DNA from: an uncultured virus (IMG/VR IMGVR_UViG_3300031841_003153)
Taxonomy: Duplodnaviria; Heunggongvirae; Uroviricota; Caudoviricetes
Virus record (IMG/VR): IMGVR_UViG_3300031841_003153
DNA: 55,112 nucleotides
Direction: 5' to 3' (one strand)
Part shown: one piece after another, positions 1 through 55,112 of the stretch
How the letters are laid out: each line of letters starts with the position of its first letter
Numbering within the stretch: the stretch's first letter is position 1
Position numbers and translations under genes: made by a program
Notes under the pieces: model-generated
Told to the model about the DNA's origin: nothing
Database searches by the model: none
The model's input: the letters and a program-made list of their open reading frames with translations, nothing else

Positions 1-327
1 CGGCCCTAAAATAGTAAGGGTTGTTGTAGACGTAAAAGGTGCTCCACCTTCTGTCATTCCTTTTATGCGTAAAGGAATATCCACTTGATCTGGAGAACCA
101 CCAAAAGCCTCTACGCCCAACATGTAAAGTGTTTGTTCGCCAGAAGCGGGAGGTGGAGTATTAACAAAAAGAGGAGCTTCTGCCGAAGCTGGTCCCGTAA
201 TATGCAAAGTGGCCTGCTCATTATCTCTTTGTGATGGCCCTATGTACAAAGGCGTCACTCCAGAGGCAGGAGGATATCCAAATATGAACAGAGTTTCAGT
301 TGTTTCAAACTGCACAGGAAATGGCAC
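1..327 (-). CDS. Partial tail-associated protein (N-terminus; runs off window)
   Basis: GTG at 327 right after the TMP stop, GGGGGA upstream; open to base 1 (MPFPVQFETTETLFIFGYPPASGVTPLYIGP...); repeated xLxIxG beta-strand motifs; position downstream of TMP. Confidence 0.6.
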   Translation of the reverse strand, partial: MPFPVQFETTETLFIFGYPPASGVTPLYIGPSQRDNEQATLHITGPASAEAPLFVNTPPPASGEQTLYMLGVEAFGGSPDQVDIPLRIKGMTEGGAPFTSTTTLTILGP

Positions 328-331
328 CTTG

Positions 332-3300
332 CTATCCCCCTGCCTTGAATGAATTCTTGTTAAACTTTTGATCAACCTCTTTCTTGATAATTTCTTCAAT
401 CTTAGGAGTCATCGCGTTGCCTACGGCACTAACTATGTTTGATACCTGTTCTTCCCCAAGATTAAATGTCATTGTCATATCCCCACTGAATGAATGGCTT
501 ATTTTCATTCCATTATTTATTGCGGTAGCTAGATTGTCTACAGCACCCGCGATGAAATCGAACTGTCCTAATATATTATCAAGCCTACTGCCAAATGCTG
601 CACTAAATTTATCAAATACCTCGGTAAGTGGTCCTGTGTTTATTTCTAGTGGACCCATTCCGCCACTGCCATTTCCACCATCTGATAGATATGAGGTTTT
701 CATACCCCCAACAACACCACCTTTGGCGAATTTCTGGGGCATGACACCATTTTCGTTCATCTCTTTAAGATTTTTCATTCCTATCTTTTGGGCGGACTTG
801 GGATTTACAACAAATTCACCGGGGGTAAGCATGGCAGGAATAGTGTCCTGTGTTCCACCTCCGTTGTTAAACCCTTGTGCCTGCTTTAAAAAGTCGGCGG
901 GGTTTTTGATTCCCGCACCTTTTAGTAGGTTGAACAAAAGTTTAAGAATAGCTTCTTGTCCCTGTGGGGCTTTTTTACCGGCCTGATTTTTATTTCTTGC
1001 GTTATCTGAGGTTTTTCCATTAGCCCTTGCGTACCTGTTTGCCACCGCTGGACCATTTGTCCTAAGAAGCCTGTTGTACTTGGCTTGTGAAAAACGATTA
1101 ATTTCTGATTTTTCGTTGGTTTGAAGCTGTCCGCTGGCAGCAGCTTGATCTTTTGCTTTTGCGGCATCAAGTTCTGCTTGTTTATCGGCCTCAATGTTTG
1201 CTTTGAGCGAGTCTCGCAATCCATCGTCTGGAAAAACGCCTTTAAGACTTTCGTCGGGCGGACCAATATCTTCTACAATTTTTTTAGATCGAGCATCCTC
1301 TTCTGCTTGTCTTTGCTTAACCTTAGCTACTTCTGAACCGTCACCTGTTGCTGCTGGTGCTGCTCCTGCTGGTGCTGCGTCGGCCTTATTTGGTTTTTTC
1401 TCTTCTGCTTCTTTACGTTTTTCCGGCGGGATGTATTTGTCTGCAAGGTTTCCTACGTCTCTTGTGTTTCTCCAATCCTCAATGTTGCCGGAATACCCAG
1501 CTTTTCTTGCGTAAACGAAGTCTTTTCTGTCCTCTCTTCTTTTAGAAGCATCCTCTCTAAGTCTGGTTTGATATTCACGTTCAGCATATTTTTCTGCTGC
1601 CTCTTTTTCAATCGGAGCGATAGCGTCAGAAGCAATATTGTTGTCTTTATAATATTGTTGTTTATATTTGCTCTTTTCTTCTTGAGATTTTTGGGACTCT
1701 CCCGTATTTGGATCGACAGTTAGACGGCGGACCTCGTCCCGCCGAATGGCTGACTGAATTCCTGCTGCAACGGCAGCCTCTTCGTTTTCAAAAATAGCCC
1801 CCGTTTCTCGATCTTTGTAAATATCGCTTCTTTTTGCCTGCTGTTCATCGTATTTTTTCTTTGCTTTTGCCCTAAGCTTCGGATCGCTACTGAAAGTTGG
1901 TTCTGGGCTTTTTCGTGTAACGGGTTTGTTTGGAGCATCTCCCGCAACCAGAATACCCTCATCATCAAATTTGACATCTAGCCCATTTTGCATAATTGCA
2001 TCAGTAGCGGCATCGGAACCAAAGAAACCAGACGAACGACCCATTGTTGCAAGCTGTCTATCTGAATAGGTTGCTTGGGTAGCTTCTTGGGCGATCTGGT
2101 CAGATATTTCACTATTTGTCAATTTCCTAGTCGAACCATCGGGCATTGTAATGGTTTCGTTTTGAAGCTCTCTAATTCTAGCAAAAGTACGAGCTTGTTT
2201 TTCTTCTTCTGTCTCGCCAAACGTTGGTCCAAGCTGGAACTCGCTGTTTAACCTTTCAATCTCTGCATCTTTTTCTCTATCTCTTGCTCTGCTGTCTGCC
2301 AAATCAACAACAGTTGCCCCTCCTTGATATGTGCCATCGGGCTGCCTTTTCCGTTCTTTTTGACCCGCTTCAAACCTCGCATCTGCTTCGTCGGCTCTTT
2401 TCTGTGCTTCTTTGGTTCTTTTGTTGTATGCTTCCTGTGCTTCGGCGTCTTTCCTCGCCTGAATTTCCCGTCTTTCTTTGGCAGTATAAAATTCTCCAGT
2501 TTCAGGGTTTTTAAATTCTTTATCTAAATCAGAAGTATCTACCTCTAAAAAGTCACCTCTTGCTCTTTTTTCAAGCTGAATTTTTTCATTTTGTAACTGT
2601 TCCAACTCGGCTCTGGCGGCATCAGAACCAGTTTCCGTAATCTCATCTTTTAATCTTTGTATTTGCGACTTATAGCTTTCGCTACTCAAGCCTACTAGCT
2701 CTTGTGTTCCGGGAGCAGGTTCACTAAACTCTCCAGTTTTTATGTCGTATCCAGTCCTGAGTTCGCCTCTATAATCAAATTTATTACTTTGTTGATCTAT
2801 TCGATCAAGTCTTTCCTGAGCATCAGCCTGACGACTAGCGGCTCTTCTCTGTCTTTCTCTGACCAATTGATTGTAGGTTGATTCAGATAACGACTGATCC
2901 TGCCTTCTCTCTTGGGCTTTGTATTTAGCATCAATATTAGGGTACTGAGTAGCTGCTTCTTCGGCTTTACCCTGTCTTACCAATTCACGATAAGCAATGT
3001 CTTTCGCTCTTGCTTCTCTCTGTCTCGCCTGTTCTTCTTCTTCTGCAATAGTTTCATTAAGTTTGCGTTCTCTTTCTTTAAACTCTTCTTCATTTTTCGG
3101 CTCTTGAAAATACACGCCCTTTTCTTCTGGGGTTCTTGCTGATCCGGCGACTGTTCCTTTATTTCTCGCGATAATTTCTGGGTTGAAATCAGAGAACGTA
3201 GATTCCACAGCAGATTGTGCCAGCAAGCCGCCTTCTTCTCGTTGGTCACGAATCGAACCACCCAAAAGAACGTCGAGATATGCCTGCTCCACGAAGTTCG

Positions 3301-6300
3301 GAGCCGTTGAACTGGATGCTTGAACTGCTTTGAGACGCCTTTGATTAATTTGTTCGCCACGCCTTCTTGCCGCCTCTTCAACGCTAATTCCTTCTCTTTT
3401 GGCAATTTCTTTAAGTTTCTCTCGTTCTCTCTGTTTTGAAATTACGGCAGTCGTACCGCTACCGCCACCAAAAAGATAAACAGCCCCACCTTTAGCTCGC
3501 TTTAAGGCTTCTTCTGCCTCTCTAACACCTGAAAGATCGAACTTTGACTTTTTACCAGAACCAAAAGATAAACCAGCATTGAACCCATTGGCAGCATAAA
3601 CGGTTCCGCCATTATTCATTTGTTGTAAAGTATCTTTTCCAATTTTATCAACAGAAGACTTCTTGATAACAAACTCACCCTGTTGCAGCATGGCAGGAAC
3701 CGTGTCGGTTCCCTTTGGCTTGAACACTTCTTCCATGCCTTTTGGTGTAGAAGCACTACCGGGAACCACTCCACCCCTATTCATGTAGACGGAGCCGCCT
3801 CTACTCTTAGTGACAGCTTGGGGACTGTCAGATTTATTATTATCCAAATCTTGAATTACCTTGACAGCAGAAGTAACGGCCTGTCCAGATACTTCAAGCT
3901 GCTTTTTTAACGATGATAAAACAGGGGTGAGTTTACCAAGGTTTTCTCTCAAACCATCAATTACTTCATTATTTCTTTTGATAACCTCTTGCTGCTGTTG
4001 TTCCCCGGCACCAATTTCCCCTTGGGCACCAGCTTGTGCGGCAGCCAAATCTTCTCCAAAAACATTACGAAGATCCTTACGAATACCCTTGAGTTCGGTT
4101 AGTTCTGCCGCTTCAATTCCGGCAAGTGCTAAAGATGCTGTCAACTCCTGCTTTCCCAATTCTTTGAGTTCGCCAAGCAGGGGATTTTCAGCTTTTCTAA
4201 GACCATCTATAAACTGATTCAATCCGCCAAGTCCCAGCCTTCCAGTTTCTCTGGCGGCAAGAATCTGCTTTAACTCTTTACCGGTGACTTGTTGACCTTC
4301 AAAATTTATAAGCTGGCTACCAACACTATCCAAGGCTTGGGAAATAAGTTGTCTTTGGTCACCGGTAGCACCAGCAATGCTTCCTTGAGCAAGTGCTCTA
4401 TTTAGTAACGCAAACCCTTTGAAAATTTCTTGCCTTTGGTCATCAGTACCAAAAGCTACAGACTCTTGTAACCCCTCTGCCTCGGCACGTCTTCCTCTAA
4501 GTTCAGACAAGTCTTTTTCAATATCTGCCGCTTTAGCAGACTGGTCTGCCAGTCTTTCTAGTTCTGCCCTTGCTCTAGCTGCACCCTTTGCCGCTTCGTT
4601 CGATCCTGCCTCTGCTTTAGAAGCCGCTATACCTAAATCATTTAGGTTATCACCGAATTCAGCACCGTTTCTTATTAAGTCTCGCTGTTTGTCTCTTAAA
4701 TCTTTAGATTTTTTTGTAAGATCGTTAAAAGCCTTCAAAGTAGCATTAACGTCGCCAGCCCTAGCACCAGCACGTAAAGCGTCTGGACCAAGAGCAATAT
4801 TTGCAGCCGCCCTTCTTCCACGCTCTCTTTCCTGTCTTGAGCGAGGGTTTTCAGAGGCTTTGGCGAGTCTGTCCTGATTACGCTCGAAAACCTTAGAAGC
4901 ATCAGCAAAAGCATTTATTGTACTTTCTTGTGCCGCGACAATTTTTGAATTTATTTGAGACTGCTTTTGAAGGAATTGATTTTGTATCTCTACCCCTCTT
5001 TTGAAAACCTCTATTTGGGCTCTTACATTTTCTTTTAGTTCTTCTGTAAGTTTTTGCTGATCTTCAAGACTTAAACCGCCACCAATTTTCTCACTACCTA
5101 TTGCCTTGTCAACATTTTTCTTAATTATCGCCCTAAGATCCGGCCCTAAACCATTTAGGCCACCCGGAATGCTTTTGGTTATTTCTTCGGTTAGTGCAGT
5201 ATTCAAATCTGGAATGTTTATCAACTCTCCATTTTCTGACTGTCTTTTAAAATCCGCAAAAACAGATGGAAGATCTCTTATGACTGTTTGCGTCTGACTT
5301 ATGCTTTTTGAAAAACCTTCCGCATCTTTGCCGATTACGCCTCTTCCAAGACGATTAATCCTTTCAATGGCTTTTTTATTAAGCTGTTCAAAAGGAACAT
5401 CAAAAACAGTTGTGTCAAACTCAATAGCCCCAAAACTACCCTCATTACCAATATCGTCAATTTGTTGATAAATGTTACCAAGAGAATCGCTTTGAGCTAA
5501 TAGTAGATTAAATGCACTTAAATTCTTATTTACTTTAAGCAGGGTCAAAGCCTGTTGTCTTTGTGCGTTTTCCGCTAGTAGTGTAGTAGTAGCGAGTTTA
5601 TTTTGAGCGACAAGCAACTCCTGTGCGGACACACTTTGTTCTAACTGGGCCTGCTCTATAGTTGCGTCTCTTTGTGTTTTCAAAGCGGCAACTTTGTCGG
5701 TGTCACCAGCTTCTTCTGCCGCTTTAATTCTTGACTTGAACGACAGGTTTACCAACTTCTCTATATTTTCTCGCGTTTCTACAAAAGAGGCGGCAAGTTC
5801 TGGAAATCGCTTTGTCAAGTCAGAAAGACTACCCACAGAAGAAAGGGCGGCTGGACCAAACTTGGTTAATTCGCTTATAGCTTCGGAAACGGCTTTTTTG
5901 CCTTCGATTTTTACGTTATTCAATTCCGAAACAAGATTTGTAGAAAGATCCGCAGAAGCCTTCTCAGCAGCCTCTACCTGTTTCTCCAATTCTTCTAGCT
6001 GCTTTATTCTGTTTGAAATACTTGCATCATCAGCTATCTCATTTTCAGATTTTAAAGTCTCCCCCGTTTCGGATACAATGCCTTCTTCAACAAGATTAGC
6101 TCTCAACTTTGCCCTATCTTCTCTAACCTTCTCCAATTTTTGTTGATTTTCTGCAATTTGAGCTTGTGCGTTGTCGATAAATCCACCAAGTAGCCCAACC
6201 TTTTGGGCGGCAGTAGCACCCGCATCACCAGCTTCTTTGAGTGCCTGTTGGAAATCTTTAGCAACTTTAATAGACCTAAACTGAACCTCGGCAGAGTTTC

Positions 6301-9300
6301 TTGCAATTGATGTGGTAAGTCTAAGGTTTTCCTCTTGCTGTTTAGCGGAAGCCTCTTGAGATTTTGCATAAAGATACGCAGCACCCGCACCAGCAATCAA
6401 CGCCGCTCCAAGGATCGTTCCAAGAACGGGAATTCCTTGCAAGGCAATACCGGCAGCGAAAAATCCACCAGCAGCAGCAGCGGCACCCGCCGCAGCACCG
6501 ACGAAGGCACCTTTAGTCTGATTACCTTCTTTGGCATTTAATTGTGCAATTCTTAGGTTTGCCACAGCCGCTTTTTCTCTAGCTTTTACAAACTTTTCTT
6601 CACTTGCCGGTTTTCCACCCTCTAATGCTTCAAGCTCTGCATCTGCAACCTTGTTGGCATTTTCTATTTGTATTTTTAAACCCTCTCTCAAGAAGGCGTT
6701 ATAAGCCTTTATACCAGCAATGAGGCCTGTAATGGCAATGGCGGCAACTGCTGCAACATTAGCGAAGGCGGCACCTTTACCTTGACCTTCACCACCACCT
6801 CCACCCCCACCACCAACTCCTTTTAAGGCGACAGAAGCCTGCCCCGCCGAAACTGCAAGATCTCTATTAGCGGCTTTTAAAATGGCACTGCTGGCAATTT
6901 GACCTCCGATCTCTAAGCCTAAAGAAGCAACTTGAGTAAATAAACCAATAGTTGCCGCCGCAGAATTTAAAGCAGCTTCGGTCTGCCTTTTAGTTCCTTC
7001 ATCAAGGCCAGCGAAACTTTCTACCAGAGTTCCTCCCACAAGGGTTATTCCTATGGCAGCATTTGTAAACTTATTTAAAACGTCAGAAAGATTATTAAAC
7101 TTATCACCGACTTCCTTAGCACGGGCGGCGGCTTCCTCTTGAGATTCTGTAGAGCCACCTCCACCACCGGGACCACTGGGACCACTGGGCAATTTCTTGG
7201 CTTTTCCTTCTTGTATTAATTTATCTGTCGCTTCTGTAAGTTGATCTTGGGAAATCTCGCCTGCGGCATAAGCATCGTTTAAATCTTTCATTTGCTTGTT
7301 TAAAACATCAGCCGCAGCTTGTCCTGCCACTTGGCCCTTACTCAAGGCTTCTGTACGACTACTACCATCGTTAAGAGCTTTTCTATAGGCTTGAACCGCT
7401 TTCTGACCCTCTCTAGTATCCTCTCCCAAATACTGGAAACTTTCGGCTAAAGCATCCGCTTCTCTTGCAATCTCAGCTATTTCATCACCAGAACGACCTT
7501 GAGGAAGACCCGGACCAAGAAATTTTCGACCCTCAGACTCTCCACCGACCCCACGTTGCTTCTTTCCGGTTCTATCCGCACCACCCGGAGAAATGAAGTT
7601 TTCAATATCTCCTGCCTTGCCCAATGCGTCTTGAATTTGGAGAGCCGTGTCTGCCGCAGAATCAAAATTCCTAGCAAAGTTTAGTACGGCTGTTTTAGCA
7701 CCGTCTGCACCAAGATTTAAGCTATTTATTTCTTCTGTAAGTTGTTTAAAAGCCGCAGCATTAGCTTTGGCCTGAGCGTTTACTAAAGCCAAATCTTTGG
7801 GTTTGGTTAAACCGAAATCTCCTGACTCAACAGGTCCACCACCAGCAGCAAACTTTTGAACACCAACGGCTCCACCAGCAGCAAAACCCTCAACGCCCTT
7901 TTTGTTCATCTTGTTTAGCCTACCGTAACCGATAGACTCAGCGGCTTTCTTGCTGAACACAAACTCACCCGGAGTGAGCATTGCAGGAACAGTGTCAGAC
8001 GGTGCTGGACCGTTTGCAGATCCACCTTTGTTTAGATATTTTGTTCCACCAACCTTTGTAAACCCAAGCTCTTTAAGTTCAGACGCTTTGTATTTTCTTC
8101 CTGTGGCAGTCTGAAAGTCTGACAAGGAGTATCCAGCACGCTCTGAACGATTAGGAAACCTTGCCCTAAGTGCCCTTTGAAGACCAGCCTTGTCTCCGCT
8201 ACCAGTATCAGCAGCTAAATTCTTGTATGTAGAACTACCCTTGTATTCTGCGGCAATCTCTTGGGCTATTTTACCCTTAATTCCTTCGGTCCCTGCCGCT
8301 GCATAACTAGACTTAGCGTCAACATAAGAACCGGGAAGGTTATCGTAATTATCTTTAACAGCACCACTAAGGCCATCTGGAAAATCAAAAGGAGCGTTTT
8401 GTGGAGCAGGTTTAAACCTGCCTTTGTTAGATAAGATATTGAGAGCGTTTTCAAAAGGTCCACCTAAAGCACCCGATGATCTAATTCTTTCTTTTAGCTT
8501 TCCTATATCGCTTGGATCAGGCGTAACACTACCAAGCCCTAAGTCTGCACCCAAACCACTAACAGCGTCATTGACCCCCTTAGCAGCACCCTCAAGAAGA
8601 GTATCTTTAAACCCATCGGAAGTTTTTTGGTTTAAGCCTTGTCTAACAATAGAATATTTCTTAGAAGAAAACTCTTTACTAAGACCTTTTCTTTGTGCTT
8701 CTGTGGACTTTGTGATATAAGGAGAAACATCCTTGATTCCAACATTTACCGACTCTGCCGCGATACCATCATCAGGATCTAAAATAGCAGCACCGACTTT
8801 GTTTTTTGTGGCTATTCCTCCAAGAGCGAATTTTTGAATCAAACCACCTAAAGCTGCGTTTTTTGCGTTTTTTCTTTTTGTTCCATCATTCTTGGTTTTT
8901 CTAGCTAATTCTTCACTATCGGTAACGTCCTGAATAAGGGTTATTCTTCCAAGATTAATATCGTCTCCATCAGAACTGGCAGTAAGTCTTTGCCTTGTAA
9001 ATTGATCCTTAACCCTCTGGTCGGTTTTGGTGATCGGGTCAATAGCAGCACCAACCATCTTTTCCCCCAGCCCCTTAGTGGAAAAGTCGGCAACGTTTCC
9101 GTCACGGGTTAGGCTTTTTATTTCGTAACGCTGTCCACCGGGACCGGTTGCATCAAGTCGAGAATTGGAAGCGTCTTTTTCTAAGTTTATACCAAGTAAA
9201 GACTCGGCAACTCGCTCAAATGCAAAACCTCTTTCTTGAGCGTTTTTTGCCTTAACCGCTTGCTTATATTGTCTAACCCCTCCTATTCTTTGGTCTACTT

Positions 9301-11644
9301 CATTAACGTCAATTTCTTTGTTTTTCTGACGGGTAAACGAAAACTCATCTTGCGTATTGAAGCGAGTCGCCTTTCTACCGCCACTACCGGACGGGTTAAA
9401 CTCTTCATTTAATGGCTTTCTATAGGTAGTATTTATATCTTCAACAAATTGCCTAGATTTTGCAAAGTCCCTAACATTACCACCAGCGTTAAACTTTTGA
9501 GCTTCCGGCTCAGGATTTGCCTGAGTGGGCTGAATCAAAGATATGTCAGTAGCCTTCTTTTTGAAACTCTTAAAAAGTTGAAGTATTTTCTTTGACTCTT
9601 CTTCATTTGCGGCAAAGCGGGACGCTTTTAATTGACCAACGCTTCTAGTATCGCCACCAGCCTGAGTCTCATCGGCCATTTCGACTCTCTTATCCCTTCT
9701 GGCAGTCAGAGTCTCTTGGTCGGGGATAACCGCTGTAATCGCCTTTGCCGCCCTTACTAGATCAACCGTGGTCTGAGAGAGAGGAACTTCGCCTTTTCCA
9801 CGAACTTTTGTTGGTTTTTTGGTTGTCTGTGCCCCACTAAGCACAATAAAGTCGTTATACTTTTCTAAATCCTGTTTAGACTTTACAAAATTTTCACCAT
9901 AGATTTTTCTTGCGAGAGTTGTCTTACCCGAACCGGCTGGACCCCACACAAGTTGTTTGATGTTTTTTCCTTGTATAATCGCATCTCTGATTGCATTTGC
10001 TTCCGATTTGTCTTTAATTTGATCCGTATCGAGAATACCAGTTTTTCCACCCTCCGCAAACTTCTGTGCCCTTGGGATGTAACCACCTTTGGCTCTTTTT
10101 ACACCGCTACCACCAGAATTCATAGCCTGTAAACGACTGGCACCTATTTCTTTGGCACTACTTTTTCTTATTACAAACTCTCCCGGCTCCAGCATAGCAG
10201 GAACCGTATCACCATTCCCCTGACCGGGAACAAATCCTCCGCGATTAAATCCGAGAATTTTACCACCGGCATTTCTTCTTTGCGACCCTCTACCAAAAAT
10301 CTGTAGCAATCCGGGTGCCAAACTTCGCCCCAGCTTGATTGCTGCAATCTTGGTTAGTAGTGGCAATACAGTCTCAAGAGACTCGGCAAACTTTAAGAAA
10401 GTATTAGCAAGTTTAAGAACAAATTTAGCGGAATCTTGGAATGTGTCACTTGCAGTAAACTTACGAATAAGAGCATCGAAAGATTCTCTAGTTTTACTTA
10501 ACTGAACAGCCAAAGATTTTTGTGCTTCTTGGGCGTCCTTAGAAGTAGACCCGACCGAGTTGTTTGCTACCGCCAATGCCCTCTGAGTAACCTCAAACTG
10601 TTTAATCAGAGGAATAACCTTACCAATCTGACGGAATCCACCAAGCTGTTCAACAATCTCGTTGAATCGAACATCTTTGGGATCTAATCCGGCAAGCCCA
10701 ATCGCTAATTTTTCAATAGCCTTTAATGGACCGACAAATTTACCTTCTGCATCTTGCAGACTGATGCCCAGTTCATTAAGAGCATCAATTGTGTCTTTTC
10801 TCTGTAATCTAGTAAAAATGGTACGGAAACCAGTAGCAATTGTTTCAGCACCTTCGCGAGTAGTTTGACGAACGCTTGTGAAAAGAGCAATAAGCTCTTT
10901 AAGATTACCACCGGCAGCTTGAAAAACACCACCAGTTCTACGAACAGTTGCGATAAGGTCGGAAGATTCTACAGCAAAATTCTTAGAAACAGCATTGATA
11001 GCGTCTAAAGACTGCTCTAAAAACTTAATGTCATTACCAGTTTTAGCGGCCTGTCTACCAAACTGATTAAGAATAGCAATCGCACCCTCTGTGGTGTCGA
11101 TAATATTATCAAAGGTGGGAGCTAGTGTTGTTTGAGCCAAAACTTCCAACGCCTGCTTGGTCTTTAAAGCTGAAAGACCAGCCTGAGCCAATACCCTAGA
11201 AGTTTGAAGAAGTTCTGCATTAGCGACACCAAGACTTGTAGAAAGTCTGGTGACCTCACCCTGCAAACTTTGAAGTTGATCTAATGTTTTTCCAGTAACC
11301 TGAGAAATCTTAACGAGTTCTCTTTCAAACTCAATAGCACTACCAATGGAGGTTTTAATACCCCTAGCGAGGGATATGAAACTACCTGTGGCAACAGTAA
11401 TAACACTGAATCTACGAGCGGCCTCGGCAACATTTCGACCTAAAAGATTAAAACTCTTAGAAGCTCTGTCTCCCTCTTTGGCAACCGATCCTAAATTTTG
11501 CTGAACAGTAGCCAAATTCTTAGCATTTTTACCAACATCAATATTTAATTTGATATTGCTCAAATCACGCTGAATTTGATTTGCTACGCCTCTTGTGTTA
11601 GGAGCTTGTAATTGAAGTTGTGCCGTTAAATTGAAAGCTGCCAT
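332..11644 (-). CDS. Tape measure protein (3770 aa) with internal cargo-like domains
   Basis: N-terminal TP901-type TMP region (AIEFERELVKISQVTG, NAVSKNFAVESSDL, ETIATGFRTIFTRL), long Ala/Gly helical and coiled-coil stretches, four DT(V/I)PAML.xGEFV motifs; downstream of tail tube and chaperones. Confidence 0.92.
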   Translation of the reverse strand: MAAFNLTAQLQLQAPNTRGVANQIQRDLSNIKLNIDVGKNAKNLATVQQNLGSVAKEGDRASKSFNLLGRNVAEAARRFSVITVATGSFISLARGIKTSIGSAIEFERELVKISQVTGKTLDQLQSLQGEVTRLSTSLGVANAELLQTSRVLAQAGLSALKTKQALEVLAQTTLAPTFDNIIDTTEGAIAILNQFGRQAAKTGNDIKFLEQSLDAINAVSKNFAVESSDLIATVRRTGGVFQAAGGNLKELIALFTSVRQTTREGAETIATGFRTIFTRLQRKDTIDALNELGISLQDAEGKFVGPLKAIEKLAIGLAGLDPKDVRFNEIVEQLGGFRQIGKVIPLIKQFEVTQRALAVANNSVGSTSKDAQEAQKSLAVQLSKTRESFDALIRKFTASDTFQDSAKFVLKLANTFLKFAESLETVLPLLTKIAAIKLGRSLAPGLLQIFGRGSQRRNAGGKILGFNRGGFVPGQGNGDTVPAMLEPGEFVIRKSSAKEIGASRLQAMNSGGSGVKRAKGGYIPRAQKFAEGGKTGILDTDQIKDKSEANAIRDAIIQGKNIKQLVWGPAGSGKTTLARKIYGENFVKSKQDLEKYNDFIVLSGAQTTKKPTKVRGKGEVPLSQTTVDLVRAAKAITAVIPDQETLTARRDKRVEMADETQAGGDTRSVGQLKASRFAANEEESKKILQLFKSFKKKATDISLIQPTQANPEPEAQKFNAGGNVRDFAKSRQFVEDINTTYRKPLNEEFNPSGSGGRKATRFNTQDEFSFTRQKNKEIDVNEVDQRIGGVRQYKQAVKAKNAQERGFAFERVAESLLGINLEKDASNSRLDATGPGGQRYEIKSLTRDGNVADFSTKGLGEKMVGAAIDPITKTDQRVKDQFTRQRLTASSDGDDINLGRITLIQDVTDSEELARKTKNDGTKRKNAKNAALGGLIQKFALGGIATKNKVGAAILDPDDGIAAESVNVGIKDVSPYITKSTEAQRKGLSKEFSSKKYSIVRQGLNQKTSDGFKDTLLEGAAKGVNDAVSGLGADLGLGSVTPDPSDIGKLKERIRSSGALGGPFENALNILSNKGRFKPAPQNAPFDFPDGLSGAVKDNYDNLPGSYVDAKSSYAAAGTEGIKGKIAQEIAAEYKGSSTYKNLAADTGSGDKAGLQRALRARFPNRSERAGYSLSDFQTATGRKYKASELKELGFTKVGGTKYLNKGGSANGPAPSDTVPAMLTPGEFVFSKKAAESIGYGRLNKMNKKGVEGFAAGGAVGVQKFAAGGGPVESGDFGLTKPKDLALVNAQAKANAAAFKQLTEEINSLNLGADGAKTAVLNFARNFDSAADTALQIQDALGKAGDIENFISPGGADRTGKKQRGVGGESEGRKFLGPGLPQGRSGDEIAEIAREADALAESFQYLGEDTREGQKAVQAYRKALNDGSSRTEALSKGQVAGQAAADVLNKQMKDLNDAYAAGEISQDQLTEATDKLIQEGKAKKLPSGPSGPGGGGGSTESQEEAAARAKEVGDKFNNLSDVLNKFTNAAIGITLVGGTLVESFAGLDEGTKRQTEAALNSAAATIGLFTQVASLGLEIGGQIASSAILKAANRDLAVSAGQASVALKGVGGGGGGGGEGQGKGAAFANVAAVAAIAITGLIAGIKAYNAFLREGLKIQIENANKVADAELEALEGGKPASEEKFVKAREKAAVANLRIAQLNAKEGNQTKGAFVGAAAGAAAAAGGFFAAGIALQGIPVLGTILGAALIAGAGAAYLYAKSQEASAKQQEENLRLTTSIARNSAEVQFRSIKVAKDFQQALKEAGDAGATAAQKVGLLGGFIDNAQAQIAENQQKLEKVREDRAKLRANLVEEGIVSETGETLKSENEIADDASISNRIKQLEELEKQVEAAEKASADLSTNLVSELNNVKIEGKKAVSEAISELTKFGPAALSSVGSLSDLTKRFPELAASFVETRENIEKLVNLSFKSRIKAAEEAGDTDKVAALKTQRDATIEQAQLEQSVSAQELLVAQNKLATTTLLAENAQRQQALTLLKVNKNLSAFNLLLAQSDSLGNIYQQIDDIGNEGSFGAIEFDTTVFDVPFEQLNKKAIERINRLGRGVIGKDAEGFSKSISQTQTVIRDLPSVFADFKRQSENGELINIPDLNTALTEEITKSIPGGLNGLGPDLRAIIKKNVDKAIGSEKIGGGLSLEDQQKLTEELKENVRAQIEVFKRGVEIQNQFLQKQSQINSKIVAAQESTINAFADASKVFERNQDRLAKASENPRSRQERERGRRAAANIALGPDALRAGARAGDVNATLKAFNDLTKKSKDLRDKQRDLIRNGAEFGDNLNDLGIAASKAEAGSNEAAKGAARARAELERLADQSAKAADIEKDLSELRGRRAEAEGLQESVAFGTDDQRQEIFKGFALLNRALAQGSIAGATGDQRQLISQALDSVGSQLINFEGQQVTGKELKQILAARETGRLGLGGLNQFIDGLRKAENPLLGELKELGKQELTASLALAGIEAAELTELKGIRKDLRNVFGEDLAAAQAGAQGEIGAGEQQQQEVIKRNNEVIDGLRENLGKLTPVLSSLKKQLEVSGQAVTSAVKVIQDLDNNKSDSPQAVTKSRGGSVYMNRGGVVPGSASTPKGMEEVFKPKGTDTVPAMLQQGEFVIKKSSVDKIGKDTLQQMNNGGTVYAANGFNAGLSFGSGKKSKFDLSGVREAEEALKRAKGGAVYLFGGGSGTTAVISKQREREKLKEIAKREGISVEEAARRRGEQINQRRLKAVQASSSTAPNFVEQAYLDVLLGGSIRDQREEGGLLAQSAVESTFSDFNPEIIARNKGTVAGSARTPEEKGVYFQEPKNEEEFKERERKLNETIAEEEEQARQREARAKDIAYRELVRQGKAEEAATQYPNIDAKYKAQERRQDQSLSESTYNQLVRERQRRAASRQADAQERLDRIDQQSNKFDYRGELRTGYDIKTGEFSEPAPGTQELVGLSSESYKSQIQRLKDEITETGSDAARAELEQLQNEKIQLEKRARGDFLEVDTSDLDKEFKNPETGEFYTAKERREIQARKDAEAQEAYNKRTKEAQKRADEADARFEAGQKERKRQPDGTYQGGATVVDLADSRARDREKDAEIERLNSEFQLGPTFGETEEEKQARTFARIRELQNETITMPDGSTRKLTNSEISDQIAQEATQATYSDRQLATMGRSSGFFGSDAATDAIMQNGLDVKFDDEGILVAGDAPNKPVTRKSPEPTFSSDPKLRAKAKKKYDEQQAKRSDIYKDRETGAIFENEEAAVAAGIQSAIRRDEVRRLTVDPNTGESQKSQEEKSKYKQQYYKDNNIASDAIAPIEKEAAEKYAEREYQTRLREDASKRREDRKDFVYARKAGYSGNIEDWRNTRDVGNLADKYIPPEKRKEAEEKKPNKADAAPAGAAPAATGDGSEVAKVKQRQAEEDARSKKIVEDIGPPDESLKGVFPDDGLRDSLKANIEADKQAELDAAKAKDQAAASGQLQTNEKSEINRFSQAKYNRLLRTNGPAVANRYARANGKTSDNARNKNQAGKKAPQGQEAILKLLFNLLKGAGIKNPADFLKQAQGFNNGGGTQDTIPAMLTPGEFVVNPKSAQKIGMKNLKEMNENGVMPQKFAKGGVVGGMKTSYLSDGGNGSGGMGPLEINTGPLTEVFDKFSAAFGSRLDNILGQFDFIAGAVDNLATAINNGMKISHSFSGDMTMTFNLGEEQVSNIVSAVGNAMTPKIEEIIKKEVDQKFNKNSFKAGG

Positions 11645-11708
11645 TTTTACCTTCTTATGCTAAAACTAACGGGGCATATGTTGCCCCGCTACTATTTTCC
11701 CATAATGC

Positions 11709-11717
11709 TATACACAA
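11709..11717 (-). promoter_or_regulatory. Putative late promoter motif TTGTGTATA
   Basis: Same motif upstream of six late genes; here 65 bp upstream of TMP. Confidence 0.6.
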
Positions 11718-11723
11718 TTATTA

Positions 11724-12683
11724 TTAACTAGATGCTTTTTTTGACTGTGTAGTTTTTTTAGTTCTTTTTGCTTTTGGTTTAACCTCCTTGGCAACCAAAT
11801 CTTCTTCACTTTGCAGATCCTCTTCTTTGGCAGAGATGATAGGATTTCCATCTTCGTCCAAGAATGGCTGCCTTACCTCTTTGCCCTTTTCGACCCAAGT
11901 GACATCACCATTATCATCCGTAATGGAAACAACCTCGACACCAGACCTGTTAACAAAATACTTGTTTTCTTCCGTCTGTTCGTCATTTCGATAGGCTACA
12001 TATCTACCATCTTCGTCGATAAGATTTCCTTCAATGTCAACGAGATGACCATCGGAATTAACAAGTCTAAGATCATCATTTACAAACTCAAATTCTTTGA
12101 GAAACTTGTTTTCAGCCAGCTTGTTGTCATAATCTGGATCAAGGCCGTAGATCATACTAGCGAGTTCCGAAGAAGCCTGTGCAACCCAAGGCTGATCACC
12201 ACTTGCATCGTAATCCTTTTGGGTTTGAAAATACGGCTTTTTTGTAGTTGGATTCAACATACAAAGCCTTACCAATTCCGAGAATCTAGCGTTATCAGCT
12301 TGGCCCTCTACAGAGTTTTGATCCAAAGCATTTTTCTCAGCGATAAACTCTCTAAACTCATAACGAAGACCACGAAGCTCCAAAGCGATGTCCTTAGCTT
12401 CTGACAACTTAATACCACCACTGTTGATAATTGATTCTTTTGCGTTAATCTCTTCAACGTAGCGGTCGTTTTCTGCTTGTTTAGCTTCGTTCCATATTCC
12501 CTGCTCGGTCATATAATCACTAAGTTTCTGACGCAACAGAGCACCAGAATCCAACGCTTTTCGGAAAGCCTTGTTGTATTCAATCTGCGAATCTCTGTAT
12601 TCTTGGGGTCCGGGAGTTTTAAGCATAACCTTAACTGACTTCCCATCTTTGTCCAAGCCTTCGATAACTTTGTTATTTTCCAT
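11724..12683 (-). CDS. Putative tail assembly chaperone
   Basis: 319 aa, immediately upstream of TMP; acidic DGxLVDxEG repeats; positional inference. Confidence 0.5.
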   Translation of the reverse strand: MENNKVIEGLDKDGKSVKVMLKTPGPQEYRDSQIEYNKAFRKALDSGALLRQKLSDYMTEQGIWNEAKQAENDRYVEEINAKESIINSGGIKLSEAKDIALELRGLRYEFREFIAEKNALDQNSVEGQADNARFSELVRLCMLNPTTKKPYFQTQKDYDASGDQPWVAQASSELASMIYGLDPDYDNKLAENKFLKEFEFVNDDLRLVNSDGHLVDIEGNLIDEDGRYVAYRNDEQTEENKYFVNRSGVEVVSITDDNGDVTWVEKGKEVRQPFLDEDGNPIISAKEEDLQSEEDLVAKEVKPKAKRTKKTTQSKKASS

Positions 12684-13065
12684 TCTTATTCTCCTGATTT
12701 TTTTCTGAAACTGGTAAATTAATTTGAAATCTCTTTTTAGTAACCTCGTAATTTGAAAATTCAGACTCTAAATTCCTTATCTGATTGTTGCCCTTGTCGA
12801 GAATGTCGGCTCTGGCTTCATCATATATATCCTTTAGCTGTTTTTGTTCTTCCGATAATTCATCAGACCCTTCAAATGACCACAGAAAACCAAAACGTTT
12901 TTCAACAACGTCCAAGGCTCCAATCATTGTTGTCTGAATCTTCTTTTTGCAGGATTTAAAAAGGATATCTTTGGAAACTTCTTTTTTCCTTTGGTCTCTT
13001 ATATTTTTTAAATCTATGGACTGCTTTAAGAAACTGTTGTATTCTGGATCTTTGTCTTTTGTCAT
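12673..13065 (-). CDS. Hypothetical protein (tail module)
   Basis: 130-aa ORF closely packed with neighbours. Confidence 0.6.
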   Translation of the reverse strand: MTKDKDPEYNSFLKQSIDLKNIRDQRKKEVSKDILFKSCKKKIQTTMIGALDVVEKRFGFLWSFEGSDELSEEQKQLKDIYDEARADILDKGNNQIRNLESEFSNYEVTKKRFQINLPVSEKNQENKNGK

Positions 13066-13066
13066 T

Positions 13067-14119
13067 TCATTTTCCTCTTCCTTTTACTGTTTGAATTCCG
13101 GTTTGTATAGCGTTGATAGCTCTATCCTGTTTAACATCTGCAAAATCCTTAAAGTGTAGGTCACCATCGGTTTCTTTAATTTGCTTCTGTCTAGACTGAA
13201 TTGTTGATCTGGCAGTTCCAGCATTAAGATCGTATATATTTTGAGCATCCTCTTGGTTTGTAGCCATAAGCATGACCTCTTGAGCGTTTGCATTTTTAGA
13301 TCCTGCCAATTTTGCATCTGCTGCCGCTGCAAGTCTTTCTTTTTCGTTCTTCCTTTTTTGAACTATAAACCATCCATCCAGAGCGTCGTCATCGTCTACA
13401 ATAGCCTCTACTGGGCTTTCTGGGTGTTCATAAACGTTATCGTACATCGTTGCAAAAGAAACCAAAGAAAGCTGTTGACCATCCATCTGTGTACTACACT
13501 TACCAAAAACGTCCCCTCTCGTCTTTGAGGTAGACCACATAGTTCTAAATGGAGAAGATCTTGCTACTTTTCTGAAACTTTCTGTGGTAATAGTCTGGGA
13601 ACTGTAAATGTCTAAAAGACTACTAGAAGAAATATCTGCAAAATTATAAATATTACCATCAATAGTTTTTGTTGTATTAGAAAGAATCCAAGACTTTCTT
13701 GTGAATCCAGCAACACCTTCACAAGTAAGGTGGTCAAACTGGTGCTCTTTAGCGAGTATTTTTCCTCTCAAATTTTCAGTCATTCTAATATTAGCCTTTA
13801 TTCCTTTCGCTTCCTTCTTCTTAAAAAAGTTCTCAAAAAGATGAACTTTTAAATCTTCTACCTTTTTTTCTAATTCCTCTGCCTGCTTCTTGTCAAATGG
13901 ACTCCATAGGCCCATTTCACAAAGTAAATTTATGGCATCTTCCTTTAAGTAACATCCAGAGAAATAAGCTCGTTTTTTAGCCTCTTCATAAACCTCGTAA
14001 GATTCTTCTAGAATAAGGCTATCCGGCTCATAAATAAACAGAACAAGGTCGCCCACTTTTACTCGTAGGCGACCTTGGATAATTCTGTTTAAAATTCTCT
14101 CATAGTAAATATCATCCAA
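13067..14119 (-). CDS. Hypothetical protein, possible tail assembly chaperone
   Basis: 350 aa between tail tube and TMP. Confidence 0.55.
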   Translation of the reverse strand: MDDIYYERILNRIIQGRLRVKVGDLVLFIYEPDSLILEESYEVYEEAKKRAYFSGCYLKEDAINLLCEMGLWSPFDKKQAEELEKKVEDLKVHLFENFFKKKEAKGIKANIRMTENLRGKILAKEHQFDHLTCEGVAGFTRKSWILSNTTKTIDGNIYNFADISSSSLLDIYSSQTITTESFRKVARSSPFRTMWSTSKTRGDVFGKCSTQMDGQQLSLVSFATMYDNVYEHPESPVEAIVDDDDALDGWFIVQKRKNEKERLAAAADAKLAGSKNANAQEVMLMATNQEDAQNIYDLNAGTARSTIQSRQKQIKETDGDLHFKDFADVKQDRAINAIQTGIQTVKGRGK

Positions 14120-14150
14120 GTCCTAGTCCTTTTACTAATAACTTTAAAAG

Positions 14151-15170
14151 TTACGATGGCGAAAAGTCGGAACCATCGTCAACGATTAGGGCGTTAAAGT
14201 TGGTGTAAGAATAAGTAACATTCGAGTTACCACCACCAGTGTCACCACCAGAATAGGAAATCGAAGACAACTTGTTCTTGTTGCTAAGATCAATAACGGT
14301 TCCAGCATCGTCTTTAAGCACGATCTCCTGATCTACCAAGTTCTTGTTGATACCTGAAACGCTCTTTAGGTCACCGGAAGTTGCAATAACTTCAAACTCA
14401 CAACTAACCTCAATTGGGAAAGTCACGAACTTAGCGTAAGGCCCAAATCGACCCAATTCAAGCAAGTTCTCCTGACCAAAGTCAGCACTAACAGAAACGG
14501 ACTGGAGATGGTAGTTACCATGTCCAACAGGATCATTAACCAAGTCACCCTCTTGAGACTTAACAAGATCTGGAAGCGTGCTATTGGTAAGGTCAATGTC
14601 GGTTCTACGAACAACACCGGAAGCTGGTGTATCTGAACCAAACTCACCATTGGTGATCGTTCCAAATTGAGTGAGAGGATCACTTCCGGTTCCGCCTGCA
14701 ACAGAGTTCCAGAACCTATCGTTACCAACAAGTGCTAATGATTCAGTCGCGTTGCCGTCAACGTTATAGGTATAACCAACGCTAGAAATGTAACAACCAG
14801 AATTCCAACACACATTACGAGCTTGACCAGTCGCGTTTGACTGAGCGTCATCGAAAATCGAAAGATAAACATCTGAGCGATTCTTAACAGCGGCAACCAA
14901 GTCTGTCTTACAAAGACCGTTAGAAGCCAACATGAAAAGCAGTGTTTCACCATCAATAACCTTTTCAAGCGAAACTTCAATGTCTGCAACATCTTCTACG
15001 TTCTCATAAATTTCAAGCTGACCAATTTCAAAAATCTGATCTAGCGAAAAGTTAGAGTTCATTCCAACGCTTTGCAAACCGCGAGCGATGTGCGGTGCCG
15101 TGGGAGCAACCCCGGTCTTAACAATCGCTACAGCCTGACAAGCGTAGAAAATTCTATCGTTTCTAGCCAT
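14151..15170 (-). CDS. Major tail tube protein
   Basis: 339 aa, two related halves (GLQSVGMNSNFSLDQIFEIGQ / LQSVSVSADFGQENLLELGR), GGAG RBS, own promoter motif, position. Confidence 0.75.
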   Translation of the reverse strand: MARNDRIFYACQAVAIVKTGVAPTAPHIARGLQSVGMNSNFSLDQIFEIGQLEIYENVEDVADIEVSLEKVIDGETLLFMLASNGLCKTDLVAAVKNRSDVYLSIFDDAQSNATGQARNVCWNSGCYISSVGYTYNVDGNATESLALVGNDRFWNSVAGGTGSDPLTQFGTITNGEFGSDTPASGVVRRTDIDLTNSTLPDLVKSQEGDLVNDPVGHGNYHLQSVSVSADFGQENLLELGRFGPYAKFVTFPIEVSCEFEVIATSGDLKSVSGINKNLVDQEIVLKDDAGTVIDLSNKNKLSSISYSGGDTGGGNSNVTYSYTNFNALIVDDGSDFSPS

Positions 15171-15220
15171 TCTATTCTCCTTAGAGTTTATTCAAGTCCT
15201 CTGGTAAAAGACTAATAATA

Positions 15221-15229
15221 TATACGCAA
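15221..15229 (-). promoter_or_regulatory. Putative late promoter motif TTGCGTATA
   Basis: Upstream of tail tube gene. Confidence 0.6.
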
Positions 15230-15236
15230 AAACTAA

Positions 15237-16223
15237 TTAAACGGGACCAATTTCGGTAGAACAGCGAGCCACGCCCATATAAAGGTCAACAGAAAGCTGC
15301 GTAACAGAAGCACCTCTTGTGTTATTTATCCAGCATTGCCTGTATGGATAATTTTCAACCAAACTAGGATAAATCCCACTTGCTCTAGCATGTCCTCTCA
15401 ACTCTCTCTGTCTTCCATTTTCAAAAGTGTAAGGAGAAACGCCAGAAGCGGCAACTTGAGTAGGATCATATAGTTTGATAGTTCTATCATTTTGAGAAAT
15501 TACAGTGTCCATCAGATTCACCGTTTCCCAATGATTTTCGCTCATAATATAAAAAACAACATCTGGCCTTACCCACTGCCCACCACCAAGTTGGTAGCCT
15601 TGGGTGCTTTGGGCAGGAACGACCTCTACCGCTATAGCTGGAAGCTGGACTCTTGTTTGCCCTAAATGCACCCATCCACCAGAACCATACACCTGAAAAT
15701 CTGACTCATTTCTAAACGAATTAGTTTGCAACTGCTGAAACCAAGAAATACCCTTGGCCGGAACTACTTGAACCCTTTTATGGCTGTAGGCTATTGTAAC
15801 GTCGCTAGTGGTAGGTTCGGCAGAATCGAAAACAACTCTGCCCAAATCATAGTCAATGTAAAACGGCTTTGTAACATTGTCAACAGCATAAAAAGAACCG
15901 TCAACAAAGACACCAGAAGGAGTAATTGGTTGTTCCGTAGTTCCGTCTACGCTACCGTTACCCTCCCAAACCCAGTTTTGTCTGTATCCCTCCCAGACCT
16001 GCCCCTCGTTATAATTAGGCGAATCTACGAGTCTTAGTTTATGACGATCTCCACCATAAATACCACTTTGGGGAATATTTATATTGTAAAAACCCCCCTT
16101 GTCTAGTAATCCCCAGTCGTAGAAATTAACAAAGTTGTCCAGCACCAACTCCGAAAGGGTTACATCGGTAGCCTTGTCCTGACCCCAAGCTAGGTTAAGT
16201 TTTGTAGTGTTGTCTCCGGGCAT
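15237..16223 (-). CDS. Putative tail terminator/neck protein
   Basis: 328 aa; VQLPAIAVEV...YQLGGG motif; directly upstream of tail tube. Confidence 0.55.
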   Translation of the reverse strand: MPGDNTTKLNLAWGQDKATDVTLSELVLDNFVNFYDWGLLDKGGFYNINIPQSGIYGGDRHKLRLVDSPNYNEGQVWEGYRQNWVWEGNGSVDGTTEQPITPSGVFVDGSFYAVDNVTKPFYIDYDLGRVVFDSAEPTTSDVTIAYSHKRVQVVPAKGISWFQQLQTNSFRNESDFQVYGSGGWVHLGQTRVQLPAIAVEVVPAQSTQGYQLGGGQWVRPDVVFYIMSENHWETVNLMDTVISQNDRTIKLYDPTQVAASGVSPYTFENGRQRELRGHARASGIYPSLVENYPYRQCWINNTRGASVTQLSVDLYMGVARCSTEIGPV

Positions 16224-16843
16224 TAAAAGGCTCCTTTAATTATCCTTGTTATATCTGGTTCAATTCTTTCAACGGCTCTAGTTATAAAGTTGTTATCTCT
16301 AGTTCCCGAAAAGGCACTATTAACTTTATATGGAGCAAATTTTGAATTCATTCTTGCCTGACCCGATCTAGTATCTTGAAAAGCACCAAACTGCACACCA
16401 AAATTAGCAATTATAATAGAATCACCCAGAGTTAAAAGCCACTCCAACCAAGGCAGGCTACCACCTTCTATTGGTTGTTGGGCAACATCTAATGATAAAA
16501 GATTGCTAAAACTAGCCGGTTGCATAATCACCCTTATTCCGCCAGTTAGGTTTTTTGAGGATATTGGAAAATATTGAACCTTTAAACTTTTAACTATGGC
16601 CTCAACTATATCGGCGGACGGATCTCTTTCAAGACCAAATTCAGCACGAAGTATACCACTTTGTAGAGATAATATCTCTGGACTAGCTAAAAGTGCAGTA
16701 GAAACAAGGGGTCTTATCTGATTTCTTACCTTGGGAATCTTCTTAGGAATATTCTTATTGGCTTCATCAGCTATGGCCTTATTAACCTTTTTTCTAAACT
16801 GATTTTCAGTCTCTACTAACTTTATACTTGTTTTTCTTACCAT
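16223..16843 (-). CDS. Putative neck/tail completion protein
   Basis: 206 aa; C-terminal GTRDNNFITRAVE resembles HK97 gp10-like neck proteins; TAATG coupling. Confidence 0.5.
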   Translation of the reverse strand: MVRKTSIKLVETENQFRKKVNKAIADEANKNIPKKIPKVRNQIRPLVSTALLASPEILSLQSGILRAEFGLERDPSADIVEAIVKSLKVQYFPISSKNLTGGIRVIMQPASFSNLLSLDVAQQPIEGGSLPWLEWLLTLGDSIIIANFGVQFGAFQDTRSGQARMNSKFAPYKVNSAFSGTRDNNFITRAVERIEPDITRIIKGAF

Positions 16844-17358
16844 TAGGCATTAGCCCTCGACCAAAACGTTACAACATATTTAGTTTCATTCTGCTTAAAA
16901 CCTTGCGGAAAAGAGGTGCCGGTTTTTTCATACTTAGCATTAGTGTCATAGTTTTCTATTCCGTCATATGATGGAATCATATACTTACACTTTTCTATCT
17001 TGTCAAGATCTGTTAAGTATGCAATGGTCTGGATTCCTCCGTCTGGGATATTTATTTCAGCACCGGTTTTTACCCAGTTTTTTCTATCCCAATAAATTCT
17101 TAACGTGATAGTATCACTGGACTCTACAGACTTATACCCTTTGCCACCACAGTAAGGACAGGGCATACCTCTTTCAAAAGGGTACGGACCTCCCTGTTGA
17201 TAGATGCTAATAGACCTGTTTCTTGTGCCCATAGCACCAAGAATGCAATTAGGGCAATCTTCTTTGAATTCAGGATAAATCAACCTAGCACTTCTCGTAA
17301 AAAGTAACAACGCTTCATTAAACTTATCGAAAGCACACTTGGGTATATTGAAAGCCAC
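16843..17358 (-). CDS. Putative head-closure protein
   Basis: 171 aa with CPNC...CPYCGGKG; position in head-tail block. Confidence 0.5.
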   Translation of the reverse strand: MAFNIPKCAFDKFNEALLLFTRSARLIYPEFKEDCPNCILGAMGTRNRSISIYQQGGPYPFERGMPCPYCGGKGYKSVESSDTITLRIYWDRKNWVKTGAEINIPDGGIQTIAYLTDLDKIEKCKYMIPSYDGIENYDTNAKYEKTGTSFPQGFKQNETKYVVTFWSRANA

Positions 17359-17798
17359 TAGATAATCCTATATGTTAAGTGTCCGCCGATGTTTCCGGCG
17401 GTAGTTGTTATATTGAGATTTTCGCCAACTTCTGTTATGAACAGGTAGTCATCGCCAGAAGCAGAGGAAGAAACACCACCATTTGCAGCCACGGCAAAAG
17501 GGCCACCAATAGCAGTCGAATTAGACTCAAAAGTAACAGTCGAAGCAGCGTCACTAACAAATACATATGATAAAACTTCAAACTGCCTTCCTTCAATACC
17601 GGTAGCAAGAAGCTGAGTAGAAGCAGTTTCTAAGATTTGAACACTAACTTCAATACCGTACCTGTAGTAGTCTTGAGGAACGTCTGTTCTAGTGAAGGCT
17701 GGATTTGACAGATCGGTAGCCTCTCCGGTAACAGTTGTAAAAACCGTACCACCACCCTCATTGAACCCGTTTCCGCCGATAATTTTTTGTGAACTCAT
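17358..17798 (-). CDS. Hypothetical virion protein
   Basis: 146 aa beta-rich, GGAG RBS. Confidence 0.55.
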   Translation of the reverse strand: MSSQKIIGGNGFNEGGGTVFTTVTGEATDLSNPAFTRTDVPQDYYRYGIEVSVQILETASTQLLATGIEGRQFEVLSYVFVSDAASTVTFESNSTAIGGPFAVAANGGVSSSASGDDYLFITEVGENLNITTTAGNIGGHLTYRII

Positions 17799-17820
17799 AT
17801 CTTTTCTCCATTAGTGAATA

Positions 17821-18321
17821 TTAGTAAAAACCGCCATTATCACGGTTTTGAGCGACACCCCAGCTTCCGGGACTATAAGGACCAAGCACAGCGGTCCCGA
17901 TAGGTGATCCACCGTCGCCCTTTTCGTATTGGTATTTTGTAATTAATTCTTCGTACTTAGAACATAACGTCTGTTGCAGACCAGACAAACTGGCAGCGAT
18001 TCCACGGAGATCAACCGCAGAAGGTCCGTCTTTCATAGAAATAGCGTTACAGGATTCCGTCTTTACCTCGCTTCCTATGAGGATGCAGGCACTTTTATAT
18101 ACTGTTAAAACGGCAAAGTCAGAATCTCCTGTAGAAATAGGATCGGGAGACAAAGAAACTTGACCAACGCTGACCGTATATGTGTTCATAAAAGTCGCTT
18201 CATTTTGCACATTGTAAGCCCCTATCACCAAAACCTGTTTTAATCGCTCGTCTGTATAACTTGAACCGTCAAGATCTCCAATAATAGATCTTAACATTAA
18301 AACCATGTCTACTTGCCACAT
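17821..18321 (-). CDS. Putative head-tail adaptor
   Basis: 166 aa; LRSIIGD...YTDERL N-terminus typical of adaptors. Confidence 0.55.
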   Translation of the reverse strand: MWQVDMVLMLRSIIGDLDGSSYTDERLKQVLVIGAYNVQNEATFMNTYTVSVGQVSLSPDPISTGDSDFAVLTVYKSACILIGSEVKTESCNAISMKDGPSAVDLRGIAASLSGLQQTLCSKYEELITKYQYEKGDGGSPIGTAVLGPYSPGSWGVAQNRDNGGFY

Positions 18322-18330
18322 AATTATACC

Positions 18331-18660
18331 CTATAGGTTTTCGTAAACTTTAAATGAACCCACGTCCGACCTAAACACACCGCCGCCTATACCTATTTTT
18401 GCCTGCAATCTCCAAGTTCCAACCTCATTAAGATCGCCGTCTACAGTGGTATATTTAATCTTTCCATCAGTTCCATCGGTAACAAGCGAGGCCGACTTTG
18501 TAACGGAAACACCAGAAGGAGACTTAAAGACCAATTCCAGAGTCGTAGCACCTGAAACATCAAGAACTGTCGGAGTACCAGAAACACAGTCTTTAATGGT
18601 AACCAAAAACTCTGTTCCGATATCGTTGTAATGTACTTCTTCTTCTGAGCAAGTTGCCAT
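18331..18660 (-). CDS. BppU-N-like Ig-fold structural protein
   Basis: DGTDGKIKYTTVDGDLNEVGTWRLQA motif. Confidence 0.55.
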   Translation of the reverse strand: MATCSEEEVHYNDIGTEFLVTIKDCVSGTPTVLDVSGATTLELVFKSPSGVSVTKSASLVTDGTDGKIKYTTVDGDLNEVGTWRLQAKIGIGGGVFRSDVGSFKVYENL

Positions 18661-18663
18661 TTT

Positions 18664-18873
18664 TTATCTCTCTACTGTAAATTCTAATTGGCGATTAATC
18701 TCTAATACATCGTCTACCTGCATATTTATACTCAATTCTTGTTCTATTTGCGTTTGAATTTCCAATGTAAACTCTAGACCCGTATCCACCTCGACGGAAA
18801 ATTCAATCTGATCCGGTCTAAAATACGGATTAGCCTCCTGAAACCAAAGCGGGAGCAGCGAACCATCTATCAT
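18664..18873 (-). CDS. Small hypothetical protein
   Basis: 69 aa, coupled to neighbours; C-terminus resembles that of 19638-19820. Confidence 0.55.
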   Translation of the reverse strand: MIDGSLLPLWFQEANPYFRPDQIEFSVEVDTGLEFTLEIQTQIEQELSINMQVDDVLEINRQLEFTVER

Positions 18874-19628
18874 TACGGTTCTCCGTGATACATAATGCCA
18901 ACAAACAACCTTAAATCACCAGCACCATTAGTTAGCCTGCATACAATATCTCCAACAGCAGGAGTTACCGTAGCAGCACCTCTTGGGCTAGGCATAGGAG
19001 TTGCAGTATTAAAAGCCGTATCATTTAATGATGTATAATTAGTAATAATTCTAGTTGTATTACCACTATCTACTTCAAACTTCAACTGACTTGGAGCAAA
19101 GTTGAAATCCTCTCTCAAATCGTCATTATTCGGCAAATTAAAGTCAACAACAAAAGCCCAAGATATATCTGCATCAACCGCATCAATTCTAGTGATAACT
19201 CCCATAATAAACTCACCGTCTGGGTTTCCAGAGGTTTGAGCTAAATGAAGATTAATAGTAGAAATATCAATTCTTCCAGTATCGCTATGCGGAAAGTTTA
19301 CAGTATCATCTTTATCTATTAAAACAAAATCTGTATCGCCAGTTCCAACAGCGTCGTCATGGTAAACAGCATAAACATTACGCTCACGTTCTGTTGATGT
19401 GGTTGCAAGCTCTCCGTCTGTTGTTACTTTAGCGTCATATTTTGTAGCACCAGAGAAAAACTCGTCACCGCGAATTTTCATTGGCACGGGGTTGGCGTCT
19501 GACACATCTCCGTCATTGACACCATCAGCACCAACAACCATCTTAGAACGTGGATACTTCACACCAAGAATTTCATCTGCTGCGATATTTGCACCTGATC
19601 CGGGGGTAATTGGTACATTGTCTGCCAT
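18873..19628 (-). CDS. Hypothetical virion/fibre-associated protein
   Basis: 251 aa; MADNVPITPGSGANIAAD...DGDVSDANPVP N-terminus. Confidence 0.6.
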   Translation of the reverse strand: MADNVPITPGSGANIAADEILGVKYPRSKMVVGADGVNDGDVSDANPVPMKIRGDEFFSGATKYDAKVTTDGELATTSTERERNVYAVYHDDAVGTGDTDFVLIDKDDTVNFPHSDTGRIDISTINLHLAQTSGNPDGEFIMGVITRIDAVDADISWAFVVDFNLPNNDDLREDFNFAPSQLKFEVDSGNTTRIITNYTSLNDTAFNTATPMPSPRGAATVTPAVGDIVCRLTNGAGDLRLFVGIMYHGEP

Positions 19629-19637
19629 TGTTTAATC

Positions 19638-19820
19638 CTATCTAAAGAGTTCTAGTTCTACCATTCTATTTACATATAACATAAATTGTATAATGTCTGG
19701 ATTAGCTATAATATCATCAAAACCATACCACCCAAACGTTGATATTAATGTCAGATTGTCCGTAACCGGAACGGAAGGAAACCAACCAAAGGTCGATACT
19801 GCTTGTAGGTCGGCTGTCAT
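19638..19820 (-). CDS. Small protein with duplicated STFGW motif
   Basis: 60 aa; STFGWF/STFGWY. Confidence 0.55.
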   Translation of the reverse strand: MTADLQAVSTFGWFPSVPVTDNLTLISTFGWYGFDDIIANPDIIQFMLYVNRMVELELFR

Positions 19821-22747
19821 TAGCTTCGTGTCCTTTCGCTACCAGCTTTAGTCAGCACAAATCTAGGGGTTGTATTGTCTCGATCATAAAAAGTAAATGT
19901 TCCCGCAGGACTTTCCACAATCTTGCCTGCTGCCATAGCCCATAGGTCATTCATAACATTACCCATAGAATCAGCCGCATCGAATCCAGATGCTAGTGCC
20001 GACCAAACGTCCTCCATCACATACTCTGGGCTAACAAGCTCATCCCTATCCACAATAGCGGTTCCTCCACTATTGTCAATAAGCTCGCCAACTCCAAAGA
20101 CACGAATATTCCCACCAGTAACAGTTGCGTCTAACTCTACTCTAGCCCCATTCAAGGCAAGAGACATAGGCTCTGAGCCTGTTTTATTTATAATCTTGAT
20201 CTCTCCGATTAATCCACGAAAAGCAACGCCCTGTCCACTTCCAGCACAATCTAGGATTGGAATGTCTGTACCCGGACCCGGAGCGGAAACAGCAACACAC
20301 TTGTTAAACATGCCGATTCCAGCACCGCCCAAAGTATTAGTTCCTTCACGGATAACGCATTGTTCAAAGTGCCCAATTAGCCCAGTGACATTTTTAAGGG
20401 CTACTTGTGTAATGTAGGTGTTCCCTGTAAGTGTTCCGGTAAGTAGCATGTTTTGGAATTCACAGTTATTTGTGCTTACGCCACTACCAACAGTAAGCGT
20501 TGTAGTTCTTGGACTTCTTCCAAAAAACTTAATATCATCATGGTCGGTTGTAAGGGTTACGCTAGTCTCAATTTTAACTTTTCTAATGTTATTGGCCTGA
20601 TAAACCACTTTGGCATCTACGTCATTATTACATGGAAGTCGAACTGAACCATGTGGGAAGAACGTTCCAGATGTAGGTTCATTCGCATCAATATAAACAG
20701 TACCATCAACAAACTCGGAGAACTGAACACCCTCTGGGTTGATGAGTCTATTTTCGATAGTAGCACCACCATTGTATTCTGGATTCAACCAGTCGGCAGT
20801 ACCATTCATTATAATCGTACCGGCGGTGCAATTATTCTCAATGGTGATTTTACCCGATAAAAAGTTAATCTCAAAAATATCCGAAGCGGATGTCATATTT
20901 CTAATAATAAAGTCGCCATGTGCGTTCTCTAAGTCTACTTTAGCAACAGTAAATGCATCTTGAAAATCTATAACAATATCAGCATCAGCTTGGATAGGCG
21001 TAACATTATTAAGCAAAACATTACTGTTATCCGCTACTCGAATGGTGCCACCAAGTGCTATCACATTCGCCTGCCCATTAATACCAATTGCGTCCTGCAT
21101 GCCACAAGTTTCAAGAAATGGATAACCGCCATTTTGTGTGCCAGTTAAGACCATTTTTATAAAGTTAGTAGAGCCAACACTAAAGTTGTTCATATCAAAT
21201 ACTGGCAAGTTTTCACCAGTAATGCTATAACCATCAATATTTCTATCTAATGTTACATTACCTAAGATTTCAATATGGGTAAGATTTCTTTCATCCAATG
21301 CCGCGATAGCGTCTGGGAAGTTGTTGAATGGAGAACCTTGATAACCATTACCGTTGGTTACAGCAGTACCTTTGAGGAATACACTACGAATAACCTGACC
21401 ATGAGTTTCGTCAACACGGGTAAAGATAGTTTCGTCAATGATTGTAGCACCGCCAGAATAAGTAAATTTGTTATCCCATTTTCCCACACCTCTGAGGGTG
21501 ATTGATCCAGCGACTACATTGTTTTCTATCTCAATGTCACCGGATGCTAAGTCAAGAAAAGCCGCTTCTGGACCTGTTTTATTTTTTAGACAGATCGCAC
21601 CATTCCAGTTCGTCACGATAAGACCTGTTCCAGAGCCGCCAAAATCTAGGCATGGTCTAATCTGAGAACCCTCGTAACAATCTAATAACTGTAAAGTGCT
21701 GGCTCCACTTAGTACAATGTCTCCAATCAGACCGCTATTTCTAACAACGCCATCAACAAAGTTAAGATCTTGTGCGACAGCGTTTTCGATAACGGAGTTA
21801 CCGTCCAAAGTCCCAGTAACCGTACAGTTTGTAAACTCACTAGCAATTACGCTTGCACTAGGATCAATAGTAATTGTTGATCTTGACGTAGACTGTCCTT
21901 CAAATAAATAACTATCAAACGTCAAGCCCGTTAGGGTAGCATCGCCTATTATGAAAAACTTACTTAATCCACGTTCGGAAGCTATTGCCAAAGCGTCTGT
22001 AAAGTTATTGACTGGCTCTCTGGATGTGCCGACCGGAAACACTGTTCCAGCACCAGCACAAAGCAAATCAACCGTCACGCCACCATTAAAACTAGCATAC
22101 TGAATATCTTGAGATTCAGATAGTGTAGCAGAAGAGGAGGCAGTTCGGACGATTTGGGTAAATGCAGTCGGAACCACGGGCGAAAGCTGTGCCCCTACAT
22201 CATCTTCGGCCACTAGGTTGCCACCGCTAATATTGCACTGAATAATGTTAAATACTTGATAATCGTCGGCTATATCATAAGTGTTGCCCGATCCATTAAC
22301 AAGTGTTCTAGTAGTTAAAGTGGTCGCGTTGACAACTTCATAAACATCTGCAATACTATTGTCTGTAAAGTTAATTACGAGCGAGCCTCTGGCTACACCG
22401 GCTGTTACAAAATCGGCAGCAGCATCTTCAAAAGTTTGTAGACCGTTAGCACCAGCACCGCTACCAGTGGTAACGGTTCCCGTCTCTGCGGGCGTTCGCC
22501 TTGCTTCAAACGATACTTGGGCGTCTTGGAGGTTTGCGGTAATACCAACCAAAACACCACCACCAAGGTCTTCCTTGCCAGCAGCGTTAATTAGTTTATC
22601 AAACGACAAGCCTTCTGCAAAACCCTCTTCGGATATTCTTAATGTATCTACAAGATCCTGCACCGTTAATTCTGTAGAAGGAGCAGCTACTTCTACCACC
22701 CTTGGGGATGGCTGATAGTCTGCATTTACATCATCTCTGGTTGTCAT
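19820..22747 (-). CDS. Fibre/spike-like protein with repeated beta-helical modules
   Basis: 975 aa; three modules each starting near G-x3-P-x-N-N (GTSREPVNN, GYQGSPFNN, GSVRLPCNN). Confidence 0.6.
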   Translation of the reverse strand: MTTRDDVNADYQPSPRVVEVAAPSTELTVQDLVDTLRISEEGFAEGLSFDKLINAAGKEDLGGGVLVGITANLQDAQVSFEARRTPAETGTVTTGSGAGANGLQTFEDAAADFVTAGVARGSLVINFTDNSIADVYEVVNATTLTTRTLVNGSGNTYDIADDYQVFNIIQCNISGGNLVAEDDVGAQLSPVVPTAFTQIVRTASSSATLSESQDIQYASFNGGVTVDLLCAGAGTVFPVGTSREPVNNFTDALAIASERGLSKFFIIGDATLTGLTFDSYLFEGQSTSRSTITIDPSASVIASEFTNCTVTGTLDGNSVIENAVAQDLNFVDGVVRNSGLIGDIVLSGASTLQLLDCYEGSQIRPCLDFGGSGTGLIVTNWNGAICLKNKTGPEAAFLDLASGDIEIENNVVAGSITLRGVGKWDNKFTYSGGATIIDETIFTRVDETHGQVIRSVFLKGTAVTNGNGYQGSPFNNFPDAIAALDERNLTHIEILGNVTLDRNIDGYSITGENLPVFDMNNFSVGSTNFIKMVLTGTQNGGYPFLETCGMQDAIGINGQANVIALGGTIRVADNSNVLLNNVTPIQADADIVIDFQDAFTVAKVDLENAHGDFIIRNMTSASDIFEINFLSGKITIENNCTAGTIIMNGTADWLNPEYNGGATIENRLINPEGVQFSEFVDGTVYIDANEPTSGTFFPHGSVRLPCNNDVDAKVVYQANNIRKVKIETSVTLTTDHDDIKFFGRSPRTTTLTVGSGVSTNNCEFQNMLLTGTLTGNTYITQVALKNVTGLIGHFEQCVIREGTNTLGGAGIGMFNKCVAVSAPGPGTDIPILDCAGSGQGVAFRGLIGEIKIINKTGSEPMSLALNGARVELDATVTGGNIRVFGVGELIDNSGGTAIVDRDELVSPEYVMEDVWSALASGFDAADSMGNVMNDLWAMAAGKIVESPAGTFTFYDRDNTTPRFVLTKAGSERTRS

Positions 22748-22754
22748 GGAAATC

Positions 22755-23297
22755 CTACTTTATTGCTTTAAGCTCACGATCCCTTTGTTGAACAAGTGCT
22801 AGGTTTTTTGTAAACTCCGCAATAGATTCATATTCTTTTTCTATTACGGAATCACATCTTTCTATTGACTGCTCGAACTGTGTGATTTGTTCTCCGAGAG
22901 CTTTTATGTTGTACGGTGGATACTGCTTTAATAGTTGTTTAATTTTTTCTGCGTCTTCTGGGTTTTCTTTGTTGAGTTGCTCGATTTGAGAATCTCTAAT
23001 TTGCCCCTGAGTAATTAGTGTTCTATATTCTGTGATTTTTCCCTGCAAATCTTTCTTCAAGCTCTTGACACGTTTAATATTTGTATTTAGCTCTTTAAGT
23101 GTCCCATGAATATATTCTTCACTAGCCTTTGGGTATTTAGCCCTGATGTTATTTTCTTTTGTTTCCTTGTCGGTTTTAAGAAAATCTACCAGCCCTTCCT
23201 TGGCCTTTTCGCCTTGGCCGAGCGGTAGATTATCTAATTTTGAACCATTTATTCTTAGAGAGTCTAAACCCTCTTTTCCTTTGTTGCTATCTCTCAT
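22755..23297 (-). CDS. Coiled-coil hypothetical protein
   Basis: Likely start MRDSNK at 23297 after AAGGAA; ORF-track extension overlaps upstream gene. Confidence 0.55.
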   Translation of the reverse strand: MRDSNKGKEGLDSLRINGSKLDNLPLGQGEKAKEGLVDFLKTDKETKENNIRAKYPKASEEYIHGTLKELNTNIKRVKSLKKDLQGKITEYRTLITQGQIRDSQIEQLNKENPEDAEKIKQLLKQYPPYNIKALGEQITQFEQSIERCDSVIEKEYESIAEFTKNLALVQQRDRELKAIK

Positions 23298-23334
23298 TTT
23301 TTCCTTCCTTATTTTCTTTTTTCTAAACCAAAAA

Positions 23335-25953
23335 CTATGTAGCAATATTGTCAGGCTGACGTACAACCGTAACAGTAGTGCTTCCGTCACCCTGAGTCTG
23401 GTTCAGAGTAAACGGCAGAATCACCTTTCCTTGGCGAACATTCACAACGACACCAAAGTTTGATGACAGTGTTTTCGTGAAAGTGTTGGAGACTGACGTT
23501 CCACCTGCCTCAACATCAAGAATCAGGTCATACACATCGTCAGATGTGGTATAAGCCGTAATAGCCTGATTGATTTGGAAAGTGTCATTAAGATCCCAGT
23601 CTTGCGTAGCATCACCGGGACCGTAGATTGGAGATACGTCCAAAGTCGTTGCACTCACAACGTTTGTAACTTCCCACACATGACTTTCCTTACCAGCAGT
23701 GGTATTTCTAACGAGCATACCAACCTGCACAGCGGGAGAAGTAAAGTCAGCAGAAGTGTCAATCAACTGAGTAGTAGATGCAGTCGTTACATCACCATCA
23801 TCATCCATAGCAGCCAGAGTAAACACACCAGTAGATAGATTGACCGAGCTATACTCGTACTTATGCTCTTGCTGAGTATCAGTGTTACCCAACCGGCTTA
23901 AAGCAGGAGTAGTATCAACAACCCTAATGTAACCAACAGGAGGAACCTGCTCATTTAGAGGTGTTGTGGCAACCGTCAACGTAGCATCGCCCTGCGAAGC
24001 GGCGGTCATTCCGCCAAACTGGTCTTTGTCGATAATGCCAGATGTGCCAGTATCTCTTGCAACAAGAATTCTATCCAGAGCAGCCGTATTGGAAACCGTG
24101 AAGCTCACCGTATTAGGTGGAGTATTCAGTGTACCAATATCGTCAGTCAGAATATAAGCCTGAACATCAGCACTATCAGGGTTGATAAACGCAACACCGC
24201 GAGCACCGAAGATCTGACTACCCGTAAACGTACCAAATGGAGACGCTTTAGGAGAAGTAAAGGTAATGATACCATAAGTACCACCGCCCGCCACGGTTCG
24301 AGCTTCCACCGTAGCACTACTGGTCACACCGGAAATCGTATCATCATTAATAACCGAATCCAAAGATGTTTGACTATCAGAAAGCGTGATATAGTCTGCT
24401 GGACTAGCCCAAGCAGCACTCGTAGAATAACCAGCCAGTCTTGCAGTATAGCCGTTCTGACCAGTAACGTCCTCACCATCGGTCATAGCACCACCAACAG
24501 CACCATCAAATTCCACAAAGGTGTCAAGACCTCGATAGGTTTCTCCGGGCATGGAGCAAGTAGTGACCCAGAAAGAATTATCTTGACCACGACGAGTGAC
24601 GTACTTGATACGCTCGTATACCTTTGCAATTGGAACATTGCTCTGACAATCAACGCTAATCGAGTAAGGCTCTGGTGTACCATTACCATCATGGTCAACA
24701 TCGGTGTGATCGAGCGTGATTGTAACCGTACCACCCTCACCCGAACTAGAATCTGCGGGTCCACCGCTAGTGTTAGAAGGAGCTAAAATACCAGAACCAG
24801 CAATAGAAGCATCCCCATCAGAAGCGGCATCATAATCGTATTCTTGAATAGTATCAGAAACAACAAAATCTGTCAAATCCCCAACCAAGTAATACTCAAT
24901 CACTGGTTCAGTAGTGGTTCCGCTAACAGCAGTGATGACACCCTTTTTTGTAGCATTTGCAAAACTACCAGCGGAAGCGTCATAAATACCATTTCCAACA
25001 GTAAATGTTCCAGATCCGGTCAAAGTATCACCAGTAAAGGTTCTATAACCGGTAGTGTTGTTAATATCTGGAGCAGAAGCAAGCGGCAGAGCGGAGAAAC
25101 CACCACCAGCAACGTTAAGGCGGAAGTTATCGTACAGAGCAGTGTATCGTCGGGCGAAAACCTCAACGTCACCATCTGCAATCAAGGTGCCACTGTCCTT
25201 GACCTGAATCAGAATCGAGATAATACCGAGAGAAGCAGCGGTATCAGTTGCCCACCACTGGAAAGAATCGTCCCAGCTTGAAACTTTCTGACGATCTTGA
25301 ATAAGATAAACCTCTGTAGCGGTAGGAACGCTACCGATAGCCTGAATAGCAGAGAAGATATGCTCTCCGTTTACACCGGCTGTTGAAGAAGTAGATGCAC
25401 CAGTACCACCATCTGCGGTAACAGAGATAACACCCGTACCAGAGAAAGTGTCGGTAGCCGGATCGTCAGGACGAATCCAAGCAGCCAAGGAACCATCTTG
25501 GTCGATGTCAAAATCGAGCAAGGTTCCGGTATGGCCTGTTCCAGCCTGCGTAACCTGACGACCAATATCGCCAGAAACAAAACTAATGTTGTCTACATAA
25601 TTAACCTTGACGACACCATCGCCCTCAACAGTTCCAGTCAACGCCCAATCTGCTGTGATAGCACCTTCTTTAAGGTATTGGGTTGAACTACGAGGAATAA
25701 AGTATTGATTTTCCATCGTATAAGCGTTTGGCGTAACAGGAAGCATCGGATTCCTGAAACCCATAGCAACAAACTCATCAGCCGCATCCGCAACGGCAGA
25801 GTAAAGCTGATTGGTAGTGTAAACAGTTTCAGAAGCACCACTAGCCCTTCTGACTGTTCTCATGCCAGCAACGGCGTTTGTTCCACCGTTTTGATTGTTT
25901 TCGTCATCGAAGAGGATTTCAAAGTCCCCTCCAAGAATACTAATTGAACTCAT
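23335..25953 (-). CDS. Large virion structural protein (872 aa)
   Basis: Gly/Thr/Asp-rich beta protein, AGGAG RBS, late motif upstream. Confidence 0.65.
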   Translation of the reverse strand: MSSISILGGDFEILFDDENNQNGGTNAVAGMRTVRRASGASETVYTTNQLYSAVADAADEFVAMGFRNPMLPVTPNAYTMENQYFIPRSSTQYLKEGAITADWALTGTVEGDGVVKVNYVDNISFVSGDIGRQVTQAGTGHTGTLLDFDIDQDGSLAAWIRPDDPATDTFSGTGVISVTADGGTGASTSSTAGVNGEHIFSAIQAIGSVPTATEVYLIQDRQKVSSWDDSFQWWATDTAASLGIISILIQVKDSGTLIADGDVEVFARRYTALYDNFRLNVAGGGFSALPLASAPDINNTTGYRTFTGDTLTGSGTFTVGNGIYDASAGSFANATKKGVITAVSGTTTEPVIEYYLVGDLTDFVVSDTIQEYDYDAASDGDASIAGSGILAPSNTSGGPADSSSGEGGTVTITLDHTDVDHDGNGTPEPYSISVDCQSNVPIAKVYERIKYVTRRGQDNSFWVTTCSMPGETYRGLDTFVEFDGAVGGAMTDGEDVTGQNGYTARLAGYSTSAAWASPADYITLSDSQTSLDSVINDDTISGVTSSATVEARTVAGGGTYGIITFTSPKASPFGTFTGSQIFGARGVAFINPDSADVQAYILTDDIGTLNTPPNTVSFTVSNTAALDRILVARDTGTSGIIDKDQFGGMTAASQGDATLTVATTPLNEQVPPVGYIRVVDTTPALSRLGNTDTQQEHKYEYSSVNLSTGVFTLAAMDDDGDVTTASTTQLIDTSADFTSPAVQVGMLVRNTTAGKESHVWEVTNVVSATTLDVSPIYGPGDATQDWDLNDTFQINQAITAYTTSDDVYDLILDVEAGGTSVSNTFTKTLSSNFGVVVNVRQGKVILPFTLNQTQGDGSTTVTVVRQPDNIAT

Positions 25954-25997
25954 CTTAAACTCCTAAGAATAATTGTTGGTTGGCTCAGTCTAATTTT

Positions 25998-26006
25998 AAT
26001 ACGCAA
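25998..26006 (-). promoter_or_regulatory. Putative late promoter motif TTGCGTATT
   Basis: Upstream of 872-aa gene. Confidence 0.55.
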
Positions 26007-26012
26007 AAATGA

Positions 26013-28121
26013 CTAAAAAGTTGAAATAGTATCTTCGATCCATACCGCCACAACACTGAGCCCACTACTTGTTATAGTGTTATTCTGCGTAAATGGCAAA
26101 TATCTTGTCACATCTAATTTGACTTTTCTTCCTAAAGGTTGCGTTCCCACTGATGGTAGTTGTGTATTTCTAGCCCTAACGTAATAATATGGCCCCTGAG
26201 AATTAACCGAAGTTGTGGCCCATCCCACAGGAGCATCCCAAGAAACAACATTTACTCCAGAATTTTCAAAATCAGATGTACCATCAGACACATTTGATAA
26301 AGAAGTCCACACGCTTCCGTTCCAATACTCCCAAGCAAGGATGCAAAACAACGAAGATGCCGCCTGAGAAACTTCTAACTTTAACTGATTAAATTCTTCA
26401 CTATGACCCCAGTAATAGGCGTCATTCGTACTAGGGGAAGAAGGCATTAAAGTAATATCATTTGTTACAGCACTATTATTCGCGGTGGTTTCGTCAACAA
26501 AAACCGTTCCGCCTGTATTAGCGGCAATACCAGCAGTTGGAAAACCCTGATTGCGGCAGCGAACAATCACATCAAGACCAGCACCAAAAGCACCTTCATA
26601 ATTCAAGCTAAAGCTAAACTCGCCATTTGAATCTGCCAACCCCTGACTCAATACATCCCCCGTTGTGACCGTACCGACTGTCTCATTTGCGATTACCTGC
26701 ACAGAAGTTCCTTCGCTAACACCAGTTACAGTAATAGTAACAGCGTTGTTTATAGTTAGCGTGCCAGTATATCCCGTCTCGTCTGCCGAAGGTGTATCAC
26801 CCCCATTTAGAATATTGATAGTAATATCAGCACTAGAGGTTACGGGATTTACATAAATCGCACGATCAGCAGCAGTTCCAGCATTAGTGGCATAATCGTT
26901 AAATTTCCAGTTGTCAAAGTTGTATGTAAACGGCCCCGCTCCAGTGGGATTGATGTGAACCCCATGCCCAGTGCCATCAGAGTTAAATGTTACATTTGTT
27001 ATATTTTGCGTTCCAGACTGGTTTTCGTCTAGAAGTATTGCTCCATCAGCATCGTTCCCACCATTGATCGTTAGATTGTCTATATCCACTGTGGATACAA
27101 TTACTTTGTCGCAGTTATCAAAAGTACAAGACTCAAGAAATTTATTGCCTACGCTTTGAACGGGAAGTGAAATAGTTCCCAAACCTGTAAACGATGCTCC
27201 TGTTAGCTTTAATATATCAACATTAACATCAGACATATCAAACTGAGCACGGGTAGCAGTGTTAACAATAACAGTATTGTTTAGCACAAAACTAATGGTA
27301 TCCGTAACATTTCCAACAACACGGAAAGGAAAATGGGTAACCCCAAGAGCACGACCACCAGCATTGTCTCCAAGGAAATACCACTGTTCACTATTGGACT
27401 CGAAATAAGAATCGGCAGTAGCGACAGAATTTCCCCATTCGGTTGGAGCACCGAAAAGATACTGCATACCGAGTGGACTTCCAATCATACCCCAGCCATT
27501 TGTAATATCATCAGCGGCAACGTCAGACATAGTTTCAGGAGTTCCGACAGTGCCACCATTAATAGTTAGGGCGTAAGAGTCATTTGTGATATAGGTAATG
27601 CTATCAATAAAAACGTTAGGAACATTACCAACAGCTTTAGCCAAGTGAAGCGAACCATATCCAACCTGTGATATAGCCGCTTGGTTTAATCCTGCCTCAG
27701 TTCCAGCGTAGGCATTATTCCCACCGGGAGTAGCCGCTGCTGCGGAAATATCCATTCTAAAACTAGAGAATCCCGTTTTAAGAGTTAGACCAACAGCATC
27801 GTTGCCACCCACATCATATCCGATTCTGTTAGAGCCATCGCCAATAACCCACTGCACGCCACCATTAGCAAAAGTATCAACTAAGTTATCTTTTATAAGC
27901 ATATAAACGGTGGTGTCAGACCAATCAAGATTAAAGGTTGAGCCAACACTATCTTGATTTGTAAATGTTTCTTCGTCAGTGTTTGAGTGTTGTGCCTCAA
28001 TGGAACCAGTACCTTCATAAAACTGACCAGTAGTAGTATTGTCACCACCCTGAGCGGCAGCAGTCCAACCATTTGCGAAAGTTTCACAGTCATTAAGCTG
28101 AGTTCTATTATCAACACTCAT
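26013..28121 (-). CDS. Large virion/fibre protein
   Basis: About 702 aa from MSVDNR (TAATG overlap with upstream stop); beta-helix-like middle; WEYWNGSVW motif. Confidence 0.65.
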   Translation of the reverse strand: MSVDNRTQLNDCETFANGWTAAAQGGDNTTTGQFYEGTGSIEAQHSNTDEETFTNQDSVGSTFNLDWSDTTVYMLIKDNLVDTFANGGVQWVIGDGSNRIGYDVGGNDAVGLTLKTGFSSFRMDISAAAATPGGNNAYAGTEAGLNQAAISQVGYGSLHLAKAVGNVPNVFIDSITYITNDSYALTINGGTVGTPETMSDVAADDITNGWGMIGSPLGMQYLFGAPTEWGNSVATADSYFESNSEQWYFLGDNAGGRALGVTHFPFRVVGNVTDTISFVLNNTVIVNTATRAQFDMSDVNVDILKLTGASFTGLGTISLPVQSVGNKFLESCTFDNCDKVIVSTVDIDNLTINGGNDADGAILLDENQSGTQNITNVTFNSDGTGHGVHINPTGAGPFTYNFDNWKFNDYATNAGTAADRAIYVNPVTSSADITINILNGGDTPSADETGYTGTLTINNAVTITVTGVSEGTSVQVIANETVGTVTTGDVLSQGLADSNGEFSFSLNYEGAFGAGLDVIVRCRNQGFPTAGIAANTGGTVFVDETTANNSAVTNDITLMPSSPSTNDAYYWGHSEEFNQLKLEVSQAASSLFCILAWEYWNGSVWTSLSNVSDGTSDFENSGVNVVSWDAPVGWATTSVNSQGPYYYVRARNTQLPSVGTQPLGRKVKLDVTRYLPFTQNNTITSSGLSVVAVWIEDTISTF

Positions 28122-28522
28122 TATACAGCCCCACAAAGATAAGAAAGTGCAATTGAGGCGGCGTTAATGCCAAACAAGTCTGTTTTATTTGGGGTGCATA
28201 TTCTGTAAGAATTTTCAGGAGTGCAAAACTTAGCGTTGTTTTGAGAAGTGTCACTTAAAATTAATGTAAAATCATTTAACTTAGGTAATTCCGATAGGTT
28301 TTTCTTTGCCGAGGGTTCCAAGAATATTAATTCCCCACTAGCTAAACTTAGTGCTTCTTCCATCGCATGACACTGGGTAACTTTAGATGAAGTCACTGAC
28401 GATATCTCCGGTGTAAAAATAAACCTATCTATACCAAAAGCACCACCTAGTTGCCTCCACATACTCCACTCAAGACTAGGTTCCATTTGATACTTTTCCC
28501 ATCTGGATATTATAGTTATCAT
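28121..28522 (-). CDS. SPOUT (SpoU/TrmL-like) methyltransferase-fold protein, degenerate
   Basis: Pattern AFGI...IFLEP...LILSD...YRICTP..DLFGINAASIAL resembles SPOUT knot motifs. Confidence 0.4.
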   Translation of the reverse strand: MITIISRWEKYQMEPSLEWSMWRQLGGAFGIDRFIFTPEISSVTSSKVTQCHAMEEALSLASGELIFLEPSAKKNLSELPKLNDFTLILSDTSQNNAKFCTPENSYRICTPNKTDLFGINAASIALSYLCGAV

Positions 28523-28537
28523 GATGCCTCATCCTAT

Positions 28538-28546
28538 TATACACAA
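28538..28546 (-). promoter_or_regulatory. Putative late promoter motif TTGTGTATA
   Basis: Right after the capsid terminator, upstream of 28522. Confidence 0.6.
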
Positions 28547-28552
28547 TTAACT

Positions 28553-28583
28553 AAAAAAAGCCGCCTCTTCCGAAGCGGCTTTT
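28553..28583 (-). terminator. Intrinsic terminator after major capsid gene
   Basis: Minus strand AAAAGCCGCTTCGGAAGAGGCGGCTTTTTTT: GC stem plus U7. Confidence 0.85.
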
Positions 28584-28607
28584 CCAAATAGTCTATCGCA
28601 GTCGTTC

Positions 28608-29609
28608 TTAGAACGAGCCAGCGATGATTCTTCGGTTATCAAGAACACCAAAGCCCATTTCAGCCCAGCCGTAATAACCTTGACGCTGGTGACGATGAAG
28701 TGCTGGATCTTCAAAGATCTCAACTTCTTTCTTGACAGGCATAACAAAGCTGTCGTTAGCACTTTGGTCAATGCCAACTACCAACTCAACGTCGGCAGCT
28801 TCGATGCTACCACCAAGGTCATTCAGGAAGTAATCCTGATACTCTTGACCGTCGCCAAACTCGAACAAGTCGTGAAGGTTTACACCAAACACGCGAGTTA
28901 GTTGAGGACCGTTGTCGCTTGCAACGTAGATTTCTCTACGAGAAACATCGTCAAGCTGGTCGATACCCCAGTTGCGGATATCTTCGATAGCTTCTGGCGA
29001 CATGTAAAGGTCCGTCAAGCGACCGGGAGCAGTAACACTGTTACCACCGCCGTTTCGACGCATAACGGTCTTCATCAAGCTAACAAGTCGCTTGGTGAAC
29101 TGACCAGCACCGGCATCGCCATCGTAAACCAAAATGTTACGGTCAACAGCGGCAGCCAACAGAGTGTGCCATCCGTCGTCATTCATTTTCTTTACAAACG
29201 ATGACTCAAGAACCTGCATTGCACGACCAACAACATTCCAGTTAGCTTCGCGAGCGTAGCGAAGAAGGAAGTCAATCGAGCTAGTTACGCCATAAGTATT
29301 AATCATGACGTAATCACTTTCAACATGCTTCTCAGGAATACGACCGTTGCCGGGATTCGTGAAAGCAATGTGATCAATCTCAGTTCCCGGAGCAAGAAGG
29401 TCCAATGGGAACTCAGGAGATGCTCCCGGCTCAAGAGGCATAGCCTCATAGATACCACGAACAACGTCTCCAAACAAAACACCTTTACGAAGAGGTGTTT
29501 CCAAGGCTTTGGCGATTTCTCGCTGTGCTTGGATGGCTACGGTTTTGTCGGAATCCCCAGATCTGCGGAGCAGTTCCAAAAATTCGCCAGAAGGTCTTTC
29601 TTTTGACAT
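28608..29609 (-). CDS. Major capsid protein
   Basis: 333 aa after protease and decoration gene; AAGGAG RBS; followed by terminator; C-terminal GYYGWAEMGFGVLD. Confidence 0.85.
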   Translation of the reverse strand: MSKERPSGEFLELLRRSGDSDKTVAIQAQREIAKALETPLRKGVLFGDVVRGIYEAMPLEPGASPEFPLDLLAPGTEIDHIAFTNPGNGRIPEKHVESDYVMINTYGVTSSIDFLLRYAREANWNVVGRAMQVLESSFVKKMNDDGWHTLLAAAVDRNILVYDGDAGAGQFTKRLVSLMKTVMRRNGGGNSVTAPGRLTDLYMSPEAIEDIRNWGIDQLDDVSRREIYVASDNGPQLTRVFGVNLHDLFEFGDGQEYQDYFLNDLGGSIEAADVELVVGIDQSANDSFVMPVKKEVEIFEDPALHRHQRQGYYGWAEMGFGVLDNRRIIAGSF

Positions 29610-29636
29610 AGTAATTGTTCTCCTTAAAAGAATCTA

Positions 29637-30113
29637 TTAGTTGTTAGGCAGGTCAATGTAGACTTTGGCGTAACCGTATTGGTCTACACCACCAAGGAAT
29701 CGTCCTACGGCATTATCCTTTGCACCAGAGATACCGTCCGCAGCAGTTGGCGAGGCGATATTTCCACTGTGGCCCAAGTAGGCCAAATCTCCACCCGCAG
29801 GTGTTCCTTCCAATGAGTTGGTAACAACCCATCCTTTATTAAGAAGGGTAACCTTTCCACCCTTCTGAACTTCGTCTTTGTACTGGTTTAAGTGCTGACG
29901 AGTAAGGTCGATATTGACCATATCGTTGACCAAAAGTCCCAGTGGTACAACACCGGAAGGGTCAGCAGAGTATGTAACAACAGCGTTACCGTTGTCCATT
30001 GATGCACCCGATCCAGCAGTTGAAAGGGCGGTAACACCACCTCTTTCTGCAACTTCATTCATGAAGAAGCTAATGTCAGTTTGCAAAGTCGATCTGTCTT
30101 GCTTGAGAGCCAT
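29637..30113 (-). CDS. Capsid decoration/cement protein
   Basis: 158 aa between scaffold and MCP, AAGGAG RBS. Confidence 0.65.
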   Translation of the reverse strand: MALKQDRSTLQTDISFFMNEVAERGGVTALSTAGSGASMDNGNAVVTYSADPSGVVPLGLLVNDMVNIDLTRQHLNQYKDEVQKGGKVTLLNKGWVVTNSLEGTPAGGDLAYLGHSGNIASPTAADGISGAKDNAVGRFLGGVDQYGYAKVYIDLPNN

Positions 30114-30152
30114 GTGTAGTCTCCTTTAAGGATTTATAATGTTTTGTTTAAA

Positions 30153-31673
30153 TTAGTTATTGGACTTGAGAATTGATCCAATCCACTCTGACGCCGATGA
30201 ACGCAGTGTTTCAGCTTCGTCTTCTGGTTGAGAGTTGATCTGAGCAACAGCAGTCTCTTGAGGAGTTTCTGCGTTTTCAAGAAGTTCCTCGGAAGCAAGT
30301 GCTGAGTCATCTTCGTCCGACTCTGCCTTAGCTTCTTTTTCTTTCTTTTTCTTTTCGATAGCTTCCTTCAATTCTGGAGGCATACCTGCTTCCGAATCTT
30401 TCATTGCCTCTTTTTTCATTCCCGACCTTTTGACAAGTGCTACAACTCTAGCAAAGTCTTCGTCCGCAAGATTTTCAAATTCAGCAACCGTAGCCTTGGC
30501 TTCTTCCGTGTCAAAACCTGCTTCTGCAAGCTCTGCTTCACGCTTCATCATAGCCTCTTTCTTTTTCATTGCTTCAACTTCTTTTTTCATAGCTTCGGCA
30601 GACTCTTCAAGTTCTGTCTTTGCTACCGTAAGAGCGTCAAAGGCTTCTGTTTTTTCTGTTAAGCTCGCTTTTACAGCTTCTACTTCGGCTGCCTGAGCTT
30701 CAATTTTTGCCTCAAGTTCAGCAATTTGGTTTTCGTAACCGGCTTTTGCTTCTTTCTCGGCTTTTTCTTTTAGGGCTTCATTAGCAGCTTTAGCCTCTGC
30801 CAACTCTGCTCGCAGGCTTTTAACCTGAGTGTCTTGATCGGACATACTATTCTTCTCCTTTAGTGAAGATAAAGTTAACAATTTAGATTGTGATTCATCG
30901 AAAAAATCATTTCCTTCCAGAATTATACTTCGCGGGTTTGCGGGTTTTGAAACCAAGCCTTTACCAGAGAACGATAAGTTTCTTAACAGTCTTCCCACTT
31001 GGTAATCATCATATTTTCCAGTTCCTCCGTATGATCTTAGATGTTTTGTTAAAAACGCAGAAGCCTCATCCCTTTTAACAACTTTGGTTTCACCCTTAGC
31101 ATTTTTAAGAGCGTAATCAAAATTAGGGAATAGACACTCCATAGAAACAAACCATTTGTTTTCTTCGATTTCAGCAACGATTTGAGTTAACCTTTGCTTC
31201 TGTTCGATGTCAGACCATTCCGTATAAATAACAGCGGAGGTAAGAATATTAAACTCTTTAGGAGCAACTTCAACAGAAGAGTCAATAGGATTGCCCTCGA
31301 AATCGACAACCTCGTTAGCAGTAATATGACCGATGATATCTTTTTCATCGTGCATAAAATTAAACGGCTTGTCTTCGGGGGTATCCCTAGCGTCCCAGAG
31401 TTCTTGAGGATCAAAAACGTCATCGTTTTTGTTCCAGCCTGTGCTTACCAAAACAGACTTAATGTAATACAGATCAATTTGATCTTTATTTTCAGCTATT
31501 GCGATTTGGTTATCGCTAATGTTTTGTGCTAATATTTTTTGTAGTTTATAACTATCCACTTGTTCAACGGGGGCAGTTGCAGGACTTGCCGCTGCCACAT
31601 ATGCTACAGAGTTATTTTTAATTTGCTCCGCAAGCCCGTCGTTAACTTCATCTGGATAAATAGGTATGTTCAT
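30153..31673 (-). CDS. Prohead protease-scaffold fusion
   Basis: WNKNDDVF, FNFMH, VSMEC, FSGKGLVSKPAN protease-like motifs; C-terminal E/K/A coiled coil with internal AAGGAG-ATG (MSDQD, 30846) that could give a separate scaffold; likely start 31673. Confidence 0.75.
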   Translation of the reverse strand: MNIPIYPDEVNDGLAEQIKNNSVAYVAAASPATAPVEQVDSYKLQKILAQNISDNQIAIAENKDQIDLYYIKSVLVSTGWNKNDDVFDPQELWDARDTPEDKPFNFMHDEKDIIGHITANEVVDFEGNPIDSSVEVAPKEFNILTSAVIYTEWSDIEQKQRLTQIVAEIEENKWFVSMECLFPNFDYALKNAKGETKVVKRDEASAFLTKHLRSYGGTGKYDDYQVGRLLRNLSFSGKGLVSKPANPRSIILEGNDFFDESQSKLLTLSSLKEKNSMSDQDTQVKSLRAELAEAKAANEALKEKAEKEAKAGYENQIAELEAKIEAQAAEVEAVKASLTEKTEAFDALTVAKTELEESAEAMKKEVEAMKKKEAMMKREAELAEAGFDTEEAKATVAEFENLADEDFARVVALVKRSGMKKEAMKDSEAGMPPELKEAIEKKKKEKEAKAESDEDDSALASEELLENAETPQETAVAQINSQPEDEAETLRSSASEWIGSILKSNN

Positions 31674-31694
31674 ATTTGTTTCTCCATAACTGAT

Positions 31695-31703
31695 AATACA
31701 CAA
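31695..31703 (-). promoter_or_regulatory. Putative late promoter motif TTGTGTATT
   Basis: Upstream of protease gene. Confidence 0.55.
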
Positions 31704-31732
31704 AACAATGGATATAGGGTTTTATTTTGGTA

Positions 31733-33859
31733 TTATTCGGAAGAGGCACAGAAAATTTCAGCAAACGAAGAAGCGTATATGTGCCTCATTTCAGAAACGC
31801 TTGGCTTTCTTCTCATTACTGTATTAAAGGTTGTAGCCTTAGCTTCTGACAATTCCAGAAAAGCGGTGCTTGGCTTAGTATTTAAAGCTAAAACATCTTT
31901 TATTATTTCAGGAGTAACCTCAATCATAGGGTCAAGACCTGTAAAAATACACAGCTTTAAATATTCTAATTGATCAACCTCTGACTTGTTTAATTCTCTA
32001 GCAGTGGATTTACCAAAGTGCTTGCAGGCAAAGGAATTCATATGTTTAGCTATTTTTTCCTGTGCCTCAATACCCCAAAGAGTAGCAGAAGTAGGCTCGC
32101 CACTTCTAGGCAAAACCCTTCTCTTTTTTCTAGGGTTATTGTCTATGGAATTTTTAGGTCGCCCAACATCTTCAACAGGGGCATCTTCTTTTGGTTTATT
32201 GGGAATAGCTGGAGATTCTGGAATCTCTGGCTCCTTGTATGGTAGACCAAGGCCATTTTCTAGATATTCCTCAGAATCAAGAATGTCTTTGGTCATAGCT
32301 ATTTTAGCCATGTCCTCTTTGTGTTGAGGGTTATGATAAGGACCAGCTTTGTTTGGAACATCTTGATTAGCTCGTTCCCTTTGTTCTCTTTTGGTTCTAA
32401 CCTTTTCGATACTAGGAATCTCCCTCATTCTTTCAAGTAGGGTTTCATCAGAAAGAATCCCACGATCAACCAAATCCATAAGCAATTTCTTTTGTGCCGA
32501 TTCGTCGGAAAGAATAATTGAGTCAAAATGAATTTCAGCAGGAAGTCTGAAACCCATAGCTTTTCTTACATACTCTATTTCTTGTCTCCAAAAACCAGAA
32601 ACCACTTCTCTTCCATACTCTAATCTTTCAATAAGAGTTTTTAAAGAAACATAGTTATTAGTATATCCTCCACTTGAACCAGAAGCTCCTGTTAGAGTTG
32701 GAGGAATACCCAGTCCTGCATATATACTTGTAAGTACAGGCTGATACTTCTCAGCACCCAAGAATTTGTACGCTTGAGAATTACTTTCTGTAAATTTAAG
32801 TTCTGGACCCCAGACCAAATCCATCGTGCCGCCGCCAACATTACTAGCGATAATGTTTCTAATCTTTTCAAGACCAGCCTTGGTTGGAACAATCTTATTG
32901 TCAAAATCTCCAACGGTCCAAAGTCTAACCTGACTAATTGTCCCGTCCAAAGCAGCAAGGTCGGCAAGTTTCATTTTCTCCAACATGTTAACGTCGTCTA
33001 AAATGGCGTAAATCATTGGATTTGCCCAGAGTAGCCAATCATCTTTCTTGTAATGATAGAAAAATGTTCTACTCATATCAAGCGGAAGTTTTCTTTCACC
33101 GGCAGCAAGTCTTTTTTGAACATCTAGAGGAAGTGTTTTTATAGGACTTGTCTCATCAGAAATCTGGTTCATCAAGTTATTGTAAGTATATTTTGATATA
33201 TTAAGCAAAAACTCTGGCCTACCAAGTGATGCAGAAGTTCCCTCTCTCACGTCTATCGCAACAGGATTGATAAAGTCGTAAACCCAAGGAATCTCTCTCT
33301 TTGCTTGTTTTTGTAGCTCAAGAACAATGTCTGCCCCAGCCGCCCTTTTTAAGTTCTCCTCTTGCTTCTTGTTTAATTTCGCGGTCCTTCTTTGAACAAC
33401 GACATTTCCCTGTCTGTAAAGATAGTTAAGAAAACGCTCTGTTCTATCATACCCCTTGACCTGACTAAACCATTTTCGATAAAACTTTTCAATCTGCTTA
33501 TTAGGATGCACAAGGACCAAACCCTGACTAGCAAAATCGCTCATTAGGTCAATTACATTACGGATAATTCCCACTTTATCATATGCTGATCCACAAGCAG
33601 CCATGATTCTTTTTTGTCTGTAGGGAACCGCCTCTCCGGGACGAAAGGCGTCATAATCAGAACGATTAAAAGAAGGGCGAACACTACGGTTAGGTTCAAT
33701 ATCTAAATAAGTCTGCCTATTTGATCCATAGTCACCTCTGTGTGCCTCTGCACGATGAACAAAGCCTTCATAAGAACCAGATTCGGTCTGGTATGCTTGA
33801 ATTATTTCGTTTCTTTCTTGATCGTGTGCCCAAGATTGGAAGAGGGGTTTGTCTGACAT
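31733..33859 (-). CDS. Portal protein
   Basis: 708 aa between terminase and protease; IIRNVIDLMSDF, AGLGIPPTL motifs. Confidence 0.8.
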   Translation of the reverse strand: MSDKPLFQSWAHDQERNEIIQAYQTESGSYEGFVHRAEAHRGDYGSNRQTYLDIEPNRSVRPSFNRSDYDAFRPGEAVPYRQKRIMAACGSAYDKVGIIRNVIDLMSDFASQGLVLVHPNKQIEKFYRKWFSQVKGYDRTERFLNYLYRQGNVVVQRRTAKLNKKQEENLKRAAGADIVLELQKQAKREIPWVYDFINPVAIDVREGTSASLGRPEFLLNISKYTYNNLMNQISDETSPIKTLPLDVQKRLAAGERKLPLDMSRTFFYHYKKDDWLLWANPMIYAILDDVNMLEKMKLADLAALDGTISQVRLWTVGDFDNKIVPTKAGLEKIRNIIASNVGGGTMDLVWGPELKFTESNSQAYKFLGAEKYQPVLTSIYAGLGIPPTLTGASGSSGGYTNNYVSLKTLIERLEYGREVVSGFWRQEIEYVRKAMGFRLPAEIHFDSIILSDESAQKKLLMDLVDRGILSDETLLERMREIPSIEKVRTKREQRERANQDVPNKAGPYHNPQHKEDMAKIAMTKDILDSEEYLENGLGLPYKEPEIPESPAIPNKPKEDAPVEDVGRPKNSIDNNPRKKRRVLPRSGEPTSATLWGIEAQEKIAKHMNSFACKHFGKSTARELNKSEVDQLEYLKLCIFTGLDPMIEVTPEIIKDVLALNTKPSTAFLELSEAKATTFNTVMRRKPSVSEMRHIYASSFAEIFCASSE

Positions 33860-33911
33860 TTAGAGCGTTTCCTTTTAATACAATTGACAATACCATTGCT
33901 GATTGTATTGT

Positions 33912-33920
33912 TATACACAA
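33912..33920 (-). promoter_or_regulatory. Putative late promoter motif TTGTGTATA
   Basis: Upstream of portal gene. Confidence 0.6.
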
Positions 33921-33931
33921 TAAAGCCTTTT

Positions 33932-35911
33932 CTAGTACAAACCTTCTGTTTTTTCGGTAAACCACGCTGGCCCCTGAAAAAGTTTATCATCAACAGAGCC
34001 AAAATGAGGCGTTCCATCAGCAAATCCACCAATAGCACCAACGTCCAAAGTCGTCTTTTCCGTATTTAAATGTCGGGCAGACATATTAGCCATAATCAAT
34101 GCTGAGTAACGGTCTTTTCTTAGTCTACTTTTTCTTCCTGCACCGGTCTTAACCTCTGGCGTATCCCACCGCTCACGACCAGAATTTGTTACGGTCATGA
34201 TAATCATGGATAGTTCGTCTTTTAGTTCTTCGATTTCCATAACACAGTCTTCTAATGTGTCATACTTTCTGCCGACAGACTTATCAACCTCTAGTGCCAC
34301 ACCCAAGCTAACCGAATCAAAGTAAGGGAATAGAACCATCTTGTCCTCAAAGTCTTTTCTGATACCGTGATTTGCCTCTGCAAGCCAATCATACTTTGCA
34401 AACTGGCACATTCTAAGAATATGCAAACCGGGATAATCATCCGTGTCCTTTGCCTTATCCTCAATTACCGGCCAAATAGCCACTTCGCCATCTGGTATCT
34501 TGTCCTTGTCGTGCAAAGCCTCCATAACAGCAATACCTCCACCCTGTGCATCCATAGCGATTTCGGCACAAGGGAAAACCTTCATAAGCTGCCTGATCTT
34601 TTTGGCACAGAAAGAATAAAAGTCGTCCTCGTCAACTATTTTAGATTTCAACAATTCCTTATGTGATTTTCTAGTAGTTGTCCAACAGTGAACAATCTTT
34701 CTATGGTCTTTATCAACCTCCATTACCACAATGCTAAAATTATCAACCTCAGAAGCGGGGTCAACACCAAAAACATATTTCTTGCTAGAATCGCCCTTTA
34801 GCGATGCCTCAAACCAAACTTCTCCAGAGGGCAGTTTAGCCGGATTAGACGGGGAGGTTGTACAAGATTCTATCAGGCTACGCTTGAAAAACCCTTGGCT
34901 ATCCGTTGTAAATATGGCACCATATTCCATCTGGTAAATGCCAGTATGAACAGTAGCCTTTGCTCTACCTACTTGACCAGCGTCCATAAACCCTAAAGGG
35001 AGTTTGTTTACGGGAATACGAGAAACAGAATAGTTTGTCCAATCAAAGTCAAGAGGAACAGAACCATTAAACACTTCTTCTAACTTTTTAATATCGCCAC
35101 CACTACTGACTATGGCGTGATACCTTTTATGATATTCAGAAAAGTGATTAAAATCATAATAAGCAGTACCACTTAAAATGATTTGGTTTGACATATCTAC
35201 TGGATCTTCTGAAACAGAAGTAGGAATAGCCACTCCTAGTCTGGCAGCCATAGCCTCTTTAGCTTTTTGCTTCGTCTTTTCGATAGGCGAGGAGGCAACT
35301 GCGGCAAATCCGGCTACAACATTTTCAAAAATGTCTCTAGGAATAGAGGCGAATTCGTCGGCAATAATATCATTAGCTCTCTGGCCCCTGATTTTGCTTC
35401 CGTCGCCCAGTGGAAGTGCCGTTACTGTACTATCACCTATGTACATCACACAGCGGTCTACGTCCTTTCTAGGCCCGCTACCGCTTGAACACAAATCTCT
35501 TAAAACCGGTGCATTTTTCCAGATAGTGTCCATATACTCAAAAAGAACTTTTGATTGACGGAAAGCAGCACCAACAATGATAATCTTTCGTCGTGGCATG
35601 AATAAGGCACGTAAAATAGCGTATAAAGCAAGTATAAAAGACTTACCCATACCACGAGTTCCGATCAGCATAGGGAACTTCCTATTCCACATTTCTTGCA
35701 GTAAAACCGCTTGGAAAGGAGAAAGTTCAATGTTTAGAATATGCTTGCAGGCAAAGCTAAAGTATTCCGGCCTCATCATTACCCATGAGAGCCTCTTTAT
35801 TAATTCTTCGTTGTCTTCACCCATTACAAAATCCATAGGATTAAATAACGTGCTTTCGTCAACGTCAATACCTAGCCAAGCATCGTCTAACTGCTTTTGT
35901 ATATCCTTCAT
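33932..35911 (-). CDS. terL: Terminase large subunit
   Basis: Walker A GTRGMGKS, IRGQR, Walker B IIADE, RNase H-like FGVDPA and KDRYSA; likely start MKDIQ at 35911. Confidence 0.92.
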   Translation of the reverse strand: MKDIQKQLDDAWLGIDVDESTLFNPMDFVMGEDNEELIKRLSWVMMRPEYFSFACKHILNIELSPFQAVLLQEMWNRKFPMLIGTRGMGKSFILALYAILRALFMPRRKIIIVGAAFRQSKVLFEYMDTIWKNAPVLRDLCSSGSGPRKDVDRCVMYIGDSTVTALPLGDGSKIRGQRANDIIADEFASIPRDIFENVVAGFAAVASSPIEKTKQKAKEAMAARLGVAIPTSVSEDPVDMSNQIILSGTAYYDFNHFSEYHKRYHAIVSSGGDIKKLEEVFNGSVPLDFDWTNYSVSRIPVNKLPLGFMDAGQVGRAKATVHTGIYQMEYGAIFTTDSQGFFKRSLIESCTTSPSNPAKLPSGEVWFEASLKGDSSKKYVFGVDPASEVDNFSIVVMEVDKDHRKIVHCWTTTRKSHKELLKSKIVDEDDFYSFCAKKIRQLMKVFPCAEIAMDAQGGGIAVMEALHDKDKIPDGEVAIWPVIEDKAKDTDDYPGLHILRMCQFAKYDWLAEANHGIRKDFEDKMVLFPYFDSVSLGVALEVDKSVGRKYDTLEDCVMEIEELKDELSMIIMTVTNSGRERWDTPEVKTGAGRKSRLRKDRYSALIMANMSARHLNTEKTTLDVGAIGGFADGTPHFGSVDDKLFQGPAWFTEKTEGLY

Positions 35912-36555
35912 ATTAGTATTCTGTCTGCAAATCCATAGTAGACAGCTTCTTCCGAATTCATGTACCAATCTCCTTTTTCCATTTTTCTTTTTAGAAACGA
36001 CTTAACCTTGGAAAGATTATACTCCCTTTCTTTAGCAAATTCGCTTTCTACAACTCTATTTGCATAAATGTTGATCATGAGGTTTTTTTCATAATCTTGA
36101 TAGCTGGCGTAATTCTGCATACTTTGAACGTCACCAGAAGCGTCCGTAGACCCATAATGTACCATAAACATACAATGCTCAGAAAGAACCCTTTCCCTAG
36201 CTGCCTGCATGATAATCGTGCCCATAGAACAAATCATGCCAAAACCAAAAATCGTACACTTATACCTGCTGCCAGAATTTTTTTGCCAGTTATTTATAGC
36301 ATCATATATTGCCATTCCAGAATACCAACAACCGCCACCTGTTTGTAGGTATATTTCTATGTCTAAACCCTCTTGTAATATGTGAAGGTTTTTTAAAAAC
36401 GTATGGTACATCCTGTAGTCCACGCCGGGATTTTCTCCCGAATCATCTTTTTCCTGTAGGTAGATTCTTCTTCTTTCAACATCCAAATTATGAAGATGAA
36501 TATCAGAAATCAAAATCTCCTGTTTCCTGCTGCCCATATTCAGACCTCTCATCAA
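35908..36555 (-). CDS. ClpP-like serine protease
   Basis: RRIYL, TGGGCWYSGMAIYD, GMICSMG (Ser), MVHYG (His), DWYMNSEEAVYYGFADRI. Confidence 0.85.
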   Translation of the reverse strand: MMRGLNMGSRKQEILISDIHLHNLDVERRRIYLQEKDDSGENPGVDYRMYHTFLKNLHILQEGLDIEIYLQTGGGCWYSGMAIYDAINNWQKNSGSRYKCTIFGFGMICSMGTIIMQAARERVLSEHCMFMVHYGSTDASGDVQSMQNYASYQDYEKNLMINIYANRVVESEFAKEREYNLSKVKSFLKRKMEKGDWYMNSEEAVYYGFADRILI

Positions 36556-37093
36556 ATAGTTCTGCTAGTCTCTTAAATATGCTATTGCAAATTGTAAAGG
36601 CGTTTTTCTTGTTGTCAGCAAAGAGTATTTGAACTTCGTACTTGATGCCAATCTCCAGCAATGCTTTCAATAAATACTTTCCTGTTATCTTGGTTTGTTT
36701 AACCACCTGAAACCTTTTATAGCTTGGCAGTGGACACTCGCCAAGACGGTATTTCTCCCAAGTCTCCCTATCATTTTCGTCCAGAAGGCTCAAGGGGTAG
36801 TTTATTAGATCAGATGCGGAAAATTCCAAAATGATATAACGAAACGGAAAGTCTCTCATTCTTTCTATTTCGTTATAAAATGCTTGTTTTTTCTTTCCAA
36901 GATTATTAGCAATCTCAGATGGAGACGCTTTACGCTCTACGCAAACAACTTCTTCATACCCCTTCAAGGTATAGTCGCCCGTTTGAAGCGTTCCGATCTC
37001 CATTCCGTCACATCTGTCGTAAGGAGTAAAAAACCACCCCTCTTGCTCTCTAGTGTCCTGTATTACTGTATACTTAGTCTTCTTTTTTGGCAT
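36503..37093 (-). CDS. ERCC4-domain nuclease
   Basis: IQDTREQ, GDY, VERKAS motifs. Confidence 0.8.
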   Translation of the reverse strand: MPKKKTKYTVIQDTREQEGWFFTPYDRCDGMEIGTLQTGDYTLKGYEEVVCVERKASPSEIANNLGKKKQAFYNEIERMRDFPFRYIILEFSASDLINYPLSLLDENDRETWEKYRLGECPLPSYKRFQVVKQTKITGKYLLKALLEIGIKYEVQILFADNKKNAFTICNSIFKRLAELFDERSEYGQQETGDFDF

Positions 37094-37409
37094 CTAAATC
37101 CCAGCTTAAAAACCTACTTTTTTCTTCTGGGCAGTCGCACCCAGCTTCGTCGCAGCAGTCTTGTTCAACAGGCTCTTCCGCTGGTGCTGGTGCTGGTGCT
37201 GGTGCTGGTGCTGGCTTCCCCTTGCACACAACGGCACACGATTTTCCACCATCCCAAACAACAGAAACGCCCTCTGCTTTTAGTTGTTGTTCTGCGGCCT
37301 TGCAAACCTTGTATAATTTTGGCACAACTTTTTCAGGTGCAACTTCTACACAATCTCCCTCTTGACTAAGGCCCATACCAGCTTCGATGATTCGATCTTG
37401 AAAACTCAT
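37074..37409 (-). CDS. Hypothetical protein with (PA)n linker
   Basis: 111 aa, KPAPAPAPAPAPAEE, Cys-rich; overlaps both neighbours. Confidence 0.55.
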   Translation of the reverse strand: MSFQDRIIEAGMGLSQEGDCVEVAPEKVVPKLYKVCKAAEQQLKAEGVSVVWDGGKSCAVVCKGKPAPAPAPAPAPAEEPVEQDCCDEAGCDCPEEKSRFLSWDLDAKKED

Positions 37410-37672
37410 TTCTTGTTTCTCCTTACCTTTTCGGTAAAATATGTAATATAGTGAGACTCATGCCCTGTTACTTCTTTGTGACAAGCTCTACATAGGGCTA
37501 TGCCATTGTCGGGGTCAAACCTAAGAGTGCTTGCCGTACTCCATTTCATTATATGGTGAACAACACACCTCTTCTTTTTATTACACATTTGACAAGTATA
37601 CTTGTCTCTTTTTAGAACCTTTAGCCTAAACTCTTTGTAAACTGGGTCGTTGTAGTCTCGCCTCTTTGACAT
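37406..37672 (-). CDS. HNH endonuclease
   Basis: RDKYTCQMC...VHHI...NGIALCRACH. Confidence 0.88.
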   Translation of the reverse strand: MSKRRDYNDPVYKEFRLKVLKRDKYTCQMCNKKKRCVVHHIMKWSTASTLRFDPDNGIALCRACHKEVTGHESHYITYFTEKVRRNKK

Positions 37673-38738
37673 CGTGATCCACCATTCTGTTCGCTAAATC
37701 TGTAAAACTAACCCGCCTTTCCCAATGTAATTGTTTCTCCGCTTTTTTTGGTATTCCTAAGAGATAATCCACTTCTGCTGGGCGATAAAACTCTGGATCA
37801 ATAACCACAAGCCGACTCCAATCGTCAATACCCACTCTGGCAAAAGCAGCGTCCAGAAAGTCTCTAACCGAATACGTCTCGCCCGTAGCGATCACATAAT
37901 CATCGGGCGTTTCTTCTTGTAACATAAGCCACATAGCGTTAACGTAATCTTCTGCATGGCCCCAGTCTCGCTTTGCATCTAAGTTACCAAGACGCAGCTT
38001 GGGAAAACCCTCTCTGTCCATAAGGGAGTTATAAAGCATGTTTTCATCATCACTAAACTCCTCTTTTAGAATTTGCCCCAATTCGTTTGTTGGATTCCTC
38101 CATTTCACAAATTCGCCAATCCACTTAGTAATCTTTCGAGTAACAAAGTTTTCACCCCGCCTTTCGCTTTCATGGTTAAACAAAATGCCACAACTTCCGT
38201 GAATTCCATAACCCTCTCTATAATTTCTTACAAGGTGGTGTGCAGCAAGTTTTGCAATAGCATATGGGCTTTGCGGTACAAAGTTCGTATTTTCGTCTTG
38301 ATATTTAACATCTCCGTATCTACCATTGATTACTGTGAAGTTTTTACCAAACATCTCACTGCTGCTTGCTTGATAAAACTTAATTTGGTCTTTTCGCGAA
38401 GAATATCTTATTGCCTCTAAAATATTCAGCACTCCACCGGCAGTAACGTCCCAAGTTAGGCTTGGCTGCTTGAAACTTGTCCCAACATGAGATTGTGCAG
38501 CAAGATTGTAAATCTCATCAGGCTCTTCTTCCTTGATTACATTGCTAACGCTAAAAGCATCAGTAATATCGCCTTCGACGATCTTAATTTTGGGCAAGAT
38601 ATGTGAAATTCTATCTAGAGTGGGAACGCTCACCCTTCTGGTGATTCCAACCACGTCATAACCCTTATTAACTAAGAGTTCTGCTAGATAGCTGCCGTCT
38701 TGTCCTGTTATTCCAAAAATAATAGCCTTTTTATTCAT
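37626..38738 (-). CDS. gmd: GDP-mannose 4,6-dehydratase
   Basis: GITGQDGSYLAE, NLAAQSHV, QASSSE, SPYAIAK, FNHESERRGENFVTRKI, GNLDAKRDWGHA, RPAEVD. Confidence 0.95.
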   Translation of the reverse strand: MNKKAIIFGITGQDGSYLAELLVNKGYDVVGITRRVSVPTLDRISHILPKIKIVEGDITDAFSVSNVIKEEEPDEIYNLAAQSHVGTSFKQPSLTWDVTAGGVLNILEAIRYSSRKDQIKFYQASSSEMFGKNFTVINGRYGDVKYQDENTNFVPQSPYAIAKLAAHHLVRNYREGYGIHGSCGILFNHESERRGENFVTRKITKWIGEFVKWRNPTNELGQILKEEFSDDENMLYNSLMDREGFPKLRLGNLDAKRDWGHAEDYVNAMWLMLQEETPDDYVIATGETYSVRDFLDAAFARVGIDDWSRLVVIDPEFYRPAEVDYLLGIPKKAEKQLHWERRVSFTDLANRMVDHDVKEARLQRPSLQRV

Positions 38739-39543
38739 TGTTTTCCTCATCCTGTCTTATTAGTGTTTCCGGGGTGAGAAACGGCTGATCTACAGCATCG
38801 TCCTCATATGTGTGGTACTGAGAAAGGCGTTCTTTCTCTGCATTGGCGGCTAGTCGCATTTTTTCCATATCTATACCAATCTTAGTACGAAATTCGGAAT
38901 CTGTTGCAAGCTGTTTCACAAGTGCAGCAAAAGTTTGCTTGCTGTCTTCAATAGCCTTGATTCTTTGCTCTCTGGTTCCTTTCAGATCTTTCAGCATCGT
39001 TGCTTTGCGAGTCTGGAGATCCTTGTAGTCTTTGCTAAGAGTTTCTTGCGATGCCCTCAGAACAGCTACCTGACGCTCCAAGTTCATAATAAGGTCTGTG
39101 TCCCACTGATCCCTGTCAACCTGCTTTGCGTCATGGACCATTTGTTCATAAACTGATATTTGAGATTGATTATCGGCCTGCCCCTTTAAGATCCTATTCA
39201 TAAGGATTTCCAGCTTGATTGTGTCGATAATCTGCATTTCCTCGGTGTGGAACACATCGTCCTTGAACTGACTCCACATTTTCTTAAAGTGAAACTCAAA
39301 CATTTCCAATTCTGGTTCAGAAAACTGTGCTTTGAGTTCACGGTAGTAAGGTCGGCTCTTTAACTCATTGGCTACTTCGGCCTCTTTCTTTTGCTTTACA
39401 GAAAACCCTATGTTTTTGGCTATCCACTCTTTGACGCTATCTGGATCACGATCCAACTCAGAAGCTATTTCGATGATAGAAAGAACCTCGGCATTGGCCT
39501 CGATAAATTTCATATCCGAATTGGAAAATCTACCCTTTTTCAT
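38731..39543 (-). CDS. HTH/Myb-like plus coiled-coil protein (terminase small subunit candidate)
   Basis: N-terminal GRFSNSD...IASELDRDPDSVKEWI; helical C-terminus; upstream in packaging operon. Confidence 0.45.
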   Translation of the reverse strand: MKKGRFSNSDMKFIEANAEVLSIIEIASELDRDPDSVKEWIAKNIGFSVKQKKEAEVANELKSRPYYRELKAQFSEPELEMFEFHFKKMWSQFKDDVFHTEEMQIIDTIKLEILMNRILKGQADNQSQISVYEQMVHDAKQVDRDQWDTDLIMNLERQVAVLRASQETLSKDYKDLQTRKATMLKDLKGTREQRIKAIEDSKQTFAALVKQLATDSEFRTKIGIDMEKMRLAANAEKERLSQYHTYEDDAVDQPFLTPETLIRQDEENNE

Positions 39544-40058
39544 TCTTCAAACTCTCCGCTTATAATTTGCTCTACTACTTGAATTATATATGCCTTTCGG
39601 CTTTTGGGCAAAGAGGAGTTGCTCTGTAATTTTAAGTAATCACGTCTTAGATGAGATGGAAGCTTTCTATCAATCAATTCCATGATCTCTTTAAGGTGTA
39701 CTTCATTAGATGTACTATCTCTGGTGAATACACTATATATGGCCTCTATTGATACAGGCTCTAGTAACGCCTTTTTTCTATCTTGAATTTTTTGGGCACT
39801 TGTACCGTAATCTAAACGATAGTAGTTATCCCTCTTGAAAGTTTTAAGCCTATTATTTATATGTGTGTACATAAAGTTTTCCAAGGGGCGAGACGGATCA
39901 TATCTTTCAAGTCCACTAACACCAATAAGAAAAGCCTCTTGTTCTATATCCTCTACCTCATATCCTGCAAAAACATACTTTGGGGCTAGTTTTTTAGATA
40001 TCTTTAAAATCACCTCGGTAACATATTCCCGATCAAGTCCTTCTGGTATCCTCATCAA
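39540..40058 (-). CDS. Phage sigma70-family factor (candidate late sigma)
   Basis: Region-2-like EDIEQEAFLIGVSGLERYDPSRPLENFMYTHINNRL. Confidence 0.75.
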   Translation of the reverse strand: MMRIPEGLDREYVTEVILKISKKLAPKYVFAGYEVEDIEQEAFLIGVSGLERYDPSRPLENFMYTHINNRLKTFKRDNYYRLDYGTSAQKIQDRKKALLEPVSIEAIYSVFTRDSTSNEVHLKEIMELIDRKLPSHLRRDYLKLQSNSSLPKSRKAYIIQVVEQIISGEFEE

Positions 40059-40303
40059 TCAACCTCTTCGTCAACACTGTCCATTTCTGCCTCTGTTGAC
40101 GAATCTTGTACTGGTTCGCTTGTCTCATTATGAGACGACCATTGGATATCTTGTGAGCTTTTATCATTTAACTTTTGTATTTCCTCTACGGTTAGAGGTC
40201 TATCAGGAACATCTAAATCATTTGCAACAGATTTATCCAACGAGGCTGTGCTTTTTGTGCTTAATTTAAGCTGCGGGCTTGCACCCAACTTTTTCTTTGC
40301 CAT
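40055..40303 (-). CDS. Hypothetical protein
   Basis: 82 aa, AAGGTGA RBS, ATGA overlap with sigma gene. Confidence 0.6.
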   Translation of the reverse strand: MAKKKLGASPQLKLSTKSTASLDKSVANDLDVPDRPLTVEEIQKLNDKSSQDIQWSSHNETSEPVQDSSTEAEMDSVDEEVD

Positions 40304-40636
40304 TTTATCACCTTTGTTTGTATGTGAGCCAATGCGTCACATCTTGTTATAGTGTTTTTCCGTAGGTTTTACACATTTTAAAGGTATTTTGAAGTAAAGT
40401 GGGGCAGAAAGAAGCATTCACAGGGGCAGTCTTTGGGGTTTGGGTGGGACATATATTTTTATTTGGGGCCAATTTTGTCTAAACCACCCAGCCGATTTGT
40501 CAATACTAAAAGCAAAAAAAACCTGAAAATAAAATTACCCCCTTTTTTCAGAATTATGCTGTAGACCTATTGACAATCTTGCCGATCTATGTATAATAAG
40601 GGCATACAAGAGACAACAACAACTAAGGAAAACATT

Positions 40637-40768
40637 ATGACAAGTTACGAAAAAGCAATTGCAGAAGTTAAAGAAATGGTCAAAAACGGATCGACTTTGA
40701 GAGAAGCTATCAAAGACGTAGCTTCAGAGTTCGGATTCTTTGAAGCAGAATTATGGGAAGAATTTTAG
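40637..40768 (+). CDS. Small early protein (43 aa)
   Basis: Promoter, CA-rich leader, AAGGAA, then MTSYEKAIAEVKEMVKNG...WEEF. Confidence 0.65.
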   Translation: MTSYEKAIAEVKEMVKNGSTLREAIKDVASEFGFFEAELWEEF

Positions 40769-40856
40769 GATTTTACCCTATTGGGACTTGACAAAACAAC
40801 CGATATCTGTATAATAGAAGCATACAAGAGACAACAACAACTAAACGAGAAAAACA

Positions 40857-41087
40857 ATGACTTTCAAAATGAACGACGAAGTAGTAAACAACATCCTTGC
40901 AATCACTGAGGAACACGGTTTTGAAACCGTTTCCGATTGGGCTGAGTTTGAGGGAGGGCTACACTTCGTTGTGGAAACTATCCAGAACGAACTGTGGTTA
41001 GACTACGATCTGTACTATGATGATCTGGAAGATGCTTGCGATTGGTTGTTTGACCGCGAACAACGACTAGAGCGATTGGAAAACTAA
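40857..41087 (+). CDS. Acidic small early protein
   Basis: Own promoter; D/E- and aromatic-rich 76 aa. Confidence 0.7.
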   Translation: MTFKMNDEVVNNILAITEEHGFETVSDWAEFEGGLHFVVETIQNELWLDYDLYYDDLEDACDWLFDREQRLERLEN

Positions 41088-41190
41088 TCAGAAAAACTTT
41101 CTGATTTTAGGCTAAAGGCTCTTGACAAACTAGCCGATAACTGTATAATAGAAGCATACAACAAACAACAACTAACTAAGGTAAAACATT

Positions 41191-41397
41191 ATGACTAACT
41201 TTCAAAACTTCATCAACAGCGTCGATTGCACCGCCAACATCACCGTAAGCGGCAACGCTTGTAAGGTTGGTTGGACTCACACCACCACCGCCAACAACGT
41301 TTCCATTAACGGAGATCGTGTTATGATGTACGATCACAAGATTAAACGATATATCCACACTCAAATAAAAGATATAAAATCTTTCAAATTGGCCTAA
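41191..41397 (+). CDS. Small early protein (possible SH3/WYL-like beta fold)
   Basis: Own promoter, AAGGT RBS; MYDHKIKRYIHTQIKDIKSF. Confidence 0.65.
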   Translation: MTNFQNFINSVDCTANITVSGNACKVGWTHTTTANNVSINGDRVMMYDHKIKRYIHTQIKDIKSFKLA

Positions 41398-41474
41398 TCA
41401 GCTATTGACAATGCGGACGATAACTGTATAATAGAAGCATACAAGAGACAACAACTACTAACTAAGGTAATAAG

Positions 41475-41630
41475 ATGAAAAAGTTTTTAACAGCTAAAGA
41501 GACTGAGGGAATGACCCTCGACCAATTCGTTGCCGCAATGCGGGAAGGTAAGGTAGAAGTGAAGCCGGAAGGTTCACACGAACCTACAGCCGATCAGGTT
41601 ACTATGGGTGGGCGATTCGGTTGCGAGTGA
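41475..41630 (+). CDS. Small early protein (51 aa)
   Basis: Promoter, AAGGT; MKKFLTAK...EPTADQVTMGGRFGCE. Confidence 0.65.
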   Translation: MKKFLTAKETEGMTLDQFVAAMREGKVEVKPEGSHEPTADQVTMGGRFGCE

Positions 41631-41685
41631 TTCGCCACTGTCAATAGCAAATCCAGAAAATAACTAGGTTTTCTGGAAATCGACG

Positions 41686-41762
41686 TAAGTCCTTACGTAT
41701 CAACGACTTAGGACAAAAATCGGGGCGGCGATTGACGTAACTCCTTATACAGCAACGACTTA
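41686..41762. repeat. 77-bp double-palindrome element, copy 1
   Basis: TAAGTCCTT-N7-AACGACTTA, 27 bp, TAACTCCTT-N7-AACGACTTA. Confidence 0.9.
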
Positions 41763-41992
41763 CAACGATTCTTAAAAACTTTCGGAATTGTGCAGATTTG
41801 GTATTGACATCTACATATCGCAATATCACGATATATCATGACATAAAACCATATGTCCTACCCCATATAATAGGGGTATATGGATAACAGCCAGTGCCAG
41901 TGGTCAGCCAATAATGCAAAAAACTTTGATAAAATTCTAGAAAATAGGCGTACAGGGGTTGACAAATCCTGAAAAGTATGTATAATAGGGGC

Positions 41993-42148
41993 ATGAAAGA
42001 AAGAAAAGAATACGATCACAAATGTTGCTTCTGCGGTAAAAACATGAAATCCGCTGAGAAGCCTCACCCATCATTGAAGGTTTCACACGTCGAGTGTGCT
42101 TTCGAGGCTTGCAAAAAAGTTCGGGAAAAAGTTCAGAATAACTGCTGA
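41993..42148 (+). CDS. Small Cys/His protein, probably leaderless (51 aa)
   Basis: ATG 6 nt after TATAAT; CCFCG...HVEC. Confidence 0.55.
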   Translation: MKERKEYDHKCCFCGKNMKSAEKPHPSLKVSHVECAFEACKKVREKVQNNC

Positions 42149-42221
42149 ACCCTCTTGACAAATGACGATATATAGTATATAATAAGAGCATAACAACAAC
42201 ACTACTACAAAAGGTAAAAAC

Positions 42222-42419
42222 ATGTTTAACGTAGAATTTGAAAACCAAAACGGCGACTGGGCTTTCCGCACTTTCAACACTCAGCAAGCCGCTGACGTGT
42301 TCGCCAAGAACGCCGAGATGCAGGGTTGCAAGATCCTGTTTTGCGGCAATCCTCGCGACGTGTTGGGAGAGCCTACATGGAGCAGCGTGACAATGGATGG
42401 TCGCTTCTCCTGCGATTGA
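42222..42419 (+). CDS. Small early protein
   Basis: Promoter, AAGGT; ends EPTWSSVTMDGRFSCD. Confidence 0.7.
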   Translation: MFNVEFENQNGDWAFRTFNTQQAADVFAKNAEMQGCKILFCGNPRDVLGEPTWSSVTMDGRFSCD

Positions 42420-42426
42420 TTGACAC

Positions 42427-42505
42427 AATCGGATATCCTACCGATTCCAAATAAATTAGGTTCTAGGAATTTAACCGCAAGTTATACTAGGTAATCAAAA
42501 CTGCG
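42427..42505 (+). ncRNA. Tandem double-pseudoknot RNA, copy A
   Basis: Covarying helices with copy at 45383-45462. Confidence 0.65.
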
Positions 42506-42550
42506 ACACTAACACACTAACACACTAACACACTAACACACTACACACTA
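42506..42550 (+). repeat. ACACTAAC tandem repeat (4 perfect plus 2 partial) in a 5' leader
   Basis: Direct reading. Confidence 0.85.
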
Positions 42551-42561
42551 GAGAAAACATT

Positions 42562-42735
42562 ATGAAACAAGATCGTGAACTAGCTGAAATGGCAAAGGCC
42601 GAGCAAGAGGAACTAGACTCGCAAGAGCTTGCCTATCATTGCACCACCCTATCACAAGAGGAAGTAGTGGAGCTATACGTTTCACTCGCTCGCGAGACTG
42701 GCAAGCTACGCCAAGAGATAGACTACAAGTTCTAG
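42562..42735 (+). CDS. Small helical protein (57 aa), possible paralog of 46208-46399
   Basis: MKQDRELAEMAKAEQEELDSQELAYHC... versus ...VKAEQQFLDEQMYRRNLEHC... Confidence 0.6.
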   Translation: MKQDRELAEMAKAEQEELDSQELAYHCTTLSQEEVVELYVSLARETGKLRQEIDYKF

Positions 42736-42745
42736 TCAATAGCCA

Positions 42746-42822
42746 TAAGTCCTTACCACACAACGACTTAGGTGAGGTAGGGCCGCCCCGATTGACGTAA
42801 GTGCTTACACAGCAACGACTTA
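42746..42822. repeat. 77-bp element, copy 2
   Basis: 25+27+25 bp. Confidence 0.9.
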
Positions 42823-42966
42823 CGACGATTAGAATTATTTCTTAAAAACTTTCGGAATTAGGGTGCAGAGGGGTTGACAAATCTGCCGATATATGTATAA
42901 TAGGGGAGTCAAGCAGAGAGGAAAGCACCTAGCCGACTGGCAGGCCGCTCTCGGAAGTCTCGACAC

Positions 42967-42980
42967 TGATCTTTGACAAT
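42967..42980 (+). promoter_or_regulatory. boxA-like antitermination site TGATCTTTGACAAT
   Basis: Also at 47403 and 47639; resembles rrn boxA; precedes RNA cluster. Confidence 0.5.
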
Positions 42981-43124
42981 TTGGTTGTTTTTTTCATTTT
43001 CACTGGCGAAAGCCCTTGACAAATGACGATAACTATGGTATAATGATAAAATGTTAAACGCGAGTCGGGCAAGATGTCCCGATCTGTAAGATCAGACAAA
43101 TTCACAAAATCGCGAACAATACAA

Positions 43125-43179
43125 GAGGCAAACCAACAGGTCGGCTTATGCTTAACGGCAGGTTGGATAGTAAGTCCTC
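43125..43179 (+). ncRNA. Structured RNA (GAGGCAAACC family), copy A
   Basis: Near-identical copy at 47959-48013 with compensatory stem change. Confidence 0.65.
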
Positions 43180-43256
43180 ACCAATACAATACGGGGCTTC
43201 TCAAAGGCGAGAGCCGGACGCTACTGCGTTTCACAGAGTTTATTTCTAACCCTTTA

Positions 43257-43329
43257 GCGGGGGTTGACCTAACAGGCGTGAGACGTTGCCGGTGTAAGGC
43301 AGGTTCGATTCCTGCAAGCCTCTGCCCAC
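43257..43329 (+). ncRNA. tRNA-like RNA (T-arm, long acceptor-like stem, CCA)
   Basis: GCAGG-TTCGATT-CCTGC; GCGGGGGTT/AGCCTCTGC; ends CCA; no canonical D or anticodon arm. Confidence 0.5.
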
Positions 43330-43335
43330 AATACA

Positions 43336-43590
43336 ATGTTTAAGTGTGTTATCACTGAACACTTTGGTCCCTTTAACGGGTTTGGCGGTTACGGTTCGAT
43401 CACTCAGGTCGGAATGGATCGCTCACCCGCTAAGGCAGTCGCCAAGGCTAAGGCTTGGAACATCACTGACGGTAAAGCTATCAGGCGATACGTCAATGAG
43501 AGTCCTGCCGGTGCTGGCGGTGGCGTTCCAATTATGACTGATTTCACCTTGCTAAAAAACGGCAAGGTAGTCAAGCAAACTTGGGATTGA
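43336..43590 (+). CDS. Small early protein
   Basis: 84-aa ORF after RNA cluster. Confidence 0.6.
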   Translation: MFKCVITEHFGPFNGFGGYGSITQVGMDRSPAKAVAKAKAWNITDGKAIRRYVNESPAGAGGGVPIMTDFTLLKNGKVVKQTWD

Positions 43591-43620
43591 CCTAGTGTGA
43601 AGTCGTCGGCCTTTCGAGGT

Positions 43621-43661
43621 TGTGGAGTTTGATAAGCTCTGTCGTAATCACTCAATTATCA
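43621..43661 (+). ncRNA. 3'-UTR pseudoknot element, copy A
   Basis: Covaries with 48263-48303. Confidence 0.55.
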
Positions 43662-43690
43662 CAAAATTTTCATTTTCCTCTTGACAACCG

Positions 43691-43767
43691 TAAGTCCTTA
43701 TATACCAACGACTTAGAGCGGACCGGGCAGCCCAGATCGACGTAAGTCCTTATATACCAACGACTTA
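43691..43767. repeat. 77-bp element, copy 3
   Basis: Two identical boxes TAAGTCCTTATATACCAACGACTTA, 27 bp apart. Confidence 0.9.
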
Positions 43768-43969
43768 CATCAAACACCGGCGAACACCAGCACCCCAGCA
43801 AATACCATGCCAAAGCCTGTCTTTTCTAAAGTAAAAAGACTATGTTTCACAGCCAGCGGTCAGTAAACTTTGATAAAATTATATAAAAATAGTGGCGTAG
43901 GGGTTGACAAACAGTCGATATTATGTATAATAGAGGACATACAACAAACAACTCTTTAAGGTAAAAATT

Positions 43970-44104
43970 ATGACTCACAAAATCATCACCCTCTGCATCG
44001 ACGCTCTTATTCAACTTGCTTCCACCAAGGGCAATAGTGGGCAATTCAACCGCGACGTAGACGACGCAATAAAATCTTTGCGAAATGTCAAGAAATACCT
44101 TTAG
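43970..44104 (+). CDS. Small early protein (44 aa)
   Basis: Promoter, AAGGT; MTHKIITLCID... Confidence 0.6.
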   Translation: MTHKIITLCIDALIQLASTKGNSGQFNRDVDDAIKSLRNVKKYL

Positions 44105-44170
44105 AACCTCTTGACAAATGACGATAAGTATGGTATAATAAGAGCATAACAAGTTAAGGATTTTAAGATT

Positions 44171-44674
44171 ATGAAAAAAGCATTTGTATTTGATTTTGAT
44201 GACACTCTCGCAACCACCGATTGCAAGGTTATCGTTCGTCGTCGAAACTCCATTGGTGGAAGGTTTACTGTTCGTAAATTGACTCCTGCTGAGTTCAATA
44301 CTGACGTTCTCGCAGACGGTGAAGAATATGACTTTTCCGAGTTCCGTTCTGCTGAGTTCATCCGTTCGGCTAACCCTACTTTTCTTATGGCTCTTGCCCA
44401 AGAGGTTCACAATGAAGGGCATAGCGTTTATGTTCTTACTGCTCGTGCTGATAATGTGGCCGATGCAATCACTAGCTGGTTGCTTGGTTTTGGTGTTAAA
44501 CCTGTTCGCGTTTTCGGTGTTGGTTCCGATGATAAAAAGGTAGACATTCCAGCAGAAAAGCAAAAGGTTTTGAGAACCTTAAATCAGCTTTTCGATGTTG
44601 TCTACTTTTACGATGATGACCAACACAATGTTGACCTTGCTGGTCAAGTTGGTGTCAAGACCTATTTGGTATAA
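44171..44674 (+). CDS. HAD-superfamily phosphatase
   Basis: Motif I FDFDDTL, motif II VLTAR, conserved Lys, motif IV FYDDDQHN. Confidence 0.85.
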   Translation: MKKAFVFDFDDTLATTDCKVIVRRRNSIGGRFTVRKLTPAEFNTDVLADGEEYDFSEFRSAEFIRSANPTFLMALAQEVHNEGHSVYVLTARADNVADAITSWLLGFGVKPVRVFGVGSDDKKVDIPAEKQKVLRTLNQLFDVVYFYDDDQHNVDLAGQVGVKTYLV

Positions 44675-44687
44675 TTGAGGTAAAATT

Positions 44688-44825
44688 ATGAAAGTTTATG
44701 TTGTTTTATATGATGATTACGAAATGCTTGAGGTTGTGGGCGTCTTTATCAATGAGGGTGAGGCCGAGAAGGTAGCAGCAACAAGCAACAAATACTACAT
44801 ACGAGAATCCACTTTGATGAAGTAA
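44688..44825 (+). CDS. Small protein (45 aa)
   Basis: GAGG RBS; MKVYVVLYDDYE...; its TAA stop is the first 3 nt of element copy 4. Confidence 0.6.
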   Translation: MKVYVVLYDDYEMLEVVGVFINEGEAEKVAATSNKYYIRESTLMK

Positions 44826-44899
44826 GTCCTTTGGTGGCAACGACTTAGGGCAAAAATTGTTGCGGCGATTGACGTAACTCCTTATACACCAACGACTTA
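44823..44899. repeat. 77-bp element, copy 4
   Basis: 25+27+25 bp. Confidence 0.9.
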
Positions 44900-44985
44900 C
44901 GACACAAACAAAAAACTTTGATAAAATTATGAGAAAATGGTGGTGTAGGGGTTGACAAATCGACGATATAGTGTATAATAGAAGT

Positions 44986-45108
44986 ATGAAATTTAAGAAA
45001 TCACGACAAATGATCGCCTTTTGGAACATCTTCGCCTATGGCGGAAATCGCCCCACTAATGTCACCCCCGCACGTTGGGCAGCAATTTGCAAATTCTTTG
45101 AGAATAAT
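44986..45108 (+). CDS. Small leaderless ORF (40 aa)
   Basis: ATG 6 nt after TATAAT. Confidence 0.5.
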
Positions 45109-45209
45109 CTCTAAGATTGACCTAACGTGTCACTACCATAGACGATAATACTAATATAAGAGATCAACGGTTGATCTCAAATTCATTCCTCTAACCAAAG
45201 GTATTTGTT

Positions 45210-45374
45210 ATGACTTATAAGACAAACAACTACTACTGGGACTCAGTTGCTAACCGCAAGCCGGTTGCTCCCGAAACCCCCGCACAACGTGCGGATCGCA
45301 AGCAGCGTGAAGCTGATGCGTATGCTGCTTATGTAGCAAAGTACGGGCATAGCCCATTCAAACGCACCAAGTAG
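45210..45374 (+). CDS. Small protein (54 aa)
   Basis: AAGGT RBS; MTYKTNNYYWDS... Confidence 0.6.
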   Translation: MTYKTNNYYWDSVANRKPVAPETPAQRADRKQREADAYAAYVAKYGHSPFKRTK

Positions 45375-45382
45375 TGCGGCTT

Positions 45383-45462
45383 ACTCGGATCTCCTGCCGA
45401 ATATAAATAAATCAGGTCTTGGAAGTTAAACGGTAAGTTGTACCAAGCAATCAAAACTACCG
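45383..45462 (+). ncRNA. Tandem double-pseudoknot RNA, copy B
   Basis: Covaries with 42427-42505. Confidence 0.65.
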
Positions 45463-45503
45463 CCCAACAACATTCTTTACAACACTTACCAAAGGTAAAC
45501 ATT

Positions 45504-45734
45504 ATGACTACTAAACAATTTGACGTAACCTACATCAATCCTTTCAGCGGTCGCGAAGTGACCGAGGTTGAGGTTTCCGCCAACTACCTATCACAAAACG
45601 ATAGCGGCGAAACCGTTTTTCGTATGAACGACTTTCATCCCGCTTGCGAAGTGGTGCGAGTCGTTGAGGTTTCACAGGCTCGGCTTGACGCTAAGGCTGC
45701 ATACTTCGCTCGTTGGGGTACTGCAAATGAGTGA
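45504..45734 (+). CDS. Small protein (76 aa)
   Basis: AAGGT RBS before MTTKQFDV. Confidence 0.65.
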   Translation: MTTKQFDVTYINPFSGREVTEVEVSANYLSQNDSGETVFRMNDFHPACEVVRVVEVSQARLDAKAAYFARWGTANE

Positions 45735-45890
45735 GTTTTTCTCTACTGCGTTTGACTTGTTTATGATCTGCATCTCCGCATTCGCGTTTATGTGCGGGGT
45801 AATGTCAGTTGTTTATATGCTTTTACATTGGAGCTAATTATAGCGGGCGTTCTGTCAATAGACATTTTCCAAATTTTCTCAGAATAGTCA

Positions 45891-45967
45891 TAAGTCCTTG
45901 TGCAGCAACGACTTAGGGCGTCGGCGGCTGCCCGGATCGACGTAACTCCTTACACACCAACAACTTA
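45891..45967. repeat. 77-bp element, copy 5
   Basis: 25+27+25 bp. Confidence 0.9.
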
Positions 45968-46207
45968 CAACTATTTTGTCTTTTCTAAACTTTTCCGATA
46001 GAAATTGACCAGACTTGTCATACCGATGTGCGATAATATAAGTAAGGAGATAACGAAATGGAAATTGTAATTTGTAGTGCGGCAGCTTTGGTGATGGTTC
46101 AAGTTTTTATGATAATCTTTGAAGAAAGTAAGAGATAGGGCTTGACAAATGCCGATAAGTATGGTATAATAATAGTATAACAAAAACAACAACAAAAGGT
46201 AAAAACT

Positions 46208-46399
46208 ATGAAACTTGAAAACGACCCACAATTCCAAGCCGAAGTTAAAGCCGAACAACAGTTCCTCGACGAACAAATGTACCGGCGTAACTTGGAGCAT
46301 TGCACTAAAGAACAACTCCTCGAACTGTGTATCGGCCTGCTCCACAGCGAAAAAGAGAAGCGGGAAGAATTGGATAAAATTCACGGAATTATCCGATAG
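46208..46399 (+). CDS. Small helical protein
   Basis: Promoter and AAGGT RBS. Confidence 0.7.
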   Translation: MKLENDPQFQAEVKAEQQFLDEQMYRRNLEHCTKEQLLELCIGLLHSEKEKREELDKIHGIIR

Positions 46400-46471
46400 A
46401 CCCCTTGACAAATAGCGATAAGTATGCTATAATAGGGGCATACAACACACAACACTTTTAAAGGTTTTACT

Positions 46472-46876
46472 ATGAAATTTGAAAACACCATCGGCGGAAA
46501 ACTGGTTGCCGAACTTCGCCAAGCTACCCGCGAATTGATCGTGGTTCCTAACTCTTGCCTACCTGCCGAAATGCACGATAACGTGCGTGGCGGTCGTACT
46601 CTTGCACGTTTGGAAGAACTGTGTGAGAAGCGTGACGGTATCACCGCTCACACAAAACTCAAGGCTCTAAAGGCTCGCAACGTCGAGCGTTTGGCTGCTC
46701 AAGTAGAAGCGAAAAGCGTTTTTGCTGCTCATGGTGATTTCGTCGATCTTACCGGCGAATTGGATTACTCGGATAACGAGTGCGATGATTTGCAGTTGAC
46801 CAAAAATATGCAAGCCTTGGTTGGCGGCATGGTCAACGGTGGATTGATCGACGCTGACGATCTTTTGGAGGATTGA
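46472..46876 (+). CDS. Hypothetical early protein
   Basis: Promoter and AAGG RBS, 134 aa. Confidence 0.75.
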   Translation: MKFENTIGGKLVAELRQATRELIVVPNSCLPAEMHDNVRGGRTLARLEELCEKRDGITAHTKLKALKARNVERLAAQVEAKSVFAAHGDFVDLTGELDYSDNECDDLQLTKNMQALVGGMVNGGLIDADDLLED

Positions 46877-46880
46877 TTTT

Positions 46881-47150
46881 ATGAAAATTCAACTAGCCGC
46901 ACTTGCAAGACTTCGCACAAACTCCACCGCGATGTTTGAATTTCCCGCTGAATGGGGCGAATTTGATTTTACGGATACCAACGAGCAGATTCGTGCTTGT
47001 GAATTGATTATGTCTGAAACTGGTGCTATGTGGATTCCTGTAGCATACGCAGAAGCACACAACGAAACCCAGATAGAGCAGTTCCGTGATTCAGTTTTAA
47101 AGCAGATGGGTGATATACCTGCCTGTGACGTAGAACAAAAGTGGGAATAA
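46881..47150 (+). CDS. Hypothetical protein
   Basis: GGAGG RBS, 89 aa. Confidence 0.7.
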   Translation: MKIQLAALARLRTNSTAMFEFPAEWGEFDFTDTNEQIRACELIMSETGAMWIPVAYAEAHNETQIEQFRDSVLKQMGDIPACDVEQKWE

Positions 47151-47213
47151 TGCTTGTCAACCCCAAAACCTTCTATTTTCTCAATTTTTTTATAGCTTTT
47201 TTTCTTGCTGTCG

Positions 47214-47290
47214 TAAGTCGTTTACTGGCAACGACTTAGGTCGGCGGCGGCTGCGGCGGGCGACGTAAGTCCTTTCATACCAACAACTTA
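47214..47290. repeat. 77-bp element, copy 6
   Basis: First box has perfect arms TAAGTCGTT/AACGACTTA. Confidence 0.9.
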
Positions 47291-47846
47291 CGACGATCCC
47301 GAAAAACTTTTGAAATAATCTCATAAAAAGGTGGCCTACCCCTTGACAAATGGACGATATTGTGTATAATGGGGGTATGAGAACGGCAAGCAAGCCCCTC
47401 ACTGATCTTTGACAATTTGGTAGTTCAACATTCTCCACGGGGAGGCGGTAAGCTGTGCCGCCAAAGTAATGGAAGTAACAGCCTCAGAAAATTTCCCCGA
47501 TTTTTACAATTTTGGTCATGATGCCCCTTGACAAATGCCGATAATTATGGTATAATGGGGACATGACAAACGAGATCGCGGGAACTCGAAAACACCCCGC
47601 CAATGCAGTAGAACATTGTAAACAACTCTACGGGACATTGATCTTTTACAATTTGGTTGTTTTTGGAATCGCCCTGATTCGAGGCGGTGCAGGCGAAAGC
47701 CGTAAGACTAACAATATCGGACGCGAACCGGATAGCCACAAGTGAATCCGGCAGCATCAAAATCCACCAATACAGGGCTTGACCCGTAAACCTCGCCCAA
47801 GTCGCGAGTATAGCTGGCGAGCTATTCCAAGATACGCACCATACAA

Positions 47847-47950
47847 TGACTGGTAGTTGGGACAGGATGCGAGGGTTCGACTCCCTCTGGAAACATTGGC
47901 GGCATAGGCTTGATCAGCCACCTGCGAGGGTTCGACTCCCTCACCAGTCG
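47847..47950 (+). ncRNA. tRNA-like RNA with two identical T-arms
   Basis: TGACTGGT/ACCAGTCG closing stem; TGCGAGGGTTCGACTCCCTC twice. Confidence 0.55.
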
Positions 47951-47958
47951 CAATACAA

Positions 47959-48013
47959 GAGGCAAACCAGCCGGTCGGCTTATGCTTAACGGCGGGCTGG
48001 GTAGTAAGTCCTC
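47959..48013 (+). ncRNA. Structured RNA (GAGGCAAACC family), copy B
   Basis: See copy A. Confidence 0.65.
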
Positions 48014-48025
48014 ACACAATACACT

Positions 48026-48235
48026 ATGCCTATGACTTGTGTCGTAGCGGTTCCTTGCGTCAAGTGCAAGAATACCCAAGAAGTCCCAGTTGACTTTGAG
48101 GGTTTTCAGGCTTTGCAATCAGGTGAGTATATCCAAGAAGCTCTACCAGAGCTTGATGCGGATATGCGAGAGCTTTTCATCTCCGGCATTTGTCCTAAAT
48201 GCTGGGATGAGATGTTCCCATCTGACGAGGATTAG
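48026..48235 (+). CDS. Small Zn-finger-like protein
   Basis: CVKC...RELFISGICPKCWD. Confidence 0.7.
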   Translation: MPMTCVVAVPCVKCKNTQEVPVDFEGFQALQSGEYIQEALPELDADMRELFISGICPKCWDEMFPSDED

Positions 48236-48262
48236 AACCCGCTACCGTTTCCGGTTCGCCGG

Positions 48263-48303
48263 TGTGGAGTTTGATTAGCTCTGTCGGAATTACTCAATAA
48301 TCA
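48263..48303 (+). ncRNA. 3'-UTR pseudoknot element, copy B
   Basis: See copy A. Confidence 0.55.
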
Positions 48304-48317
48304 AAACAATTCAATAA

Positions 48318-48494
48318 GCCCCTATAGTTTATTTGGTTAAAACACTATCTCTAGCCAAACTGGTTTGATCGCCAGTGATTCTACAATCTAAGTGGTGGAC
48401 GCACTTACTGGGTTGCGTTGGGTTGATCTCCAACGACACGAATCAGGTTAGGTTCAAGATAGAGAAAATGGTTCGATTCCATTATGGGGAAGCA
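48318..48494 (+). ncRNA. tRNA scaffold with about 100-nt structured insert in the anticodon loop
   Basis: D-arm GTTT-ATTTGGTTA-AAAC, anticodon stem CTATC/GATAG, T-arm AATGG-TTCGATT-CCATT, CCCC/GGGG acceptor; insert 48351-48451. Confidence 0.6.
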
Positions 48495-48606
48495 CATTCT
48501 GATAACGGGGCGTCATAGCCGAGAGGCAAGACCACTCACGCCCACAACCCCCAAACGGGGGAGAGAGAAGTAGGGTTGGCACACTATTTGCAGTAGGTAA
48601 TCGACG

Positions 48607-48683
48607 TAAGTCCTTACGTGGTAAGGGTTTAGGTGCAATCGGGCAGCCCCGCGTGTCGTAAGTCCTTTGGTGACAACAACTTA
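48607..48683. repeat. 77-bp element, copy 7
   Basis: Right-arm variant AAGGGTTTA. Confidence 0.88.
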
Positions 48684-48758
48684 CAACAAATCCTAAAAAC
48701 TTTCAAAAAAAGCTATTGACACCCACTTGACTTTGACGATGTATATAGTATAATGATA

Positions 48759-48823
48759 GAGTAAGCAGGGCAGCAAGATGGAACGGCCTCACAAGTTGGA
48801 ACCCACTTGCCCTGTCTTACCTC
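48759..48823 (+). ncRNA. Promoter-proximal sRNA, conserved stem with variable core, copy A
   Basis: GAGTAAG(A)CAG...CTGTCTTACCTC shared with 50525-50600. Confidence 0.5.
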
Positions 48824-48942
48824 AACTAAACTGATCGAACATTGCTAGAACCGCCAGCAAAAAAACAAAATTAAATTAAAGATTGGGGGTTGACAATGAC
48901 GATAACTATAGTATAATTAAGACATAACACGAAGGAAAGATT

Positions 48943-49113
48943 ATGAAAGAGAAATGGAGTTTGGTACTTTTGATTGTATCTTTTACGCTTGGTTGTTTGC
49001 TTCTTGGTTGCAGACAACCAGTGAGAAACTATAAGATCGTAACCGGATCGCCTGACGTATGGGCGGCAGAACCTAAACAAAAAGTAGAATTCACAGTAGA
49101 GTGGAAACAATGA
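48943..49113 (+). CDS. Small lipoprotein (56 aa)
   Basis: MKEKWSLVLLIVSFTLGCLLLGC lipobox; AAGGA RBS; ATGA overlap with next gene. Confidence 0.6.
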   Translation: MKEKWSLVLLIVSFTLGCLLLGCRQPVRNYKIVTGSPDVWAAEPKQKVEFTVEWKQ

Positions 49114-49313
49114 AGATTAAAAAGAATCAACAGTACGGCATGGATCGGATCGAAACCGATCAAGGTACAGTGTTCTTCCGCAACAAAAACGGTTTCTTTG
49201 ATGCGGCAGGAGAACCGGCCCAACTGTCTAGCATGGCACAGTTAAGAAGATTTGAGGCAAACGAAAATGCAGCACAATGGAGAAAAGTTAAAAAAAATAC
49301 TAAAGACACTTGA
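49110..49313 (+). CDS. Small protein
   Basis: ATGA coupling; MKIKKNQQYG... Confidence 0.6.
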   Translation: MKIKKNQQYGMDRIETDQGTVFFRNKNGFFDAAGEPAQLSSMAQLRRFEANENAAQWRKVKKNTKDT

Positions 49314-49359
49314 CAAAGCCGATAACTACTGTATAATAAGAACATAACACAAAAGGAAA

Positions 49360-49590
49360 ATGACGATGAGTGAGATTGCAGACGTAAAGGTTAAGATACT
49401 GTTCTTTGAGCCATGCACCGCGACGAACTTTGAGCCAGAGTATCAGTTGCGACTCATGGATGGAGAGGAGGGGTTCGACAGTGAGATCGTCCTTGCCACT
49501 GGGAATACTGCTGGTGCAGCAGCCAGAAAGGGGAAAAGAGCATTGAAGCGACTGTTAAAAGAACTTGAAAAGGAGATGGAAGATGAGTAA
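49360..49590 (+). CDS. Small protein
   Basis: Promoter and AAGGA RBS. Confidence 0.65.
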   Translation: MTMSEIADVKVKILFFEPCTATNFEPEYQLRLMDGEEGFDSEIVLATGNTAGAAARKGKRALKRLLKELEKEMEDE

Positions 49591-49756
49591 GGAACTGAAA
49601 GCAGAAAACGAGCGACTGCGTGAGGAAAACGAGCGACTTCGTGAAATAGTCAGTGAGGTGGAGAACCTTCACTACGGGACTGATCTTTTTACCTCGTGTG
49701 CAGCCGGAGAAGCTGACCGGCTCATTGAGCTAATCGAAAGTGAGATGCCTTTTTGA
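49583..49756 (+). CDS. Small coiled-coil protein
   Basis: LKAENERLREENERLRE. Confidence 0.6.
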   Translation: MSKELKAENERLREENERLREIVSEVENLHYGTDLFTSCAAGEADRLIELIESEMPF

Positions 49757-49921
49757 TTTTGTTCAAGATACCCCTTGACAACTGCCGATAATACTGTATA
49801 ATGGAACATATGAGAATGACAAGTTGATAACGAGAGCGGGTTCGCGAAAAGCGAATAGAGAAGGCTAAAACCCGTAAGTCGTCACGATAATTTTCCAACA
49901 CAACACTTTGAAAGGTTTACT

Positions 49922-50095
49922 ATGACTGATTTAGAAAACGACCCACTTTATATACTGCTCAATATTGATCGGCACGGTTCAGACGACGAACCACACTACG
50001 AAGATGACGATTATTCGGAGGGTTTCCAAAACGGCCCCTTCGATATGCACCTTGACGATTACGTTTCCGAAGATGGGGATTATTGCAATGTATGA
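49922..50095 (+). CDS. Very acidic small protein (57 aa)
   Basis: AAGGT RBS; MTDLENDP...DDEPHYEDDDY. Confidence 0.6.
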   Translation: MTDLENDPLYILLNIDRHGSDDEPHYEDDDYSEGFQNGPFDMHLDDYVSEDGDYCNV

Positions 50096-50270
50096 TGAAG
50101 ATTATGATAGCCTTGACTATTGGATGGACTGCGACGAAGAAGATGATCGCAGGGTAGAAGCGGAGCTATTGCGTCAGGCTCAAGATTTTGACGCAGATTT
50201 TTATGGTGATCCAGAACCTACCGAAGATGATTACCAAGACCTTTTAGATGAGTTAGAATATCCCCAATGA
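50088..50270 (+). CDS. Very acidic small protein (60 aa)
   Basis: MYDEDYDSLDYWMDCDEEDD...; overlaps previous stop. Confidence 0.6.
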   Translation: MYDEDYDSLDYWMDCDEEDDRRVEAELLRQAQDFDADFYGDPEPTEDDYQDLLDELEYPQ

Positions 50271-50373
50271 GTGCTGGCGAATTTGTGTGGGGCTTCATCG
50301 GTGCTGGTGCTATTTGGTACATCATTGGTGTAGCTCTGTACGGTTTTTGGTGTGGCCTGACTGGAAAATGACG

Positions 50374-50450
50374 TAAGTCCTTTGATACCAACAACTTAGG
50401 ACGGGCGGGGCTGCGGCCCGCGACGTAAACCCTTTGATACCAACGACTTA
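50374..50450. repeat. 77-bp element, copy 8
   Basis: 25+27+25 bp; left-arm variant TAAACCCTT in second box. Confidence 0.9.
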
Positions 50451-50524
50451 CAACAATTCTAAAAAAACTTTGAGATTTCCTATTGACAACCCCTTGACTT
50501 TGACGATACATATAGTATAATGAT

Positions 50525-50600
50525 AGAGTAAGACAGCCCAATTAAAGCCTCATAAATCAAAAGGGTTCAGGCGGTATGGCTTCCCGTCCTGTCTTACCTC
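50525..50600 (+). ncRNA. Promoter-proximal sRNA, copy B
   Basis: See copy A. Confidence 0.5.
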
Positions 50601-50695
50601 AACTAAACTGATCGGACAGCATAGACACAGCCAGCGAAAAAGAAAAAAAAGATTTTACCCCTTGACATTCGCAAAACATATGGTATAATAGAAGT

Positions 50696-50881
50696 ATGAA
50701 AGACACAATGAAAGACTGGATCGTAAAGATCAACAAAGACACAAGCTGGTCAGTGACCAACAAAGTAACAAAAGAACACCGAAAGATGTGGAGTAAACGA
50801 GATGTCGAAAATTTCCTCGACTGGCAAGAGAATTGCCATGCCCAAGCTAAGGGCAGCAACGATGAAAGATCGTCGCACTAA
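50696..50881 (+). CDS. Small leaderless ORF
   Basis: ATG 6 nt after TATAAT. Confidence 0.55.
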   Translation: MKDTMKDWIVKINKDTSWSVTNKVTKEHRKMWSKRDVENFLDWQENCHAQAKGSNDERSSH

Positions 50882-50949
50882 GCGTAAACGTACACGCCAA
50901 GCACAACGTAGTGCGTGGCAGAAAGATTGTAACTAGAAAGGTTAAAAAG

Positions 50950-51099
50950 ATGATTAAGTTAATCAAAGACAAAGAGACGAAAACCAAGATTCGCTACACT
51001 GTGACCGGTGACGTATCCGGCAGCATCTATGTGGACAAGGATTCAGACCTTGCAAAAGAAACTGAAATTGTTTTGGAAATTGCTCAAGTTACCGCTTGA
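50950..51099 (+). CDS. Small protein
   Basis: AAGGT RBS before MIKLIKDK. Confidence 0.6.
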   Translation: MIKLIKDKETKTKIRYTVTGDVSGSIYVDKDSDLAKETEIVLEIAQVTA

Positions 51100-51159
51100 C
51101 ATTGACGATAAATATAGTATAATGGTAGAGTACAGTTAACAACACTTTTGGAGAGACTT

Positions 51160-51396
51160 ATGAAAGTCAAAACTATCGTAGAGTTAAAATTCGATCACGC
51201 TTACACTAGCTATCGAGCATTGACGTTCCACGATTCCGATCAGAACGAAGTCTGCATCAACATGACAGACGACCAGTATCTCGCACTAGCAGAGACACTA
51301 AACGGCAAAGCGAAGCGTATTCGCGAAGAACGTGCCGACGAAGCTGCGGAAGCAGCAAGGGTGGCAGAACTCGCAAAGGAGAATGAGGATGAGTAA
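51160..51396 (+). CDS. Small protein
   Basis: Promoter and GGAG RBS. Confidence 0.65.
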   Translation: MKVKTIVELKFDHAYTSYRALTFHDSDQNEVCINMTDDQYLALAETLNGKAKRIREERADEAAEAARVAELAKENEDE

Positions 51397-51565
51397 CGAA
51401 GCTCAAAAACCGATTGTCGCAGTCGGAACAAAACTTGCGGCTGGTACTGTTGTCGCCATCAATGGCAACTCTGTTTCGATTGACACTGCGGAAGGTGTTA
51501 AGCAATTTAGTTTTTCTCAAGTAGAGGGTTTCATCAATGATGAACGATTTGTATCTCAAGCGTAA
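51389..51565 (+). CDS. Small beta-rich protein
   Basis: AAGGAG RBS, overlapping upstream stop. Confidence 0.6.
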   Translation: MSNEAQKPIVAVGTKLAAGTVVAINGNSVSIDTAEGVKQFSFSQVEGFINDERFVSQA

Positions 51566-51740
51566 TGAACGCAAAGTCAAGTTCTTGTACCCCAAGAACG
51601 GTAACCGCAACATCCTTCGGGAAGTTGAGGGTGTGAAGGTTCGTTCCTTCACCGGTCCAAATGGTCGCGGTATTACCGTGGCTGAAAAGAACGGCTTACA
51701 CAAGTCGTTTTCAATCGCTAAGTGCGTAGCTTCACTTTAA
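51537..51740 (+). CDS. Small basic protein, possible WYL/SH3-like
   Basis: VKFLYPKNG...REVEG...HKSFSIAK. Confidence 0.6.
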   Translation: MMNDLYLKRNERKVKFLYPKNGNRNILREVEGVKVRSFTGPNGRGITVAEKNGLHKSFSIAKCVASL

Positions 51741-51856
51741 ACTAAGCTAACCTTTCGTGTTGTTGCGAAGATGCGGGACGGGAAACGTAAGCGTTTTGGG
51801 AGTCATGACCCATGTAAGTCGTGTGCTGCACAAGTCCCGCTTCTTTGTTTTTATAT

Positions 51857-51992
51857 CTAGGGGTGCTTGCATGATTCCTATGGCAATGTGGAAACCCTAC
51901 TAAGGGGGCTGAATAAGCCATAACACAATAAGGTGCAAGAGCCGGTCCGCCGGTAGCGTGGTTAATCGTGGGTTCGACTCCCACACTCCTAG
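51857..51992 (+). ncRNA. tRNA-like RNA (8-bp acceptor-like stem plus T-arm) with large internal domain
   Basis: CTAGGGGT/ACTCCTAG stacked on GTGGG-TTCGACT-CCCAC; inner stems CTTGCA/TGCAAG and TATGGC/GCCATA. Confidence 0.55.
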
Positions 51993-52004
51993 CTTTTATC
52001 GACG

Positions 52005-52081
52005 TAAACCCTTGGTATCAAACGACTTAGGGCGGGCCGGGCAGCGGCGGGCGACGTAAGTCCTTTAGTGACAACGACTTA
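52005..52081. repeat. 77-bp element, copy 9
   Basis: 25+27+25 bp. Confidence 0.9.
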
Positions 52082-52198
52082 CGACGATTAAAAAAACTTC
52101 TTAAATTTCTTGGTTTTTCTATAGACCACCCCTTGACAATGCCGATAATTACTGTATAATGAAAGGGTAATCAGTTAACAACTTTGAAAGGTAAAAAG

Positions 52199-52366
52199 AT
52201 GGAAGATTTTGATTTCTGCGTAATTTGTGACTGCTTCATTTCACACGTTCCCGATCCCGACGCCCTCACGCATATTTGCGACGATTGTTCCGATGATGGT
52301 TGGGCAGAATTTGACGGACAGCCCGACGAGATGCAAGAATGGCATGATTTTGATCCAGATTGTTAG
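52199..52366 (+). CDS. Acidic Zn-ribbon-like small protein
   Basis: CVICD...ICDDC; ends DGQPDEMQEWHDFDPDC. Confidence 0.65.
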   Translation: MEDFDFCVICDCFISHVPDPDALTHICDDCSDDGWAEFDGQPDEMQEWHDFDPDC

Positions 52367-52447
52367 AAAAAAAGTCAAGTTTACCCCTTGACAATGACGA
52401 TCTATATAGTATAATAATAGAGTAATCAACCACAAAAGAGAGAAAAA

Positions 52448-53176
52448 ATGCACGTTACACTCAACATGGCATCCGGCAATCGCAAAGTCGGTGCAATCCC
52501 AGTATCAACCACAGAAGCAGAATCCTGTCCTTCATCATGTCCTCTCAAGTCGCCTCACGGTGCAGGTATCGCCAAAGACGGTGATTGCTACGCAGCGTTC
52601 GGCCCGTTGGGTATGCACTGGCGTAAGATCGGTAAAGACGGTCGCGGTATCATGTGGTCGCTATTTTGCAAGGCAATCAAAAAACTTCCCAAGGGTCAAC
52701 TATGGCGACACAATCAAGCCGGTGATTTGCCCAAGTCTCACACCGATTCCGCTGATCGTGACATTGTTGACGCTGAAAAGTGTTTCGAGTTGTCCAATGC
52801 AAGCCGTGGCAAACGTGGTTGGACGTATACGCATTATGATATGTCCAGCCCGTTAAATCGTGCCGTTGTTGAAGAAATGAACGACGTTGACGGTTTGACC
52901 GTTAATCTATCCGCTGATTCACTCAGTGAAGCCGATCAATATTATGATCTTGGCATAGCACCCGTGTGCGTTACGCTTCCCAAGGACGCACCGCATCGCG
53001 GTAACAAAACACCAAAGGGTTTGCCCGTTGTTGTTTGTCCTGCTCAGACTCAGGACGAAATGAGTTGCCAACAATGCAAATTGTGCCAAGTTCGTGACCG
53101 TAAGTCTATCGTTGGGTTTCTTGCCCACGGAACGGCAAGTAAAAGACTCAGCCAAAAATTGGAGGGGTTTGTATAA
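52448..53176 (+). CDS. Cys-rich phage protein (possible Fe-S/metal enzyme)
   Basis: CPSSCP...CYA, WRHNQAGD, WTYTH, CPAQ...CQQCKLC...FLAHG. Confidence 0.65.
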   Translation: MHVTLNMASGNRKVGAIPVSTTEAESCPSSCPLKSPHGAGIAKDGDCYAAFGPLGMHWRKIGKDGRGIMWSLFCKAIKKLPKGQLWRHNQAGDLPKSHTDSADRDIVDAEKCFELSNASRGKRGWTYTHYDMSSPLNRAVVEEMNDVDGLTVNLSADSLSEADQYYDLGIAPVCVTLPKDAPHRGNKTPKGLPVVVCPAQTQDEMSCQQCKLCQVRDRKSIVGFLAHGTASKRLSQKLEGFV

Positions 53177-53241
53177 TGGAGTGGGTTCTAGTGCTGCTCG
53201 TTTGTATATTGTTATGTTTGTTTTTAGTCGAAAGGTAAGCT

Positions 53242-53508
53242 ATGAAAAGTTTAGTATTGTTTAGTTATCGTCAACCCGTCGAAGGTTACAAGTTTCGTTG
53301 GGGAGTTTTAGAATCTCGTCGGGATACCGACAAGCACCCCGTATGGAACGACACCTACCGTTCCGATGATCCAGAGTTTAAGCGTTCGCGTGACCTTGAC
53401 ACGGTTCTAACCCGTGACGGTGTGCGGGCGTTCTACCGTCAACGGCAACACTGGAAGCTGAAAATCCCGCTACTGGGTTCGCTTGTCAAGCCTATTTTGG
53501 CAAAATAG
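53242..53508 (+). CDS. Small protein
   Basis: AAGGT RBS, 88 aa. Confidence 0.65.
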   Translation: MKSLVLFSYRQPVEGYKFRWGVLESRRDTDKHPVWNDTYRSDDPEFKRSRDLDTVLTRDGVRAFYRQRQHWKLKIPLLGSLVKPILAK

Positions 53509-53540
53509 CTTAAAATAGCTAAAATTTTTATTCGTCGCCG

Positions 53541-53617
53541 TAAGTCCTTTACTGGTAAGGGTTTACGTGCGGCGGGGCAGCACCGCTGAACGTAAGTCCT
53601 TATCTCACAACAACTTA
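53541..53617. repeat. 77-bp element, copy 10
   Basis: 25+27+25 bp. Confidence 0.88.
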
Positions 53618-53694
53618 CGTCAATCTAAAAAAATATCCTAAAAAGATTCATGATACCCCCTTGACAATGACGATATATACTGTATAATAGGAGT

Positions 53695-53907
53695 ATGAAC
53701 ATGAAAGAACAACGAGCTATTGCAGACAAATTCACAGCAGATACAGGTATCTACACAAGCTATTGTGAGTCTTGTGAGATGTGGATCGTTCACTGCCCGG
53801 AGTGTAACCATAACTGGTGCGGTGGTGGTTGCGGTTGTGGGTATAATATCTTACTCAATAACAAACAGGCACAACTAGACGAAATGTTGGAGGCTATCAG
53901 TGAATAG
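53695..53907 (+). CDS. Small Cys-rich protein, leaderless
   Basis: ATG 6 nt after TATAAT; CESC...CPEC...CGGGCGC. Confidence 0.65.
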   Translation: MNMKEQRAIADKFTADTGIYTSYCESCEMWIVHCPECNHNWCGGGCGCGYNILLNNKQAQLDEMLEAISE

Positions 53908-54123
53908 TATAAATTATGAAACCGTGATTGCCCCAAATGGCAAATGGTACGATGTTCAGGTCAATATTGGAATGAGTTGGCGGGATTGTCCATTCTTCAA
54001 GATTGTGGGCCATACTGATTGGCTGATTGGTGATCTTGTTGCTGCTAAAAAATGGCTAGAAATCCATAAAAGTTAAAGTTGACCCCTTGACTTTGACGAT
54101 ATATACTGTATAATGGAAGTGTT

Positions 54124-54193
54124 GCGGGTATCGTACAGGTAATGCCGAAAGGTACAACAGAGGTGAAAGTCCTCGCCACCGCGTAATGCCCGC
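54124..54193 (+). ncRNA. Structured 5' leader/sRNA
   Basis: GCGGGTAT/ATGCCCGC closing stem, GCC-GAAA-GGT and GAGG-TGAAAGT-CCTC hairpins just after promoter. Confidence 0.45.
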
Positions 54194-54216
54194 TTTCACA
54201 ACACGAAAGGAATAAA

Positions 54217-54690
54217 ATGAAAAAACCAAGAGTTAAGCACAGCAAAGATATTGCACAGCATATCGACCCAGCACAAAAGGTTCGCGTGTATCGTAACCTT
54301 CACAAAGATTGTTTTAGCGTCAAGCAAAACGGTTTGGTTCGTTGTCACGCCGACAATGTTACCCTAGAAAATGTTAAGTTCATCGTGTCCAAGGCGGGGC
54401 AAAGGAGAGTCAGGGATGAAAAGAAAAAGAACGTTCACGCGTATGTTGAGGGTTTTGTTTGTGATACTCGTAAGGCCGACAACTACGTTGACGGTGAGTG
54501 GTCTGATGAAGAAGTCGAAAACGGTTTCACCAACTGGATCTGTGCCTACTACAATCCATACGAGTGCGACGGATTTATGAACACCGCAACCGAGCAGGTT
54601 TACGAAACCGCCAAGATCGCAGACCTATCAAATCTTGACAAGGTTATTTATGTTTTTGCACCATTGACTTCTAGCGAATGTATGGTATGA
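54217..54690 (+). CDS. Phage hypothetical protein
   Basis: AAGGA RBS; VRVYRNLH...GQRRVRDEKKKNVHAYV. Confidence 0.75.
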   Translation: MKKPRVKHSKDIAQHIDPAQKVRVYRNLHKDCFSVKQNGLVRCHADNVTLENVKFIVSKAGQRRVRDEKKKNVHAYVEGFVCDTRKADNYVDGEWSDEEVENGFTNWICAYYNPYECDGFMNTATEQVYETAKIADLSNLDKVIYVFAPLTSSECMV

Positions 54691-54742
54691 TGGAATACAT
54701 AATCGCAATACTCAAAGAACAACAAAAGAAAGGTAAATAGTT

Positions 54743-55087
54743 ATGGGATTAGATCAATACGCACACAGAGTGGTGGCACACGACACGGACAACCGTGAAG
54801 AAATCGCCTATTGGCGTAAGCATCCTAACCTTCAAGGTTGGATGGAACAGCTTTGGCGTGATAAGGGTGGCGAAGGTGATTTCAACTGTGTTGATGTTGA
54901 ATTGACGCTTGATGATCTTGAGCAGCTTGAGGCATCTATTGAAGGTGCAGAGTTGCCGGAAACAGAAGGTTTCTTCTTTGGTAATAGCTCCGATGATTAT
55001 TACAAAGAACAAGATTTAGAATTTATTGCCGATGCTTCGGAAGCAATCGAGCATGGTTACAAAGTCGTGTATACTTCATGGTGGTAA
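54743..55087 (+). CDS. Acidic phage hypothetical protein
   Basis: AAGGT RBS; MGLDQY...YWRKHPNLQGWM...GFFFG...YTSWW. Confidence 0.8.
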   Translation: MGLDQYAHRVVAHDTDNREEIAYWRKHPNLQGWMEQLWRDKGGEGDFNCVDVELTLDDLEQLEASIEGAELPETEGFFFGNSSDDYYKEQDLEFIADASEAIEHGYKVVYTSWW

Positions 55088-55112
55088 AATGGATAACGTG
55101 GTTAATATAAAA

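What the first reader, a model, noticed from the sequence alone, without database searches (positions are those of the whole stretch)
7840..10260. Tape measure protein carries tandem enzyme-like cargo modules delimited by QKFxxGG motifs
Seen: between two DTVPAML motifs (10190-10210 and 7976-7996) lie three modules of about 180-260 aa, bounded by QKFAEGG, QKFNAGG, QKFALGG and KYLNKGG. They are (1) a P-loop domain WGPAGSGKTT (about 9500-10045); (2) RGFAFE...RLDATG...YEIKS (about 8840-9478); and (3) GGPFE...PFDFP...YVDAKS (about 8040-8815). Modules 2 and 3 have PD-(D/E)xK-like spacing. Similar FAxGG motifs recur near the other DT(V/I)PAML copies (3686, 827). Known: TMPs are ejected during infection and some are proteolytically processed or carry enzymatic domains. 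Inference: a polyprotein delivering kinase- and nuclease-like effectors, with FAxGG as cleavage or module-swap junctions.
Basis: partly seen in the sequence, partly recalled or inferred. Interest (0 to 1): 0.8.

Follow-up and report, generated by a model that had tools for sequence, protein, structure and literature searches.

The report
Tape measure with swappable nuclease cassette
The tail "ruler" protein of this uncultured marine phage carries three separate enzyme-like domains (one kinase-like, two related nuclease-like) between short glycine-flanked joints at which related phages swap domains, which suggests the tail injects a variable set of enzymes into the host, although cutting at the joints and enzyme activity are not shown.

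Summary
Observation confirmed. The 3,770-aa tape measure protein (TMP) has four copies of a ~50-aa joint that lambda gpH carries once. Joints 1-2 enclose three modules. M1 is a P-loop kinase-like domain with stand-alone relatives. M2 folds confidently and matches PD-(D/E)xK nucleases weakly but consistently. M3 folds confidently and shares M2's core by profile; its structure searches were inconclusive. Swapping is shown: 24 of 27 module boundaries carry the FxxGG linker versus 12 of 744 control windows; 51 of 128 close pairs have divergent M3. All 120 proteins hold a nuclease-like domain there (118 PD-(D/E)xK-like, 2 SNase-like); M3's putative catalytic positions are conserved in 114 of 114. 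Best reading: polymorphic enzyme cargo ejected with the TMP (0.6). Cleavage is untested (about 0.45): T5's mapped but disputed TMP cut, R|AEGG, resembles this QKF-AEGG. This scan noted the same architecture before on other genomes; eight paper searches listed no description of it.

The parts
332..11644 (-). Tape measure protein gene, 3,770 aa, one open frame, no Cys in any region counted
   Evidence: PF10145 and PHROG tape-measure hits
10637..11257 (-). Conserved N-terminal tape-measure core (PF10145, aa 130-336)
   Evidence: E 3e-25
10061..10249 (-). Joint J1 (aa 466-528): FNRGG...DTVPAML.PGEFV...MN; lambda gpH/JBD30-type C-terminal element, left fence of the cassette
   Evidence: DNA similarity to L008 and L024 stops at aa ~495-501
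9494..10060 (-). M1 (aa 529-717): P-loop kinase-like domain (GPAGSGKT, lid-like RxxR, DxRS), opened by QKFAEGG; optional module
   Evidence: dN 0.078 / dS 1.48 versus L001
8831..9493 (-). M2 (aa 718-938): PD-(D/E)xK-like nuclease domain, E810-D831-E841-K843, opened by QKFNAGG; optional module
8036..8830 (-). M3 (aa 939-1203): near-constant module, putative nuclease with E1065-D1087-D1109-K1111-K1125, opened by ALGGLIQK-FALGG; variable helical tail
   Evidence: 114 of 120 slots; AF2 pLDDT 91.2; core homologous to M2, hhalign 85.8%; fold searches inconclusive
7838..8035 (-). Joint J2 (aa 1204-1269), right fence of the cassette, followed by two FAAGG units
   Evidence: DNA similarity to L008 and L024 resumes at aa ~1212-1216
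6392..6766 (-). Hydrophobic, possibly membrane-spanning segments (aa 1627-1645, 1713-1751) between J2 and J3
   Evidence: such segments lie between J2 and J3 in 114 of 120 proteins and inside slot 1 in 0 of 120
3572..3784 (-). Joint J3 (aa 2621-2691)
878..3571 (-). Second variable slot (aa 2692-3589), charged, no Pfam or PHROG hit, no homolog among 119 relatives
716..877 (-). Joint J4 (aa 3590-3643), 127 aa from the C terminus: the position that corresponds to lambda's single copy
   Evidence: last joint lies 60-200 aa from the C terminus in 109 of 120

Best explanation
The TMP doubles as the carrier of a polymorphic enzyme cassette. SHOWN (computationally): duplicated copies of the TMP's C-terminal joint fence an internal slot; the slot holds self-contained domains joined by a (A/F)xGG-h-h-QK-FAxGG linker; domains are gained, lost and replaced at the linkers and joints; a nuclease-like domain with conserved catalytic-type residues is nearly always present, while kinase-, HAD-, SNase-, ART- and GNAT-like domains come and go. 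INFERRED: the chain is threaded unfolded through the tail lumen (which could keep the enzymes inactive in the producing cell, where no immunity gene is evident), is ejected ahead of the DNA, the hydrophobic J2-J3 part forms the channel, and the cassette reaches the cytoplasm and folds. INFERRED, about 45%: it is cut at F|AxGG, releasing M1, M2 and M3 as separate proteins; otherwise they act tethered. Most likely job: M2 and M3 cut host or competing DNA in the first minutes of infection, and M1 phosphorylates nucleic-acid ends or a small nucleotide-type substrate as a counter-defence. Recombination at the short linker and joint repeats diversifies the cargo.
For: Boundaries: 24 of 27 module-module boundaries contain the linker versus 12 of 744 same-length windows inside domains; a 22-nt DNA repeat family marks five linkers. 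Of 27 M1 relatives examined, 10 follow FxxGG, 12 follow a second delimiter GF[IV]PNF, 4 are stand-alone proteins, 1 other. Swapping: 51 of 128 pairs with N-terminal identity >=85% have M3 <35% identical; window versus P0004-6 is 90% versus 19%; 30 of 51 supported N-terminal splits conflict with the M3 tree versus 6 of 51 in a same-length control. Folds: M2 pLDDT 91.8, M3 91.2; M2's VIA-align list is dominated by PD-(D/E)xK nucleases. Conservation: E, D, D/E, K/R and K in 114 of 114 M3 domains; E 27, D 28, E/D 28, K/R 28 of 28 M2 domains; dN far below dS in M1, M2, M3. 120 of 120 slots hold a nuclease-like domain. Other cargo: ART above the Pfam cut-off in L013; weak SNase (E 0.038) and HAD_PNKP (E 0.02) hits. 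Cys is 0.0% of 39,153 slot residues versus 0.85% in other window proteins. Precedent: lambda gpH and T5 pb2 are cut near the C terminus, and the T5 cut separates a muralytic domain from the rest (PMC12617516, PMC10038345); the T5 site reads FVPR|AEGG.
Confidence: 0.6

Rival explanations
1. Joints are structural hooks, not cut sites, and the modules stay tethered as DNA-binding or pilot domains that grip, pull or shield the entering genome; nuclease folds are kept for binding rather than attack.
Against: Full catalytic-type residue sets are kept in M2, M3, SNase-like and HAD-like modules; ART, HAD and kinase modules are interchangeable in the same slot, which a purely mechanical role does not explain.
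Confidence: 0.2
2. The nuclease is a homing-type selfish cassette: in mixed infection it cuts rival alleles of the TMP gene and is copied in through the flanking joints; other modules hitchhike.
Against: No empty slot among 120 (shortest 144 aa) and no decayed active sites among 114 M3 domains, whereas a homing cycle predicts both (established model, recalled); the cassette is in frame, with no intron break and no Cys for an intein; non-nuclease enzymes use the same junctions.
Confidence: 0.13
3. The modules are near-neutral length filler captured by recombination at glycine-rich repeats; only tail length is selected.
For: TMP length sets tail length (PMC1796659); slot length ranges 144-741 aa.
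Against: dN/dS about 0.05, 0.26 and 0.07 for M1, M2, M3; invariant catalytic-type positions in families of 15-30% identity; confident folds.
Confidence: 0.04

Closest known systems
Lambda gpH and T5 pb2, TMPs processed near the C terminus (PMC12617516, PMC10038345)
   Same: The joint matches gpH 733-782 (E 1.3e-4); J4 sits at the same relative place; T5's mapped cut R1127|AEGG resembles QKF-AEGG; the T5 cut separates an enzyme domain from the rest.
   Different: Lambda has one joint and no known enzyme; T5's cargo is a C-terminal muralytic domain and T5 does not match the joint profile. Here four joints fence internal, exchangeable nuclease- and kinase-like domains.
TMPs with embedded peptidoglycan hydrolase motifs (mycobacteriophage TM4 motif 3; PMC1796659)
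   Same: Host-like enzyme domains embedded in a TMP, present in some phages and absent in others, active at infection.
   Different: Those are cell-wall enzymes; the cargo here has nucleic-acid or nucleotide-type chemistry and comes in tandem at defined linkers.
Polyvalent proteins of phages (Iyer et al. 2017, PMC5512222)
   Same: Unrelated enzyme domains (ART, GNAT, zeta-like kinase) linked in one large virion-associated chain, mosaic among orthologs, proposed to be injected.
   Different: The word 'tape' does not occur in that main text; no MPTase, ArdC or LPD domain was seen in the Pfam scans; carrier and linker grammar differ. Its external architecture lists were not seen.
MuF polymorphic toxins (Jamet et al. 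2017, PMC5576092)
   Same: A phage structural protein as carrier of a variable enzyme domain.
   Different: No MuF domain; cargo is internal and tandem, not C-terminal; no small downstream ORF in 11 of 11 loci checked, against 89.4% of MuF toxin genes.
PD-(D/E)xK nucleases (FAN1 VRR-NUC, CdiA-CT, Hjc)
   Different: No Pfam family hit for 28 M2 members; M3 is linked only through M2's profile.

Membership tests
Tape measure protein (PF10145 type) | PF10145 domain in a very long gene of the virion module | tested here: met
   (E 3e-25, above cut-off); terminase, portal and Clp-type protease genes upstream
Tape measure protein (PF10145 type) | Length sets tail length; protein fills the tail lumen | not testable with these tools
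   no isolate; no cultured relative above about 25% identity among the 25 listed of 56 records
Lambda gpH-type C-terminal joint | FAxGG...GEFV...N...xGG element | tested here: met
   profile of 24 joints hits gpH 733-782, Douge gp16 (two copies), JBD30 gp46
Processed TMP (gpH*/pb2* type) | Cleavage at or near the joint | not testable with these tools
   motif likeness to T5 R1127|AEGG only; site disputed
PD-(D/E)xK nuclease (M2) | E...D...(D/E)xK catalytic motif | tested here: met
   E 27/28, D 28/28, E/D 28/28, K/R 28/28
PD-(D/E)xK nuclease (M2) | Restriction-endonuclease-like core fold | tested here: inconclusive
   [not shown]
PD-(D/E)xK nuclease (M3) | E...D...(D/E)xK catalytic motif | tested here: met
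   114 of 114 at each position, K/R at the last; aligns in register with M2
PD-(D/E)xK nuclease (M3) | Restriction-endonuclease-like core fold | tested here: inconclusive
   confident model but lists filled by helical hairpins
PD-(D/E)xK nuclease (M2, M3) | Metal-dependent nuclease activity | not testable with these tools
   needs assay
P-loop kinase, AAA_33/zeta-like (M1) | Walker A plus lid-type RxxR | tested here: met
   G35, G38, G40, K41, R117, R120 invariant in 11 of 11; the lid reading is recalled knowledge
P-loop kinase, AAA_33/zeta-like (M1) | Family-level match or kinase fold | tested here: inconclusive
   Pfam AAA_33 E 0.004, below cut-off; Atlas 0.90 to AAA_33 clusters for stand-alone relative P0148; M1 was not folded
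Polyvalent proteins | Unrelated enzyme domains in one virion-associated polypeptide, mosaic among orthologs | tested here: met
Polyvalent proteins | Hallmark MPTase, ArdC-N or LPD domains | tested here: inconclusive
   none listed for the TMP or modules in Pfam scans; unassigned regions remain
Polymorphic toxins (MuF type) | Variable toxin domain at the C terminus | tested here: not met
   cargo is internal, between J1 and J2
Polymorphic toxins (MuF type) | Small immunity ORF directly downstream | tested here: not met
   longest ORF starting next to the TMP stop is 230 aa or more in 11 of 11 loci; in the window the next ORF runs off the end
Intron- or intein-borne homing endonuclease | Nuclease inside an intron or intein; empty alleles exist | tested here: not met
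   continuous frame, no Cys; no empty slot in 120

The most novel reading that the evidence does not exclude
A widespread lineage of aquatic tailed phages uses the tape measure as a cleavable polyprotein: duplicated copies of the lambda/T5 maturation signal release an obligatory, polymorphic nuclease plus optional kinase, phosphatase, ART or acetyltransferase domains into the cytoplasm ahead of the genome, with self-protection by staying unfolded in the tail rather than by an immunity gene. The recurring F|AxGG would then also mark the long-unmapped lambda gpH cleavage signal.
Probability: 0.3. Interest if true: 0.9.

Novelty: new variant of a known kind. Interest (0 to 1): 0.7.

Why it matters
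Non-contractile tails are thought to deliver little besides DNA and cell-wall enzymes. A tape measure with a fenced, recombining slot for nuclease- and kinase-like domains would be a route for pre-early effector delivery, and a catalogue of candidate counter-defence enzymes: M2 and M3 have no Pfam family. It also makes an old question testable: lambda's gpH cut site and protease are unknown (PMC12617516), and the linker predicts cutting at x|AxGG in natural multi-site substrates. At least 529 and 491 matching stretches were confirmed in viral and metagenome contigs, so the family is common.

Tried and rejected
Pfam and PHROG gave no family for M2 or M3; Atlas best score for M3 was 0.81, a lead only. 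Foldseek found nothing at E<=0.001 for M2 or M3; VIA-align listed no PD-(D/E)xK chain for M3, which does not exclude the fold. PDB sequence searches with M1 profiles hit only Walker A stretches and with the M2 profile nothing significant. M1 had no relatives of 101-322 aa in the word-indexed search; the HMMER search did find them. M2+M3 had no match in 50,697 annotated phage records. M3 alone found only L001's contig in viral contigs. The joint profile does not match T5 pb2 around R1127. The H...P..N module family matched no Pfam family of note (2 members scanned) and only spurious PDB rows. Genome-contig hits fall in metagenome bins of unrelated phyla, so no host can be named. The window's own assembly is not held. 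No RNA holder was listed. No contig skipped a module cleanly in four runs; contigs drop rare variants. An M3 homodimer prediction never ran, so oligomer state is open. Intein or intron: rejected, continuous frame without Cys. Chance motifs: rejected.

Full report
OBSERVATION. The stretch lies in one open frame, 332-11644 on the minus strand, 3,770 aa, with a PF10145 tape-measure domain at aa 130-336, downstream of terminase, portal and Clp-type protease genes. FxxGG occurs 9 times against 1.4 expected; 8 lie in the cassette or the joints. Modules are M1 aa 529-717, M2 718-938, M3 939-1203. The sequence is held by seawater and aquatic viral metagenome runs of six studies, all flagged as possible sources; two of four runs laid span it in one contig. 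No host can be named.

THE JOINT. DTVPAML is the middle of a ~50-aa element, FAxGG...DTVPAMLTPGEFVI...IG..NL..MN...FAxGG. A profile of 24 copies hits lambda gpH 733-782 (E 1.3e-4), mycobacteriophage Douge gp16 (two copies, E 1e-10), JBD30 gp46 1019-1068 (E 0.014) and a fourth TMP, 8VJH (E 0.36). I took this lead from an earlier scan note and tested it. In 120 full-length proteins (the window's plus 119 of the 120 best of 1,904 hits; the identical P0002 was dropped) there are 3-7 joints each. J1 starts at aa 355-485 and the last joint lies 60-200 aa from the C terminus in 109 of 120, as in lambda. So J4 is probably the ancestral copy and J1-J3 duplicates (inference). These 120 are biased to close relatives and are not independent.

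SWAPPING. Slot 1 (J1-J2) is 144-741 aa long. Profile-based architectures: M3-type alone 87, M2+M3 10, other combinations 18, M2-type alone 3, SNase-like alone 2; the window's M1+M2+M3 is unique among the 120. L001 (91% identical N-terminus) has M1, M2, an extra repeated insert and M3; L008 (90%) has only an M3-type domain, and its DNA similarity to the window stops in J1 and resumes in J2. Of 128 pairs with N-terminal identity of 85% or more, 51 have M3 below 35% (for example 100% versus 18%); 22 pairs below 65% have M3 above 55% (6,441 pairs). Of 51 supported splits in an N-terminal tree, 30 conflict with the M3 tree against 6 with a same-length second N-terminal part. Boundaries were defined by domain profiles and then tested for the linker: 24 of 27 carry it, against 12 of 744 windows inside domains; the three misses show related GG motifs or an imprecise boundary. 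The consensus is A-L-G-G-L-I-Q-K-F-A-x-G-G (27 matches). Five linkers in the window form a 22-nt DNA repeat family, 73-86% alike, which could seed recombination (inference). The region after J2 also diverges in many close pairs, so mosaicism is not confined to this slot.

M1. Walker A plus invariant R117, R120, D132, R134 in 11 of 11; Pfam hits cover only the P-loop. HMMER found 29 relatives among 1.84 billion representatives; I examined 27 (P0132, a repeat protein, and P0143, a partial match, were left out). Ten follow an FxxGG-type linker, at various positions in the slot, 12 follow a second delimiter GF[IV]PNF, 4 are stand-alone proteins of 147-159 aa, 1 other. A stand-alone relative scores 0.90 to AAA_33 clusters and 0.87-0.88 to zeta-toxin clusters in the Atlas. 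A small P-loop kinase is the best reading; the substrate is unknown and M1 was not folded.

A NUCLEASE SLOT. 118 of 120 slots contain an M2- or M3-type domain; the other two contain an SNase-like domain with DGD, RxxGYDAYE and GR motifs (Pfam SNase only E 0.038 for L114). Among 134 redundant DNA loci with two joints, L078 has a GNAT-like module (label recalled from motif, no Pfam hit) in J1-J2 but M3 in the next slot, and L163 has only an uncharacterised H...P..N family: one real exception. Optional cargo in relatives includes an ADP-ribosyltransferase above the Pfam cut-off (L013) and HAD-like domains (HAD_PNKP E 0.02); P0124 has a HAD-like end directly before the kinase, which recalls polynucleotide kinase-phosphatase (recalled). 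Hydrophobic segments lie between J2 and J3 in 114 of 120 and in slot 1 in none. No small ORF follows the TMP in 11 of 11 loci.

CLEAVAGE. Untested. [quoted passage not shown] T5 pb2 is cut after R1127, which separates a muralytic motif from the rest (PMC10038345, passages); the sequence there is FVPR|AEGG, like the window's QKF-AEGG and reminiscent of GF[IV]PNF. Against: that site coincides with a trypsin site and conflicts with an older V1148 assignment (PMC11937520, one passage); the joint profile does not match T5; JBD30's authors model the joint as a hook and only speculate a cut at its end (PMC11445458, section 16). I put cleavage at about 0.45.

MECHANISM. Shown computationally: fenced slot, discrete folded domains, purifying selection, exchange at linkers. 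Inferred: threading, ejection, folding in the cytoplasm, nuclease action on host or competing DNA, accessory kinase. Overall 0.6; rivals are tethered DNA-handling domains (0.2), a homing-type cassette (0.13; introns with homing endonucleases in the ICP1 TMP gene, PMC10055350, passages) and filler (0.04).

WHAT IS KNOWN. It works like a polyvalent protein (PMC5512222, passages) or MuF toxin (PMC5576092, passages) built on a TMP; it fails the MuF-type membership tests. TMP-embedded enzymes described so far are cell-wall hydrolases (PMC1796659, passages). 'Tape' does not occur in the main texts of PMC5512222, PMC9503650 or PMC5576092; PMC7824862 mentions it once, as a DNA conduit (passages). PMC13033339 and PMC12724387 (passages) gave no cleavage data. 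Eight searches, judged from listings and the passages named, showed no description of linker-fenced nuclease or kinase cassettes in TMPs; subscription papers, supplements and Iyer's external lists were not seen and may hold such fusions. This scan noted the same joint-and-cargo architecture on other genomes: 3 notes, 6, none by sequence. These are unchecked notes, not support.

VERDICT. Real, under selection and demonstrably modular; a new variant of virion-delivered polymorphic effectors. What this window adds is a three-enzyme cassette, the M2-M3 homology, and a near-obligatory nuclease-like slot. Interest 0.7.

Noticed in passing
window 878-3571 (-), TMP aa 2692-3589: Second slot between J3 and J4: 898 aa, highly charged, no Pfam or PHROG hit and no BLAST homolog among 119 relatives.
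   Followed up: partly
L163:5046-5672, L064:5043-5750, L038:5064-5807; P0009, P0025, P0099: Uncharacterised ~210-270-aa optional module with invariant H...P..N...D; the only cargo in L163. Could be an HNH-like nuclease (guess from motif); no useful family hit.
   Followed up: partly
P0127, P0133, P0136, P0139-P0142, P0144-P0147, P0150: The same kinase module, and in some the M3-type module, occurs in proteins that use a different delimiter, G[FY][IV]PNF; several of these lack a joint hit.
   Followed up: partly
P0134, P0137, P0148, P0149: Stand-alone 147-159-aa versions of the M1 P-loop domain; convenient for assays.
   Followed up: partly
L001:12845-13732; also L088:5526-5738, P0099 aa 947-1018: A ~71-aa module (RADQLRIGD...) present in about three tandem copies in L001, each opened by LAGG/AAGG, and singly in other relatives.
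   Followed up: no
window 332-11644: No Cys, two Trp and one His in the regions counted; Cys 0.01% over 120 TMPs versus 0.85% in 21 other window proteins.
   Followed up: partly
[not shown]
   Followed up: no
window 35908-40058 (-): Clp-type protease, ERCC4 nuclease, HNH protein, GDP-mannose 4,6-dehydratase and a sigma-70 region 2 protein lie just upstream of the terminase.
   Followed up: no
window 44171-44674 (+): Stand-alone HAD-like ORF with a weak HAD_PNKP hit.
   Followed up: no
window 9701-10850, run X20: A co-occurring variant differs at many sites in M1 and the N-terminal region, many spaced in threes.
   Followed up: no
window 335-349 (-): The TMP ends in FKAGG-stop, a bare copy of the linker motif.
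   Followed up: no

Follow-up and report, generated by a model that had tools for sequence, protein, structure and literature searches.

The window analysed here, a stretch of 55,112 nucleotides from an uncultured virus of the Caudoviricetes (IMG/VR record IMGVR_UViG_3300031841_003153), contains an early region in which an array of rightward promoters is interspersed with ten copies of a paired, 77-bp element (Table 1). The promoters of this array take the form TTGACA/T-N16-17-TATAAT, many of them with CGATA in the spacer, and eight lie directly downstream of an element; eight of the ten elements thus belong to a repeated module with a near-consensus sigma70 promoter, flanking small ORFan genes. 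All ten begin 0-101 nt past the end of a gene or RNA gene and before the next promoter. Boxes are unnecessary for promoter function as such, since none accompanies the first four early promoters (40570-41405) or most of the internal ones. A sigma54-like motif is present on the minus strand between element 3 and the promoter at 43904-43931.

Table 1. Paired elements and promoter array of the early region (distances to promoters are from the end of box 2).
Feature	Coordinates	Strand	Sequence features	Preceding feature	Promoter downstream
Element 1	41686..41762	+	TAAGTCCTT-acgtatc-AACGACTTA, 27-bp GC-rich spacer, TAACTCCTT-atacagc-AACGACTTA	starts 56 nt past stop of ORF 41475..41630	no strict promoter within 140 bp
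Element 2	42746..42822	+	two boxes, 52-bp period	starts 11 nt past stop at 42735	42874-42901, begins 51 bp beyond
Element 3	43691..43767	+	ATATACC is core of both boxes		43904-43931, begins 136 bp beyond
Element 4	44823..44899	+		first TAA is stop codon of ORF 44688..44825	44952-44979, begins 52 bp beyond
Element 5	45891..45967	+			no strict promoter found; second promoter-like type TTGACC...GATAAT, about 46007-46039
Element 6	47214..47290	+	box 1 a perfect palindrome, TAAGTCGTT...AACGACTTA		47343-47370, begins 52 bp beyond
Element 7	48607..48683	+	right arm of box 1 is AAGGGTTTA		48727-48754, begins 43 bp beyond
Element 8	50374..50450	+	TGATACC is core of both boxes; left arm of box 2 is TAAACCCTT	starts 2 nt past TGA at 50369-50371	50494-50521, begins 43 bp beyond
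Element 9	52005..52081	+	box 1 has TAAACCCTT with inverted core GGTATCA	tRNA-like 3' end, about 51960-51992	52133-52160, begins 51 bp beyond
Element 10	53541..53617	+		starts 33 nt past stop at 53508	53661-53688, begins 43 bp beyond
Promoter array	40570..54114	+	26 perfect or 11-of-12 sigma70-type promoters, all rightward		

Geometry of the paired boxes

Each element is composed of two 25-bp boxes, and in 20 of 20 boxes inverted arms surround a 7-bp core in a 9-7-9 layout. When the window was scanned with TAAGTCCTT-N7-AACGACTTA at three mismatches or fewer, 20 sites (37 strand-matches) were recovered, against 0.05 expected and a maximum of 2 in shuffled sequence, and every site starts either at the first position of one of the ten elements or 52 bp beyond it. 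The ten paired elements described in the earlier note are therefore real. Its observation that the late half is free of copies is likewise borne out: the skeleton TAA-N4-TT-N7-AA-N4-TTA occurs 20 times in the 55,112 bp, always within 41686-53617, and is absent from the late part, positions 1-41685 (41.6 kb searched).

All boxes of the window share one orientation, and the 52-bp period holds in ten of ten pairs; a pair period of 52-53 bp corresponds to approximately five helical turns. The earlier assertion that these lengths never vary applies to this phage but not to its relatives, in which the box-to-box period ranges from 47 to 56 bp and is mostly 53 bp. Finer details agree with the initial description, including the arm variant TAAACCCTT on left arms (50426 and 52005), the variant AAGGGTTTA on right arms (48607 and 53541), and GCNGC at spacer nt 12-16 in eight of ten spacers, the exceptions being the elements at 41686 and 44823. 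The arms fall short of a true palindrome, contrary to what had been supposed: C occupies position 7 in 19 of the 20 boxes and position 19 in 18 of them, an asymmetry that tracks the direction of transcription. The 7-bp cores are identical within the pair in two of ten elements, differ in the other eight, and vary between elements as well.

A GC palindrome lies exactly at the centre of the element, where 6.73 of 13.4 symmetric pairs are complementary versus 4.50 +/- 0.15 in shuffled sequence; centres shifted off the midpoint give only about 4 complementary pairs. This palindrome is short: complementarity reaches 68-73% only 2-4 nt out from the centre and is 30-48% at a distance of 5-10 nt.

Half-sites and promoter phasing

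Pairing between arms was assessed at four variable arm positions in 28 elements, drawn without arm bias from the window and from three relatives, giving 112 cells. Mismatches amounted to 25-53 of 112 under every pairing scheme tried, whether within a box, between inner arms or between outer arms, and on either strand; the attC-type outer pairing (L1:R2) gave 33-45 and the inner pairing (R1:L2) 25-28. The arm variants GTCC, GTCG, GTTG, ACCC, CCCC and CTCC combine freely. With no covariation between them, the arms act like half-sites in double-stranded DNA and not like hairpin stems, and the box behaves as a dyad-symmetric site whose half-sites vary independently. In Rfam, no match to the element was found at the gathering threshold or at E<=1.

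Linkage to promoters was examined with a strict definition (TTGAC-N-N16-18-TAnAnT within 140 bp of the element) applied to 79 elements on eight contigs. Such a promoter was found near 44 of the 79, always on the transcribed side; some of the 35 elements without one are followed by the TTGACC...GATAAT type. The proximal box is asymmetric toward the promoter (C19 in 88% of 35 boxes) and the distal box is more symmetric. Measured from the end of the proximal box, distances to the -35 hexamer cluster at 19-20, 30-31, 41-42, 51-52, 63, 83 and 94 bp, and the linker sequences differ within a single distance class. For 139 distinct linkers the Rayleigh R is 0.59 at 10.5-10.75 bp (null maximum 0.26 in 2000 sets); after reduction to a single linker for each sequence cluster (n=90) it is 0.573 at 10.5 bp, a value reached in 0 of 5000 random sets, though the statistic remains phylogenetically dependent even after clustering because related sequences share ancestry. 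Within the window itself, the two classes of distance, 43 and 51-52 bp, lie 8-9 bp apart and not 10.5. A gap quantised in steps of 10.5 bp is the signature expected of a protein site whose action would depend on the face of the helix.

Distribution and candidate partners

The same box recurs at 155 or more IMG/VR loci. Three near-complete relatives (131-233 kb) carry their boxes in a single early region of 7-20 kb, and a complete 230-kb genome has 24 of its 25 skeleton matches within 19 kb. The module is kept among relatives that have no other detectable nucleotide similarity (blastn, E<=1e-8) and, judged from these comparisons, is conserved across a deep phage lineage. The window and one relative, G002, are partly colinear at 70-80% nucleotide identity, and homologues of 43166-43345 and 48097-48315 sit in other G002 cassettes, with breaks adjoining element/promoter modules.

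Scattered copies of the box are also found in some bacterial genomes, including about 28 box-containing repeat copies in one Latescibacterota genome, about 30 box sites in one Planctomycetia genome, and box pairs 76 bp apart in a Pedosphaera genome. One Planctomycetia genome also carries a box-box-promoter module, and at seven loci there the box lies 32-33 bp from TTGACA-N17. Several bacterial copies lie directly after tRNA 3' ends, and two (L186 and L203) adjoin integrase genes and tRNA genes; no neighbouring gene family is common to the bacterial copies.

In agreement with the earlier note, no cognate protein is evident in the window, where 0 of 36 early ORFs have a DNA-binding Pfam domain, and an HU/IHF gene was found in none of five related records, three near-complete relatives among them. 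The prospect of an integrase encoded elsewhere in the genome was not borne out in relatives: tyrosine and serine recombinase domains (PF00589 and PF00239) were found in none of the five records, of which three are 95-100% complete. Cassette order does differ between relatives, with breaks beside the modules, but homologous exchange explains this equally well. In metagenome contigs, apparent joints at boxes have short sides of only 20-42 nt, typical of repeats, and no inversion or excision joint could be called reliably.

Interpretation and known systems

The explanation that we favour, with confidence somewhat better than even, is that the element is a paired operator or enhancer, upstream of a sigma70 early promoter and phased to it, on which a dimeric, DNA-bending factor would act. 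It appears to be a docking site, not described before, for a regulator that bends DNA, placed upstream of the strongest early promoters of a marine giant phage. Each 25-bp box would be a putative double-stranded site bound by a protein dimer, probably with bending of the DNA, and has the half-site G-a-C-G-TAA-(G/A/C)(T/C)C(C/G)-TT. In this phage lineage two boxes, spaced by about five turns of the helix with a short GC palindrome between them, make up a module of roughly 77 bp on a fixed helix face upstream of a consensus host-type (sigma70) early promoter. If the -35 hexamer is taken to start at -35, the centre of the proximal box would fall near -68, -79, -90, -100 or -111. The bound factor, for which an architectural protein of the host and a phage protein, either injected or made early, are candidates, would modulate the promoter either by activation (architectural, or through contact with RNA polymerase) or by shut-off. 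Because the module begins 0-101 nt past the preceding gene, it may also shield its promoter from read-through of the upstream unit. Among the kinds of undescribed nucleoprotein site proposed earlier, the paired operator or enhancer accords with the half-site arms and the phase-lock to promoters, while the recombination site shuffling cassettes is not supported.

A possible but distinctly less probable account, compatible with a paired operator or enhancer, is that the module is a composite boundary cassette of the promoter-early stem-loop (PeSL) type, in which the element, and especially its GC centre, stops or attenuates upstream transcription, the next promoter restarts it, and homologous recombination acts on the repeated modules to shuffle the small early genes. 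The invariable position of the elements after gene ends and before the next promoter (10 of 10 in the window) fits this account as well as it fits an operator, and the lack of a preceding box at the very first early promoters, the absence of a separate terminator-like hairpin beside the elements, and the relocation of blocks between the window and G002 at breaks adjoining the modules all point the same way. PeSLs are described as composite terminator/promoter motifs tied to ORFan indels (PMC4122927). Against it, the arms of the central palindrome are only 3-4 bp long with no T-run after them, arm pairing is unconserved, the sides of box joints in metagenome contigs measure only 20-42 nt, and termination alone gives no reason for the 10.5-bp promoter phasing; moreover, in a search for intrinsic terminators (GC-rich stem of at least 5 pairs plus T-run), 0 of 15 terminator-like sites fell in an element, and shuffles give 15.3. 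A more speculative and doubtful proposal is that the box binds, with high affinity, RNA polymerase itself or an architectural protein conserved widely among bacteria, such that paired boxes in a marine jumbo phage lineage would form a wrapped 'enhancer-insulator', blocking upstream read-through and loading polymerase on the next early promoter, and that the box-box-promoter unit would be a mobile promoter cassette entering bacterial chromosomes of several phyla.

It is improbable that the element acts as structured RNA or single-stranded DNA, folded either into three hairpins or into a single long one that resembles attC and leaves a 7x7 loop unpaired, and serving RNA stability or processing, or folded recombination or priming. 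The minimum free energy structure of 89-nt elements is often a long hairpin (z-scores -0.2 to -5.4), some arm combinations form G-T wobble pairs on one strand, the centre is palindromic, and several bacterial copies are right behind tRNA 3' ends; however, about 25-50% of variable arm positions are mismatched in all schemes with no covariation, the wobble-compatible strand alternates from box to box, Rfam returned no match at either cutoff, and phasing to a DNA promoter element is unexpected for RNA. A selfish or neutral repeat of the MITE or REP kind, without a role in the phage, would account for the box-containing families of Latescibacterota, Planctomycetia and Pedosphaera and for their lack of a shared neighbouring gene family, yet it is very unlikely given the confinement of phage boxes to the early region (as in the 24 of 25 within 19 kb), their fixed orientation and phase relative to promoters, and their retention across relatives otherwise dissimilar by blastn. 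Tyrosine-recombinase core sites consist of inverted arms around a 6-8 bp core, a layout that the 9(13)-7-9(13) arrangement of the box resembles. Together with the integrase and tRNA genes beside L186 and L203 and the differing cassette order, this resemblance could suggest lox-, dif- or attC-like sites that excise, invert or exchange promoter-gene cassettes. Such sites are disfavoured, and we consider them least probable of all: partner sites need an identical core, whereas cores are unlike in eight of ten window pairs and between elements; neither recombinase family was found in the related records; the single box orientation and the lack of reliable inversion or excision joints argue against them, as does unconserved attC pairing of outer and inner arms; and helical phasing to promoters is left unexplained. 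A cassette-shuffling recombinase site is unsupported, the mosaicism being equally well explained by homologous exchange at repeated modules.

To our knowledge, essentially nothing is known of early-gene control in uncultivated marine jumbo phages. The box provides a sharply defined cis-element: it is 25 bp long, is paired at a period of 52-53 bp and is phased to consensus promoters at 10.5 bp. Across a large phage lineage it labels the early region, that of host takeover. It is usable as a genomic marker for early regions and ORFan cargo and as a handle for fishing out the binding factor, and the module is a candidate modular promoter/insulator part. The scattered bacterial copies hint at phage-host traffic of regulatory cassettes.

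Several known systems share features with the element. Like REP/BIME sequences, it is extragenic, located at the 3' ends of transcription units, and paired with fixed linkers; unlike them, its boxes are confined to the early region rather than genome-wide, lack stem covariation, stand in direct orientation and are coupled to promoters. Phased upstream sites include CRP class I sites, IHF upstream of lambda pL and Mu Pe, and Fis at rrnB P1, all of them dyads 60-150 bp upstream of a sigma70 promoter with an effect that depends on the helix face. The IHF consensus is WATCAANNNNTTR, and the right half of the box, CAA-N4-TTA, resembles its 3' part; right arms have AA-N4-TTA in 20 of 20 cases, preceded by C in 17. 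Unlike that consensus, the WAT part is unconserved (at the third position, 11% of 35 proximal boxes have T), and by structural geometry the symmetric spacing of the box would be 2 bp shorter than that of a symmetric IHF site.

In phi29, p4 binds paired pseudo-inverted repeats of 27 bp, CTTTTT-N15-AAAATG, each site accommodating a DNA-bending dimer beside early promoters whose transcription it switches (PMC3100819). These are likewise paired inverted-repeat boxes of similar size by early promoters, but their sequence is unrelated, and 10-25 modules are found here versus two regions in phi29. PeSL cassettes are described in T4-like phages (PMC2839356, PMC4122927), with near-perfect TTGACA-N17-TATAAT in the RB49/phi1 pair (PMC4122927). 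The phage described here is not T4-like, its large terminase being about 25% identical to the best cultured-phage matches. PeSLs share with the present modules a repeated composite structure between small early ORFan genes, a near-consensus sigma70 promoter behind a dyad element, and an apparent link to modular gene shuffling. They differ in having a simple G(n)-loop-C(n) stem, where the present element has two sequence-conserved 25-bp boxes and a short GC palindrome, non-covarying arms and a helical phase to the -35 hexamer. Like the PeSL cassettes of T4, the element may double as a boundary between transcription units.

Box pairs in the window and across the phage lineage

The ten elements, each composed of two 25-bp boxes (TAA-N4-TT-N7-AA-N4-TTA, with arms flanking a 7-bp core) and a spacer, are real, strongly non-random and lineage-wide cis-elements. 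With up to three mismatches allowed, the pattern TAAGTCCTT-N7-AACGACTTA is found at 20 sites (37 strand-matches) in the window, where dinucleotide-preserving shuffles give an expectation of 0.05, and every match lies either at one of the ten starts, from 41686 to 53541, recorded in the earlier note or exactly 52 bp beyond one. The absence of copies from the late part of the window was likewise confirmed, as the bare skeleton occurs exactly 20 times and never outside 41686-53617, and reading the spacers returned the same count of GCNGC on the dyad (8/10, at spacer nt 12-16). The 27-bp spacer, previously described as invariant, is so within the window, where the period between paired boxes is 52 bp in 10/10 pairs, but not in relatives, where the period ranges from 47 to 56 bp and is mostly 53. 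The boxes are directional quasi-palindromes, carrying C at position 7 in 19/20 and at position 19 in 18/20 window copies, and all of those in the window share one orientation. Each element begins 0-101 nt past a gene end and lies upstream of the next promoter; at 44823, the element's own TAA doubles as the stop codon of the preceding gene. No description of the motif was found in the literature library searched, and the arm 9-mers used as queries returned only primers and unrelated papers.

The window is from a novel tailed phage. Its large terminase is ~25% identical to the best matches, blastn of 41001-49000 against cultured phages gave no match, and, to judge from a single tape-measure-like ORF of 3770 aa, its tail should be exceptionally long. 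Terminase, portal-region and sigma-like genes are common to the window and four partial contigs, indicating one deep phage lineage. At least six studies have seawater, marine or aquatic-virome runs that carry near-identical DNA. The longest contigs of three public runs (X3, X13 and X14) measure 158-167 kb and may belong to this phage. The single RNA run, an assembled oligo-dT library that is uninformative on transcript ends and expression, contains 0.05 of the sampled words and a 5.4-kb contig of a relative. The exact box is found in at least 155 IMG/VR loci, most of which pair it with another box beyond a GC-rich spacer and then have a promoter of the TTGACA...CGATA...TATAAT type. In three near-complete relatives (131, 233 and 230 kb), the boxes are grouped in one region of 7-20 kb each, with 24/25 skeleton matches of the 230-kb genome falling within 35,987-54,620.

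Coupling of the elements to early promoters

The early-type region (40.3-55.1 kb) contains 26 promoters of the form TTGACA/T-N16-17-TATAAT, perfect or matching at 11 of 12 positions, all of which are rightward and front small ORFs and non-coding stretches. In the window (40570-54114) and in relatives, the -35/-10 spacer of early promoters has a conserved CGATA, in many cases after GC or GA, which suggests that something more than the two hexamers is recognized. The boxes precede promoters on the transcribed side, on either strand, in 8/8 contigs examined, and a strict consensus promoter occurs within 140 bp of 44/79 elements from these contigs; some of the elements that lack one have another conserved motif, TTGACC...GATAAT, in its place.

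Distances between the proximal box, the one nearer to the promoter, and the -35 hexamer are quantised and peak at 19-20, 30-31, 41-42, 51-52, 63, 83 and 94 bp. For 139 distinct linkers, the Rayleigh R is 0.59 with a peak at 10.5-10.75 bp, as compared to a maximum of 0.26 in 2000 random sets; when one linker is kept per sequence cluster (n=90), R is 0.573 at 10.5 bp, a value reached by 0/5000 random sets. Linkers that share a distance class have unrelated sequences. The asymmetry of the proximal box is directed at the promoter (GaCG-TAAGTCCTT-N6C-AACGACTTA-CGaC, with C19 in 88% of 35 boxes), and its distal partner is more symmetric. Helical phasing to a promoter element points to a protein that binds and bends or contacts the DNA; neither RNA elements nor terminators nor recombination sites would be expected to show it. 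On balance, we favor the reading that the elements are paired, helically phased upstream sites for a putative dimeric DNA-bending factor, which would modulate the adjacent host-type early promoter. The elements are probably also boundaries between transcription units.

Besides these modules, each an element and its following promoter, the early region has several further motifs (see table). The TTGGCA-N5-TTTGC motif, which resembles the sigma54 -24/-12 consensus, also lies between box and promoter at five other loci (L190, L194, L215, L216, L254), and is found in modules whose box and promoter lie further apart. Among the non-coding stretches, those bearing T-arm motifs may be novel tRNA-like small RNAs: the copy at ~51960-51992 gives a finish like a tRNA 3' end just ahead of element 9, Rfam matches an 18-nt tmRNA T-arm at 47870-47887, and ARAGORN found no tRNA. 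In addition, the 65 nt at 43117-43181 are 92% identical to 47951-48015.

Features in and around the early region, with the long late ORF, by window coordinate
Feature	Position	Strand	Remarks
3770-aa ORF	332-11644	minus	tape-measure PHROG matches at N-terminus
172-aa sigma70 region-2 protein and 270-aa protein	38731-40058	minus	adjoin early region
Short tandem repeat ACACTAAC x4-5	42505-42550		leader of ORF 42562..42735
Repeated motif cactgatctttgacaatttggt(t/a)gtt	42958-42985, 47403-47425, 47636-47660		inside non-coding early transcripts
Promoter-driven non-coding stretches	43074-43340, 47370-48020, 48330-48600, 51860-51995		tRNA-like T-arm motif GGTTCGAnTCC, present in five copies
Sigma54-like motif TTGGCA-N5-TTTGC	43797-43816	minus	points into box pair, against early transcription
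Second promoter-like motif TTGACC-(t/a)a(a/g)ac(g/t)tgtca...GATAAT	45118-45150, 46007-46039; also loci L043, L151, L153, L154		long spacer

Folded strands, boundaries and recombination

Three other explanations, namely an RNA or single-stranded DNA structure, site-specific recombination and a selfish repeat, are disfavored. That a folded strand lies behind the elements is improbable, given their phasing to promoters and the behavior of their arms. In 28 elements drawn from whole contigs and chosen without bias to consensus arms, 25-53 of 112 cells at the four variable arm positions are mismatched in each of the pairing schemes, whichever strand is read. Half-site variants (GTCC, GTCG, GTTG, ACCC, CCCC, CTCC) combine freely, and the fully Watson-Crick combination TAAACCCTT...AAGGGTTTA is not among the six commonest types at positions 4:22 in 80 upstream partner boxes. 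Selection thus acts on arm sequence and not on arm pairing. Folding of the elements gives moderate z-scores, as expected of any palindrome, and Rfam gave no match at the gathering threshold and only the tmRNA T-arm at E<=1. A palindrome does lie exactly on the element dyad, in the spacer, with 6.73 of 13.4 symmetric pairs complementary (shuffles, 4.50 +/- 0.15; shifted centers, about 4). Its 68-73% complementarity is limited to 2-4 nt from the center, and no T-run follows. Together, phasing (R 0.573-0.59) and selection on arm sequence uphold the undescribed paired operator or enhancer-type site that the earlier note had listed among its options.

The dyad palindrome is not long enough to form a stable terminator stem, which, with the missing T-run and a helical phase not expected of a terminator, weighs against the terminator part of a boundary and shuffling role like that of PeSLs, the promoter-early stem-loop cassettes of T4-like phages. 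Such a role, itself compatible with phased protein sites, is a tentative possibility that draws on comparison of the window with its relative G002: the two are colinear over 50.4-55.1 kb, and two blocks are placed in different cassettes, with breaks adjoining element/promoter modules. These relocations fit homologous exchange at repeated modules, as is proposed for PeSLs (PMC4122927). As sites of site-specific recombination, a role the earlier note had entertained for shuffling cassettes, the elements are scarcely credible: the 7-bp cores are unequal in 8/10 window pairs and also differ between elements, the boxes share one orientation, and phasing to promoters is not expected. Nor did the integrase or DNA-binding gene sought elsewhere emerge: no Phage_integrase, Resolvase or Bac_DNA_binding gene was found in five related records, of which three are 95-100% complete, although identical searches of 14 control genomes detected these families in 14, 12 and 9 of them, respectively. 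Public metagenome contigs do contain many 'joints' ending at boxes or promoters; their sides span just 20-42 nt, the size of the repeats, and they were therefore not counted as evidence of excision and were taken as repeat-driven mis-joins or other phages. A selfish repeat is very improbable.

Bacterial copies, candidate factors and known analogues

GTDB genomes contribute at least 123 further loci with the box, part of which are noise since, by our own arithmetic, 596 Gb should yield ~35 matches by chance. A reversed control pattern gave 0 matches in the genomes with genuine copies. These include a Latescibacterota genome (G006) with a repeat family of ~28 box copies, a Planctomycetia genome with ~30 sites, and a Pedosphaera genome with box pairs 76 bp apart; several single boxes adjoin tRNA genes, two of them beside integrases. 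Seven loci of the Planctomycetia genome have the phage architecture (box, ~65 bp, box, 32-33 bp, TTGACA-N17-TA..AT). A phylum-wide host regulon was considered and rejected: among 201 Planctomycetota genomes sampled, the box (<=1 mismatch) is found in 18 and the reversed control in 7, several copies occur in only two, and Pfam searches of ORFs around 15, then 20, bacterial copies revealed no common neighboring family. Bacterial copies are accordingly sporadic, and look like mobile or phage-derived cassettes and not a conserved host regulon. The G006 repeat exceeds 150 bp and includes one box, with a poly-C tract directly after it that varies in length (13-25 C); at the two loci examined (L156, L179) it lies ~300 bp upstream of LRR/LDL-receptor-repeat protein genes, and it looks like a phase-variable promoter region.

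The 36 early ORFs of the window that were tested lack any DNA-binding Pfam domain, in keeping with the earlier observation that no cognate protein is evident there. The sigma-like and 270-aa proteins flank the early region in the window and in 3/5 relatives (G002, G012, G013) and were not detected in G011 or G004, with blastp extending the sigma-like family to G004 and G005; neither being universal, both were rejected as box partners, and they probably serve the phage itself as middle/late transcription factors. Of the small early proteins, three families recur in 5-6 of 8 contigs, and no family is obviously a DNA binder. The peptides of family D, which are early, small and very basic, keep an RPKRxRTR-like motif in five relatives (G002, G003, G011, G012, G013), and a 44-aa ORF at window 50802-50936 appears homologous to it by eye.

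As to known DNA-bending proteins, the right half of the box, CAA-N4-TTA, is reminiscent of the IHF consensus, the remainder of which is absent, and the symmetric spacing of the box is 2 bp below that expected for a symmetric IHF site; this likeness is a lead. The closest solved architectural analogue of the box pairs is found in the sites of phi29 p4, which are paired 27-bp pseudo-inverted repeats located beside early promoters, each bound by a bending dimer (PMC3100819).

Follow-up and report, generated by a model that had tools for sequence, protein, structure and literature searches.

A predicted tandem pseudoknot RNA that follows early-gene stop codons in a group of aquatic tailed phages

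The window analysed here is a stretch of 55,112 nucleotides from an uncultured tailed phage (IMG/VR record IMGVR_UViG_3300031841_003153). It holds two copies, A and B, of a predicted structured RNA, each with a promoter match and a short open reading frame (ORF) upstream, and with a CA-rich leader and a further short ORF downstream. The promoters were assigned by consensus match only. PK1 and PK2 denote the first and second pseudoknot, and S1 to S4 their stems:

42155..42183, + strand: sigma-70-type promoter heading the copy A cassette (12/12 consensus match)
42222..42419, + strand: ORF upstream of copy A, 65 aa, ending in TGA, no PHROG or Pfam family
42428..42460, + strand: PK1 of copy A
42428-42432 with 42441-42445, + strand: S1 of copy A, a 5-bp stem
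42437-42440 with 42457-42460, + strand: S2 of copy A
42461..42461, + strand: U linker between the knots of copy A, invariant in 20/20 distinct sequences
42462..42505, + strand: PK2 of copy A
42462-42466 with 42487-42491, + strand: S3 of copy A, a 5-bp stem with closing pair U-G
42476-42483 (one bulged A) with 42499-42505, + strand: S4 of copy A
42507..42561, + strand: CA-rich leader after copy A, in short tandem units, G-free until the ribosome-binding region
42562..42735, + strand: ORF downstream of copy A, 57 aa, no Pfam family
44952..44979, + strand: sigma-70-type promoter upstream of copy B (12/12 consensus match)
45210..45374, + strand: ORF upstream of copy B, 54 aa, ending in TAG, no Pfam family
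45384..45416, + strand: PK1 of copy B, terminal S1 pair missing, S2 junction pair G-C
45418..45462, + strand: PK2 of copy B, compensatory changes in S3 and S4, S4 longer by one pair
45463..45503, + strand: CA-rich leader after copy B
45504..45734, + strand: ORF downstream of copy B, 76 aa, virus-only hypothetical family

Judging by its letters and those of its relatives, the element is an uncatalogued 79-nt RNA of a group of aquatic tailed phages, predicted to consist of two back-to-back H-type pseudoknots. In both copies (A, 42428-42505; B, 45384-45462) the linker between the knots is one U, and the proposed pairs are present at 21/21 positions in copy A and 20/21 in copy B. PK1 is 33 nt long; its S1 is a 5-bp stem with an 8-nt loop beginning AU, and in copy A the first loop of the knot has 4 nt and the last, A-rich loop 11 nt, reduced to 4 nt in two homologues. 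In PK2 of copy A the first loop (9 nt) contains U, the last (7 nt) is A-rich, and either of two neighbouring As can be the S4 bulge. S3 begins one base past S2 in 22/22 sites, so that 9 coaxial pairs in one knot and 12 in the other, about 21 in total, lie one U apart. The preliminary description had the four stems right, but S1 and S3 have 5 bp and the 3′ loop of PK1 has 11 nt rather than 8. Nested single-strand folding, with a program incapable of pseudoknots, left the element undetected (z -0.74 and +0.26). A 3-bp pairing of columns 46-48 with 54-56 would possibly compete with S4, and the pairs 40-59 (1/17) and 48-79 (8/17) are not general in an alignment of 17. With the Rfam 15 models there were no matches in the window at the gathering threshold and no relevant match at E up to 10 in 40300-55112 and 42400-42570.

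Copies A and B align without gaps over 79 columns and differ at 22 positions. Both sides have changed and still pair at 13-30 (AU to GC), 36-63 (CG to UA), 38-61 (AU to GC), 49-78 (CG to GC) and 51-76 (CG to UA); one further pair goes from U-G to C-G, and the terminal pair 1-18 is lost in B. The duplication with compensatory changes claimed at the outset is thus borne out, with five pairs double-changed. In 200,000 trials that scattered 22 random substitutions over copy A, 20 or more pairs with 5 or more compensatory ones among them never survived; the structure was picked from these same two copies, so the homologues are the fairer test. They comprise at least 22 sites and at least 20 distinct sequences from related aquatic tailed phages, and among them 11 of the 21 proposed pairs show double changes, with compensatory variants occurring naturally in all four stems. 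Pairing is kept in 99.3% of 417 alignment cells; no shuffle scored as high (0/500), slid controls were only 20-41% paired, and the fold came through the covariation check that had been suggested for it. G-U occurs in 10 cells as against A-C in 3, which indicates an RNA on the + strand. In alignment A4 the unpaired positions that never vary number 22, and each of them is A or U, with no G or C; U43 and U44 are among the invariant bases and adjoin the invariant pairs U55-A73 and U56-A72. Such loop bases may reflect a binding pocket rather than mechanics, and since mean identity among the homologues is 89%, invariance is weak evidence either way.

The position of the element relative to genes is tightly constrained on one side. 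None of the 20 assessable sites is more than 15 nt from a stop codon, and in 18 of them the distance from stop to stem is 7-9 nt (full range 7-15 nt), compared with 91 among 9,110 random positions and 14 among 145 promoters; the spacers of 8 nt (copy A) and 9 nt (copy B) make the roughly 8 nt first noted more exact. The stop codons are 6 TGA, 5 TAG and 9 TAA. There is an upstream gene at every assessable site, drawn from 6 unrelated small early gene families, and a downstream gene, from 12 unrelated ORF families, at 19 of the 20 sites that no contig end truncates. The odd one out, L113:3999, shares its downstream repeat variant with three gene-bearing sites and looks like a deletion. Homologues of the 76-aa ORF, for which the Atlas gives a virus hypothetical cluster only, sit upstream of the element in other phages. 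The leader that follows each copy is, as first described, CA-rich; it is nearly G-free and of the same kind as follows the phage promoters, and its length over 19 sites (29-55 nt, median 39) matches the promoter-to-start distance over 24 sites (30-49 nt, median 39). The start codon accordingly stands 29-55 nt beyond the fold, a wider spread than the anchoring to the stop, and no terminator match lies there in the window. The + strand of the window carries 26 near-perfect promoters, a new one every few hundred bases, while terminator-like sites are at chance level (15 found against 14.4 expected), so that transcripts probably read through; the element lies 184-1,165 nt downstream of a promoter. 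Recoding of the upstream stop was considered and rejected: the 20 nt before S1 hold no slippery heptamer, three different stop codons are used, and reading on in frames 0, -1 and +1 gives no fusion to the next ORF, only extensions of 1-27 residues.

Across the genomes compared, the element behaves as an optional module that is gained, lost and reshuffled. It is carried by 17 of 54 homologous gene ends, patchily and in 0-2 copies; the complete relative G007 and the nearest record, G001 (12.6 kb), have no copy. In one gene family the shared 3′ flank runs, depending on the phage, into either a promoter or the element, and in two families the stop spacer is partly inherited from the native flank. 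Five of 46 CA leaders after a stop have neither promoter nor element (from a reading of 15 rows classed as 'other'), and this dispensability, together with the 17 of 54 carriers and the absence from G007, is to be set against the role in decay proposed below. With filters off, the window yields no third copy (next score 12.5 bits against 89.7). Separate patterns for PK1 and PK2 found the same 7 contigs, and a looser PK2 pattern gave 57 loci, 10 with known sites, and no new or stand-alone knot. Looking generically for further knots after stop codons yielded matches at 13 of 596 gene ends, 8 of which are the tandem element, and in 7 of 587 control windows; a knot-like match at 51409-51440 of the window was set aside, as it is missing from most of the homologues of its ORF, L092 and L032 included. 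The 117 loci listed in a metagenome scan are mostly chance, with 11 real, the family being under-sampled, and 50,697 annotated phage records gave only 24-29-nt pieces at E 6. The MAG contigs L295 and L296 bear the promoters, repeat sequences and ORF families of the phage and are taken for mis-binned phage DNA rather than for hosts; no usable host name came of a search based on terminase, GDP-mannose dehydratase and sigma factor. In RNA runs just 5-7% of the stretch's words are present, and contigs from two studies, one of them 5,440 nt long, span the element or variants of it, without ends or strand and with DNA carry-over possible. The element is absent from the available text of PMC3997798 and of two 2026 genome-language-model preprints. 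Known from one phage group, the family is narrow, and its general weight is limited accordingly.

Three functions had been put forward for this RNA: a riboswitch, a nuclease block and an antitoxin mimic. As far as the comparisons go, the nuclease block would fit best. A riboswitch appears to fit poorly, because the downstream ORFs belong to 12 unrelated families, the ribosome-binding region is outside the fold and there is no terminator; an antitoxin mimic likewise appears to fit poorly, as the knots form no array of repeats and have no single-stranded tail between them, and the ToxI model does not match. We therefore lean, tentatively and with rather less than full conviction, towards a reading in which the element may serve as a cis-acting intercistronic roadblock to 5′-originating decay on long early read-through transcripts. 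It would fold just beyond the terminating ribosome, and the two knots, one U apart, would form one large discontinuity. Once cleavage of the message upstream, or loss of its triphosphate, has set off 5′-to-3′ decay, whether by RNase E/G scanning or by RNase J if the host has it, decay would halt at the element and the leader and downstream gene would persist as a translatable unit; an internal gene would thus gain a protected 5′ end instead of its own promoter, and the element may also hold the upstream 3′ end. Work in E. coli reports that H-type pseudoknots impede RNase E scanning where orthogonal stem-loops are bypassed, that protection grows as the coaxial pairs increase from 8 to 15, and that the weaker protection by ribosomes is due to their departure at the stop (from the available text of PMC9943677). 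A flaviviral exonuclease-resistant RNA (xrRNA) is reported to halt RNase J1 (PMC5760640, available text), and a small knot with a closely following second helix is the layout of xrRNA-WCC (PMC10321173). Xrn1 was not stalled by four ordinary frameshift pseudoknots, even though two of these carried an added hairpin (PMC10321173), so that being knotted is not enough in itself to block an exonuclease.

A bolder extension, which we regard as speculative and unlikely in its full form, is that the element acts as a mobile promoter substitute, a knot shuffled between early cassettes that makes nuclease-proof internal ends, PK1 facing 5′ decay and PK2 the 3′ side, as a two-way insulator. In this extension PK2 would be a triple-helix fold like that of SAM-II/V, its pocket self-filled by an adenine or open to a new ligand.

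The anchoring to the stop, tighter than that to the start, suits a 3′-end or a ribosome role as well. The main rival, unlikely though serious, is that the element caps the 3′ end of the upstream gene: after a cut in the single-stranded leader, 3′-to-5′ exonucleases, which are general in bacteria, would trim to PK2 and leave a short upstream mRNA stabilised in a region without terminators. The 3′ strand of PK2 would be buried in duplex and probably covered by U-A-U triples, in the manner of an ENE, to which the invariant U43 and U44 beside their invariant U-A pairs could contribute. The 7-9-nt stop distance, the unfailing upstream gene, the one site without a downstream gene and the scarcity of + strand terminators all speak for a cap, but the spacer is partly inherited in two gene families, the gene-less site is the apparent deletion, and a plain hairpin would suffice as a cap, so that two knots are not explained.

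Less probable is a ribosome-directed role, in which the element would stall the terminating ribosome at the mRNA entrance, or block post-termination scanning and so uncouple the next gene. Every assessable site is close enough to a stop for this, stalling of ribosomes is reported for REP elements at up to 15 nt from a stop (PMC12306157, available text), and coremin RNAs are reported to block scanning ribosomes (PMC10520033, available text). Recoding is excluded, the spacing of 7 to 15 nt is variable and in part inherited, and self-down-regulation of early genes would seem ill-suited to near-perfect promoters.

That PK2 is an aptamer of the SAM-II/SAM-V fold with an altered pocket, acting as a stability sensor or sponge, seems to us very unlikely. 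SAM-V has a short first stem, a U-containing third strand, an A-A-C turn and an irregular pseudoknot helix (PMC6061858), and the order of parts in PK2 fits this description, although the likeness is one of order only, taken from sequence. The best SAM_alpha match in the 163-kb record G033 overlaps one copy, but at 12.1 bits (E 0.36) it reaches a third of the cut-off of 36, spans PK1 and only half of PK2, and has counterparts in 14/14 control genomes; the other three copies are unmatched by SAM_alpha, and SAM_V matches no copy. Unlike SAM-II (RF00521) and SAM-V (RF01826), the element offers no free U for the SAM adenine, since U75, the U expected to pair with SAM, is already taken by an invariant A of the element, and it has no expression platform: no Shine-Dalgarno overlap, no terminator and no sulfur-metabolism genes, ahead of 12 unrelated downstream families.

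We consider it highly unlikely that the element, made as a stable 79-nt RNA from strong early promoters, is a decoy that draws off an RNA-binding nuclease of the host's defences, for instance a type III toxin. Type III antitoxins (ToxI, antiQ, CptI) and phage pseudo-ToxI share with PK1 the compact H-type knot, the A-rich loops and the size, ToxI monomers being 34-36 nt; the PK1 loop contains the AA/AU word cut by ToxN-Pa, and the patchy presence in 0-2 copies would suit a decoy. Yet antitoxins and pseudo-ToxI are reported as like-repeat arrays, of units 34-36 nt or longer, with single-stranded tails (PMC5086642, available text), whereas here two unlike knots stand one base apart, without tails or an adjoining toxin gene. 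The ToxI model RF02519 matches none of four copies in three records, the word-bearing loop is down to 4 nt in two homologues, and a decoy has no need of the link to stop codons.

A remoter prospect still is a novel ribozyme whose self-cleavage would divide the polycistronic early RNA gene by gene: hammerheads flank genes in prophage operons (PMC3088659, available text) and a pistol ribozyme occurs in the early region of 2/34 related records, but the pistol follows a different gene, no known self-cleaving family matches in Rfam searches, and the invariant unpaired positions are all A or U. Catalytic bases are commonly G, C or A. Hammerhead type II was found in 0/34 records, a result made uninformative by controls that were likewise unmatched. 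Least probable of all is a cis-acting antitermination RNA like HK022 put, which has two stems with a one-base linker, one of its copies lying behind a short early gene; the element too has two domains joined by one invariant base and lies downstream of a promoter, but there are few terminators to overcome, fresh promoters recur throughout and the element is optional.

Blocks to RNase E scanning and xrRNAs have so far been shown mainly with knots from eukaryotic viruses, and a compact native element of a DNA phage lets decay-roadblock control of early-gene output be tested directly. If the element works in this way, the 79-nt tandem knot would be a part for stabilising or insulating cistrons in synthetic operons; if it is a promoter substitute, phages would have in it their own equivalent of eukaryotic xrRNAs.

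Several known RNAs resemble the element in part. The preQ1-I riboswitch (RF00522) shares with PK1 the 33-nt H-type knot, the 5-bp first stem ending in G-C and the A-rich last loop. In preQ1-I, however, UC or AC directly precedes the 3′ strand of P1, with the specificity C (PMC11625349), whereas PK1 has UA, UG, CA, AG or GG before the 3′ strand of S1, the ligand's place is filled by the covarying Watson-Crick pair 13-30, and the RF00522 model matches none of four copies; the remark that known riboswitch consensus nucleotides are missing holds for preQ1-I and for SAM-II/V alike. REP elements and prophage hammerheads are likewise optional structured intergenic RNAs within 15 nt of a stop and beside changing genes, but REP elements are palindromic hairpins and the tandem element shows no recognised catalytic core of the hammerhead kind. 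Coremin (xrRNA-C) and xrRNA-WCC of plant and invertebrate RNA viruses come closer, as small knots with an A-rich last loop and a second helix within one base, found shortly after a coding region. They are described with a 4-bp hairpin, a YGAD, YGNNAD or G-led tetraloop and a conserved spacer (PMC10321173 and PMC10520033, available text); here the first stem has 5 bp and the loop 8 nt, no CUAC spacer pairs to the loop, the second helix is itself pseudoknotted, and the genome is that of a DNA phage of bacteria. The defining feature of an xrRNA is given as a ring around the 5′ end, a knot-like topology (10.1101/2024.12.17.628992, available text). The knots of PMC9943677 (BWYV, VPK, hTR-deltaU and SARS-CoV-2), in the text available, are heterologous and set in engineered reporters, its natural cases being sRNA binding, stress responses and riboswitches, whereas the present element is a native phage intercistronic tandem known from sequence. 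The two are alike in pairing which runs coaxial to the RNA's path and in a knot placed upstream of a single-stranded segment and a coding region, and the roughly 21 coaxial pairs here, if the knots act as one obstacle, exceed the 15 that gave maximal protection there.

Judged from comparative sequence, the tandem double pseudoknot that occurs twice in the window is a genuine RNA family not yet catalogued; it covaries strongly, follows a clear rule of position and has a narrow range, and the roadblock mechanism put forward for it here is a testable proposal. The preliminary description had seen a duplicated structure with compensatory changes, and both points hold: the alignment of the two copies is gap-free across 79 columns, and ten of their 22 differences make up five compensatory pairs, a result matched by none of 200,000 random placements of the differences. 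All 21 pairs form in copy A and 20 of 21 in copy B. The parts, numbered by alignment column, are as follows.

42428-42505 (+): copy A
45384-45462 (+): copy B
Columns 1-5 with 14-18: stem S1 of the first knot, PK1
Columns 10-13 with 30-33: stem S2 of PK1
U34: linker between the knots
Columns 35-39 with 60-64: stem S3 of the second knot, PK2
Columns 49-56 (one bulged A) with 72-78: stem S4 of PK2

The Rfam check suggested at the outset returned no family at gathering score and no meaningful match at E up to 10, and a covariance model trained on 17 sequences found only copies A and B in the window. A knot-like match at 51409-51440, inside the ORF at 51383-51565, has an apparent covariant in one compared locus (L027) and is lost in two others (L092 and L032); it was taken as chance.

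A pattern search on the loops alone gave seven true sites among nine virus loci, profile searches of the retrieved loci added three divergent sites, a metagenome scan gave at least 11 among the 117 loci listed, and a genome scan gave two among three matches, both on contigs resembling phage DNA. With duplicate loci counted once, the working set holds 22 sites and 20 distinct sequences; only S1 and S3 guided its alignment, MAFFT alignments give the same picture, and 99.3% of 417 cells are paired. The preliminary description had named a lack of covariation among homologues as one outcome that would refute it; 11 of the 21 pairs change on both sides (three each in S1, S2 and S3, two in S4), a level reached by none of 500 shuffles, in a set of close sequences (89% mean identity) and with a shuffle that ignores kinship; slid controls were 20-41% paired. 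Support for S4 consists of two changed pairs, both in a single variant haplotype, and five invariant pairs. S1 occurs in four versions, S2 in five and S3 in eight. PK1 and PK2 types recombine (eight combinations in 17 rows), and single-knot patterns found no stand-alone PK1 or PK2. G-U cells outnumber A-C cells by ten to three, which favours an RNA of the plus strand.

Within a single phage group the element is an optional module: the covariance model matches 9 of 48 related records, all previously known carriers, and one of two near-complete records, and it is present at 17 of 54 homologous gene ends. The window belongs to a tailed phage, with terminase, portal, maturation protease and tape-measure genes on its minus strand, and related records reach 148-163 kb. 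A GDP-mannose 4,6-dehydratase lies at 37626-38750 (-), its closest matches listed being mostly metagenome proteins, with one on a 148-kb related phage record. Parts of the window turn up, in small shares, in RNA runs with marine or salt marsh labels. Beyond about 40.5 kb, small ORFs and 26 promoter matches at 11-12 of 12 consensus bases occupy the plus strand; by scan, promoter-like sites exceed expectation (59 against 24.9) and terminator-like sites stand at chance level (15 against 14.4). In most promoter matches in 40570-54114 the spacer is 16 nt long and contains a short common word, which may be a site for a host or phage factor. A second recurring promoter-like motif, unlike the sigma-70 consensus, precedes CA-rich leaders in the window (about 45120-45155) and in five compared loci (L002, L070, L085, L097 and L295); a sigma-70 region 2 protein is encoded at 39540-40058. 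Upstream of promoter groups stands a 109-nt repeat of two dyad units (41675-41783 and eight further copies to 52102), spaced about 1-1.8 kb apart and present in many relatives too.

The same region holds other structured sequence. A second repeated RNA (43117-43181 and 47951-48015, with a third copy on the minus strand of another locus, L006:593-701) is 92% identical between copies and has a closing stem, a copy-variable second stem and a hairpin whose loop could pair with the 3' junction; it has no Rfam match. Pieces like a tRNA T-arm lie in non-coding stretches at about 43300, 47870, 47926, 48470 and 51970, where ARAGORN called no tRNA, and the loop of the one at 47926-47950 can also pair with the following bases. 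A hairpin cluster at 47776-47840 recurs in two relatives (L029 and L082), changed in sequence and immediately following a stop codon, behind a homologue of the 45504 ORF.

The position of the element was assessed at 20 sites, two more being cut by contig ends. The distance from stop codon to first stem is 7-9 nt at 18 of the 20 and 15 nt at the other two; a stop precedes 91 of 9,110 random positions and 14 of 145 promoters by 7-9 nt. The 20 upstream ORFs belong to six families, of which five show the 7-9-nt distance, and in two families the spacer is common to gene copies with and without the element, so the regularity is partly inherited. In one of these two, an identical flank is followed in some phages by a promoter and in others by the element, and the junction carries a short common word. 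Recoding is ruled out: the stops are 6 TGA, 5 TAG and 9 TAA, a slippery site is absent, and none of the frames yields a fusion. Downstream lie 19 ORFs in 12 families (the one site without a downstream gene resembles a deletion), each behind a nearly G-free CA-rich leader of 29-55 nt (median 39). Where the same leader type follows a promoter the distance is 30-49 nt (median 39), counted from the -10 box, which makes it a few bases longer than the leader as transcribed. A script placed 24 of 46 such leaders behind a promoter and 7 behind the element, which left 15 with neither; by eye, nine of these 15 are preceded by promoter variants or have miscalled starts, five come straight after a stop and one is unclear.

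We infer, tentatively and with a little less than even confidence, that the element would act as a roadblock to decay arriving from the 5' side. According to PMC9943677, scanning by RNase E starts at a monophosphorylated 5' end, the enzyme steps over orthogonal stem-loops, H-type pseudoknots impede it proportionally to their number of coaxial pairs (8, 11, 15), and ribosomes are a weaker obstacle because they leave at the stop. That work would offer one answer to three questions: why knots and not hairpins, why two, and why here. The two knots (9 and 12 pairs, separated by a single base) would form a lasting obstacle ahead of the exposed leader, folding just beyond the terminating ribosome. 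RNase J would be stopped at the same position too if the fold is resistant; RNase J1 is halted by a flaviviral xrRNA (PMC5760640), and Xrn1 is not halted by ordinary frameshift knots (PMC10321173). The same structure facing the opposite direction would be a 3' cap for the upstream gene, an unlikely reading by itself; roadblock and cap may both hold, and a nuclease barrier of one direction or the other is thus probable. Ribosome stalling or uncoupling, for which the comparison was with PMC12306157 and PMC10520033, is distinctly improbable.

We found no published account of the element in full-text literature, largely other than subscription papers, on structured RNAs and xrRNAs of phages, on pseudoknots between cistrons or on the motif words. 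It may be an unnamed entry among the 8,495 candidate RNAs predicted from IMG/VR (PMC10690425); it was not matched in three of that paper's supplements.

Among known RNAs, the element should be filed under none of preQ1-I, SAM-V, ToxI-type, xrRNA-WCC, hammerhead or pistol. An aptamer is quite an improbable role. PK1 is similar in size to preQ1-I, whose consensus is absent, as first noted: the UC/AC specificity motif (PMC11625349) is replaced by a covarying pair. In its sequence PK2 follows the order of parts described for SAM-V, including the A-A-C turn (PMC6061858), but U75 of PK2 has its own A partner. Nor is it SAM-II, again in line with the first description: the sole SAM_alpha overlap scored 12.1 bits where the cut-off is 36, and the search concerned also matched 14 of 14 controls. 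A toxin decoy is slightly less probable still, and the element is not an array of the ToxI type (PMC5086642), a class whose consensus nucleotides the first description had likewise not seen. For a ribozyme, a very improbable reading, hammerheads that punctuate prophage operons are a precedent (PMC3088659), and a pistol ribozyme scores above cut-off in 2 of 34 related records, within their early region (G006:C1:13150-13211; G007:C1:35004-35065, the same as L310:5005-5066). It follows a homologue of the window ORF at 51537-51740, not of the gene upstream of the element; in the window this place is taken by another non-coding stretch (51742-51990). Least probable of all is a put-like antiterminator. 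The exonuclease-resistant xrRNAs are defined by their ring topology (10.1101/2024.12.17.628992); the xrRNA-WCC consensus is absent from the element, and the knot-plus-helix layout is common to both.

Follow-up and report, generated by a model that had tools for sequence, protein, structure and literature searches.

The window (the whole 55,112-nucleotide stretch of uncultured-virus DNA analyzed here, IMG/VR IMGVR_UViG_3300031841_003153) is part of a large marine tailed phage, with terminase, portal, and sigma factor families present and an open reading frame (ORF) of 3,770 amino acids. Its capsid protein clusters with viral proteins, and the only match among named phages is Bacillus phage G (22%). 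Between 40.5 and 54 kb, the + strand carries 26 sigma-70-like promoters with tiny ORFs in between. The promoters of this array (40570-54120), which are consensus matches only, are near-consensus sigma-70 sites that share a GAT-A spacer motif, and repeated intergenic motifs precede each of them. We infer that the promoter-array region is the early, host-takeover region of the phage. It also encodes a HAD-family protein (44171-44674, + strand) that resembles the phosphatase part of polynucleotide kinase and could serve in RNA end repair. ARAGORN called no ordinary tRNA in the window, and Rfam gave no match at the gathering cutoff anywhere across it.

At 48318-48491 on the + strand lies a tRNA-framed RNA that runs from G1 to the discriminator base A73 and carries a 101-nucleotide (nt) domain in place of the anticodon loop, as identified from the sequence, its homologs, and ARAGORN and Rfam searches. 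It is followed by a partner RNA of ~90 nt, here called F (48492-48582, + strand), which starts at frame position 74 and has paired ends and two inner hairpins. A gene for a 69-amino-acid CxxC...CxxC protein (phrog_20898; 48026-48235, + strand) is a frequent but not constant upstream neighbor. The nearest sigma-70-type promoter 5′ of the element lies at 47528-47556 (+ strand; a 12-of-12 match), with no terminator-like site detected within 47400-48900. Nine of the 10 metagenome homologs have a perfect promoter whose end lies 18 nt upstream of G1.

The nearest related viral record lacks this region. For positions 47750-48650, 94 to 100% of the sequence words were found in each of 14 seawater, marine, or aquatic-viral DNA runs from six studies, and nine of these runs were flagged as a possible source. 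A contig from a DNA run spans 47990-48520 with no differences and may come from the same population. Among the contigs listed, those from RNA runs derive from relatives, one spanning 48179-48360 (and thus the first 10 nt of the insert) and another 48487-48581. The comparison covered three RNA runs and one DNA run of the 24 listed, all as contigs, and the RNA-run contigs bear on neither transcription nor splicing.

The frame follows the canonical tRNA order of D-arm, short variable loop, and T-arm, and the initial annotation was right in describing U8-A9, a D-arm with GG, a short variable loop, a T-arm, and an insert at 48351-48451, all of which are present. The 5′ strand of the acceptor stem (48318-48325, + strand), with a Thr-type start, pairs with 48484-48490; the 4-bp D-arm (48327-48343, + strand) has the stem GTTT/AAAC and GG in its loop; the variable loop is 4 nt; and the T-arm (48467-48483, + strand) reads AATGG-TTCGATT-CCATT, with the loop changed to TTCGAAT in homolog L161. 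In addition, U15 could pair with A48 (A15 in L161). An anticodon stem was also claimed correctly, although it is a 6-bp helix, CTATCT/AGATAG (5′ strand 48345-48350, + strand; 3′ strand 48457-48462), and not the 5-bp CTATC/GATAG first proposed. In L161 and L120, this stem has 7 bp of unrelated sequence, such that the lineages differ completely. In place of a 7-nt anticodon loop with U33 and a purine at position 37, we found the 101-nt domain, the first helix of which (P1) is stacked on the anticodon stem, and a 5-nt bulge on the 3′ side between the two (48452-48456, + strand), which is not conserved and would be the sole source of an anticodon if the RNA were spliced.

Several results set the element apart from a chance arrangement. 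It is one of two calls that ARAGORN makes in the window at its default threshold with introns allowed, and L161 scores 31 bits on the Rfam tRNA model RF00005 (gathering cutoff, 29), with 111 nt looped out. T-arm-like hairpins with at least 4 of 5 stem pairs occur five times in the 55 kb, all on the + strand between 43 and 52 kb; the fifth (51968-51984) is not preceded by a clear tRNA frame. Among 41 distinct ordinary tRNAs of related phages, T4, and T5, the one closest to the 5′ half is a tRNA-Thr and the one closest to the 3′ half in the window is a tRNA-Val; the best T4 match of the model is also tRNA-Thr. L120 has G8, a D-loop without GG, and the T-loop TGCAATT, and the elbow therefore departs somewhat from the canonical form. 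Irregularities in the acceptor stem, which may hinder RNase P, occur in 12 of the 13 known loci; in the window, the stem pairs with either one bulged U or two mismatches (6-67 and 7-66), and its G1-A72 mismatch is unique, position 72 being C or U in the 12 other loci. With these qualifications, the observation of a tRNA frame with a replaced anticodon loop is confirmed.

The inserted domain (48351-48451, + strand) consists of P1 (48351-48356/48446-48451) and two three-way junctions in series, as defined by covariation. P1 is followed by an AA linker, the P2 hairpin, and P3, which encloses P4 and the P5 hairpin. P2 (48359-48376, + strand) carries the 8-nt loop UUUGAUCR at 48364-48371, and 4 of its 5 pairs show compensatory changes with the loop kept. 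P3 (48377-48444, + strand; paired strands 48377-48381/48440-48444) closes the second junction and shows one U-A-to-A-U swap in L120. By alignment and folding, P4 (48384-48415, + strand) has an internal loop and an invariant GACG tetraloop (48398-48401), and P5 (48416-48435, + strand) carries the 8-nt loop NUUGAUCW at 48422-48429, a near copy of the P2 loop; for comparison, a common 6-mer arises in 0.2% of trials with two random 8-mers. There may be a resemblance to the 5′ end of 16S rRNA both in the octamer of the P2 loop and in a hairpin upstream of the element (48266-48281). Two of the helix sizes first read in the insert needed correction (P2 and the P3 core each have 5 bp), and over the TAAGTG/CACTTA register the homologs prefer the GACG tetraloop (closed by G-C, U-A, and R-Y) with a lower CAAT/GTTG helix.

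Across seven insert sequences from four lineages, 14 of the 30 nested pairs change on both sides, and these fall in all six nested helix segments. Shuffled alignments averaged 6.9 double-changed pairs and none of 500 reached 14 (a figure not to be read as a probability, since there are few lineages and their relatedness inflates the control, and each helix was checked pair by pair), and slid controls gave 0 to 1. The close homologs alone supply eight compensatory pairs, all within the insert, and RNAalifold predicts the same helices independently. The fold of the insert alone has a z score of −3.1, with 1 of 300 shuffles equally stable, and that of the whole element has a z score of −2.09. Invariant unpaired bases concentrate in both hairpin loops, the GACG tetraloop, and the junctions; freely changing stems with fixed loop and junction bases are what binding surfaces usually show. 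Pairing of the P4 loop with the 3′ bulge as a pseudoknot looked possible in the window but was dropped, as it has a G-A mismatch in three of six close sequences and the bulge is unrelated in L161 and L120. A reading of the twin loops as T-loops was weakened by variation of the first P5 loop base (G, U, or C).

Including the window, we know of 13 loci holding eight distinct sequences from four lineages, and all five insert helices are kept in the 12 homologous loci. Metagenome contigs scanned with a sequence pattern yielded 10 matches, all of them true homologs, with five distinct sequences; because the pattern fixed both loops, the 3′ strand of the anticodon stem, and the T-loop, these parts are invariant by construction in 10 of the 12 homologs. 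The other two were reached in other ways. A model built from the close homologs found the distant, full-length L120 (84.9 bits) among loci fetched via a neighboring protein, an insert-only pattern added L161 (150 bits on the model), and a pattern placed in F, independent of the loops, matched exactly these two loci, both of which keep the loops. The identities of frame, insert, and F to the window are 97, 80, and 90% in L098, 69, 77, and 90% in L161, and 55, 66, and 89% in L120. In the distant lineages, the frame thus drifts fastest (55 to 69%), the insert is intermediate (66 to 77%), F is the best-conserved part (89 to 90%), and every helix still pairs. Drift of the frame with its pairing kept implies that shape is conserved rather than tRNA identity.

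The element is patchy, being present in 1 of 65 related viral records and 0 of 8 near-complete ones. No copy of the insert outside a tRNA frame was found (the insert model gave three matches in 55 sources and one among the 65 viral records), and the homolog searches yielded no homolog without the insert (an empty allele). In viral contigs, a D-arm pattern found four ordinary tRNA-Thr genes, an exact 17-mer had no match, a pattern of tRNA ends with a long gap had two matches, both due to chance, and the insert pattern had 13, of which 2 were homologs and 11 had no model score. Pattern scans of bacterial and archaeal genomes gave no match and then one, by eye in a coding sequence without flanking stems, and blastn against 50,697 phage records returned only short chance or T-arm matches. 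Neither the insert nor F has a family in Rfam 15; at E values of up to 10 there were weak matches only, including a rejected one to RAGATH-16 (18.5 bits against a cutoff of 65.6). A full-text literature search, in which few subscription papers were covered, found no title or start of an abstract describing this family or class. The element is a new RNA family of a known but unexplained kind.

The initial annotation had left two readings side by side, a natural tRNA-scaffolded RNA and an unusually small or protein-assisted intron, and had named a match to a known intron or tmRNA family, or an insert structure without conservation (a decayed pseudo-tRNA), as refuting outcomes. Neither outcome was found. 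Rfam gave no such match, the insert helices are conserved by compensatory change, and it is the scaffold reading that is supported. With a folded domain of 101 bases where the anticodon should be, the RNA is almost certainly unable to read codons. The other reading is an intron that proteins remove to yield a working tRNA. With introns allowed, ARAGORN does report a tRNA-Asn(GUU) whose 99-nt intron follows U33 and has G as its last base, in both the window and L098, and Lak megaphages carry tRNA introns described as "enigmatic" (PMC6784885). However, the ARAGORN product needs a 6-bp stem and has C37, its frame is Thr-like and not Asn-like, and the same cut reads GUA (Tyr) in 6 of the 10 close homologs, the frames of which are otherwise near-identical; at the default threshold with introns allowed, ARAGORN makes no call in L161 or L120.

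We examined all anticodon registers on stems of 4 to 7 bp in the eight sequences and found no excision register with a common anticodon across the lineages. On a 5-bp stem, U33 is out of reach of any cut in four of the sequences (the window, L098, L099, and L161), and the triplet differs between homologs at every cut. Only if the stem is shortened to 4 bp, leaving a pairable C32-G38, do the six close sequences have CUA or CCA in common, and this register is impossible in L161 and L120. The variable 3′ bulge, from which an anticodon would have to come, reads GTTCA, GTACA, ATAC, or ATAAA among the lineages. An amber-suppressor product was rejected, since it arises only on the 4-bp stem and is absent in two lineages, and the long genes of the window are open under translation table 11. 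Nor does the structure suit a known intron class. Group I introns have a catalytic core, about 200 nt or more, and a U-G pair at the 5′ splice site, whereas the insert has 99 to 101 nt, a U-A pair at the ARAGORN cut site, and no Rfam match; for a group II intron (domain V, six-domain core), Rfam gave no match at E values of up to 10 in 47700-48700. An archaeal-type tRNA intron was likewise rejected, as the bulge-helix-bulge is absent (there is a single 3′ bulge of 4 to 5 nt and none on the 5′ strand), and the splicing endonuclease (PF01974) and RtcB families were found in none of five related records, of which just one, a fragment of 21 kb, contains the element. No exon-exon junction appeared among the 15 joints listed of 66, in a comparison of contigs in which the RNA runs represent only relatives. 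We regard removal of the insert as very improbable, and comparison of the sequences makes it highly likely that the RNA is unspliced and non-decoding.

Decay or a chance arrangement of tRNA parts would account for the G1-A72 mismatch in the window, the irregular acceptor stem, and the patchy distribution among relatives. It would not account for the retention of all helices through compensatory change over 55 to 77% identity, or for a dedicated promoter in 9 of 10 close homologs, and we give it hardly any credence.

The 3′ end of the frame was first read as an AGCA in place of ACCA. The AGCA is present but is not a defective CCA; that reading was wrong in emphasis, because the GCA after A73 begins the invariant downstream RNA, and a missing CCA is not a defect, since the ordinary tRNAs of related phages often have no encoded CCA. 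The related-phage tRNA arrays in L086 and L091 (genomes G005 and G006), for instance, have nonstandard T-loops and often no encoded CCA. F adjoins the frame at zero spacing in 13 of 13 loci. All 10 metagenome homologs run on into this sequence beyond A73, bar one base in two loci, and so do L161 and L120. Its inner hairpins covary, and its ends pair with each other. RNase Z cuts after the discriminator, and a cut after A73 would release F precisely at its paired 5′ end.

The strict linkage could instead mean that the frame and insert form the front half of an uncut RNA of ~265 nt, with F as its key module and the tRNA part as a handle or processing element. The zero spacing would fit such a fusion, without the A/C-rich linkers found between other RNAs of the cluster, as would the position of F as the most conserved part in distant lineages and the presence of the element upstream in both IMG/VR matches for F. 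Moreover, the invariant GACGC of P4 is complementary to an invariant GCGUC in F, a coincidence estimated to arise by chance about 1 time in 10. Pairing of the F ends from position 74 is, on the other hand, what would be expected of a piece freed by RNase Z, and the insert is under strong constraint of its own, which indicates that the front half does more than direct cleavage. We consider the uncut RNA rather unlikely, as an alternative compatible with the protein or kissing roles discussed below, and cutting of the frame from F in vivo probable.

Comparison of the loci establishes the cloverleaf frame, the five-helix domain, the lack of a conserved anticodon, the strict linkage to F, and the promoter array. 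On these elements, we propose that the locus probably specifies an early noncoding phage RNA built on a tRNA-Thr frame, unspliced and without a decoding role. From general tRNA biology, the host RNA polymerase would transcribe the element early, RNase P would take off a 5′ leader (some 11 nt long in those homologs that carry the promoter), the RNase Z cut would set F free, and CCA may be added to the frame. Given these steps, the frame would be both a processing signal and a stable carrier. The domain would then show its two UUGAUC loops and its GACG loop to a partner, and the RNA might titrate or recruit a host RNA-binding or tRNA-binding protein, as a decoy or scaffold in host takeover. The context and the pattern of conservation point to this job, to which we give slightly less than an even chance; we rank a protein partner first because of the repeated identical loops and the early timing, and RNA-RNA kissing second.

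In the latter case, the GAUC loops would kiss within one molecule or join molecules into dimers or rings of tRNA elbows, and a second contact may come from the GACG loop, a sequence that self-kisses in a retroviral RNA. Both loops hold the GAUC palindrome (a perfect 6-nt palindrome in both L120 loops), and loop-loop pairing keeps four invariant pairs plus G-U/A-U. There is precedent in the symmetric kissing loops of OLE and GOLLD, which switch palindromes, including GAUC (Kretsch et al. 2025, PMC12286853). Set against this, the loops show no compensatory changes, one of the six pairs is U-U in five of seven sequences, 28% of random 8-nt loops contain a 4-nt palindrome, and the sister inserts mostly lack these loops, so that kissing seems unlikely to be the function. 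More speculative still is a combined picture in which dimers or rings formed via the twin GAUC (and GACG) loops present multivalent elbows that soak up a host defense protein that senses or cuts tRNA, RNase Z frees F as a second effector, and the clade swaps domains as a modular toolkit.

Related loci hold tRNA-topped RNAs with differing inner domains, and the window holds two more of them. The RNA at 43193-43326 (+ strand) has a 7-bp acceptor stem, a T-arm, and a multihairpin domain replacing the anticodon arm; its copies in L002 and L003 are ~86% identical with a compensated T-stem, and a more distant one is found in L116. The RNA at 47848-47951 (+ strand) has an acceptor stem, two identical T-arms, and a hairpin whose loop reads TGATC; ARAGORN labels the RNA a Leu tRNA interrupted by a 22-nt intron, and L099 has a variant. 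Nearly unchanged copies (2 differences over 117 nt in X15) occur in contigs from three RNA runs, the other pieces of which differ more. A small RNA-like element at 47774-47846 (+ strand), with two hairpins whose loops are complementary and no Rfam match, is 95% identical in L002 and L003 and has variants in L098-L105 and L171. A structured element composed of a closing stem and a long hairpin is duplicated at 43121-43189 and 47955-48020 (+ strand) and also found in L098-L105. Further tRNA-framed RNAs with other inserts lie in L109 (~4450-4605), L115 (~7750-7905), L001 (4617-4750), and L101 (near 2270, − strand); those of L109 and L115 have a D-loop whose sequence complements that of the variable region. 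A P4-like hairpin, ATG-GACG-CAT, occurs in L115; the insert there was rejected as a homolog, with the GACG hairpin in common by eye and no score on the insert model. The clade seems to shuffle RNA modules in these clusters.

Several known RNAs combine tRNA features with a foreign domain. tmRNA has G3-U70, no D-stem, and a tag reading frame; the element resembles it in having tRNA-like ends joined by a large structured domain but differs in its D-stem, its C3-G70 pair, its domain of only 101 nt, and its lack of a conserved tag frame, and neither Rfam nor ARAGORN calls a tmRNA in the window. Y RNAs of the YrlA type mimic the D-arm, T-arm, and acceptor of tRNA and carry another module on the anticodon side, and one member is described as cut by RNase P and gaining CCA (Chen et al. 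2014, PMC4201824). In that account, however, an internal stem-loop serves as the acceptor, and the two ends of the RNA make up a Ro60-binding stem with GNCGAA, whereas here the ends form the acceptor. The GNCGAA motif is absent from all seven sequences, Rfam gives no Y RNA match, and the TROVE (Ro60) gene was found in none of five related records. In Lak megaphages, tRNA genes, one for Thr among them, carry unclassified inserts (Devoto et al. 2019, PMC6784885). As described there, and compared by description, the Lak introns have an assignable anticodon, insert-free alleles, and near-identical inserts; the element here has no common anticodon, its insert covaries, and the searches turned up no empty allele. 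tRNA finders label genes like the present one as intron containing (tRNA-Asn with ARAGORN), so some reported phage "tRNA introns" may be alike.

The closest parallels are the stable tRNA-like RNAs of T5 and T4, which have stood for decades without a known function. T5 RNA1 and RNA2 (AY543070.1, 30501-30644 and 32959-33083), annotated "tRNA-like stable RNA with unknown functions," share with the element free paired 5′ and 3′ ends, an acceptor stem, and a T-arm; the predicted fold of RNA1 adds a D-arm and puts a long helix where the anticodon arm would be. The T5 inserts are smaller, and the element differs in its two three-way junctions, twin loops, and fixed partner RNA; the insert model (R2) finds nothing in this stretch of T5, and model R1 gives RNA2 11 bits. 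T4 species 1 (rnaC) and species 2 (rnaD; NC_000866.4) are likewise small stable phage RNAs in a tRNA cluster, with roles described as unknown (PMC3014915). Like the element, rnaC has a T-arm and an acceptor-like stem at its end, but its predicted fold has no tRNA-like D-arm and it has no insert homology, and model searches found no homology of the inner domain to T5 RNA1 or T4 species 1. In architecture, the element is built like the T5 RNA1/T4 species 1 type, with acceptor and T-arm ends, a foreign domain, and no anticodon. To this type, the family adds a compact domain supported by covariation, two repeated invariant loops that can be cleanly mutated, and a fixed partner RNA, and it shows that the anticodon arm of a tRNA serves phages as a natural site for folded cargo.
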